Shown here piece by piece: positions 1 through 34,635 of a stretch of 34,635 bases of DNA. This DNA is from Polyangiaceae bacterium (lineage in GTDB: Bacteria > Myxococcota_A > Polyangia > Polyangiales > Polyangiaceae), in the NCBI GenBank assembly GCA_013141295.1, contig JABFRG010001213.1, forward strand, positions 1-34,635, given 5' to 3'. The stretch's first letter is position 1. Every line of letters starts with the position of its first letter. A model generated the notes under the pieces. That model saw only the letters and a list, made by a program, of their open reading frames with translations, was not told where the DNA came from and searched no databases. The position numbers were made by a program, and so were the translations under genes.

Positions 1-197
1 GGCGGCGGGTTTTCCGTCGCGCTGACCGGCGTCGTGGCGGCGGGCGCGGGGCTCATGGAGAGGTCCGTCTGCGGCATGGTGGCGTTGGTGGCCGACCTGG
101 CGGGCGTCTCGCCTTCGGCGGTCTTGGGCGGCTCGCCGCCGCCTCCGCATGCGAGGAGCGCGAGCATCGAGAGCGACGAGATGGTTCGTGAATGCAT
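1..197 (-). CDS. Lipoprotein, N-terminal part only (gene continues beyond left edge of window)
   Basis: Absent from the ORF track because it has no stop in the window. Reverse-strand ATG at 197..195 with GAGGAG at 210..205 (7-nt spacer). Hand translation is MHSRTISSLSMLALLACGGGGEPPKTAEGETPARSATN..., a type II signal peptide with lipobox LLAC. Confidence 0.5.
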   Translation of the reverse strand, partial: MHSRTISSLSMLALLACGGGGEPPKTAEGETPARSATNATMPQTDLSMSPAPAATTPVSATENPP

Positions 198-208
198 GTA
201 GGATCTCC

Positions 209-421
209 TCATTCGCCAGATGTCTGGGGGACCTTCTGGGCGGCGTGCTTCGATGGCTGCCCGGAGCTCGGCCCGAGGCGCGACGATTCCGTGGCCGAAG
301 GCTTGGTCACGGGAATCTCGTCCTCACGCACCGCGGGTGAGGTTGCCGGCCGCTCGGCCTGGTGATTCTCCTTGTTCATCGGCCCGGCGATGATGCCCCT
401 GCGCGAAACGATACCTGCCAT
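209..421 (-). CDS. Small hypothetical protein (70 aa, low complexity), possibly coupled to the downstream lipoprotein gene
   Basis: C-terminal part of track ORF 209..880. ATG at 421..419 is preceded by GAGGTG (5-nt spacer). Its TGA (211..209) overlaps the GAGGAG RBS of the next gene. GC3 counted by hand is about 79%, lower than clear genes here. No recognisable domain. Confidence 0.3.
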   Translation of the reverse strand: MAGIVSRRGIIAGPMNKENHQAERPATSPAVREDEIPVTKPSATESSRLGPSSGQPSKHAAQKVPQTSGE

Positions 422-633
422 GGTGTCACCTCGTCGCGACCCGGTGCACGGCCCATGCCCGTACGTTCCCCGCCATTCTCCGGGGGCGTTGCGCGAGTCT
501 GGGTCGCCTCGCGCGCTCCTTCTCGCCTCAGTTGTGGCGGTATTGGGAGGGCTGGTCCGAACGTCGCCGGGGTTCGTCCCGCTTTCGTAGCGGCACGGCG
601 GTTGCTTCATCGGCCCAGGTGAAGGGAGCCACG

Positions 634-1305
634 ATGAAGAAGCGCGAAGATGGAGCGGGAGCCCGGGGAGGCACTGCGTCCGGTGGGACTGCAGATGTGG
701 CCGTCGCTCATGCGCGATCGACTCCCGGCGAGCCGGCGCAAGCCGTTGGGTTGTCGCCCCGCGAGATGGAAGTTGCCGCGTCGCGAGGCGTCCCCGCCAC
801 TCGCGAAGCGGCCAGCTGGGATGCGGAGACGCACCTGAGCGAGGGCTATCGCGACATCGACTACGATCCCGTGAGCCCATCGCCCGAATGGAGCAAGGCT
901 TCGAGCGTCGAGCCGGGGCGCGAGCACGGGCGTACCGCGGTACCGCGTCCGGTGCCCTCGTCGGAGAACGACGCCGATCTCCCCGGCGCCCACGGCTACC
1001 GAGAGCAGCAGCACGAGAACCCGGGCATCTTCGGAGCGGCGCCCGATCTCCCCGACGCCGACGCCGCCTTGCGTGAAGCCGTCCTCGAGCGTGTGAGCAA
1101 GCTTCGAGGCTTCGACGGGCGAGATCTGGAGGTCCGGGTGCGTGGCGGCGACGTGACCCTGCGGGGTGTGGTGGACCAGGTGGCAGTTCGCGATACCATC
1201 GCCGCCGCGGTCGGCGAAGTGGTGGGCGTGCTGCGAGTGGAGAACGACCTCCGTATCGCCTGCGCGCTCGACATCTTCCCCCGGCGTTCCGACGATCGCC
1301 ACTGA
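634..1305 (+). CDS. BON-domain protein (OsmY-like C-terminal domain, disordered acidic N-terminal half)
   Basis: In frame with track ORF 532..1305. ATG at 634 is preceded by GAAGGGAG. C-terminus LREAVLERVSKLRGFDGRDLEVRVRGGDVTLRGVVDQVAVRDTIAAAVGEVVGVLRVENDLRI fits the BON pattern. Confidence 0.7.
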   Translation: MKKREDGAGARGGTASGGTADVAVAHARSTPGEPAQAVGLSPREMEVAASRGVPATREAASWDAETHLSEGYRDIDYDPVSPSPEWSKASSVEPGREHGRTAVPRPVPSSENDADLPGAHGYREQQHENPGIFGAAPDLPDADAALREAVLERVSKLRGFDGRDLEVRVRGGDVTLRGVVDQVAVRDTIAAAVGEVVGVLRVENDLRIACALDIFPRRSDDRH

Positions 1306-1309
1306 GACG

Positions 1310-3853
1310 CTACGGCATCTCCTCCGGAAGGGGCCGTCGTGCCGCGTCGAACTTCTTCCACGGATCGCGCTTTCGGGACGCGAGGATGCCGGGCACCGTC
1401 CGCACGGTGAAATCCCGCGCCTCCACGTGGCCGAGCTCGTCCCACTCGACGGGCATGGAGACCGGTGCCTGCGGCCGCGCCCGCGGCGAGAATGCTGCCA
1501 CCGCGGTGGCGCCGCGACCGTTGCGCAGGTAGTCGACGAAGATCTTGCCGGTGCGCTGCGCCTTGGACATCGACGCGGTGAAGTGCGACGGATCGCGGCG
1601 GGTGAGCTCGCTGGCAATGCCGTGGCTCACGCCCTTGGCAATGTCCCAGCCGTGCTTCCCGCCCTTGGGGACCAGCGGCACTACGACGTGCAGCCCCTTG
1701 CCGCCGGTGGTCTTCACGAACGCGCCGAGCCCGAGCTCCTCCAGGAGTGCGCGCACCTCGCCGGCCGCCTCGACGACCCGCTTCCAGGAGACGTCCGGTG
1801 CGGGATCCAGGTCGAGCACCAGCTGGTCCGGCGCCTCCACGTCCTCGATCCGTGAGCCCCACACGTGGAGCTCCATGGCGTTGAACTGACAGAGCGCCAG
1901 GAGGCCCTCGGTAGAGGACACGTACATCCACTCGTCGTCGCCGCGATGCCGCAGGCGAATCGAGGCGGGCATCCCCGGCGCCCGGTGCTTCTGAAAGAAG
2001 CACTTGGCGCCGGCCCCATCGGGACATCGCAAGAGCGAGAGCGGGCGATCGCCCACCCACGGCATCATCCAGGGAGCCACCTCCGCGAAGTACCGGGCGA
2101 GCTCCACCTTGGTCAGACCCGAGGCCGGCTCCACCACCCGGTCTGGATGGGTCAAGCGCATGCTGGCCACCGCGCGCACCGCCTCGGCATCGGACTCGTG
2201 CTTCTTGGCTCGCTGCTTTTCTACGTGCACGGGCACCTCACGATGAACTTCGGCGGCAGGTTTGTCGTCGCGCAACCCGAGGAAGCTCGGGTGCCGCATG
2301 TGACCATCGGTGGTCCACTCGCTGAACTTCACCTCGCACACCAGCTTCGGCTCCACCCAGGTGGTGCCGGCGATGCGTGGGGCGGGCGAGAACGGCGACG
2401 CGTCCGTGCGGAGCGCACCCAAAGACCGCCGCAGATCCCGGAGCGTGCGCGTATCGAGGCCGGTGCCGACCTTGCCGGCGTAGCGGAGCACTCCGGTCTT
2501 CTCGTCGCGAACGCCCACCAGGAGAGCGCCGATGCCTACGCGGCTGCCGGCGGGCTCCGTGTAGCCGCCGATGATCATTTCCTGCCGCTGCGAGCACTTG
2601 CACTTCTGCCAGTCGAGGGAACGCACGCCGCGATACGGCCGATCGCCACGCTTGGCGACGATGCCCTCGAGCCCTAGCTCGCAGGCCTGACGAAAGAAGG
2701 TGGCGCCCGGCTCGCCTGTGCGCACCTTTCGGGCGTCCACGTGGTCGGCGTAGCGGAGCGGGCTTTGGCGGGGGTCTTCCCGCTCAAGCAGCCGGCGCAG
2801 CACTTCCTTGCGCTCGAGCAGCGGCAAGTCGCGCAGATCCTTCCCGTGCGCGTAGAGCACGTCGAACACGAAGTACCCCACGTCGGCGCTGTCGACCGCG
2901 CGATTCTGGAGGGCCTGGAAGCTCGTACGGCCGTCCGGCGTCATCACGCACACCTCACCATCGAGCCAGAGATCGCCTTCGAGGTTGGCGATGGCTTCGG
3001 TGATGCGCGGAAACTCCGCGCTCCAGTCCTTCTCCGTCCGCGAAAACAGCGTGACGCGCTCGCCGTGCTTCCTCGCCAGGATGCGGTAGCCGTCGTACTT
3101 GATCTCGTACACGAAGGTCTCGCCTTCGGGGGCCGCGTCCACCCGCGTGGCGAGGGCCGGCGCAATGCGCGCAGGCAGGGGGTCGGCGCGGCCGCTGCGC
3201 GGGGTACGCGCCTTCTTGGTGGCCTTGGCCCTCTTCTTGGCTGCGGCGGTCTTCTTCGCGGCACGCTTCGCGACCACCTTCGGCGCGCCCGCGGCCACGG
3301 CGTCGAGGTCTCGCCGCGTCGCCACGCTCAGTGGTAGCTCGGCGACCACGTCGCGAGCGTCGTCGGCCGCTTCGTCACGCTCCTTCACCAGGAGCCACGG
3401 CGTCTTCTTCTCGTTGCCTTTGGGCTTCATGCGAATGAGTGCCCAGCGGCCCTGTAGCTTCTCGCCGCGCAGGGCGAATACCAGATGACCTTTGGCGAGC
3501 CCCGCCCCGGGGTCGCCGTCCGGCTCCCAGGTGCCGCGATCCCAGACCAGGACCGTTCCCCCGCCGTACTCGCCCTGGGGAATCGTGCCCTCGAAGGTGC
3601 CGTAGTCGAGCGGATGGTCCTCGACCTCCACGGCCAAGCGCTTGTCGTCCGGCGAAAGGCTGGGGCCCTTGGGGACGGCCCAGCTCTTGAGCACGCCGTC
3701 GAGCTCCAGGCGGAAGTCGTAGTGGAGGCGACGCGCCGCGTGCTTCTGGATGACGAACGAGAGCCCGCCTTTCGGCGAGCGCGATGCCTTGCGGCCGCGC
3801 GGCTCTGCGGTCTTCCGAAAGTCGCGCTTGGCGTGGTACTTCGCCAGGCCCAC
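1310..3853 (-). CDS. ligD: Multidomain ATP-dependent DNA ligase LigD (3'-phosphoesterase, ligase, then polymerase/primase)
   Basis: 847-aa ORF with GTG start. N-terminal PE motif FVIQKHAARRLHYDFRLELDGVLKSWAVPKGPS. Ligase adenylation motif YEIKYDGYR (Lys252, codon 3098..3100). C-terminal LigD-Pol region contains CFFQKH..., FVKTTGGKGLHVVVPL and GKIFVDYLRNGRGATAVAAFSPRAR. Confidence 0.95.
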   Translation of the reverse strand: MGLAKYHAKRDFRKTAEPRGRKASRSPKGGLSFVIQKHAARRLHYDFRLELDGVLKSWAVPKGPSLSPDDKRLAVEVEDHPLDYGTFEGTIPQGEYGGGTVLVWDRGTWEPDGDPGAGLAKGHLVFALRGEKLQGRWALIRMKPKGNEKKTPWLLVKERDEAADDARDVVAELPLSVATRRDLDAVAAGAPKVVAKRAAKKTAAAKKRAKATKKARTPRSGRADPLPARIAPALATRVDAAPEGETFVYEIKYDGYRILARKHGERVTLFSRTEKDWSAEFPRITEAIANLEGDLWLDGEVCVMTPDGRTSFQALQNRAVDSADVGYFVFDVLYAHGKDLRDLPLLERKEVLRRLLEREDPRQSPLRYADHVDARKVRTGEPGATFFRQACELGLEGIVAKRGDRPYRGVRSLDWQKCKCSQRQEMIIGGYTEPAGSRVGIGALLVGVRDEKTGVLRYAGKVGTGLDTRTLRDLRRSLGALRTDASPFSPAPRIAGTTWVEPKLVCEVKFSEWTTDGHMRHPSFLGLRDDKPAAEVHREVPVHVEKQRAKKHESDAEAVRAVASMRLTHPDRVVEPASGLTKVELARYFAEVAPWMMPWVGDRPLSLLRCPDGAGAKCFFQKHRAPGMPASIRLRHRGDDEWMYVSSTEGLLALCQFNAMELHVWGSRIEDVEAPDQLVLDLDPAPDVSWKRVVEAAGEVRALLEELGLGAFVKTTGGKGLHVVVPLVPKGGKHGWDIAKGVSHGIASELTRRDPSHFTASMSKAQRTGKIFVDYLRNGRGATAVAAFSPRARPQAPVSMPVEWDELGHVEARDFTVRTVPGILASRKRDPWKKFDAARRPLPEEMP

Positions 3854-3854
3854 C

Positions 3855-4799
3855 TCAGGCCGCCTTGCTGCGCGCGGTGCGCTTGCTCTTGCGGCGCCTC
3901 GTCGCCGGCTTCTCGCCGTCCGGCGCGTCGTTGGCCGCTTTTCCTCGGCCCACCTGGGCCACGCTCTTCTGCAGCAGGGTCATGAGGTCGACCACGCTGC
4001 CGGATGCGGCCGCGCTCTTCTTGGTGCCCTTGGGCTCGCTCACCTTCCCCTTGCGGGCCTTCTCCTCGATGCGCGCCAGAAGCTCGTCGCGGTAGGTATC
4101 TTTGTACTGTGCAGGCTTCCAGGGCGAGGACATCTCCTTCACCAGACGCTCCGCCATATCGAGCTCACGATCCGACACCCGTAGCGACGACAGATCGGTG
4201 GGCAAATCGAGGGTCTTGGGCGAGCGAATCTCGTAGGAGAAGCGCAAGACCTCCAGCATGAGCACGTCTTCGTACGCGAACACCGCCGCCAGGTGCTCAC
4301 GGGTGCGGAGCACGAAGCTGGCGATGGCGGCCTTACCGCTCCGGCGAAGCGCTTCGCGCAGTACCGCGTAAGCCTTGGCCGATTTCTTGGTGGGCGCCAG
4401 GTAGTACGGGGTCTCCCAGTACGCCGGGTGCACCGCATTCGCGTCCACGAAGTCGCGCAGATCGATGGTCTGCGTCGCCTTCACGTTGGCCGCTTGGAAG
4501 TCGTCTTCCGTGACCTCCACGTACTTTCCTTTTTCGTACTCGTACCCCTTCACGATGTCGCCCCACTCCACCTCTTTCCCGGTGACCTTGTTGGTCCGCG
4601 TGTAGCCCACCAAGTTGCCGTCACGTCGGTCCAGCTGATGAAAGTGCACGTCGTCGTTCTTGGTGGCGCCGTGGAGCTCGACCGGGATCTGCAGCAGACC
4701 GAAGCTGATGGACCCGGTCCACAGGGCGCGGCCTCCGCCACCCTCGCTCGCTTCGGTCTCGGGCTTCGCACGTCGCGCAGCGGTCTTCTTGGTCGCCAT
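3855..4799 (-). CDS. ku: Ku protein (bacterial NHEJ DNA-end-binding protein) with Lys/Arg-rich C-terminal tail
   Basis: RALWTGSISFGLLQIPVELHGATK and YWETPYYLAP are typical of bacterial Ku. I prefer ATG 4799 (GGAGGA 9 nt upstream) over the track start GTG 4823. The stop lies 1 nt from the ligD start, which suggests an operon. Confidence 0.9.
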   Translation of the reverse strand: MATKKTAARRAKPETEASEGGGGRALWTGSISFGLLQIPVELHGATKNDDVHFHQLDRRDGNLVGYTRTNKVTGKEVEWGDIVKGYEYEKGKYVEVTEDDFQAANVKATQTIDLRDFVDANAVHPAYWETPYYLAPTKKSAKAYAVLREALRRSGKAAIASFVLRTREHLAAVFAYEDVLMLEVLRFSYEIRSPKTLDLPTDLSSLRVSDRELDMAERLVKEMSSPWKPAQYKDTYRDELLARIEEKARKGKVSEPKGTKKSAAASGSVVDLMTLLQKSVAQVGRGKAANDAPDGEKPATRRRKSKRTARSKAA

Positions 4800-4979
4800 G
4801 GGGTCGCATCCTCCGCCGCCCACGGAGCAACCAACGTGCCTTCGCCAATCCCCGAGGGCCGCGCGGATCTTGCGTGTCTACCCTGCGACGCGACCGTGAC
4901 GAATTGCCCCGCTGGGGCGACCGAGCGCGAAGTCGCCTGTGTGCTGGATTTCAGCCGCCGCTGGTGTAGACCACTGCCC

Positions 4980-6770
4980 ATGAAGCTCTCTCGCCGTCCC
5001 GCCCTCGGTTCGTTGCTCGCCCTCGCTTGCGCGGGCTCCGTGCTCTACGCCTGCGGAGACGATCCCGGCACCTCTCCGGACCCCACCGACTCCGGCACGC
5101 CGGTGGTCGATGCCGCCAAGGATCGCACCACGCCGCCGCAAGATGCGCGTAGCGATGCACCCATTGCCGATGGCGGTCGCGACGCCACCGCCGACGCGCC
5201 CGACGCGAACCTGAGCCCGGCCTCGCAGCAGATTCAAGCGGTGCGCACCGCGGCCACCGCGGTCACCGACGCAGGCACCGACGGCGGCGCCGTGAACCTC
5301 CCCATCGACAGCGCCTTCGTCACCTACGTGCGCCCCGCGGTGGGCGCCGATCCGGCGGGCTTCTTCATCCAGGCCGAGCAGAACGGCCCGGCCATCTTCG
5401 TGGCGGTCGACCCGGCCACGCTCACGCCGGTCCCGGTGCCGGGCGACGAGGTCTCCTTCAAGGCCACCGGCGTCCTCAACGTGGCGAGCCTTCGCGAGGT
5501 GGTCACGCTCACCAACTTCACCCGCGTCTCCCAGGGCAAGGCGCTCTCGTCGCTGCTGCAAGACCTCACCGCGGCGACCGACGTGGTCACCGGGCTCGAC
5601 CGCTACGAGAGCGAGTACGTGAAGCTCTCGGCCACCGTCGCTACCGACTTCGTGGCCGCCGGCGCGGGCTCGGTGGGCGCGCAAGTGACCACCACCGGCA
5701 TCACCGCCGCCAGCGCCAACCTCCGGGTCCGCCTCCCGCAGACGGTCCAAGAGGGGCTCGACGTCTCCGCCGCCTGCACGTTCACCCTCACCGGCCCCAT
5801 GTGGCGCTTCACCTCCGCGGCCCAGCCCTCGGGCTTCGTCGACGGCGACATCTCCGCGCTGGTGTGCAAGGCGCCCAAGGTCGCCGCTGCCGCCGCCACC
5901 AACCTCACCACCGTGGTGGTGACCTTCGACCGAAAGATCGCGCCGGCCTCGCTGCTGGCCGACGGCTCGCAGTTCACGCTCAACGGTGGCCTCACGGTGA
6001 GCGCCGCCGCACTCACCGGCCCCAAGGAAGTGACCCTCACCACTTCGACCCAGGTGTCGGCCACGCCGTACACGGTCACCGTCGCCGCCACGCTCCAAGA
6101 CACGCTCGCCAAGGGCATCGACGCCACCGCCAAGACCGCCAACTTCCTCGGCTACGTCACGCCCGCGGTGGTGCGCCTGGACGAGCTGAACCCGGCCATC
6201 GCGGGCGGAGCCGACCTCATCGAGCTCCGCGTCGTCACCTCCGGTAACCTCCTCGGCATCACCCTCGAAGAGAACCTGGTGAACAACAAGGTGGTCCTCG
6301 CCACGCTGCCGAACCTGGCGGTGGTCGCCGACGATCTCGTGGTCGTTCACCTCGACGGCACCGGCGTCACCGACGAGACCACCAGCAAGACCGGCTGCGC
6401 GGGAGCCCTTTGCTACGCGGGCGCCTGGGACGTGAAGGGCACCACCGGCATGACCAACAACGCGCGCGTCATCGTCGCCCGCGGCCCCAACAAGGTGCTG
6501 CAGGACGGCGTGGCCTGGTTCAGCTCGGCGCTCACGCCGTCGGCCACCTGGTACCTCGAAGTGAACGCGCTCGCCGCGGCCACCCAGTGGTCCGACTGCG
6601 CCGGCGCCGCCTGCGCCAGCAACACCGACGCGCTCCTCATCGGCGCCGACTTCAAGACCGTCGGCACCACGGCCGCCACCAACAGCTTCCGGCGCGTTGC
6701 GGCCACCGACACCAACACCAAGGCCGATTGGGCCGTGGGCGCGAGCTCCTGGGGCGTTTCCAACCCCTGA
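4980..6770 (+). CDS. Secreted lipoprotein with OB-like N-terminal module, Ig-like (SbsA/Big-type) module and a probable lamin tail domain (LTD)
   Basis: In frame with track ORF 4293..6770. Residue 230 begins MKLSRRPALGSLLALACAGSVLYACGDD (signal/lipobox); the upstream part of the ORF is antisense to ku. SQQIQAVR...GFFIQAEQNG resembles the N-terminus of ExeM/NucH-type proteins. VVRLDELNPAIAGGADLIELRVVTSGNL is LTD-like. No nuclease domain is seen. Confidence 0.6.
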   Translation: MKLSRRPALGSLLALACAGSVLYACGDDPGTSPDPTDSGTPVVDAAKDRTTPPQDARSDAPIADGGRDATADAPDANLSPASQQIQAVRTAATAVTDAGTDGGAVNLPIDSAFVTYVRPAVGADPAGFFIQAEQNGPAIFVAVDPATLTPVPVPGDEVSFKATGVLNVASLREVVTLTNFTRVSQGKALSSLLQDLTAATDVVTGLDRYESEYVKLSATVATDFVAAGAGSVGAQVTTTGITAASANLRVRLPQTVQEGLDVSAACTFTLTGPMWRFTSAAQPSGFVDGDISALVCKAPKVAAAAATNLTTVVVTFDRKIAPASLLADGSQFTLNGGLTVSAAALTGPKEVTLTTSTQVSATPYTVTVAATLQDTLAKGIDATAKTANFLGYVTPAVVRLDELNPAIAGGADLIELRVVTSGNLLGITLEENLVNNKVVLATLPNLAVVADDLVVVHLDGTGVTDETTSKTGCAGALCYAGAWDVKGTTGMTNNARVIVARGPNKVLQDGVAWFSSALTPSATWYLEVNALAAATQWSDCAGAACASNTDALLIGADFKTVGTTAATNSFRRVAATDTNTKADWAVGASSWGVSNP

Positions 6771-6914
6771 GCGCGCTCGAAGTGCAGCCGAGGCGCCGCC
6801 TCTCCGCGATCGACACCGCTGTGCGCGGGGCCATCGAGGGGGCGGCGCTTCGGTTTTGTACCCCGCGGAATTTCCTGGATTGCCAGCGATGGCTCCAGCG
6901 TTGACACTCGCACC

Positions 6915-8264
6915 ATGTCCGCACCCCCGCGCCCTTCGTCGCTCTCGGTCCTCGCCCTGTTCGCGCTCGCTTCCGCAGCGCCCGGGTGCTCCGGGTGCGG
7001 AAAGAGCACCGCTGGCTCCGATGCCGCGCCGGGGCTCTCGTCCGCCTCGGTGCCGACCGCGAACGCCGCGCCCTCCGGGCAGACCTCCGCCGCTGCCTCG
7101 GCATCATCCGCCGCCGCGAAGCCCGCTGCGGCCGCCTGCACGGTGAAGGGCGATGTCACGGTGGTCGACCAAGGCGTGCGCGCCGACACCGGCATCACGC
7201 TAGGGCTCGCTACCCTTGCCATCGGATACGCGAAGGGGCAGGGGACGCCCAAGGCCGCGACCTTCGACGACGCTGGCGTGGTGACGGTGTCGGAAGTCTC
7301 CGAGCCGTTCGAAGCGCTGGACCGCAAACCCGAAGCCTCCGTTCGTCGGGTGGTGCAGCGGGTGACGCCGCTCGACGCGAAGGACGGCAAGGTGCACGTC
7401 TCGGCGGACTACGTGGAAACCACCAGCGAGAAGGTGCGCCGGGTGCACTGCGGGCCGGCGAGCGCCCCGTTCATCTCCTTCGAGGGGCCGAGCCTCTCGG
7501 CGGGAGCCGACGGCGCCACCCACGAGACCGTCGACTGCCGGACCGTACAGACCGAGAACGGCTTCGGTGCCCTCGAGAGCACGCTCGAGACCGACGGTCA
7601 GAAGATGACCGCCGCGCTGACCATCGGCGGCGTCGTGCTCGCCCGAAGGGAGACCCCCATCAAGGCCGGCGACAAGCCCAGCGAGCGCTACGCGTTCACC
7701 ATGCTGGGGTCGGCCCGCGGCGCGGCCGGGTATGTGTATGTTGCACGCTTCAACGGCAGCGTCATCGTCAGCCGGCGTGTCCCCGAGGGGCCGTCGGACG
7801 CGGGTTTCTGGCTGGGAACCGCCACCAATCCGCCGGCGGTGACCTTGGACCCGGACGGCGAGCACGTGGCGGTGTGGACCACGCTCATGGCCAAGCCGGA
7901 GCTCTACGCGACGCGCTTCGTGTACGGAAAGAAGCCCGATGCGCCCAAGCCGGTGGCCATCGTCGATGCCGCGCCGATAGAGGAGCGCAGCGCGGTCTTC
8001 GCGCTGGCGCGCGCCGCGGACACGCTGGTGGTGAACGCCGAGAAGGTGGGGGGCAAGCGCGTCACCAAGCTCCGCCGCTTCGATGCCGAGGGCAAGGTCC
8101 TGGGGACCACCGCCGTGGGCGCCGACGACGAGACCGTGCAGGAGGCGAAGCTGGTGGCCCTGCCTTCCGGCGACGTGCTGCTGGTGTACGTGGCGCTCGA
8201 TCGCGCCAAGGGTTACGTGATCAAGCGGTCCATCCTGGGCTGCGGCGACGCGCCGGCCCCCTGA
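6915..8264 (+). CDS. Hypothetical lipoprotein
   Basis: 449-aa ORF beginning MSAPPRPSSLSVLALFALASAAPGCSGCG (signal plus lipobox). Codon third positions are GC-rich throughout. No recognisable domain. Confidence 0.6.
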   Translation: MSAPPRPSSLSVLALFALASAAPGCSGCGKSTAGSDAAPGLSSASVPTANAAPSGQTSAAASASSAAAKPAAAACTVKGDVTVVDQGVRADTGITLGLATLAIGYAKGQGTPKAATFDDAGVVTVSEVSEPFEALDRKPEASVRRVVQRVTPLDAKDGKVHVSADYVETTSEKVRRVHCGPASAPFISFEGPSLSAGADGATHETVDCRTVQTENGFGALESTLETDGQKMTAALTIGGVVLARRETPIKAGDKPSERYAFTMLGSARGAAGYVYVARFNGSVIVSRRVPEGPSDAGFWLGTATNPPAVTLDPDGEHVAVWTTLMAKPELYATRFVYGKKPDAPKPVAIVDAAPIEERSAVFALARAADTLVVNAEKVGGKRVTKLRRFDAEGKVLGTTAVGADDETVQEAKLVALPSGDVLLVYVALDRAKGYVIKRSILGCGDAPAP

Positions 8265-8274
8265 GCTCGGGCGT

Positions 8275-9237
8275 TCAGGCGCGTTTGCGGCCTTCGATGT
8301 GCCCTTGGAGGAAGGTCACCACGCGCTCGAAGGGATCGAAGCCGAACGACTGGGCGATGGCCGGCCGCAGGTTGGAGTTGGCGTTCACGTCGTAGAAGAC
8401 GCGGCGCCCACCCTCTGCTTCCAGGTACTCGATGCCCCCCACGTCGATGCCACCCTCGCGCAGGATGCGCGCACCGTCGCGTACGGCTTCCGCCGGCACC
8501 TCCGGGTAGGGGTGGAATTCCACGGGCTTCACCGGCTCCTTGGCGGCCAGCGAAGGCACCGCGCAGTGGCCCTCGCCCTCTTCGGGATTGCACACCTCGG
8601 ACGGGCACAGGTTGAACGACCCGTGCGACACCACGCGCATGGCGTACAGGAGCTCGCCGCCCAGGTACTCCATACGCACGATGCCCTGCGCGGCGGGCAA
8701 CGGGAAGTACTCCTGTAGCAGCAGCAGGTGGTCCGGCTCCCACAGCTCGGGTCGATCCCGGAGGAGCCTGCGCAGCTCGTCGGGCTCCGAGAGCAGATAC
8801 ATGCGCGCGCCGCTTCCGCCTTGCTCGGGCTTGAGCAGCGCAGGCCACGTACCCCAACGACCCAGCGCCGTCTCCACGTCGTTGAAGGCCAGCGATCGCG
8901 GATGCGCGATGCCGAGCTTGTGGCAGAGCGAGCCCTGCGCGCTCTTGGAGAGCTCGAGGGCGAACGCCTGCGAGCCGTTGAGCACGCGGGCACCACCGGT
9001 CTCGAGGGTGCGCATGTACGAAAGGGCCAGCGGCACCGCGCGCGTGTGGCCGCGCACGTAGGCGCTCGGGCTCGCCTGGTTGAAGTACAGGGGCGCACGG
9101 GGCGCCGCGTCGACGTCGAAGGCGCCGGTCTTGAGGTCGAACGCCTCGAAGGAGACGCCTCGGCGCTCCAGGGCGGAAAACAGTGGCTTCTGCCACTCGG
9201 GATGCTCGTAAAGGACGACCAGATCCGGCGCGCTCAT
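8275..9237 (-). CDS. ATP-grasp family ligase (RimK / alpha-L-glutamate-ligase-like)
   Basis: ALLKPEQGGSGARMYL is a P-loop-like ATP-grasp motif. GGIEYLEAEGGRRVFYDVNANSN is the C-terminal metal/ATP motif. ATG 9237 has GAGGAG 5 nt upstream and is preferred over track GTG 9243. It starts 17 nt after the stop of the NHL gene. Confidence 0.75.
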   Translation of the reverse strand: MSAPDLVVLYEHPEWQKPLFSALERRGVSFEAFDLKTGAFDVDAAPRAPLYFNQASPSAYVRGHTRAVPLALSYMRTLETGGARVLNGSQAFALELSKSAQGSLCHKLGIAHPRSLAFNDVETALGRWGTWPALLKPEQGGSGARMYLLSEPDELRRLLRDRPELWEPDHLLLLQEYFPLPAAQGIVRMEYLGGELLYAMRVVSHGSFNLCPSEVCNPEEGEGHCAVPSLAAKEPVKPVEFHPYPEVPAEAVRDGARILREGGIDVGGIEYLEAEGGRRVFYDVNANSNLRPAIAQSFGFDPFERVVTFLQGHIEGRKRA

Positions 9238-9253
9238 GAGCACTCCTCTAGCA

Positions 9254-10399
9254 CTACTTGGCGGCGGGCTTGGGGTCGATGCGCAGCACCTGGTTGCCCA
9301 GCATGTCGACGATGTACAACTTGCCGTCGGGGCCGAACACCATGCCGCCCAGCGCGCCGTCGGGCAGCCCGGTGTCGAGCCAGTTCACCGCCTCGCCCTT
9401 GAAATCGAAGGCGGTGATGCGGCCGTTGGCGTTGTCGGAGACGTACAGATAGTCGCCGTGAATCTCCAGCCCCGAGGGGCGCGTGACGAGGCCCTGGCTC
9501 TGCGACACCACCTCTTCGATGGCGGCGCCGTCCATGAAGTCGCTCGCCACGAGCTCCTCCTTCTTGGGAGCGTTCTTGGTGCGCGTGCCCGACTTGGTGT
9601 CGAGCTTCACGATGCGACCGTTGCCGGTGTCGGCGGCGTACACCATGCCGTCTTGCGGACGGAAGGCCAGGTGGCTGGGAACGCCCTCTACCCGCTTGAA
9701 CTGCCCGGCGCCGTACCAGCGGATGCTGCCGTCGGAGTGGTTGTCCATGCCCACGCCGTGGTCCTTGGCGAAGTCGTAGCGCTGGATGGCGCCGGACTGG
9801 CCGCCGAACACCCAGTACACGTTGTCGGCTTCGTGGGTGATGCCCATGCAGAGCGGGCTCGAGTGGAGCATGTCGATGTGCGAGCCCAGGCCGATCGGGT
9901 CCTTCTTGGTGAAGATCGCCAGATCGCTGGTCCACAAGACCGGCCCCATGAAGTCGTTGGCATTGCCTTCCATCGATCCGTGCTCGTTGCGCGACTCGCC
10001 GCAGGTGCCGAAGGTACCGATGGATCCGAAGGTGGTGGGCTCGGCGCCGAAGGCGATGGAGGTGGGGCGGTCCATGAAGTGGTCCATGGCCGGCTCGTTG
10101 CGTCGCTCCGACGTGCGCCCGTCGCTGGTGGCGTCGTGCACGATGACCATACTGTTGTCGGTGGCGTTCACGACCCACAGCTCGCCACTCACGCGCGGAT
10201 TGAAGTCGAGGTCGGTGGGGCGCTTGAGGCGTGCCTCCGGGCCGATGATGGTGGTCAGCGTGACGGAGGCGGCGGTCTTGTCACCCACTCCCAGCTCGGG
10301 AGCCACCGGCGCTTTGGGGGTCGGCGCGGGGGCTGCGGCGGGGTCGGATGCGCAGCCGAGGGCGAGGACGAGCGAGGAGCCGATGATGAGTTGTCGCAT
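9254..10399 (-). CDS. NHL-repeat / six-bladed beta-propeller lipoprotein
   Basis: MRQLIIGSSLVLALGCASDP is a lipoprotein signal. Recurrent blade endings: GRIVKLD, GRITAFD, NQVLRIDPK, YVSDNANG, LYIVDMLG. Confidence 0.7.
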   Translation of the reverse strand: MRQLIIGSSLVLALGCASDPAAAPAPTPKAPVAPELGVGDKTAASVTLTTIIGPEARLKRPTDLDFNPRVSGELWVVNATDNSMVIVHDATSDGRTSERRNEPAMDHFMDRPTSIAFGAEPTTFGSIGTFGTCGESRNEHGSMEGNANDFMGPVLWTSDLAIFTKKDPIGLGSHIDMLHSSPLCMGITHEADNVYWVFGGQSGAIQRYDFAKDHGVGMDNHSDGSIRWYGAGQFKRVEGVPSHLAFRPQDGMVYAADTGNGRIVKLDTKSGTRTKNAPKKEELVASDFMDGAAIEEVVSQSQGLVTRPSGLEIHGDYLYVSDNANGRITAFDFKGEAVNWLDTGLPDGALGGMVFGPDGKLYIVDMLGNQVLRIDPKPAAK

Positions 10400-10570
10400 G
10401 GATGGGAGCCTCGCCTACGCACGTGCCGTGCCAAGGTGAACCGCGAAAAAAGCGCGGCAAAGGAAGGCCTTTCCCTACTGCATCCTGTGGGGGCGTCAAG
10501 CGACTGACTGACGCCAGTGCCAGAGTTTACGGCGTCGCCGTAGGTTTTTCTGGTTCCCCGTGACGCTGTG

Positions 10571-12223
10571 TCACTTCGGACCAGCGAGCTCGAAGACGTC
10601 CCAGGCGGGTGTGTGGTTGTTCTCCGTCTCCGGTTGGTTCCAGAGATAGAGCGCCGGGTAGGTCTGCACCACGCCGCCGCTGACCACGATGGGCGCCACG
10701 TAGAGCTGCGGTCCATGCCCGGTGGCGTAGCGCGTGGAGGAGAAGACCATGAAGTAGTAGTCCTTGCCGTTGGCGCGCTTCACCTCCGGCGACCACTTGG
10801 GCCACGAGTTGGTGATGCCCGGGCTCTTCACGGTGGAGAGGCAGGCCGGCGGGTCGTTGGCCGCGAGTCGCGTCGGCGTGCCGCCGGCGCGGGGCACCAC
10901 GAAGACCTCGGCGGCGGCGTTGTTGTAGCTGGTGGCCGAAGGACCCGCGGGGATGCGGTTCATGGCCAGGAAGGCGTCATCCGCCGAGAACGTGGGGTAG
11001 AAGTAGTGGAACGCCGGATCGCTCGCCCCGGCGATGGCCGCCGCCGCGCCGCCCGCGCGATTCGTGTAGGGTACAGTGAAGAGCGCGCCGGAACCGGTGA
11101 TGGTACCGGCGCCGGAGCCGGGCGAAGAGGTGTAGACGATGGTCTGGCCATCGTGGCTGAAGCTCGCGGCCGAGGCGGCGTTGGCGTCGCCGGTGCGGGC
11201 CACGATGCCCCAGCCCTCGCCCTGGTTGGTGCTCGGGGCTTCCAGGTTGGTCCACACGATCTCGGTCTTGCCCGCGATGGGCAGCATGGTGAGCGCGGTG
11301 TGATCGCCATCTTGCCAGTGGGCCTTGGAGAACGCCGGCGCGTGCTGGTCGAGGCGGCCCAGCAGCGTGCGGGCACTGGCGGTGAGGAACGGGGGCTCCG
11401 CCGCGGTGCCGTCGAGGGATCGCAGGTTCACGAAGGCCGGGCCGCTGCCGTCGCCGGGGTTGGTGGACACGGTCATGGCCACGTACTTTCCGTCCGGCGT
11501 CGACGTGTGACACGCCACGCACGCGGTACCCGTCTGCGGCGGCGTGATGACCGTCTGCACGGTCTCGTCGCCCATGCGAAAGCCCTTGAGCACCGAGCCA
11601 CCGCTGGTGGTCCAGTAGACGACCGTTCCGGCGGCCGCCACCGGCGCGATCTCCATGGTGCCGTCGGCGCCGAGGAACGGGCCGGCGGTGATCTTGCCTC
11701 CGGCGTCGACCACCAGGCTGCGAACGCGCACCTTCAGCGTCTGCCCCACGGCCACCGCGGTGATGGTCTTCCAGGTCGCGCTCACCAACGTGTAACCACT
11801 CTGGCGGGTGTAGATGCGCAGCGGCGTCTTCTCGCCCGGAATGTCCAGGCGAATCTCGAAGAGGTTCTCCTGGTTCGGCGCCGTGAAGCGAAAGCGAGGA
11901 CGGATCCAGTTGCGCGGGATGAGCGAGCCGAGCTCCGGTTCGTGCAGGCACGGTCCGGTGCTCGCGGTGTCCTTGCCTTCGAACAGCGCCGGGGCGTTGC
12001 CGGGCACGTCCACGTCCAGCACCGGCTGCGCGAAGTCGTCGCGATCGATGGTGGGCGGCACCGGCGGTTCGGCCTCGACGCTCGCGTCCGGAAACGCCGA
12101 GGGCATGTCGGTGGTCGATCCGTCGCAGGAAGCGAGCGCCGCCACCAGGCCCGCGCCCATGGCCACCCACAGCGGAAGCGTTCGTTGCATCCATTTCGCG
12201 CGGCTACCGCTTCGGTCGATCAT
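10571..12223 (-). CDS. Secreted lipoprotein with TolB/PD40-like beta-propeller repeats and a CxxCH motif
   Basis: Track ORF 10571..12328. I prefer ATG 12223 (GGAGAA upstream), giving MIDRSGSRAKWMQRTLPLWVAMGAGLVAALASCDG (lipobox LASC). PD40-like strings: HDGQTIVYTSS, PDGKYVAMTVS, FSADDAFLAMN, WPKWSPE...YYFMVFSSTR. CVACH is encoded at 11507..11521. Confidence 0.65.
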   Translation of the reverse strand: MIDRSGSRAKWMQRTLPLWVAMGAGLVAALASCDGSTTDMPSAFPDASVEAEPPVPPTIDRDDFAQPVLDVDVPGNAPALFEGKDTASTGPCLHEPELGSLIPRNWIRPRFRFTAPNQENLFEIRLDIPGEKTPLRIYTRQSGYTLVSATWKTITAVAVGQTLKVRVRSLVVDAGGKITAGPFLGADGTMEIAPVAAAGTVVYWTTSGGSVLKGFRMGDETVQTVITPPQTGTACVACHTSTPDGKYVAMTVSTNPGDGSGPAFVNLRSLDGTAAEPPFLTASARTLLGRLDQHAPAFSKAHWQDGDHTALTMLPIAGKTEIVWTNLEAPSTNQGEGWGIVARTGDANAASAASFSHDGQTIVYTSSPGSGAGTITGSGALFTVPYTNRAGGAAAAIAGASDPAFHYFYPTFSADDAFLAMNRIPAGPSATSYNNAAAEVFVVPRAGGTPTRLAANDPPACLSTVKSPGITNSWPKWSPEVKRANGKDYYFMVFSSTRYATGHGPQLYVAPIVVSGGVVQTYPALYLWNQPETENNHTPAWDVFELAGPK

Positions 12224-12373
12224 GGCGTTCTCCAGCGCAGCGGCGCTCGAGCCGCGCGTTCGCGAGAGCGCCGTGAAACGCTCCGCAGGTCCGAGCGAAC
12301 TATACGCCAGCTCGCGCCTTCCCGGCACGAAGACCGTGCGTCGCGCAACTCTTACGCGCGCGCAACGCTCGCT

Positions 12374-12709
12374 TCAGTGCGTCGTGACGAGCGCGGTCGT
12401 CTCCTTCGAGCCCGCGTCACCGAACACCTCACGCGCCTTGCGAGCGGCCCGCTCGAGGGTGCCAGGCCGGAGGCTCTCGAGCACGCCCACACCCACCGCG
12501 CCCGCAGCCATGCCGGCAGCGAAGGTGGCGAGGAGCGTGGTCTTCCGCGTACGGCTCACCAGGCGCAATGCGGGGATCACCCACGGCGCCGCCTTCCAGG
12601 CGACCCGGAGCAGGCGCTTCGCCAGGTGGGGAGGGCGCACACCTTCGTCGGTGCTCGGGTAGAGAGCGTCCATGGCGGCGGTCACGAGCTGTTGCATGTC
12701 GGTCGGCAT
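12374..12709 (-). CDS. Small hypothetical membrane protein (111 aa)
   Basis: C-terminal part of track ORF 12374..13090 starting at ATG 12709 (MPTDMQQLV...). GC3 by hand is about 88%, consistent with coding. One hydrophobic segment, TLLATFAAGMAAGAVGVGVL. It lies 45 nt upstream of the PD40 lipoprotein gene. No SD sequence is seen. Confidence 0.5.
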   Translation of the reverse strand: MPTDMQQLVTAAMDALYPSTDEGVRPPHLAKRLLRVAWKAAPWVIPALRLVSRTRKTTLLATFAAGMAAGAVGVGVLESLRPGTLERAARKAREVFGDAGSKETTALVTTH

Positions 12710-12884
12710 GCGCTTGCTTGAGCGAACGCCGTGCCACCCGGCGAAAACACGCCCGGGTGGATGAAATGCGCGGGCGTCGTCCGGCCGCTCGCGTGGCGCT
12801 TTGGCCCGACCTGGGGCGTTTCGGCTCCCGGCGCCCTCGGTTTCCCCTTCTGCCAACCTGGACACCGAGGGTAGGCTCCCCACG

Positions 12885-14441
12885 ATGCCTCGAGGACGTT
12901 GGCTCCTTCCGCTGCTGGCGCTGCTGGCACCCGCGTGCTCCGGCGAGGTGGCCCGGGCGCCGTCGCCGGCTCCCTCGTCGGCGGTCGTGGTGGTGCCCGA
13001 CCCGGCGGGCGTAACGGTTTCCCCGGGCGCGCCGAAGGAGCGACAGCGCGTGGCCCCGCGCCGTGCCCTCCGCGGCGCATGGATCTCCACGGTCTACAAC
13101 GGCACCTGGCCGAGTCGCGCGGGCCTGGGCGAAGTGGCGGCCCTCGCCGAGCTCACGGCGCTCCTCGACGGCCTCGTCGCAGCCGGCGCCAACGCGGTCT
13201 TCCTCCAGGTCCGGCCGGAGTCCGACGCCCTCTACCGATCGACCCTCGAACCCTGGAGCCGGTTCCTCGCCGGCACCCAGGGCAAAGACCCGGGGTACGA
13301 TCCGCTGGCCCGCGCCATCGAGCTCGCCCATGCGCGCGGTCTCGAGCTCCACGCCTGGCTCAACCCGTTCCGGGGGATGACCTCGGCATCGGTGCAGACT
13401 GCAGACAATCATCCGACTCGCGTGCTCGCCGAGCACACCCGCGCCTGGGGCAGCCAGCTGTGGATGGACCCCGGCGCCCCGGCGGTGCAGGCTCACGTGC
13501 TCGCGGTCATCGAAGACCTGCTCCGGCGCTACGACGTGGATGGCCTGCACTTCGACGACTACTTCTATCCCTATCCGATCGCCGGAAAGTCGTTCCCCGA
13601 CGACGACACCTTCGCGGCCTACCAGAGCGCCGGCGGCGCGCTCGCACGGGACGACTATCGCCGCGCCAACGTCGACGATTTCGTGCGCCGCGTCTCCGAG
13701 CTCTCGGCGCGGGTTCGCCCCGACGTGCGCTTCGGCGTGAGCCCCTTCGGCATCTGGCGGCCCGGGTATCCCCGGGGTATCGTGGGCCTCGACGCGTACG
13801 CCGAGCTCTATTGCGACGCGCCCAAGTGGATCGATCGCGGCTGGGTCGACTACCTCGCCCCGCAACTCTACTGGCCCACCACGCGGCCGGCCCAGGACTT
13901 CGCCGCGCTGCTCGACTTCTGGGCAGCGCACGCCAAAGGCGGTCGCACCATCGTGGTGGGGCATGACCTGAGCAAGCTCGGGCAGACGGAATTCCCGCCC
14001 AGCGAGATCGACAAGCAGCTGGCTCTGGTCGACGCGGCGCGTGCCAAGGGCGTCGCCGGGAGCATCTTCTTCACCGCGCGTCCGCTCGCCCAGGACGACC
14101 AGGCCATCCGCACCTCGGTGGTGGGGCCGCGCTGGTCGCTCCCGGCGGTCACGCCGACCGTCGCCGCTGCGTCTGCCGAACCGCGTCCCGAGCCACCGAT
14201 CGTCGAGTGGGTGCGCGAGCCCGGCGAAGACAAGCCCACCGCTCGCATCTCCGTGCCGCCCGGCACGCGGCTCCGCTCTGTCCTGGTCTACGTTCAGGGT
14301 GAGGCCGGGCTCACCCTCTCCCGGGTCGTTCCCGCGGAGCAGCTTCCGCTGGGGCTCCGCATCTCCGGACGCGCGGCGGTCGGCGTGCTCGATCGCGCGA
14401 GCCGCGCCAGTGACGTGCGCGTGCTCCGTTCACCGCCCTGA
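12885..14441 (+). CDS. Glycoside-hydrolase-like family 10 (GHL10 / YngK-type) secreted protein
   Basis: In frame with track ORF 12801..14441. ATG 12885 gives MPRGRWLLPLLALLAPACSG (signal). LRGAWISTVYNGTWPS..., AGANAVFLQVRPESDALYRSTLEPWS..., AHARGLELHAWLNPF and DGLHFDDYFYPYP are typical of GHL10. Confidence 0.75.
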   Translation: MPRGRWLLPLLALLAPACSGEVARAPSPAPSSAVVVVPDPAGVTVSPGAPKERQRVAPRRALRGAWISTVYNGTWPSRAGLGEVAALAELTALLDGLVAAGANAVFLQVRPESDALYRSTLEPWSRFLAGTQGKDPGYDPLARAIELAHARGLELHAWLNPFRGMTSASVQTADNHPTRVLAEHTRAWGSQLWMDPGAPAVQAHVLAVIEDLLRRYDVDGLHFDDYFYPYPIAGKSFPDDDTFAAYQSAGGALARDDYRRANVDDFVRRVSELSARVRPDVRFGVSPFGIWRPGYPRGIVGLDAYAELYCDAPKWIDRGWVDYLAPQLYWPTTRPAQDFAALLDFWAAHAKGGRTIVVGHDLSKLGQTEFPPSEIDKQLALVDAARAKGVAGSIFFTARPLAQDDQAIRTSVVGPRWSLPAVTPTVAAASAEPRPEPPIVEWVREPGEDKPTARISVPPGTRLRSVLVYVQGEAGLTLSRVVPAEQLPLGLRISGRAAVGVLDRASRASDVRVLRSPP

Positions 14442-14457
14442 CCGCCGGAAACGGAAA

Positions 14458-14485
14458 CGGCCGATCCTGTTTCCAGGACCGGCCG
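14458..14485. terminator. Strong hairpin between convergent genes (candidate bidirectional or minus-strand intrinsic terminator)
   Basis: CGGCCGATCCTG (14458..14469), loop TTTC, CAGGACCGGCCG (14474..14485). This is a 12-bp stem with one mismatch. On the minus strand it is followed by TTTCCGTTTCC. It sits 17 nt after the GHL10 stop and 22 nt after the DUF4331 stop. Confidence 0.5.
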
Positions 14486-14507
14486 CGCCGCATCGACCTC
14501 GGTCTGT

Positions 14508-15899
14508 TCAGGGAGCGGCCTTGCCGTGACCCTGGCTGTAGCCTTCCCAGGGAAGGGCGAGGTAGGGGAAGCTCGTGAGGTACGGCTTGTCGTTGCTGTT
14601 GACGCCGTCGCTCACGGTGAGCGTGCCCTTGGCGAGGATCACCGAGAGGAGCACGTCGGTGACGTCGGCTTGCTCCTTGGTGGCGTCCTTGCCGCCGGGA
14701 ATCGAGCGACCGTTGGGGAAGCTCGAGTCGAGGCCCATGTCGACGCGCAGGACGTCGCCGGTGGCCGCGAGCGGAATGTCGTGGCCGCTGGCGCGCAGGT
14801 TGATGGTGTCGATGATGTCGAGGCGGTTGTTCTTCAGCGCGTCGACGGTGGTCTGCGGCACGCCGAGGGCGGTGTAGATGCCGACCGCCTCGGCGTCGCG
14901 CACGATGACCGGGCTCAGGAAGTACGACCCGAAGCGCTGCACGTCGCGGTTGGGGCGGGTGCGGTTGAACTTGTCCTTGTCCTGGATGCCGATGAGCGCT
15001 TCGTTCACCAGCGGGAGACCCAGGCGCGAGACCTGGACCCAGTCGCCGAGATCGTAGTCCACGCCGTTGTTGCCGCGGATGGTGGCGCGGGGGCGGCTGG
15101 CCGAGGCCCAGATGCCCAGGGTGTTGTCGACGTTGGCGCCGGCGGCCGGAGGCTGGCCGTTGGCGGTGAGCTCGCTGGTGGGAATCTCGAGGGCGATGGT
15201 GTGGCAGTTGAAGCCGGAGACGCCGTCGGTGGCCTTGCCTTCGAGCAGGTTCGCGAGGTCGAAGGTACGTGCAAGATCCACGTAAAATCCGTCGTCCCGG
15301 GGGCCGGCCCACACGCGACCCGCGCCCATGGGGTTGATGAAGGTGCTGGCAAACGCGTCGGTGTATCCGCCCTTGAGCTGGTAGGCCACGGCGCTGGTGC
15401 GCGGTCCGATGTTCACCGGAGCCACCGGAATGTCGCGGGCCACCACCTGGCGCTTGCCGTTGGCCAGCACCTTGACGACGTTGTAGGTCTGCTTCTGCCC
15501 GGAGAGCTGGGAGAAGAACTCTTTGCCGCCGCCGAGCGGGGCCGAGAGATCGGCCGGGTCGACCCGGCCGACGCGGCTGGTCTTGAACTTGATCTCGTAG
15601 GTGACCACGTCGTCGAGGCTCTTGTTGCCGCGCGCCACGTGAACCTCGTAGAGCACGTCGTCGGAGAACTTGTGGAAGTTGGGGCCGCCGGAGGGCTCTT
15701 CGAGCGGGTTGTACGAGGCCACGACGTAGAGCTTGTCGTGGGTGCCGGGGGTGACCCAGGCCCAGAGGTCGGTGTTGTCGGCGGCCGGGTCGAACGAGAT
15801 CGACGGCGCCTCGCGGTGGCTGGACGCGCTGGCCACGGCGGCGAGCGAGGAGAAGGCCAGAGCGGCCACGGAACCGGCAAACAGATGACGAGCTTTCAT
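14508..15899 (-). CDS. DUF4331-family secreted protein
   Basis: MKARHLFAGSVAALAFSSLAAVASA is a signal peptide. It is followed directly by SSHREAPSISFDPAADNTDLWAWV, which I recognise as the N-terminal hallmark of DUF4331. RBS AGAGGAAG lies upstream of ATG 15899. Confidence 0.75.
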   Translation of the reverse strand: MKARHLFAGSVAALAFSSLAAVASASSHREAPSISFDPAADNTDLWAWVTPGTHDKLYVVASYNPLEEPSGGPNFHKFSDDVLYEVHVARGNKSLDDVVTYEIKFKTSRVGRVDPADLSAPLGGGKEFFSQLSGQKQTYNVVKVLANGKRQVVARDIPVAPVNIGPRTSAVAYQLKGGYTDAFASTFINPMGAGRVWAGPRDDGFYVDLARTFDLANLLEGKATDGVSGFNCHTIALEIPTSELTANGQPPAAGANVDNTLGIWASASRPRATIRGNNGVDYDLGDWVQVSRLGLPLVNEALIGIQDKDKFNRTRPNRDVQRFGSYFLSPVIVRDAEAVGIYTALGVPQTTVDALKNNRLDIIDTINLRASGHDIPLAATGDVLRVDMGLDSSFPNGRSIPGGKDATKEQADVTDVLLSVILAKGTLTVSDGVNSNDKPYLTSFPYLALPWEGYSQGHGKAAP

Positions 15900-15912
15900 G
15901 AGTCTTCCTCTT

Positions 15913-16914
15913 TCACTTGCCGAGCACGTAGACGGTGCCGGAGTTGTTGGCGGAGCGATCGGCCCAGGCGAACACGTCCGCGCCCTTTGCGCGGTGGAGG
16001 CCAGCGGCTTCTTCGAAGTTGCCGAAGACGTCGGTGAGCAGGGTGGTGCTCTTGTCCGAGACCTTCACTTGATACACGGCGTCGGTGCCCTTGCCCGGCT
16101 CACGGCCGGAGATGAAGAGCGTCTTGCCGTCTTGCGAGAGCGCGACGCCGGCCGGATAGCCGAGGCCGATGCCGTCCTTGAACACCTCGGGAGCGCCGCC
16201 ACTGGCGATGCGGTACACCGCGGAGCCAGCCTGGCTGCGCGCGTCGGCCACGAAGATGGTGCCGTCGTCGGCCAGGGTGATGCCGCTCGGCGCCTCGAAG
16301 GGCTCGCCCATGGCGACCGCGCTGCGGCCTCCACCGGCGACGCCGATCTTCATGACGCCCACCCGCTCGTCGGCTTCGCGACCGGTGAAGTACACGGTGC
16401 TGCCCAGGACCTCGAGGCCGCGCGGCTGCGTCTTCTCGCTGCCCGCGAGCACCGCCGGCGTGCCGCCGGAGATGGGGAGGGTGAAGATGGCGCCCTTTTC
16501 CTCGTCCTCGCCGTTGTCCGCGCCGGAGTCGGCCACGAACAACGTCTGCCCGTCGCCGGAGATGGCGATGCCGAAGGGCGCCACCAGCGGAGCGCCGGAG
16601 GCGAGCTTGGTGACGCCGCCACCGGTGGCCGCAGACACGAAGACCGCGGGCGTTCCGTCGGCCGCAATGGCTGTAAAATACACTTTGTCGCCCTTGGGGT
16701 CGGGCGTGGCGTCGAGCGGCGAAACGAAGTCCGCAGAGTTGGCGGCCGGCGTCACCGTGAGCTTCTTGGGCTCCGCGTCTCCGTCACTACTGCAAGCTAC
16801 GACCACCGCCACGCTGAGCAGCGCGGCGCCTTTGAAGCTGGCGGCCCATCGTCCACGCGTCTTGCCCGAGCTCGCGCGATTGGACGTGGCGGCACGCCTG
16901 GTTGGTTTCATCAT
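15913..16914 (-). CDS. Beta-propeller lipoprotein (NHL/SMP-30-like repeats)
   Basis: Basic N-region, then LLSVAVVVACSSDGD (lipobox). Repeated blade pattern: KVYFTA, TLFVADSG, TVYFTG, TIFVADA, TLFISG, ADVFAWAD. GAGGAGG lies 9 nt upstream of ATG 16914. The gene ends 13 nt before the DUF4331 gene. Confidence 0.65.
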   Translation of the reverse strand: MMKPTRRAATSNRASSGKTRGRWAASFKGAALLSVAVVVACSSDGDAEPKKLTVTPAANSADFVSPLDATPDPKGDKVYFTAIAADGTPAVFVSAATGGGVTKLASGAPLVAPFGIAISGDGQTLFVADSGADNGEDEEKGAIFTLPISGGTPAVLAGSEKTQPRGLEVLGSTVYFTGREADERVGVMKIGVAGGGRSAVAMGEPFEAPSGITLADDGTIFVADARSQAGSAVYRIASGGAPEVFKDGIGLGYPAGVALSQDGKTLFISGREPGKGTDAVYQVKVSDKSTTLLTDVFGNFEEAAGLHRAKGADVFAWADRSANNSGTVYVLGK

Positions 16915-17024
16915 GTCCCGTGACCTCCTCGCGCATCACTACGAGGCAGCCTCCGGTTGGTTGCGCGAAATTCCGCAGGACCGGTCACAACGTGCGTAAA
17001 CGCGGACTATTTCCTCAGGCTCGC

Positions 17025-18836
17025 TCAGCCGAGCACGCCGAAGACCAGCTCCACCGTCGCGAAGAGCGCGCCGCCGGCCACAAGGCCGATGACGATGGCG
17101 ACGCCCTTGGCGATGATGGAGTCGCGGGACCAGACGCGCCGCCCCTCGAAGACGATGCGGGCCCAGATGGCGAGCACGATGATGGCGAGACCGAACCCGC
17201 CGTACCGCGAGAAGGTGAGGTCGAGCACCTCGCCGCCGATGAGCGCGCCCAGCAGGAGCGCGCCGGCGCCGCCCAGGGCCACCGTCATCTGCTTCTCACG
17301 CAGGCCGAGCAGCGCGCTGGCCAGGCCCGCGGCCCCGATGGTTCCGCCCACGATGGCTTGCACCGAGCCGGGATAGGTCTCCGGCGCGAGGTTGGACACG
17401 ACCGGCCATCCCTCCGGCTCGTGCAGTCGACGAAACAAGCCCGCTGCCGAGGCCGCGCTGAAGAACCCGACCACCAAGGTGGGGACGACGCCACTGCCTC
17501 CGCCGTCGTGCGACCGGTGATTGAACTCTCGCGGCGGCGGCTCACCGCGCAGTTGCCGACCGTAGGCCACCGCGGCCCGAGGCTGGATCTGTCGCAGGGA
17601 CTCCGGCGCGGCTTCGAGCTCGATCTCCATGTTGCGGCGCGCGCCCGAAGGGGGCGGCGGCACCGGCGAAGCTGCCGGCCCGTGCGCGGAGATCCGTGCG
17701 GGCGACGACGAGATGGCCGCCGCCGCCGGGATCTGCCCCGAGGAGTGACGCACCGGCCCGAGATCGGGCACGCCGCCACTGCCGCGCGGGGTCGACGCCG
17801 GCGCCACGGCGGCCATGCGCACGGAGGGATGCGACGGGGGGAGCCCCAGGCTCGGCACTTCGAGGCCCAGCGGCGGCGCCGGAGGCATCGGCGAAGCGCG
17901 CGGCACCGGGGAGCGCGGCGGCCCCGCTGCCACGCCGGGGTGCGCCAGATCGGGCACCACCGGGGGCGGGGAGGAGATGGGAGCGATCTCGTCGTCGAGC
18001 TGAGCCAGCTGGAGATCGCGGAGCAGATGCCGCGTGGAGGTGTAGCGCTCCGCCGGGTCCCGGCGCATGCAGCGGGCGACGATGCGCGACACGCTGCGCG
18101 GGATGTCGCGAACGATCTTCTCGAGCGGCGGCGGCTCGTGGGTGGCGATGGCCACGTAGATGGCGCCCGCCGATTCTCCGTCGAACGGGTGGGTGCCGGA
18201 GAGGAGCTCGTACATCATGATGCCCAGCGACCACACGTCGCTCCGCGCATCGGCGTCGCGGGTGAGCCGCACCTGCTCCGGCGCCATGTAGCGGGGCGTG
18301 CCCAGAGTGCTGCCGGTGACGGTGACGCGCTGGTCGTCGTTGCGAATGGCCGAGATGCCGAAGTCGAGGAGCTTGGGCACGAGCCGCTCGCGCTCCGAGG
18401 AGAGGAAGACGTTGTCGGGCTTGAGATCGCGATGCACCACGCCTTTCTCGTGGGCCTCGCCCAGGGCTTCCATCACCGGGCCGAGGAACTCGAGGACGTC
18501 GGCGACGCTCAGGAGGCCGCCCTTGGTGACGTGGTACTCTGCCAGGCTCACGCCCTCGAGGAGCTCCATGACGATGTACGGGATGCCCGACGCCGCGTCG
18601 ACGTCCAGGACCTCCACCACGTTGGGGTGGCGCACCATGGTGGCGGCCCGAGCCTCTCGGAGAAAGCGTGTGACGAAGCCCGGGCGCTTGGCCAGCTCGT
18701 CGTGCAGCACCTTGACGGCGACGGGCAAGTTCAACTTGACGTTGCGGGCGCGGTAGACGACGCCCATGCCGCCGCTGCCGAGCTCCGCCTCCAAGACATA
18801 TTTGCCGCCGAGGAGGTCCCCGACCTGCGTGCCCAT
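17025..18836 (-). CDS. Ser/Thr protein kinase (Hanks type) with Pro-rich linker and polytopic C-terminal membrane region
   Basis: GSGGMGVVYRA (Gly loop), VAVKVL, HRDLKPDNVF, DFGIS and GTPRYMAPE. The C-terminus has about 4-5 hydrophobic helices. The track start TTG 18887 adds 17 codons with low GC3, so I prefer ATG 18836. Confidence 0.9.
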   Translation of the reverse strand: MGTQVGDLLGGKYVLEAELGSGGMGVVYRARNVKLNLPVAVKVLHDELAKRPGFVTRFLREARAATMVRHPNVVEVLDVDAASGIPYIVMELLEGVSLAEYHVTKGGLLSVADVLEFLGPVMEALGEAHEKGVVHRDLKPDNVFLSSERERLVPKLLDFGISAIRNDDQRVTVTGSTLGTPRYMAPEQVRLTRDADARSDVWSLGIMMYELLSGTHPFDGESAGAIYVAIATHEPPPLEKIVRDIPRSVSRIVARCMRRDPAERYTSTRHLLRDLQLAQLDDEIAPISSPPPVVPDLAHPGVAAGPPRSPVPRASPMPPAPPLGLEVPSLGLPPSHPSVRMAAVAPASTPRGSGGVPDLGPVRHSSGQIPAAAAISSSPARISAHGPAASPVPPPPSGARRNMEIELEAAPESLRQIQPRAAVAYGRQLRGEPPPREFNHRSHDGGGSGVVPTLVVGFFSAASAAGLFRRLHEPEGWPVVSNLAPETYPGSVQAIVGGTIGAAGLASALLGLREKQMTVALGGAGALLLGALIGGEVLDLTFSRYGGFGLAIIVLAIWARIVFEGRRVWSRDSIIAKGVAIVIGLVAGGALFATVELVFGVLG

Positions 18837-18905
18837 ACAACCGAGCGTACCTGTTTCGCGCCCCCTCGGGATATCCAAAGCGTGCAAAACGCCGATTCGG
18901 ATTCG

Positions 18906-19697
18906 CTAGCGAAAGAGCCCGTCTGCGTCGGCCTTGGCGAGCGCCGCCCGCAACGCGTCGTAGTCGCTCCCGCCGTCCGAGCGAAAGGCGTCGGCGCCGA
19001 AGATCTGCCGGATCTCCTCCTTCATGGGGCCCTCGCCGGCGGCCACGAACGCGTCGCGGAGGGCGGTCCGGTCCTCCGGAGCGAGCGCCGTTCGCACCGC
19101 GATGAGGTCCGAGGGCACCGCGCCGAAGCTGTGCAGCACGCGCATGGCGACGCCGGTGACGACGGTCCACTCCTCGCCGCTGTCCTTGGCCTCGCGTGGG
19201 CGCGCGTGGGTGCCGGTCACGTCGGCCGCGCCGTCCACCACCGCGCGGATGGCGGCGCGGTGCGAGCCATGAAAGGCTTCCACCCGGAAGAGCGTGCGCG
19301 GGTCCACACCCAGCGACTTGAGACCTACACGTGGCACCACGAAGCCGCTCGCGCTCCACGCATCGACCCACGCGGCGCGGCTCTGGCGGAGGTCGGCCAG
19401 CGTATGAATCGGCGAGTCGGCGCGTACCAGCAGCACCGACTCGTAACCGGTCTGCTCGCCGCGAACCACCGAGACGAGCGGCTCGGCGCGGCCCGTGGGT
19501 ACCCGCACGTACACCACCGGCGGTAGCCACGCGACATCCACCGTGGCGGCGTCGACCTCTCGCGCGAGGGCCTCGTATCCGCCGGCGTAGCGCAGGACCA
19601 TCGGCTTACCGATGCGATCGCTCATCCAGACGCGCAGCCGCTCGGCGGCGTCGCGGGTCCCCGAGTCTTGCGAGAAGTAGCCGAATGTCACGCTCAT
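18906..19697 (-). CDS. PhnD-like (phosphonate/phosphite ABC substrate-binding fold) protein without signal peptide
   Basis: C-terminal 263 aa of track ORF 18906..21722. ATG 19697 has GAGGAG upstream. MSVTFGYFSQ...YEALAREVDAATVDVAWLPPVVYV...ESVLLVRADSPIHTLADLRQSRAAWVDAWSASGFVVPR fits the PhnD-type periplasmic binding fold. There is no hydrophobic N-terminus and no ABC permease or ATPase nearby. Confidence 0.6.
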   Translation of the reverse strand: MSVTFGYFSQDSGTRDAAERLRVWMSDRIGKPMVLRYAGGYEALAREVDAATVDVAWLPPVVYVRVPTGRAEPLVSVVRGEQTGYESVLLVRADSPIHTLADLRQSRAAWVDAWSASGFVVPRVGLKSLGVDPRTLFRVEAFHGSHRAAIRAVVDGAADVTGTHARPREAKDSGEEWTVVTGVAMRVLHSFGAVPSDLIAVRTALAPEDRTALRDAFVAAGEGPMKEEIRQIFGADAFRSDGGSDYDALRAALAKADADGLFR

Positions 19698-19820
19698 ACG
19701 ACTCCTCATCTTACCGCAAAAGTCGGTGCAAATCTGCGCACCTCGCGCGCCGGTCGGGTTCACCCTCTCCGGGCTGCCTGCGGCCGCCCGAGGTGCTAAG
19801 GTCGGTACCCGAGCGTCTCC

Positions 19821-21533
19821 GTGGATTTCGTCTACTTCGTCGTCCTCACTTCCGCCCTCATCTTCGTCCACGAGTTCGGACACTTCGTGGTGGCGAAGTT
19901 TTTCGGCGTGAAGGTGCTCACGTTCAGCATCGGCTTCGGGCCGAAGCTCCTGCGCTTTCGCGGAAAAGAGACGGAGTACTGCCTGGGCATCCTGCCCTTC
20001 GGCGGCTTCGTGAAGATGCTCGAGGAGTCGAAGCAGGAGGGCCCGCTCTTGCCGGAGGAGCGCGCGCGGTCCTTCGAGGCCCAGGCGGTGTGGAAGCGCA
20101 TTCTCATCGTCCTGGCCGGGCCGGCCATGAACCTCTTGTTTCCGATTCTCCTCTACACGACGGTCTTTCTCGAGGACCGCACGTTCTCGCCGCCGGTGGT
20201 GGGAACGGTGGAGTCGGGGAAGGCGGCTGATGGCAAGCTCATGCCGGGCGACGTGGTGGAGGCCATCGACGGCACGCCGGTCACCAGCTTTCCCGAGATC
20301 GAGGCCATCGTCGCCGGCAAGGCCGGCGTCCCGCTCAAGTTCGCCGTGCTCCGCGACGACAAGAAGCTCGACGTGTGGGTCACCCCCAACGACGAAGTGC
20401 ACTACCGAGAGCCGCGGGAGCTCGACCTCGTGGTGCACGCGGGCCGGGTCGGCATCTCGCCCAGGTTCGCGGCGCCGGTCATCGGCGTGCGCTCCGACTC
20501 CCGCGCGCACAAGGCGGGGCTCCGCACCTTCGACCGCGTGGTGGCCATCAACGGACGCCGGGTGGAGCGCTACGTCGACCTGGTGGCCATCCTGGCGCAG
20601 AATCGCGGCGACTCGGTGCGTGTAGAGTACATGAGGCCCACCGGGGTGACGGTCCTGGGCGGCCTCGCCGACATCGCGGTGGTCGACGCCGGCGAGATCG
20701 ATCTGACGCCCACCCCCAAGGACCCTGAGGCCAAGACCGACGACTTCGCGCTGCGAGAGCGCGACGTCATGGCGCGCATGGGCATCGAGAGCTCGGAGAT
20801 GTACGTCTCGTTCGTGCCCAACGGGTCCAGTGAGTGGCAGGCGGGCCTCCGGCCGGGCGACCGCGTCCTCACGCTCGACAACCTGGAGCAGCGGCGCTGG
20901 AAGGCCTTCATCGACGAGCTCGAGCGCAAGCCCAACGACGTGCACGCGCTGAGCTGGAGCCGCGACGGGCAAACCCTCTCCGGGCGCTTCCAGATCCGCA
21001 AGGAGAGCTGGAAGGACGACGCCGGGCAGCCCCACGAGCAGTACGTGTTCCGCACCACCCACTGGCTCCCGGAGGCGCCGTCGCGCTCGGTACCGAACCC
21101 CCATCCGTTCCTCTATGCGGTGCGGCGCGGTGTGGGTCAGACCGGCGACGTGGTGCGCTTCATCCTGGTGGGGTTCCTTCGCATCGCGCAGGGCCGGGTG
21201 AGCCTCGCCACCGTGAGCGGACCCATCACCATGTACGACGTGGCCGGTGAGGCGGGCGCAAAGGGCACCGCGGACTTCTTGTGGGCGATGGCCCTCGTCT
21301 CGGTGAACCTGGGGCTGGTGAACCTGCTTCCGATCCCGGTGCTCGACGGGGGGCACCTGCTCTTCTTCGTGATCGAGGGCATTTCGCGCCGCAAGATGTC
21401 GGTGAAGATCCGCGAGCGCGCCAGCCTCATCGGCATGGGCATTCTCCTCGCGCTCATGCTCGTCGCCTTCAAGAACGACGTCACCCGCCGCTGGGACGAC
21501 ATCGTCATCTCGGTGAAGGACGTCTTCAGCTGA
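19821..21533 (+). CDS. rseP: RIP zinc metalloprotease RseP (M50 site-2 protease with PDZ domains)
   Basis: GTG start. LIFVHEFGHFVVAKFFGVKVLTFSIGFGPKL carries the HExxH motif. PDZ-like PGDVVEAIDGTPV and LRPGDRVLTLDN. C-terminal NLLPIPVLDGGHLLF motif. Confidence 0.9.
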   Translation: MDFVYFVVLTSALIFVHEFGHFVVAKFFGVKVLTFSIGFGPKLLRFRGKETEYCLGILPFGGFVKMLEESKQEGPLLPEERARSFEAQAVWKRILIVLAGPAMNLLFPILLYTTVFLEDRTFSPPVVGTVESGKAADGKLMPGDVVEAIDGTPVTSFPEIEAIVAGKAGVPLKFAVLRDDKKLDVWVTPNDEVHYREPRELDLVVHAGRVGISPRFAAPVIGVRSDSRAHKAGLRTFDRVVAINGRRVERYVDLVAILAQNRGDSVRVEYMRPTGVTVLGGLADIAVVDAGEIDLTPTPKDPEAKTDDFALRERDVMARMGIESSEMYVSFVPNGSSEWQAGLRPGDRVLTLDNLEQRRWKAFIDELERKPNDVHALSWSRDGQTLSGRFQIRKESWKDDAGQPHEQYVFRTTHWLPEAPSRSVPNPHPFLYAVRRGVGQTGDVVRFILVGFLRIAQGRVSLATVSGPITMYDVAGEAGAKGTADFLWAMALVSVNLGLVNLLPIPVLDGGHLLFFVIEGISRRKMSVKIRERASLIGMGILLALMLVAFKNDVTRRWDDIVISVKDVFS

Positions 21534-22413
21534 GGGCAGCCGCAGCGGCCACGTCGGGGCGGCCGTGCAGCGCGAGCTCCGCCGCTCGCTCCACGACCTC
21601 GCGCTCCCGCCGATAGATGGCGCGCATTCCGAGAAAGAGCGGCGGCAAGAACGCGAGCCCGGTGAAGGCCGTGAGCAACGGCGGCAGGAGCAGCAGAATC
21701 GCTCCGGGCACGGCCGCCGCAAGGATCGAAATGCCCCAAGCGCGAACCCAGCCGCTGGGGCCGTGCGTGAGCTCGTCCAGCGACATGGCGCGATACTGGC
21801 GCACGCGCAGCACGACGAGCGCCGCTAGCACGAGATGCACGTGGCCGACGATCGCCAGGCTGGTCTGGATCCAGGTGCCGAAGTCTGCGGCGGCGTCGTG
21901 GGTGTTCGCCACCAGCCAGTGAAGCGTGAGGGGCAGGAGGAGACACGCCGCGATCATGGGCAGGGCGAGGCTCGGTAGCTCCAGCGCCGAGAGTCGGGCA
22001 TGCAGCGCGCGGTATGGGTGGTTGGCCTCCAGCGCTGCGAGCGCCCGCGCAGGATCGGTGTCGCGCAGGCTCTCCGGGGAGATCGCCCCCATGGCGGGCG
22101 TCATGGCGGCGACCAGCAGGCGCGTGGCGAGGAGCGTCAGGGCCATGAGCGGCAGTGCCCAGACGAGGGTCGTCACCGACGCGCTGCGGTAGCTCGCCGA
22201 CGCCTCGCCCTCTGCGCAGGCGCCGGTAAACGAGAGCGCCGCCATGGCCATCGCCGCAGCGATCCCGAACGCACCGCTCACGGCGCGCGACCACCGTGCG
22301 GCGTAGACGCGTCGCAAAGGCGAAGCGACGGGCAACAGGCGTTGCCGCATGTCCGAGAGCTCGGCGTGGCGCGCTTCGACGAAAGTCGGTGAGCGGTAGG
22401 CGGGATAGAACAC
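21526..22413 (-). CDS. Hypothetical polytopic membrane protein
   Basis: Track ORF 21526..22467 (TTG start). I prefer GTG 22413 because AAGAGG lies 7 nt upstream. It has several hydrophobic helices (FGIAAAMAMAALSF, LVWALPLMALTLLA, LALPMIAACLLLPLTL, SLAIVGHVHLVLAALVVL, WGISILAAAVPGAILLLLPPLL). Its 3' end overlaps the rseP 3' end by 8 nt. Confidence 0.55.
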   Translation of the reverse strand: MFYPAYRSPTFVEARHAELSDMRQRLLPVASPLRRVYAARWSRAVSGAFGIAAAMAMAALSFTGACAEGEASASYRSASVTTLVWALPLMALTLLATRLLVAAMTPAMGAISPESLRDTDPARALAALEANHPYRALHARLSALELPSLALPMIAACLLLPLTLHWLVANTHDAAADFGTWIQTSLAIVGHVHLVLAALVVLRVRQYRAMSLDELTHGPSGWVRAWGISILAAAVPGAILLLLPPLLTAFTGLAFLPPLFLGMRAIYRREREVVERAAELALHGRPDVAAAAALS

Positions 22414-22570
22414 GGGATCGCCTCTTTCGGGGCCGCGACTTCGGTGGGCCCACGCGCGACGGTGCAAGAGCCGAGCCCCGGGAATTTCTCGGCGATCCTG
22501 CGGTCGGTGCTGCCTCGACCGCGCGAATCGTGCGAGGCAACCGCGGTGCGCGGCGCAGCCTTTTCGTCTT

Positions 22571-23566
22571 TCAGAGACCGCGCGCGGCGAGAGTCTGCGC
22601 CACCGTCGCGTACAGCGTGCGCGCGTCGAACCCCGTCGACCAGCCGATCTGCGCCCAGTGATCGGCGTCGATCTCGTCGAGCACCTCGCCCCAGCGCTGG
22701 GACGCCGCAGGGACCACGCCGTCGTTGGCGCCCGCGCGACGCCACAGGAACGCGTAGCCCGGGGCGAGGAGCGCGTTGACCGGAAGGAGCCGGTGGTTCA
22801 CCGAGCCCACCACGCTCGCATAGAGCACACCCGGGTGATCGACCACCTTGCGATTGAACGCGGCCATGTGCGGCGTCGTGAGATCGTAGAGCCCGTCGAG
22901 GTTCAGGCCCATGGTGGCGAGGAGTCGCCGGGTGGTCTGGAGATCGCCGAGCACACTCGCGCCGCTGTCGGCCAGGGGCGTGCCGAAGTGCGGGGTGCCG
23001 ACGGTGACGAGCGACGCCACGGCGTCCGCGAGGCCCAGCTCGGTGATGGCGTAGCGTGCGTCGAGGCCACCCATGCTGTGGGCGATGATGTTCACCCGGC
23101 CGTTCAGCCGCCGCACCTGGGCCTCGAGCTCGGCGGCTCGCATGGCCACGCTCGCGGTGGGGGAAACCCGGGCCACGTGCACCACGTGACCGGCAGCCTC
23201 CAGCGCCGCGCGAATGCCGCGGAAGTACTCCGGCCGTCTCGGTACACCCAGCGCATCGAACCCGAAGTACCCGTGCGCGAACAGGATCGGCAGCCGCGTC
23301 GGGCCCACCCGGACCGGGAGCCGCGAAGGAACGCGCACCAGCGGCGCTGCCGCGTTCGGGGTGGGCTCGGCCTCGGGAACGTGTGTCTCGCGCACCGTCT
23401 CCGGTCTCTCTTGCGCGGCCCGCGCGAGTCGTGGCGCGGGTTCTTCCGAGGCGCCGCGTGCGAGCGCCCTGCGCCCCGCACGCCACCGCACGAACGCGCG
23501 CAAGAGGACGTCCGCGCCGGTCGTGAGCGCCCACACCAGGAAGAAGGCCAGGACCGCGGACCCCAT
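22571..23566 (-). CDS. Membrane-anchored esterase/lipase (alpha/beta hydrolase, LipA/EstA-like)
   Basis: N-terminal helix MGSAVLAFFLVWALTTGADVLL. PILFAHGYFGFD is oxyanion-region-like. NIIAHSMGGLDARY carries GxSxG. DGVVPAASQRWG and DADHWAQIGW supply Asp/His candidates. Confidence 0.75.
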   Translation of the reverse strand: MGSAVLAFFLVWALTTGADVLLRAFVRWRAGRRALARGASEEPAPRLARAAQERPETVRETHVPEAEPTPNAAAPLVRVPSRLPVRVGPTRLPILFAHGYFGFDALGVPRRPEYFRGIRAALEAAGHVVHVARVSPTASVAMRAAELEAQVRRLNGRVNIIAHSMGGLDARYAITELGLADAVASLVTVGTPHFGTPLADSGASVLGDLQTTRRLLATMGLNLDGLYDLTTPHMAAFNRKVVDHPGVLYASVVGSVNHRLLPVNALLAPGYAFLWRRAGANDGVVPAASQRWGEVLDEIDADHWAQIGWSTGFDARTLYATVAQTLAARGL

Positions 23567-23578
23567 GTCCTCACCATG

Positions 23579-23593
23579 TAACGCGACGCGTTA
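23579..23593. promoter_or_regulatory. 15-bp palindrome in divergent intergenic region (candidate operator)
   Basis: TAACGCG a CGCGTTA has perfect 7-bp arms. It lies 13 nt upstream of the lipase start codon, in the 196-bp gap to the DUF1592-like gene. Confidence 0.25.
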
Positions 23594-23762
23594 GCGTGTC
23601 AAGCTGCGTCGCAACTCCGCGAAATCACCTGAGGGTTCGAGACCGCACGTCGGGCAGAACGGCGATCCACGTCGCCATGGTTCGCGCCTCCTCGCGAGCC
23701 CTCGCGACCCCGCGATGGCCTCGCGAGCACCCCCGCGGCGAATGGAACCCTCAGCAGTTTCC

Positions 23763-24776
23763 ATGCTCCAGGCGCGTGCGGATTGCACCTTCGTACCGCT
23801 GGCTTGTGCCTTGCAGTTCTGCCGTTTCGTGAACCTCCGTCGAATTGCCCCAGTCCTGGTTCTCCTCGCTGCCGGTGCCGTTGCCCTTCGAGGTCGTTCG
23901 GCGAAAGCCGACGACCCCGATCCCAAGGGACGAAACGAGCGCTGCGCGACCCGGCTCTCCATCACGCTCCTCGGCAAGAGCGCCGACGCTGCGCTGCTCG
24001 CCGCGGCGAAGCCCGAAGACTCCATCGACTCGATGCTCACGTCGCCGGCCTTCTACGATCGCCTCGCGAGCTTCGTGAACGCCCAGTCCAACGGCGCGCC
24101 GGCCGCGAGCCCGCTGCAGGACCCGGTGTACTTCCTGGCGCGCCACATGATCGAGCAGCGGAAGCCCTGGCGCGATCTCTACATCGGCGCATACAACGTT
24201 CGGGCGGCCACCGACGGCAAGAGCCTCGAGGTCGTGGAGGACGCGAACGGCCTCGGCTACTTCCGCACCGCGCCGTGGATGGTGCGCTACGCGGGCAACG
24301 AGTCCGAAGGCGTTCGCATCTCCGCCGCCTACCACATGATCCACGACACCACCGGCTTCCAGGTCCCGGCGTCGGTGGCCAAGCCCGGCGAAGATCGCAC
24401 CGCCACCGGCCGCAAGGCCGACGCCTGCAAGAACTGCCACTTCGACTCGTGGTTCGCCCTCGACAAGGCCGCCGCGGTGCTCTCGCGCAAGAAGGTGGCC
24501 GCCGACGGCACCGTGACCTTCGACCCCACGACCATCACCGCCACCACGCTCCTGAACAAGAACCTCGCCAGCGACAAGGATCTCGTCACCACGCTCGTGA
24601 GCTCCGACGCATGGAAGTTCACGCAGTGCCGCATGGTCTTCAACTTCCTCTACGGACGCCCGGAGAACCAGTGCGAAGCCCCGCTCTTCGACCAGTGCGT
24701 CGCCGCCCTGGAGAAGGACGGGACCATCAACGCTGCCCTCGCCGTCGTCGTGAAAGACGCCTCCTTCTGCCAGTGA
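23763..24776 (+). CDS. Secreted CxxCH protein resembling a compact DUF1592/DUF1588/DUF1585 (planctomycete PSD/PSCyt3-type) protein
   Basis: Track ORF 23715..24776. The start is uncertain: ATG 23763, GTG 23829 or ATG 23715. Signal-like LRRIAPVLVLLAAGAVAL. CATRLSITLLGKSADAALLAAAKPEDSIDSMLTSPAFYDRLASFV is DUF1592-like. ADACKNCHFDSWFALDKAA is the DUF1588-like CxxCH. WKFTQCRMVFNFLYGRPE...INAALAVVVKDASF is DUF1585-like. Confidence 0.6.
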   Translation: MLQARADCTFVPLACALQFCRFVNLRRIAPVLVLLAAGAVALRGRSAKADDPDPKGRNERCATRLSITLLGKSADAALLAAAKPEDSIDSMLTSPAFYDRLASFVNAQSNGAPAASPLQDPVYFLARHMIEQRKPWRDLYIGAYNVRAATDGKSLEVVEDANGLGYFRTAPWMVRYAGNESEGVRISAAYHMIHDTTGFQVPASVAKPGEDRTATGRKADACKNCHFDSWFALDKAAAVLSRKKVAADGTVTFDPTTITATTLLNKNLASDKDLVTTLVSSDAWKFTQCRMVFNFLYGRPENQCEAPLFDQCVAALEKDGTINAALAVVVKDASFCQ

Positions 24777-24784
24777 GAACCACC

Positions 24785-25441
24785 ATGAAGACGATCTCTC
24801 TCACGACCGTTTCCCTCGCCGCCTTGCTCGCATCGTCGCTGGTCGCCTGCGCCTCCGAAGAAGACGCTCTGGAGACCCCGGCGCCCGGCGCGTCCAGCAG
24901 CTCCGGTGGCACCGTCGACCCGCAGGCCCTCGAGTGCACCGAGAAGCCGCAGGGGCGCACCTACGTCGACTTCGGCGGCATCGATCTCGCGACCACGCGC
25001 CTCAACGAGAACATCGGCGTGAACCGCGGCCGCATCAAGCCCTACTCGGTGCTCGCCGGCGAGTACACCCGGGTCCTCGGCGCCGCACCCGCGAGCCTCG
25101 CCGGACAGGCCGGCTCCTTCGACGCTCCTGCCCCGCGCTACTTCGAGGAGCCGCGCGCCACCGGCGTCGGCATCAGCGCCATGTACGGCGTGAGCTTCGA
25201 GGGCGCCCTGGTCATGGCCAAGGCCGGCGCCAAGTACGCCGCCGCTCCCGACGCGACCACCGCTCCGGCCGAGTGCGCCGCGTTCCTCGGCAAGGCCTTC
25301 AGCCGCACCCCGAACACCAGCGAGATCGACAACTGCGCCACCTTCGCCACCACCAAGCTGGCGAAGGAAACGAACCCCCAACGCAAGTGGGCTTACGTCT
25401 TCGCCAACGTGCTCACCTCCACCGGCTTTCTGACGTACTGA
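24785..25441 (+). CDS. Lipoprotein resembling the DUF1587/DUF1595 N-terminal modules of DUF1592-family proteins
   Basis: In frame with track ORF 23783..25441. ATG 24785 gives MKTISLTTVSLAALLASSLVACASEED (lipobox LVAC). YSVLAGEYTRVLGAAPASLAG and ECAAFLGKAFSRTPNTSEIDNCATF recall the EY..LLG and f..rAfRRP.t..E strings of those modules (from memory). Confidence 0.5.
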   Translation: MKTISLTTVSLAALLASSLVACASEEDALETPAPGASSSSGGTVDPQALECTEKPQGRTYVDFGGIDLATTRLNENIGVNRGRIKPYSVLAGEYTRVLGAAPASLAGQAGSFDAPAPRYFEEPRATGVGISAMYGVSFEGALVMAKAGAKYAAAPDATTAPAECAAFLGKAFSRTPNTSEIDNCATFATTKLAKETNPQRKWAYVFANVLTSTGFLTY

Positions 25442-25450
25442 GGCTCCCCC

Positions 25451-26698
25451 ATGAAGAATCTCTCGCGACGCGGTCTTCTCAAGGGTTTTGCTGGCGCAGC
25501 CGGTCTCATGGCGGGGTCTCGCCTGGGCGGCCCGCTCCTGCGCAACGCGTGGGCAGCGGGAGAGCCCTCGCACCTCGTCTTCATCTATCTGCCGGGTGGT
25601 TTCAACGCGGCCCTCGGCGGCGTGGCGGCGCCCTTCGTCACCGGCAACAAGTTCGGCCTCACGTCGACCAACATCATGACCGTCGGTAACGGCGTCACCA
25701 CCGACAAGGCCACCATGGGCACGCTGCCCGCGTTCGCGCAGCAGCACTGGTTCTCGGTGGGCACGCGGCACGGCGTCTCCAGCCACACCACGCCCGACAA
25801 CAGCAACGGCGGCGGCGAGCGCGCGCTCACGCGCAAGGGCACCACCAGCTATCTCACCCGCCTCGCCAGCGTCATGGGGGGCGACTCCGCGCTCAAGGCG
25901 GTGCACCTCGGCGACTACCCTGCGTACCGCACCCAGCCGGCCACCGGCGGCGTCTCGCTCCAGCGCATCAGCGATCTCGGCACCGCCATCAAGGCCCTGG
26001 GCGCCGGCGCGGCCGACCCCAACGCACCGGACCGTGCCATTGCCGGCGACGGCGTGGCCGCGGCGCAAGCCATCTCCAAGCAGCAGATCGACGCCAACGC
26101 CGAGAGCCTGCTCAGCGTCAACGAGGCGTACGAGGCCAGCATCGCCACCTTCCGCAAGCCGGCACCGAAACCGGTGACCTTCAGCGAGATCTCCACGGCC
26201 TATGGTCTCGGCGGCGCCACCGGCGTCACCGGCTTCGCCTCGCAACTGGCAGGCGCCGAGGTCATGATCCGCGCGGCCGGGTCCAACGTCGTCTCGGTGT
26301 TCGACAGCGGCTTCGTGGGCTGGGACTTCCACCAGGTCTCGGGCGGCGTATCGCAGAACATGCTCTTCTCGCGCAACCGCCTGCTGGGCGCCGGCAGCTT
26401 CGACGATCGCATGACCCCCCTCAAGGCGTTCATGAGCCGCATGCTCAACCTGCCGGACCGCAACGTGGTGGTGGCCATCACCGGCGACTTCGTGCGCGTG
26501 CCCAACGGCGATCACGGCGACGGCGTCATGACCGCGGTGTTCGGCAAGTACGTGAAGCAAGGCGTCAGCTTCGCCTGCGACGGAAACTCTCGCTTCAGCG
26601 GCGCCACCCCGGGCGTCGATGCTCTCTGGGCCGGCCTCGCCGCCGCGCTCAAGGTTCCCGGAAACCCCTTCGGCGCCAACCCGCACGCGCTGGTGTAG
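25451..26698 (+). CDS. Tat-signal protein of the DUF1552/DUF1501 type (alkaline-phosphatase/sulfatase-like superfamily)
   Basis: MKNLSRRGLLKGFAGAAGLMAG is a twin-arginine signal. HLVFIYLPGGFN, RHGVSSHT (near the HXXSHH signature that names DUF1552) and GFVGWDFHQ. It starts 9 nt after the previous stop. Confidence 0.6.
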   Translation: MKNLSRRGLLKGFAGAAGLMAGSRLGGPLLRNAWAAGEPSHLVFIYLPGGFNAALGGVAAPFVTGNKFGLTSTNIMTVGNGVTTDKATMGTLPAFAQQHWFSVGTRHGVSSHTTPDNSNGGGERALTRKGTTSYLTRLASVMGGDSALKAVHLGDYPAYRTQPATGGVSLQRISDLGTAIKALGAGAADPNAPDRAIAGDGVAAAQAISKQQIDANAESLLSVNEAYEASIATFRKPAPKPVTFSEISTAYGLGGATGVTGFASQLAGAEVMIRAAGSNVVSVFDSGFVGWDFHQVSGGVSQNMLFSRNRLLGAGSFDDRMTPLKAFMSRMLNLPDRNVVVAITGDFVRVPNGDHGDGVMTAVFGKYVKQGVSFACDGNSRFSGATPGVDALWAGLAAALKVPGNPFGANPHALV

Positions 26699-26706
26699 CG
26701 ACCTCG

Positions 26707-27504
26707 TCAGGCCATCTGCTGCAAGAAGGGCAGCACGCCGGCGAGGAATGCTTCGGGTCGTTCCACGAACGGCACGTGCCCGGTGTCGAGCTCCAGGTAC
26801 TCGGCGTGGGGCAGCAGGCGTCGCACCCGCGCGCCTTCGACCTTCGGGCGCAGCACCGGGTCGCGGCGACCCCAGACCACCATGGTGGCGCATCGCACGC
26901 GCGGCGCGAGCTCCGATAGGTCGCTCCCGGCGTCGCCGAAGCTGCGCCACATGGCGGCATCCATCTCCACGAATCCTGGCCGCTTCCGCCCTTCGGCGAT
27001 GCGCCCGAGGAGCGACGACGCGCCCGGGCTCTTCACGGTCAGGTAGGAACGCGCGAACGCCATCCCGGTCCACCGGCGGACCACCTCCCGGCCTTGCACC
27101 CAGCAGAAGGCTCGCGGCAGCAGCGCGCGCCCCACCAGGCCTCCGGTGTCGACGAGGACCAGGCCCCGCACGCGCTCCGGCCTGCGCGCTGCCAGGCGAA
27201 CGCTCGCCGCGCCGCCCACGGAGCTCCCCATGAAGAACGCCGGCGGGAGCTCGAGCGCATCGACCACGTCCTCGAGCACGTCGAACACGGACGCGGCGCT
27301 GGCCGAAGATGGCGGCGCCCACATCGCCGATCGCCCGTGCCCGGGCCAGTCCACGGCGATGGTCCGAAAGGTTCGCGCGAGCGTCGGTACCACGGCGTCG
27401 TAGTCGCGGTGGTCGTGCGCCACCGCGTGGAGCAGCACCAGCGGAGCGCCGGCGCCCTGCATCTCCACCGCCACGTCGCCCGCTCGGGTAGGTACATACT
27501 GCAT
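26707..27504 (-). CDS. Alpha/beta-fold hydrolase
   Basis: PLVLLHAVAHDHRDYD...IAVDWPGHGRS and FFMGSSVGG (GxSxG nucleophile elbow). C-terminal LELDTGHVPFVERPE carries the catalytic His context. Confidence 0.8.
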   Translation of the reverse strand: MQYVPTRAGDVAVEMQGAGAPLVLLHAVAHDHRDYDAVVPTLARTFRTIAVDWPGHGRSAMWAPPSSASAASVFDVLEDVVDALELPPAFFMGSSVGGAASVRLAARRPERVRGLVLVDTGGLVGRALLPRAFCWVQGREVVRRWTGMAFARSYLTVKSPGASSLLGRIAEGRKRPGFVEMDAAMWRSFGDAGSDLSELAPRVRCATMVVWGRRDPVLRPKVEGARVRRLLPHAEYLELDTGHVPFVERPEAFLAGVLPFLQQMA

Positions 27505-27535
27505 GATCGGTACATAGTGATACGTATATCACTAT
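27491..27535. promoter_or_regulatory. AT-rich operator-like element: direct repeat GGTACATA x2 plus a 9-bp inverted repeat
   Basis: GGTACATA occurs at 27491..27498 and 27509..27516. ATAGTGATA (27514..27522), spacer CGTA, TATCACTAT (27527..27535), with perfect arms. The first repeat abuts the hydrolase start codon (27504..27502). The element lies in the 92-bp divergent gap to the peptidase gene. Confidence 0.4.
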
Positions 27536-27596
27536 CGCCGGTCAAGGGCCGGGCGCCGCTTTCTCGCGGGCGCGGTCGCGGCTACGCTCCACGGGC

Positions 27597-28316
27597 GTGT
27601 CCCCCCGTTCGATCCCGCTCGGCGTGCTTCTGCTGGTGGCGTGCGGTCCGGACATCCCGCCGCGGGCCGCTCAGGACGTCGAGCGCGAAACCACGGGTGA
27701 CGACACGCAGGCCCGCCTCGAGGAGGACCTCGCGCGGGTGCGGGTGGCCATGCGCGAGCTGTGCGGCACACACTGCGGGAGCGTGGTGCTCATCGCGGAG
27801 CCCGGCGTGCGATCCGCCGAGACGCGTCCGCAGGCGCCCGGCTACGCCTCGTTCATCGCCTACAACCCCCGAGCGCGCGACTGCGCCCGCCACCCCGACG
27901 CTTCCATCCGCTTCTATTGCATGGCGCACGAGTACGGGCACCACCTCGACGTCACCATGAACCCCGCGTGGTCCAGCGACGGATGGACGCGCGAGCTCCG
28001 CGCGGACGCGCTCGCCGGATGCGCCTTCGCGCGCGCCCACGTGTCGATGGACGGGATTCAAGGGACCCTCGTTCGGGCGGTGCTCCTCGACACGCCGGCC
28101 GGTCGGGCGCGCGCAGAAGCATGCGGCTCCGATGGAGCGCATCCGGGCTTTCGCTTCTCTTGGGACGCATTGCATCGCGGCGCGCGGCTCTGCAGCGAGC
28201 GCACGCCCACGCTCCCGGAGGTCGCGGAGTCGGTCGAAGCGTTGGCTCTGGCCGCGCGAAGCAGCTCCATCGAGGCGTTCAGCCGCGAGGCCGGGGGCGA
28301 CTGCAGCCCGCGCTGA
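27597..28316 (+). CDS. Putative neutral zinc metallopeptidase lipoprotein (short YpfJ-like)
   Basis: GTG start. MSPRSIPLGVLLLVACGPD has lipobox LVAC. YCMAHEYGHHLD carries HExxH. ELRADALAGCAF resembles the ELQADCxAG string of YpfJ-type peptidases. Confidence 0.55.
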   Translation: MSPRSIPLGVLLLVACGPDIPPRAAQDVERETTGDDTQARLEEDLARVRVAMRELCGTHCGSVVLIAEPGVRSAETRPQAPGYASFIAYNPRARDCARHPDASIRFYCMAHEYGHHLDVTMNPAWSSDGWTRELRADALAGCAFARAHVSMDGIQGTLVRAVLLDTPAGRARAEACGSDGAHPGFRFSWDALHRGARLCSERTPTLPEVAESVEALALAARSSSIEAFSREAGGDCSPR

Positions 28317-28378
28317 CCTTTGGGGCGAAATGTAACGGTGGCGTTATGACGCGGCTGTTCTGCGCAAAAAGTGCGCCC

Positions 28379-28407
28379 TTGATGCATATTGCATATGACC
28401 GTAACTA
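28379..28407 (+). promoter_or_regulatory. Candidate sigma70-type promoter with a tandem TGCATAT repeat in the spacer
   Basis: TTGATG (28379..28384), 17 nt, TAACTA (28402..28407). The spacer holds TGCATAT TGCATAT (28383..28396), which also reads as the palindrome ATGCA-tat-TGCAT. It is about 105 nt upstream of the SulP start in a conspicuously AT-rich gap. Confidence 0.3.
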
Positions 28408-28482
28408 CGACGGATTTTGCAACACGCCGGGCACAAGTGTCGGAATGCCCTGCGGTTAACGGCTATGTAATGATTGCGTATC

Positions 28483-28505
28483 CGTCATGTTTGCTTAACA
28501 TGACG
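28483..28505 (+). promoter_or_regulatory. Perfect 9-bp inverted repeat (hairpin or operator) 8 nt upstream of the SulP-CA start codon
   Basis: CGTCATGTT (28483..28491), loop TGCTT, AACATGACG (28497..28505). The ATG is at 28514. Confidence 0.4.
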
Positions 28506-28513
28506 CTTCCCGC

Positions 28514-30586
28514 ATGCGCGAAGCCGCCATCGAAAAATCCGATCCCGAGTCGACCGATCTCCGCGCGAACGCGCGCTCCATGGCCACGCGGTGGGTCGCC
28601 GGATGGCGCGACGTGCTCACCGGCAAGAGCCTCGTCGCGGATCTCCTCGCGGGCCTGACCGTTGCCGCGGTCGCGTTGCCACTGAACGTCGCCCTCGCCA
28701 AGACGTCCGGACTCCCGGCGTCGGCGGGTCTGGTGGCGGGGGCCATCGGCGGCATCCTGGCGGGGGTCTTCGGCGGTACCGCGCTCCAGGTGACGGGGCC
28801 CGCGGCGGCGCTCTCCACCATGGTGGCCGCGGTGGCCTTCGAGTTCGGCGCAACCGGCGTGGCCGCTGCGTGTCTCATGATCGGCGTCGTGCAGATCGTC
28901 CTCGCGCTGGTGGGCGCGGGGCGCGTCGCCAAGTTCGTACCCGAGTCCATCCTCGCCGGCTTCACCACCGGCGTGGGCCTCAAGCTCCTCGACCAGAAGA
29001 TCCCGGAGCTCCTGGGCTTCGACGAGATCTACCACTACAAGCTCATCGACCTCGCGGGCATGATGCACCAGCCGCAGTGGCTCCATCACGTGAGCTGGCA
29101 CGCGGCGGTCTGCGGCTTGGTGGTGGCCTTCATGGTCACCCGGCTCAAGGCGTTCAAGCGCTTCCCGGCCGCCATCATCGGCATCGCGCTCATGACCTTC
29201 GTATCCGTGTACCTGCACTGGGACGTGGAGCGCGTGGGACAGGTGCCCGGGAGCTTTCCTCGGCCTTCGTTGCCGCTGGTGGAGGACGAGCGGTGGTTCG
29301 ATCTCGCGGCCAAGGCGCTTCCACTGGGGCTTCTGGCGGCGGTGGAGTCGCTGCTCAGCGCCCGCGCCATCGAACGCCTGGCGCCGGACGTCCGACGCCA
29401 CCACCCGAACCTCGAGATCTTCGGGCAGGGGATCGCCAACCTGGGCGTCGGGCTCTTCGGCGGCATGCCGGTATCCGGCGTCGTCGCCCGCTCCGGCGTC
29501 AACGTGCAGAGCGGTGGGCGGACGCGCCTCTCGGCGACCTTCCACGGCGTGCTGCTGGTGCTGGCGGTGCTCTACCTCTCGCGCTTCATCGCTCAGGTGC
29601 CCATCGCCGCGCTGGCGGGCCTGCTCAGCGTGGTCGGCGCCCGGCTCATCGAGTGGCGAGAGCTCCTCCACTTCGCCAAGCATCATCGCATCGAGGCCGT
29701 GGCCTTCCTGGTATCGGCGGCGGGCACCCTCTCGGGGCACCTCATCACCGGCCTGGCGCTGGCGGGGCTCATTCATCTGGTGCACCGCTTCGTGAACCGC
29801 CACGAGGCGGCGCAGCAGCGCGAGCTCGCCGAGGCAAAGGCCAAGGGCACGCGCGCCATCGTCAAGCCGCAGGAGAGCGAGGGACGCAAACCCGGTCACT
29901 GGCAGGCGTTGCCGCAGCACCACAAGTGGCTCACCAACATCCAGGGTAGGTCGCTCCGCGCCAAGAGCGCCTTCGTCCACGAGAACGCGTCGGTGGTGGG
30001 CCAGGTGGTCATGCGCGACCACGTGCACGTGGCCGCCGGAAGCTCGGTGCGCGCCGACGAGGGCACGCCCTTCTTCCTCGGCGAGGACACCAACCTCCAG
30101 GACGGCGTCATCGTCCACGCGCTCAAGGACCGCCACGTGCTGGTGGCCGGGGAGCCCTGGGCGGTCTACGTCGGCAAGCGGGTCTCGGTGGCGCACAACG
30201 CCATCGTCCACGGCCCCTGCTTCATCGGCGACGACACCTTCATCGGCTTCAAGGCGGTGGTGCACGACTCGGTGGTCGGCGCGCACTGCTTCATCGGTCA
30301 CGGAGCCATCGTGGTGGGGGTGGAGATCCCCGAAGGGCGTCTGATTCCCAACGGCCGCATCGTGGACTCGGCCGACGCGGTGGCGCTCTTGCCCATGGTC
30401 GCCGCCCACCACGGCGAGTTCAACGAAGACGTGGTGGAGGTGAACCGCGGGCTGGCGGCGGCCTACCACGAGCACGACGGCACTTCCGCCCACGCCGAGA
30501 GAGCACTCGAGGCTCGGGCGCGCCCGATACCCACCGCGAGCTGGGACGAACGGTGGATTCCGCAGACGGACAAGGAGCGATTCTGA
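28514..30586 (+). CDS. SulP-family anion transporter fused to a Cam-type gamma-carbonic anhydrase domain (no STAS domain)
   Basis: 690 aa. The SulP core carries DLLAGLTVAAVALPLNVALAKTSGLP and FGGTALQVTGPAAALSTMV across about 440 aa of hydrophobic helices. After a charged linker the C-terminus reads VRADEGTPFFLGEDTNLQDGVIVHAL...WAVYVGKRVSVAHNAIVHGPCFIGDDTFIGFKAVV...EIPEGRLIPNG...FNEDVVEVN. That aligns from memory with Methanosarcina Cam. An alternative start is ATG 28580. Confidence 0.85.
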   Translation: MREAAIEKSDPESTDLRANARSMATRWVAGWRDVLTGKSLVADLLAGLTVAAVALPLNVALAKTSGLPASAGLVAGAIGGILAGVFGGTALQVTGPAAALSTMVAAVAFEFGATGVAAACLMIGVVQIVLALVGAGRVAKFVPESILAGFTTGVGLKLLDQKIPELLGFDEIYHYKLIDLAGMMHQPQWLHHVSWHAAVCGLVVAFMVTRLKAFKRFPAAIIGIALMTFVSVYLHWDVERVGQVPGSFPRPSLPLVEDERWFDLAAKALPLGLLAAVESLLSARAIERLAPDVRRHHPNLEIFGQGIANLGVGLFGGMPVSGVVARSGVNVQSGGRTRLSATFHGVLLVLAVLYLSRFIAQVPIAALAGLLSVVGARLIEWRELLHFAKHHRIEAVAFLVSAAGTLSGHLITGLALAGLIHLVHRFVNRHEAAQQRELAEAKAKGTRAIVKPQESEGRKPGHWQALPQHHKWLTNIQGRSLRAKSAFVHENASVVGQVVMRDHVHVAAGSSVRADEGTPFFLGEDTNLQDGVIVHALKDRHVLVAGEPWAVYVGKRVSVAHNAIVHGPCFIGDDTFIGFKAVVHDSVVGAHCFIGHGAIVVGVEIPEGRLIPNGRIVDSADAVALLPMVAAHHGEFNEDVVEVNRGLAAAYHEHDGTSAHAERALEARARPIPTASWDERWIPQTDKERF

Positions 30587-31503
30587 TGGTGACGGGATTC
30601 TTGTTGGGCCTGGGCCTCTACCTCGCGTTCCTTGCTAGCCGGTGCTCATTTCGCGTGGAAGAAGGGCATCTGGGCGTGGTCACCACCTTCGGCGCCGCGG
30701 CCTTCGAGGGCAAGGGCGAGAGCGCCCGCGTGGTGACGCACTCGCCGGGCATCCACTTCAAGTGGCCGTGGCAGAAGGTGCTCGTGGTCTCGATGATGGA
30801 GCAGAACCTGGAGCTCTCCGGTGAGACCGGCGGGCAGCGCGCCATGGCCCACGACGGCACCATGCTGCGCTTCGACTCCATCTTGCGCTACGTGCCGGAC
30901 CAGGCGCGGCTCGGACAGTTCCTGTTCGGCATGAAGAAGCCGCTGGAGCACATCACCAACCTGTTCTCGTGCTTGCTGCGCAACGAGATCGCAAATTTCC
31001 AGGTAGCGCGCGCCCCCAAGCGCTCGCTCCCCCCGGCCGGGGCCGAAGGCGCGATCCTCTCGGCCCGGGACTTCGACAGTGAAGCCGGCTCCTACGCGCT
31101 CATTCGCCGGGAGCGGGCGCTGCTCAACGAGCGCATCGAGGACTTCTGCCGCGACCGCATCGCCGACCACTACGGCGTGCGCTTCAACGCCGTCGATCTG
31201 GTCGACATCCTGCCGCCCGACGAGCTGGCCGAGGCGCTCAACGCGGTGATCAATGCCCGCGCCGAGGCCGAGGCGGCTTACTTCCGCGCCGAAGGCGAGT
31301 GCCAGCAGCGGGTGCTCGGGGCGAGCGAAGGCGTGGAGATCGCCCGGGCGCGGGCCCGGGCCGTGGAGACCGAGATCGACACCCTGGGCGGCTTCCTGAC
31401 CCAGCTGGCCCAACAGGGGACGCTCGCCCCCTACGTAAAGCGTCGCCGCGCCGAGGCGCTTTCGGAGGCCCGCGCGGTCTTCATGAAGGAGGAGCGGTCG
31501 TGA
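30586..31503 (+). CDS. SPFH/Band-7 domain membrane protein (paralogue 1)
   Basis: In frame with track ORF 30553..31503. The ATG overlaps the upstream TGA (TGATG, 30584..30588), with AAGGAG at 30572..30577. N-terminal helix MVTGFLLGLGLYLAFLA, then FRVEEGHLGVVTTFG...PGIHFKWPWQKV and a coiled Ala/Glu-rich tail typical of SPFH proteins. Confidence 0.75.
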   Translation: MVTGFLLGLGLYLAFLASRCSFRVEEGHLGVVTTFGAAAFEGKGESARVVTHSPGIHFKWPWQKVLVVSMMEQNLELSGETGGQRAMAHDGTMLRFDSILRYVPDQARLGQFLFGMKKPLEHITNLFSCLLRNEIANFQVARAPKRSLPPAGAEGAILSARDFDSEAGSYALIRRERALLNERIEDFCRDRIADHYGVRFNAVDLVDILPPDELAEALNAVINARAEAEAAYFRAEGECQQRVLGASEGVEIARARARAVETEIDTLGGFLTQLAQQGTLAPYVKRRRAEALSEARAVFMKEERS

Positions 31504-32429
31504 GCGACAACTTGCAGCTGGTGCTCGGCCTCGTCGCCGGAGCTTTGCTTCTTCCGATCCTCGGCTTCCTCTTCCGTCGAGCCACCATCGAGGTGGAGGA
31601 CGAAGAGGCGGTGGTGGTCACCCACTTCGGCAAGCTCGAGAAGGTGCTCAAGACCCCGGGCCTGCACGTGCACCCGGCGCGCCTCTTTCCCTGGGTGAAG
31701 GTGCAGCACGTCTCGCTCCGGCGCGACTTTCGCCACATCGAGAACGTGTACGTGAACGACGCCCGCGGAACCACGCTCCTGGTGGACCTGTGGGTGGAGT
31801 TTCGCATCGCGGATCCGGAGAAGGCGCTCTTCAACGTGGCCGACTGGAACCGGTCCATCGTGAACCTGGTCTCCCACGCCGCCACGTCGATCCTCGGTAA
31901 CCGAGAGTTCATCTCGATTCTCGAGGACCGCACCGAGCTCTCCCAGCTGGTGCAGCGCGACATCTCCGGCGAGACCGAGCGCTGGGGCCTCAAGGTGGAG
32001 TTCGCGTTCATCCGCAACGTGAGCCTCCGGCCCGAGGTCTCTCAGCTCATCTTCGAGTCCATCGCTGCCCGGCTGGAACGGGCCAAGGCCGACATTCAAG
32101 AGACCGGACGCATCCACGTGGCGAAGCTCGAGGCGGAGACGCAGGTGCGCGTCTCCGGACTGGTGGCCGAGGCGAAGGGTCAGTATCCGGTGGCCATCGG
32201 GCACGCGCTCTCGCGGCTCAAGGCCCGGCCCGAGGTCTTCGACGCGTACAACACGCTCTACGAGCTGTCGGTCATCCGGCCCCACCGCCTCATCGCGTTC
32301 CGCGGGTTCGGCGAGGGCGAGCTACGAGCGGCCGACGCCGCCATGCTGGCGCCCCCCATCGTCGACGCGCAGCCGGCGCTGGTGAAGCCGCTCTCCTCCT
32401 CCAACGGGGAGACCCGTCACAGCGGGTAG
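31500..32429 (+). CDS. SPFH/Band-7 domain membrane protein (paralogue 2)
   Basis: In frame with track ORF 31299..32429. The GTG overlaps the upstream TGA (GTGA, 31500..31503), with AAGGAGGAG at 31486..31494. LVLGLVAGALLLPILGFLF helix, then IEVEDEEAVVVTHFGKL...PGLHVHP, WGLKVEFAFIRNVSL and an Ala/Glu-rich coiled region. Confidence 0.75.
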   Translation: MSDNLQLVLGLVAGALLLPILGFLFRRATIEVEDEEAVVVTHFGKLEKVLKTPGLHVHPARLFPWVKVQHVSLRRDFRHIENVYVNDARGTTLLVDLWVEFRIADPEKALFNVADWNRSIVNLVSHAATSILGNREFISILEDRTELSQLVQRDISGETERWGLKVEFAFIRNVSLRPEVSQLIFESIAARLERAKADIQETGRIHVAKLEAETQVRVSGLVAEAKGQYPVAIGHALSRLKARPEVFDAYNTLYELSVIRPHRLIAFRGFGEGELRAADAAMLAPPIVDAQPALVKPLSSSNGETRHSG

Positions 32430-32430
32430 A

Positions 32431-33249
32431 TCACTCGGTGGTAGCGCCATCGCCGCAGCGGGCCATGCGGGCCAGCTGCGCCAGGTTGAAGGCGGCCTCG
32501 GCGGGTTCTTCGTTCGCTCGCACCACGTGCGCGAGCACGGCGTGGGAGAGGGCCACCTGCTTCAGCTGCGAGAGCGACGTGAACGCCTGGTCGTCCTTGG
32601 TGCCGAGCTGCCCGTCGGCACCGGCCCGGTGCTCGAGGATGGCGTTCGCCACCCACCAGTTCATATAGGTGTAGGATGCACCGGTAGCGCCGAAGCCGAG
32701 GTGGTCGCGATCGAAGGTGTTGGCGACGCGGAGCATGCCGTCGGCCTCACGGCTCCCGTCGGCGATGGCGAGCACGCGGGTGGCGGAGTAGGGGTACGCG
32801 TAGCCCCGGTGCATGGCCACCGAGAGCAGGCTCTGGAAGGTGAACTGGTCGGTGATCCCGGGCTTCGCGGTCTCCCGCCGGAGCACCGAGAGGGAGGTGA
32901 ACTTGCGGTCGTCTTTGGTGCCGGCCTTGCCGTCGGCGCCGGCGCGGTAGGCGAGCATGCGGTCCACCTGCGAGGCATCGAGGAACGCGTGGTCGAGGTC
33001 GTTGCACGTCTGACCGGCCACGCAGAAGCCCAGCTCGGCGCCGGTGAGGGTGCTCGCGGCCTTCAGGATGCCGGCGGCCTCGGGGCTGTTCTGGGCGATC
33101 CCGGTGAGCTTGTCCTTGGCGACGAGCTCGCTCTCGGTGGCGTCGGCGTCGGCGTCGCTTTGGCCGTCGGCCCCCGCGCACCCGGCGAGAAGGCCGACAA
33201 GCGAGGCAAGCGAGGCAAGCGAGGCAAGCGAGGGCAGTGAGGCGCGCAT
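32431..33249 (-). CDS. Lipoprotein with an internally duplicated module reminiscent of ComEA-type helix-hairpin-helix
   Basis: C-terminal 272 aa of track ORF 32431..34344. ATG 33249 has AAGGAG 11 nt upstream. MRASLPSLASLASLASLVGLLAGCAG has lipobox LAGC. Two copies fit the pattern L+.A.T...LGF...A..+L..RAGADG..GTKDD..FTSLS.L. The HhH assignment is tentative. Confidence 0.6.
   Translation of the reverse strand: MRASLPSLASLASLASLVGLLAGCAGADGQSDADADATESELVAKDKLTGIAQNSPEAAGILKAASTLTGAELGFCVAGQTCNDLDHAFLDASQVDRMLAYRAGADGKAGTKDDRKFTSLSVLRRETAKPGITDQFTFQSLLSVAMHRGYAYPYSATRVLAIADGSREADGMLRVANTFDRDHLGFGATGASYTYMNWWVANAILEHRAGADGQLGTKDDQAFTSLSQLKQVALSHAVLAHVVRANEEPAEAAFNLAQLARMARCGDGATTE
33198..33233. 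repeat. Perfect 4 x 9-bp tandem repeat (CAAGCGAGG) inside the signal-peptide coding region
   Basis: CAAGCGAGG occurs four times in a row at 33198..33233, followed by a degenerate fifth unit. On the coding (minus) strand it encodes the SLA repeats of the SLASLASLASL tract. Confidence 0.9.
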
Positions 33250-33609
33250 GAGAATGGGAGCTCCTTGAAAGTGACCACGATGGCCGCACGCGGAACCCGA
33301 GGTCGGATGGGGGGCGGCGCGTCGTGGAGTGAAGGGGCATACGGAGTCCTCCGCCGACGACTTCCCCCCCGCACCGCGCCATCCTTTCTTCGGCGTGCTC
33401 GGTGACTCCGCAGCGCTCTCGGAGCCGCAGGCCGCGACACTGGAGTCGCCGTTTCCGTTGAAGAACGCAGGTGTTTCCTCGGCGGACGCGTGCGAAAACG
33501 AGCCAAACGCGCCAAGTAGCTCCGCAGTCGCCCCCGCAGGTAGCCGAAAACTATGGCAAATGCGCCAGGGTGCGGGAACATGCAATTCAACCGGGGGACA
33601 CTGGCACCC

Positions 33610-33625
33610 TGGCCCGACTTGTGCT
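33610..33625 (+). promoter_or_regulatory. Candidate sigma54 (-24/-12) promoter upstream of the IPT/TIG lipoprotein gene
   Basis: TGGCCCGACTTGTGCT compared with the consensus TGGCACG-N4-TTGCW. GG and GC are at the correct spacing, with 2 mismatches. It lies about 55 nt upstream of ATG 33680. Confidence 0.3.
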
Positions 33626-33679
33626 TTTCCATACGCGGCCTGTTTTCCCAACGAGCCGGTACCACTGGGAGACTCCACC

Positions 33680-34635
33680 ATGTCCGCCCGCTCTGCTCTC
33701 GCTTGCTGCTTCGCTGCCGTCGTCCTCGCTCTCGGGGGCTGCGATTCGAGCGGCACGCCCGACGATCCCGCGGATGCCGCGCTCTTCGACGGTGGCGGTC
33801 TCGACACCGGCAAGCCGACCCCCAAGCCCGACGCGTCCGATGGCGGGGTCATCGATCCGGACCTCGCGGAAGTGCCGGAGCTCACCGGCGTGAGCCCGCA
33901 GAGCGCGAAGGTGGGGTCCGTCGGTCCGAGCGTCATCGTCACCGGCAAGAAGTTCGTCGCGCGCACCGTGGTCCAGCTCGACGGCGCGGTGCTCGCCACC
34001 ACGTACATCAGCCCGACCGAGCTCCGTGCCACCATCCCCACCGGCAAGCTCACCGCCGTGGGCCAGCTGCGCATCTCCGTGGGCACCGCGCCTCCGGGCG
34101 GTGGCGCCAGCCAGTCGCTGCTCTTCGACGTGGTGAACCCGGCGCCGATCCTCACCGCCATCTCCAACCCGTCGCCGCCCAGCGCGCCGCTCGGTTCGCC
34201 CGACACCAAGATCACCGTCACCGGCGCCGACTTCGCCGCCGGCGCCAAGGTCTCCTTCGATGGCCTCGAGCTGGTCACCACCTTCAAGGCCGACTCGAGC
34301 CTCGACGCCATGGTCCCGGCCGCGAAGCTCACGAAGGCCGGCACCTACGACGTGGTGGTGAAGAATCCTGCGCCCGGCGGCGGCACGTCGACGCCCATCG
34401 TGTTCACCGTGACCAACCCCACGGTCATGCTCACCTCGGTCTCGCCCAACAACGCCGAGATCAACTCGCCCGCCACCACCATCACCCTCGGCGGCACCGG
34501 CTTCCTTCCGGCGAGCTCGGTGTCGTTCAACGGCGTCAAGCTCGCCGCCGTCACCTTCGTGAGCGGAACGCAGCTCAACGCGCAGGTGCCGGCGACCTCG
34601 CTGGTCACCGTGGGTGACTTCCCGGTGGTGGTGAC
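33680..34635 (+). CDS. Lipoprotein with tandem IPT/TIG-like Ig-fold repeats, N-terminal part only (runs off right edge)
   Basis: Absent from the ORF track because it has no stop in the window. ATG 33680 has GGGAG 7 nt upstream. Hand translation is MSARSALACCFAAVVLALGGCDSSG..., with lipobox LGGC. At least three repeats of about 85 aa follow, of the type LTGVSPQSAKVGSVGPSVIVTGKKF / ILTAISNPSPPSAPLGSPDTKITVTGADF / LTSVSPNNAEINSPATTITLGGTGF. Confidence 0.7.
   Translation, partial: MSARSALACCFAAVVLALGGCDSSGTPDDPADAALFDGGGLDTGKPTPKPDASDGGVIDPDLAEVPELTGVSPQSAKVGSVGPSVIVTGKKFVARTVVQLDGAVLATTYISPTELRATIPTGKLTAVGQLRISVGTAPPGGGASQSLLFDVVNPAPILTAISNPSPPSAPLGSPDTKITVTGADFAAGAKVSFDGLELVTTFKADSSLDAMVPAAKLTKAGTYDVVVKNPAPGGGTSTPIVFTVTNPTVMLTSVSPNNAEINSPATTITLGGTGFLPASSVSFNGVKLAAVTFVSGTQLNAQVPATSLVTVGDFPVVV

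Follow-up and report, generated by a model that had tools for sequence, protein, structure and literature searches.

A SulP carrier fused to a gamma-class carbonic anhydrase in place of STAS, and its conserved operon with two divergent SPFH genes in Myxococcota

What does an anion carrier that ends in a carbonic anhydrase (CA) have to do with the two SPFH genes that follow it? The question is raised by a locus in a 34,635-nucleotide stretch of DNA from a Polyangiaceae bacterium (assembly GCA_013141295.1, contig JABFRG010001213.1; hereafter the window), in which a preliminary description had seen a 690-aa open reading frame joining a SulP core to a Cam-type gamma-CA. Pfam and PDB matches bear out this architecture (Table 1), and the reading frame is real, with GC3 values of 0.92, 0.91 and 0.91 for the fusion, SPFH1 and SPFH2. 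The full-length arrangement is common to >120 protein clusters at 57-96% identity. Database labels for the three genes read only “SulP family transporter” and “HflC/SPFH protein”, and we found no published description of a SulP-gammaCA-SPFH-SPFH cassette.

Table 1. Features of the fusion-SPFH1-SPFH2 locus (positions in the window)
Feature	Position	Strand	Detail	Basis
Upstream intergenic region, putative promoter/leader	28317..28513	+	AT-richer than surroundings; contains TGCATATTGCATATG	
Fusion gene	28514..30586	+	690 aa; SulP core, linker, gamma-CA, conserved tail	
SulP/SLC26 transmembrane core	28514..29842	+	residues 1-443; short N-terminal cytoplasmic helix	Pfam, AF2, Foldseek
Linker replacing STAS	29843..29953	+	residues 444-480	AF2, STAS HMM, alignments
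Gamma-class CA domain	29954..30517	+	residues 481-668; left-handed beta-helix, then C-terminal helix 631-668	PDB matches
H535-to-H566 codon stretch	30116..30211	+	three predicted metal-ligand His codons	
H535, H561, H566 codons	30116-30118; 30194-30196; 30209-30211	+		
C-terminal tail	30518..30583	+	residues 669-690, ending W-D-x-R-W ... K-E-R-F-COOH	
Shine-Dalgarno-like AAGGAG	30572..30577	+	8 nt before SPFH1 ATG	
SPFH1	30586..31503	+	305 aa; HflC-like Band-7, N-terminal membrane anchor, variable insertion at ~residues 140-170	
Shine-Dalgarno-like AAGGAGGAG	31486..31494	+	upstream of SPFH2 GTG	
SPFH2	31500..32429	+	309 aa; stomatin/HflK-like Band-7	

The SulP core of the fusion is complete: Sulfate_transp matches residues 40-400 over profile positions 1-379 of 380 (E 6.6e-61, 206.6 bits), and in the AF2 model most of residues 16-443 reach a pLDDT of at least ~90. 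By Foldseek, the core has the same transmembrane fold as BicA, the cyanobacterial Na+/HCO3- SulP symporter (6ki1, TM-score 0.84), and SLC26Dg (5iof, TM-score 0.85), at 27-28% identity; unlike the myxobacterial fusion, however, those two proteins carry a STAS domain and have neither a CA nor an SPFH partner. In the fusion, as the preliminary description had claimed, STAS is absent. Pfam found no STAS match in the protein, and when ~190 fusion family members were searched, with all filters off, using an HMM of 102 STAS domains taken from the closest SulP relatives, the best E value was 0.19, as against 1e-35 for controls. Between TM14 and the beta-helix, the AF2 model has nothing but a disordered segment (residues 454-477), and the linker, first put at ~60 aa, is in fact about 37-40 residues long, with conserved G-x-R-A-V/I (R447, A448) and K-W-L (W472) motifs that form invariant columns in alignments A1 and A2. 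STAS, the usual regulatory tail of SulP proteins, has been swapped for a carbonic anhydrase in the myxobacterial fusion. SulP cores lacking STAS still dimerise, although they transport less well (PMC6497670).

The best PDB matches of the C-terminal domain were the gamma-CA domain of CcmM (3kwc, E 2.4e-42; 40% identity) and Cam (1qrf, E 5.7e-36; 46% identity), followed by weaker matches that included YrdA-type proteins (~1e-7) and the gamma-CA-like subunits of plant complex I. Pfam placed Hexapep/LbH matches at residues 551-617; a generic hexapeptide acyltransferase was nevertheless ruled out, as LbH proteins outside the gamma-CA group (eIF2B epsilon) scored 1e-2 or weaker, far below the CcmM and Cam matches by which the domain is assigned to the gamma-CAs. 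Cam of Methanosarcina thermophila and the N-terminal domain of carboxysomal CcmM combine a beta-helix with a C-terminal helix as the fusion does, and all three metal ligands together with E62, Q75, N73 and N202 are conserved among them. In Cam numbering, R59, D61, E62, N73 and Q75 correspond to R513, D515, E516, N527 and Q529 of the fusion, and D76, H81, H117, H122 and N202 to D530, H535, H561, H566 and N644; every one of these residues is invariant in 121 sequences of ~60% overall identity. With its three zinc ligands and catalytic residues kept, the domain is predicted to be catalytically competent, so that the fusion probably has CA activity. The proton-shuttle Glu84 of Cam is replaced by Lys538 and the acidic loop of Cam is missing, but CcmM, whose gamma-CA domain is catalytically active, aligns with the same two losses, so these need not be fatal to activity. 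What sets the fusion domain apart is its tether to a membrane carrier; it also has no RbcS-like repeats. In Cam, the metal ligands are contributed by neighbouring subunits, and since those ligands are invariant here, trimerisation has presumably been retained in the fusion. For the gamma-CA, confidence in the AF2 monomer model was only moderate (pLDDT 50-70 over residues 480-580).

Both downstream proteins match Band_7 (E 3.3e-19 for SPFH1 and 1.5e-21 for SPFH2), and a BLASTP comparison of the two gave an E value of only 0.034, which agrees with the initial view of them as divergent SPFH paralogues; a profile-profile comparison (96% probability, 21% identity over 265 columns) indicates that they are homologous, if very divergent. 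The SPFH1 orthologue profile matched HflC (E 1.8e-14) across the TM segment, the SPFH domain and the start of the helical region. In the AF2 model of SPFH2, residues 3-28 form a TM helix and residues 29-176 the SPFH domain, followed by a helix of 64 residues (178-241) and a second one (244-259); the C-terminus of the protein bears a conserved RPHR..FRGF motif. Foldseek aligned this model with full-length stomatin (1.9e-16), HflK (2.6e-15) and QmcA (1.4e-12), and also with prohibitin, the partners being full-length chains from cage structures. As modelled, SPFH2 has a cage-type architecture, with the N-terminal anchor, SPFH domain and long wall helix of the HflK/C-FtsH, QmcA-YbbJ(NfeD) and stomatin cages. 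Lys and Arg are nearly missing from the N-terminal flank (0.03 per SPFH1 and 0.27 per SPFH2), as against 1.8 and 1.4 directly behind the anchor. By the positive-inside rule this would have the SPFH domains face the cytoplasm, on the same side as the CA and as in QmcA, which is cytoplasmic in orientation. The argument is a weak one, as the SPFH domain begins with basic residues in every member of the family; HflC of Escherichia coli, which faces the periplasm, is also basic after its anchor.

The stop/start overlaps pointed out in the preliminary description, each with a Shine-Dalgarno-like site upstream, are present in the sequence: the fusion overlaps SPFH1 by 1 nt (TGATG, 30584-30588), and SPFH1 overlaps SPFH2 by 4 nt (GTGA, 31500-31503). 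The 80 species genomes that match best, from Myxococcota and one Oligoflexus MAG, all encode the fusion. In each of the 70 loci with enough DNA downstream, all from different species, the fusion is followed by SPFH1 and then SPFH2, so that the synteny on which the proposed module depended is complete among informative loci. Of these 70 loci, 52 retain the 4-nt overlap and 21 the 1-nt overlap; most of those without the latter have a gap of <=50 nt between the fusion and SPFH1. Even where protein identity is down to 45-60%, and in the Oligoflexus MAG, the cassette is still together; in an outlier that is 49% identical (P0124), an SPFH1-like N-terminus begins 2 nt downstream. The neighbourhoods of relatives held no further conserved gene, NfeD and protease genes included, as had been noted for this locus. 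We concluded that the cassette is a conserved family and constitutes one operon. The region upstream of it has hardly changed in the two closest relatives and matches neither a sigma-70 consensus nor an Rfam family; because its conservation is confined to close relatives, it makes a weak case for a promoter or leader.

SulP-CA fusions that keep STAS are differently placed. Fusions to a beta-CA, of the Rv3273 type, had rightly been said to be documented already (Felce & Saier 2004, as cited in PMC5489568 and PMC6458275), and where these two papers refer to them they are interpreted as bicarbonate transporters. They too are single polypeptides that start with a SulP core and end in a cytoplasmic CA, but the CA is beta-class (Pfam Pro_CA), core identity to the myxobacterial fusion is only ~35-40%, and STAS lies between core and CA in all 19 of the nearest beta-fusion clusters. 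In the Isosphaeraceae (Planctomycetota) we found SulP-STAS-gammaCA proteins of ~840 aa (e.g. P0135 and P0394), for which no describing paper was found; they share 41-51% identity with the myxobacterial fusion in the Cam/CcmM-type CA domain but only 34-38% in the core, and they retain STAS. A Band_7/SPFH neighbour was present in none of the six contexts of STAS-containing fusions (0/2 for beta-fusions and 0/4 distinct genomic places for the Isosphaeraceae). The beta and gamma classes, which are non-homologous, were fused to SulP cores independently.

The best reading of the locus, and on balance a slightly better than even one, is that of a hard-wired transporter-CA unit with a dedicated heteromeric SPFH ring or cage as its partner. 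The fusion would be a 14-helix SulP/SLC26 anion carrier in which a flexible ~40-residue linker and a gamma-CA take the place of the cytoplasmic STAS domain. CO2 and HCO3- would be interconverted where the carrier opens into the cytoplasm, which would amount to a covalent “bicarbonate transport metabolon”; a net flow of HCO3- in one direction and of CO2 in the other would carry both inorganic carbon and acid-base equivalents across the membrane. HCO3- is most likely the substrate, an assignment that comes from the fused CA only, because the core forms a long, isolated branch that lies as far from plain SulP-STAS proteins as from the CA-fused clades. As to direction, the “uptake” originally proposed is favoured no more than export. 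In the mammalian bicarbonate transport metabolon, which is debated, CAII bound to AE1 or SLC26A6 likewise places a CA at the cytoplasmic face of an SLC4/SLC26 anion carrier, but that association is non-covalent, whereas the myxobacterial one is a covalent fusion conserved in evolution. SPFH1 and SPFH2 would be made by coupled translation and are expected to alternate in a hetero-oligomeric ring or cage with its anchor in the inner membrane, the transporter-enzyme fusion being a dedicated client that is confined, stabilised or gated; the pair may now do what STAS, before its loss, did for assembly and regulation. HflK/C offers a parallel for a heteromeric SPFH pair, and for a transporter as SPFH client there is a precedent in stomatin, whose cages enclose AQP1 as well as UT-B, a trimeric urea transporter (PMC13041759); SPFH1 and SPFH2 differ from the known cages in being a very divergent pair, in having no NfeD or protease gene and in having their presumed client, an enzyme-transporter fusion, in the same operon. 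Of the HCO3-/CO2 module with an SPFH scaffold that was first proposed, the part that gains most support is the fusion as dedicated SPFH partner, given the complete synteny, the absence of any other conserved neighbour and the lack of SPFH genes beside STAS-containing fusions. Operon linkage is evidence of a functional connection between the fusion and the SPFH pair, not of physical enclosure; contact, corralling and a fixed stoichiometry would be further steps. Because two divergent SPFH genes follow the fusion in every related genome checked, the cassette is useful as a natural scaffold-client pair for learning what bacterial SPFH scaffolds do.

The SPFH pair might instead be an HflK/HflC-like protease adaptor that recruits or restrains an FtsH encoded elsewhere and controls turnover of the fusion, with no structural compartment. 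The closeness of the SPFH1 profile to HflC, the matches of SPFH2 to HflK (1e-9 by profile, besides Foldseek) and the database name “regulator of protease activity HflC” all lean this way, and in the literature that we consulted no bacterial SPFH pair other than HflK/C has a well-established client. We nonetheless consider this unlikely, given that both proteins fall far below the NCBIfam HflK/HflC equivalog cut-offs (56 vs 159 bits and 29 vs 134 bits), their order is reversed relative to hflK-hflC, SPFH2 is without the long N-terminal extension of HflK, no ftsH, hflX or hfq is linked, and the pair is predicted to face the other side of the membrane from HflK/C; moreover, strict 1:1 linkage with one transporter better suits a dedicated partner than a general protease modulator.

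Similarly improbable is a mainly structural or regulatory gamma-CA, serving as trimerisation platform or CO2/HCO3- sensor in place of STAS while the carrier moves sulfate, a dicarboxylate, chloride or another anion. Non-catalytic gamma-CA homologues exist, namely CcmM in some cyanobacteria and the plant complex I subunits that were among our weaker matches; SulP substrates are diverse, the fusion scores better with NCBIfam DauA (E 9.9e-56) than with BicA (6.3e-42), and its core has no specific kinship to BicA or to other CA-fused clades. Against this, invariance of all catalytic and metal residues would be unexpected in a purely structural domain, and the independent fusion of two CA classes to SulP implies that catalysis beside the carrier matters. 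Less likely still is mere co-transcription, in which the two SPFH proteins would form a general module for membrane organisation or stress and share the transporter's promoter by chance, since synteny in every informative locus and start/stop overlaps conserved over deep divergence are hard to square with it, as are the lack of any other conserved neighbour and the absence of the pair beside STAS-containing fusions.

A point against the best reading is the mismatch between dimeric SulP proteins and trimeric gamma-CAs. The C-terminal tail of the fusion, modelled by AF2 with low confidence and missing in the distant member P0124, ends in R689 and F690, which are at least 90% conserved among the 121 sequences, and may be a docking motif.

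The fusion core belongs to the SulP/SLC26 family (TC 2.A.53). In Pfam, Sulfate_transp (PF00916) matched residues 40-400 over profile positions 1-379 of 380 (E = 6.6e-61; 206.6 bits against a cut-off of 23.2), and an AF2 model built from 121 homologues (mean pLDDT 80, ~90 in the core) gave a confident helical core at residues 16-443, followed by disorder at 454-477. Examined with Foldseek, this core shows the 7+7 inverted-repeat, 14-helix SulP/SLC26 transmembrane fold, and its TM-scores of 0.84 to the transmembrane domain of the cyanobacterial HCO3− carrier BicA and 0.85 to SLC26Dg indicate that the carrier core is complete. The fusion scores below the curated NCBIfam cut-offs for both sulP (TIGR00815; 193.8 versus 380.45 bits) and BicA (NF050096; 143.8 versus 880 bits), and by these profiles it is a divergent SulP subfamily rather than a BicA equivalog. 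A C-terminal cytoplasmic STAS domain is typical of SulP/SLC26 proteins, though not universal. Pfam found no STAS match in the fusion, a custom HMM trained on STAS domains (102) taken from the closest SulP proteins and run with all filters off against ~190 family members reached a best E value of only 0.19 (positive controls, 1e-35), and the AF2 model passes from TM14 to the beta-helix without any alpha/beta domain. STAS is truly absent, and the STAS-less SulP protein of the preliminary description is therefore supported by all three approaches.

That description had also assigned the C-terminal domain to the Cam-type γ-carbonic anhydrases (γCAs), and this assignment was confirmed. In the AF2 model, residues 481-611 form short strands of the kind seen in a left-handed beta-helix (LbH) and residues 631-668 a long C-terminal helix, and hexapeptide/LbH models in Pfam covered residues 551-617 (Hexapep, 32.5 against a cut-off of 27). 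When the domain was compared with the PDB, the carboxysomal protein CcmM (3kwc; E = 2.4e-42; 40% identity) and Cam of Methanosarcina thermophila (5.7e-36; 46% identity) were matched far more strongly than YrdA-type proteins (~1e-7) or LbH proteins outside the γCA group (eIF2B epsilon; 1e-2 or weaker). A generic acyltransferase was ruled out because the CcmM and Cam matches lie far above those to other LbH proteins, and on these similarities the domain is a Cam/CcmM-type γCA. Across 121 aligned fusion sequences with a mean identity of ~60%, the predicted metal ligands H535, H561 and H566 (Cam H81, H117 and H122) are invariant, as are R513, D515, E516, N527, Q529, D530 and N644 (Cam R59, D61, E62, N73, Q75, D76 and N202). 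The proton-shuttle Glu84 of Cam is replaced by Lys538 in the fusion and the 10-residue acidic loop of Cam is deleted; the CcmM domain of 3kwc likewise lacks Glu84 and the acidic loop and is catalytically active. We infer a CA trimer with interfacial active sites only from the conservation of ligands contributed by two subunits. SulP proteins have a cytoplasmic C terminus and the linker of the fusion is rich in Lys and Arg, so the CA domain should lie on the cytoplasmic side. Beyond it, R689 and F690 of the C-terminal tail are kept in at least 90% of the 121 sequences although the tail is predicted to be disordered; the tail motif is absent from the distant family member P0124. We regard this tail, from its conservation, as a candidate docking peptide.

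Features of the SulP-γCA-SPFH cassette and of its surroundings
Feature	Position	Strand	Description
LigD gene	1310-3979	-	full three-domain protein: phosphoesterase, ATP-dependent ligase, primase-polymerase
DUF4331 protein and several long high-GC3 ORFs	14508-16064, 4185-8264, 8275-9384, 10571-12373	-, +, -, -	861, 497, 369 and 600 aa (ORFs)
RseP-like site-2 protease gene	19800-21533	+	Peptidase_M50 with PDZ domains inserted
Gene directly 5' of intergenic region	27597-28316	+	239 aa; lipoprotein-like signal (…LLLVAC); HExxH motif (MAHEYGHH)
Intergenic region	28317-28513		~200 nt, AT-richer; tandem TGCATAT-TGCATAT
Fusion gene	28514-30586	+	690-aa ORF
C-terminal tail, fusion residues 669-690	30518-30583	+	W-D-x-R-W…K-E-R-F-COOH, conserved in family
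Fusion TGA / SPFH1 ATG junction	30584-30586 / from 30586	+	1 base common to both
AAGGAG	8 nt upstream of SPFH1 ATG	+	sequence
SPFH1 gene	30586-31503	+	305 aa, HflC-like
SPFH1 TGA / SPFH2 GTG junction	31501-31503 / from 31500	+	overlapping stop and start
AAGGAGGAG	upstream of SPFH2 GTG at 31500	+	sequence
SPFH2 gene	31500-32429	+	309 aa, stomatin/HflK-like
Long ORF downstream of SPFH2	32431-34344	-	high GC3
Long ORF downstream of SPFH2	33275-34635	+	high GC3; weak TIG-domain match

Both downstream genes of the cassette encode Band_7 (PF01145) proteins, with scores of 70.0 bits (E = 3.3e-19) for SPFH1 and 77.6 bits (E = 1.5e-21) for SPFH2 against a cut-off of 23.6. The two are barely alike in BLASTP (E = 0.034); their orthologue profiles can nevertheless be aligned (265 columns, 96% probability, 21% identity). 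HflC is the best match of the SPFH1 profile (E = 1.8e-14, from the anchor through the SPFH domain into the beginning of the helical region), and SPFH1 has a variable insertion within its SPFH domain, as HflC also does. The SPFH2 profile matched stomatin (1.4e-16), QmcA (6e-14) and HflK (1e-9). An AF2 model of SPFH2 built from database homologues (pLDDT 81) comprises a transmembrane helix (residues 3-28), the SPFH domain (29-176), a 64-residue helix (178-241) and a further helix (244-259), and ends in a C terminus that has low confidence yet carries a conserved RPHR..FRGF motif. With Foldseek, nearly the whole chain aligned to cage subunits of known structure (stomatin, HflK/C, prohibitin, QmcA, erlin and flotillin), and as modelled SPFH2 has the N-terminal anchor, SPFH domain, long wall-forming helix and C-terminal cap segment of the ring and cage scaffolds; the profile alignments of SPFH1 to HflC and SPFH2 predict the same plan for it. 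The count of Lys and Arg after the anchors is a weak indicator of topology, since every member has basic residues where the SPFH domain begins. The N-terminal flanks of both proteins contain almost no Lys or Arg and, by the positive-inside rule, we lean toward an N-out, C-in orientation, which is that of QmcA; HflK/C have the opposite one.

Third-position GC is 0.91-0.92 in all three cassette genes, as expected of real genes in a window of 69% GC. Their junctions were confirmed in the sequence as first described, with overlapping TGA/ATG (1 nt) and TGA/GTG, and the grouping itself, first noticed in this single stretch, proved to be conserved in related genomes. A protein search recovered the fusion family as >120 clusters of full-length architecture (57-96% identity), which carry no annotation beyond "SulP family inorganic anion transporter" or "sulfate permease." We then scanned one genome per species and took the best 80 loci, which come from Polyangia, Labilithrix luteola, Cystobacter fuscus, Archangium, Sandaracinus, Myxococcaceae, three "Pseudomonadota bacterium" MAGs and one Oligoflexus MAG; in all 80 the match extends into the CA domain, and the closest to the window among the matches listed was the Polyangiales MAG locus L001 (98% protein identity). 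Synteny was counted where the downstream sequence reached 1.9 kb or more, which left 70 loci. In every one (70/70), the fusion gene is followed directly by an SPFH1 and then an SPFH2 orthologue, with order and strand unchanged. Of these 70 loci, 52 retain the 4-nt overlap between SPFH1 and SPFH2; the fusion and SPFH1 genes overlap by 1 nt in 21 and are separated by a gap of 50 nt or less in most others. Even on the short contig of P0124 (49% identity), a gene starting 2 nt after the stop encodes MNALILGVLFGAAGLLLFLASRSC, which matches the N terminus of SPFH1. Clustering of the ORFs of the 80 loci and the window region revealed no fourth gene conserved beside the cassette, to which no NfeD or protease gene is linked. 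The clusters next in frequency, Ser/Thr kinases in 17 loci and sigma-54 activators in 8, were rejected as members, being paralogues of families that are commonly expanded in myxobacteria.

To place the fusion among other SulP proteins, we searched its core against 1.8 billion representative proteins. The family collapsed into a few 50%-identity clusters, outside which the score fell sharply, from ~320 to 244 bits, the remaining relatives being no more than 40% identical. Domain typing of the best 150 representatives gave 89 SulP-STAS proteins, 34 with the core only (fragments included), 19 SulP-STAS-βCA fusions, 7 core-γCA fusions without STAS (the fusion family) and a single SulP-STAS-γCA protein, P0135, whose own family forms ~30 clusters in the Isosphaeraceae (Planctomycetota). 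A Band_7 gene was found near none of the 4 distinct SulP-STAS-γCA places and neither of the 2 SulP-STAS-βCA places, one of the latter being in the myxobacterium Vitiosangium. The absence of STAS and the presence of the SPFH pair coincide fully in our sample (70/70 without STAS versus 0/6 with it). In a neighbor-joining tree of 140 SulP cores, the fusion family sits alone on a long branch, at about the same distance (0.65 to 0.69) from all others, with no identifiable sister group. The phylogeny is therefore silent on the substrate, and we dropped it as support for bicarbonate, there being no sister group to name. The Isosphaeraceae fusions are ~840 aa long (loci L081, L086, L087 and L088/L089; proteins P0135 and P0390-P0418) and are called "SulP family inorganic anion transporter" by NCBI, which names the βCA fusions "bifunctional … /carbonic anhydrase"; we found no paper on this Isosphaeraceae family. 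Among the other relatives, P0140 is a core-only protein without STAS whose contig was too short to inform on its gene context, and P0148 (686 aa) joins SulP-STAS to a γ-glutamyl cyclotransferase-like (GGACT/AIG2) domain, another unusual SulP enzyme fusion.

SPFH cages and SulP-βCA fusions are known already, the latter from Felce and Saier (as cited in PMC5489568 and PMC6458275), and the cassette proteins are public, but under generic names. The Felce and Saier type carries a β-class CA (Pro_CA), whereas the fusion has no Pro_CA match and a γ-class domain. In the full text of open-access PMC and bioRxiv, we found no paper on a SulP-γCA fusion, no description of a STAS-less SulP-CA variant and no bacterial operon in which a transporter is paired with SPFH proteins. 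SPFH proteins occur widely in bacteria, but in the literature consulted HflK/C is the one case with a well-established client (FtsH), and deletion mutants often show no phenotype (PMC13086221); a recent survey names NfeD and hfq/hflX as their usual operon partners (PMC13086221). Stomatin/QmcA-NfeD operons have an adjacent nfeD, whereas there is none among the genes flanking the cassette in the window. The cassette is of interest because it offers a bacterial SPFH scaffold with a genetically defined client: evolution has tied two divergent SPFH proteins, a heteromeric pair, to one specific membrane protein, phylum-wide, and the scaffold-client pair is present in the cultivable strains L. luteola DSM 27648 and C. 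fuscus Cbf 10. The cassette would also be a natural covalent form of the debated "bicarbonate transport metabolon" and, with the βCA fusions, a case of nonhomologous CA classes recruited independently to SulP carriers.

We propose that the cassette would encode a transporter-enzyme unit and an SPFH scaffold dedicated to it. HCO3− is the most likely substrate of the carrier, at whose cytoplasmic mouth the tethered CA would interconvert HCO3− and CO2. Two unrelated classes of CA have each become fused to SulP cores, a pattern arguing that what selection favors is catalysis next to the carrier. Import with dehydration would alkalinize the cytoplasm or supply CO2, and hydration with export would rid the cell of CO2 while keeping the protons. 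Stomatin builds domes around AQP1 and the trimeric urea transporter UT-B (PMC13041759); by analogy, SPFH1 and SPFH2 probably alternate in a ring or cage in which the fusion is confined or stabilized. SLC26Dg lacking STAS still forms dimers by way of TM13/14, but its transport is poor (PMC6497670), so that there is room for an external organizer. The SPFH pair is always found with STAS-less and never with STAS-containing fusions, which suggests that an SPFH scaffold can assume the assembly and regulatory role of STAS.

Other explanations fit the data less well. Mere co-transcription has to be set against the invariant order of the cassette in all informative loci. If the SPFH pair were instead an HflK/C-like protease adaptor for FtsH, the resemblance of SPFH1 to HflC would be expected; SPFH1 and SPFH2, however, score far under the NCBIfam cut-offs of true HflC (TIGR01932; 29.4 versus 134.4 bits) and HflK (TIGR01933; 56.2 versus 159.4 bits), and no protease gene is linked to the cassette. 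The CA-like domain could also be noncatalytic or regulatory, on a carrier for another anion, but the invariance of its catalytic and metal-binding residues speaks against this.

For the scaffolded transporter-enzyme unit, the mismatch between SulP dimers and γCA trimers raised in the preliminary description is real. Given a flexible linker, the smallest closed assembly would be a hexamer built from three dimers and two trimers; networks would form otherwise, and their growth could be limited by a cage. A more elaborate version, which we consider unlikely, is that SPFH1 and SPFH2 build a closed dome on the cytoplasmic face, on the CA side, around one or a few transporter-CA assemblies, as a membrane-attached nanocompartment shielding CO2/HCO3− interconversion from the bulk cytoplasm. 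In this version, the cage would cap the open-ended networks that the dimer-trimer mismatch would otherwise generate through the flexible linkers, and the nanocompartment would act as a proteinaceous diffusion barrier, carboxysome-like in logic but SPFH-built and directly coupled to the carrier.

The intergenic region upstream of the fusion gene is almost invariant in L001 and a second relative's locus, L002, and may be a regulatory region of the operon. Simple scans of it found no sigma-70 consensus or Rfam family, and an Rfam scan of the whole window with promoter and terminator scans gave nothing usable. The 239-aa protein encoded just 5' of it has no Pfam match and is not kept beside the cassette in other genomes; it may be an unclassified secreted zinc metalloprotease. 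Elsewhere in the window, the 861-, 497-, 369- and 600-aa ORFs have no Pfam match at E < 1e-4, and LigD is the bacterial NHEJ ligase. Downstream of SPFH2, the two opposite-strand long ORFs overlap, and either of them may be the real gene.
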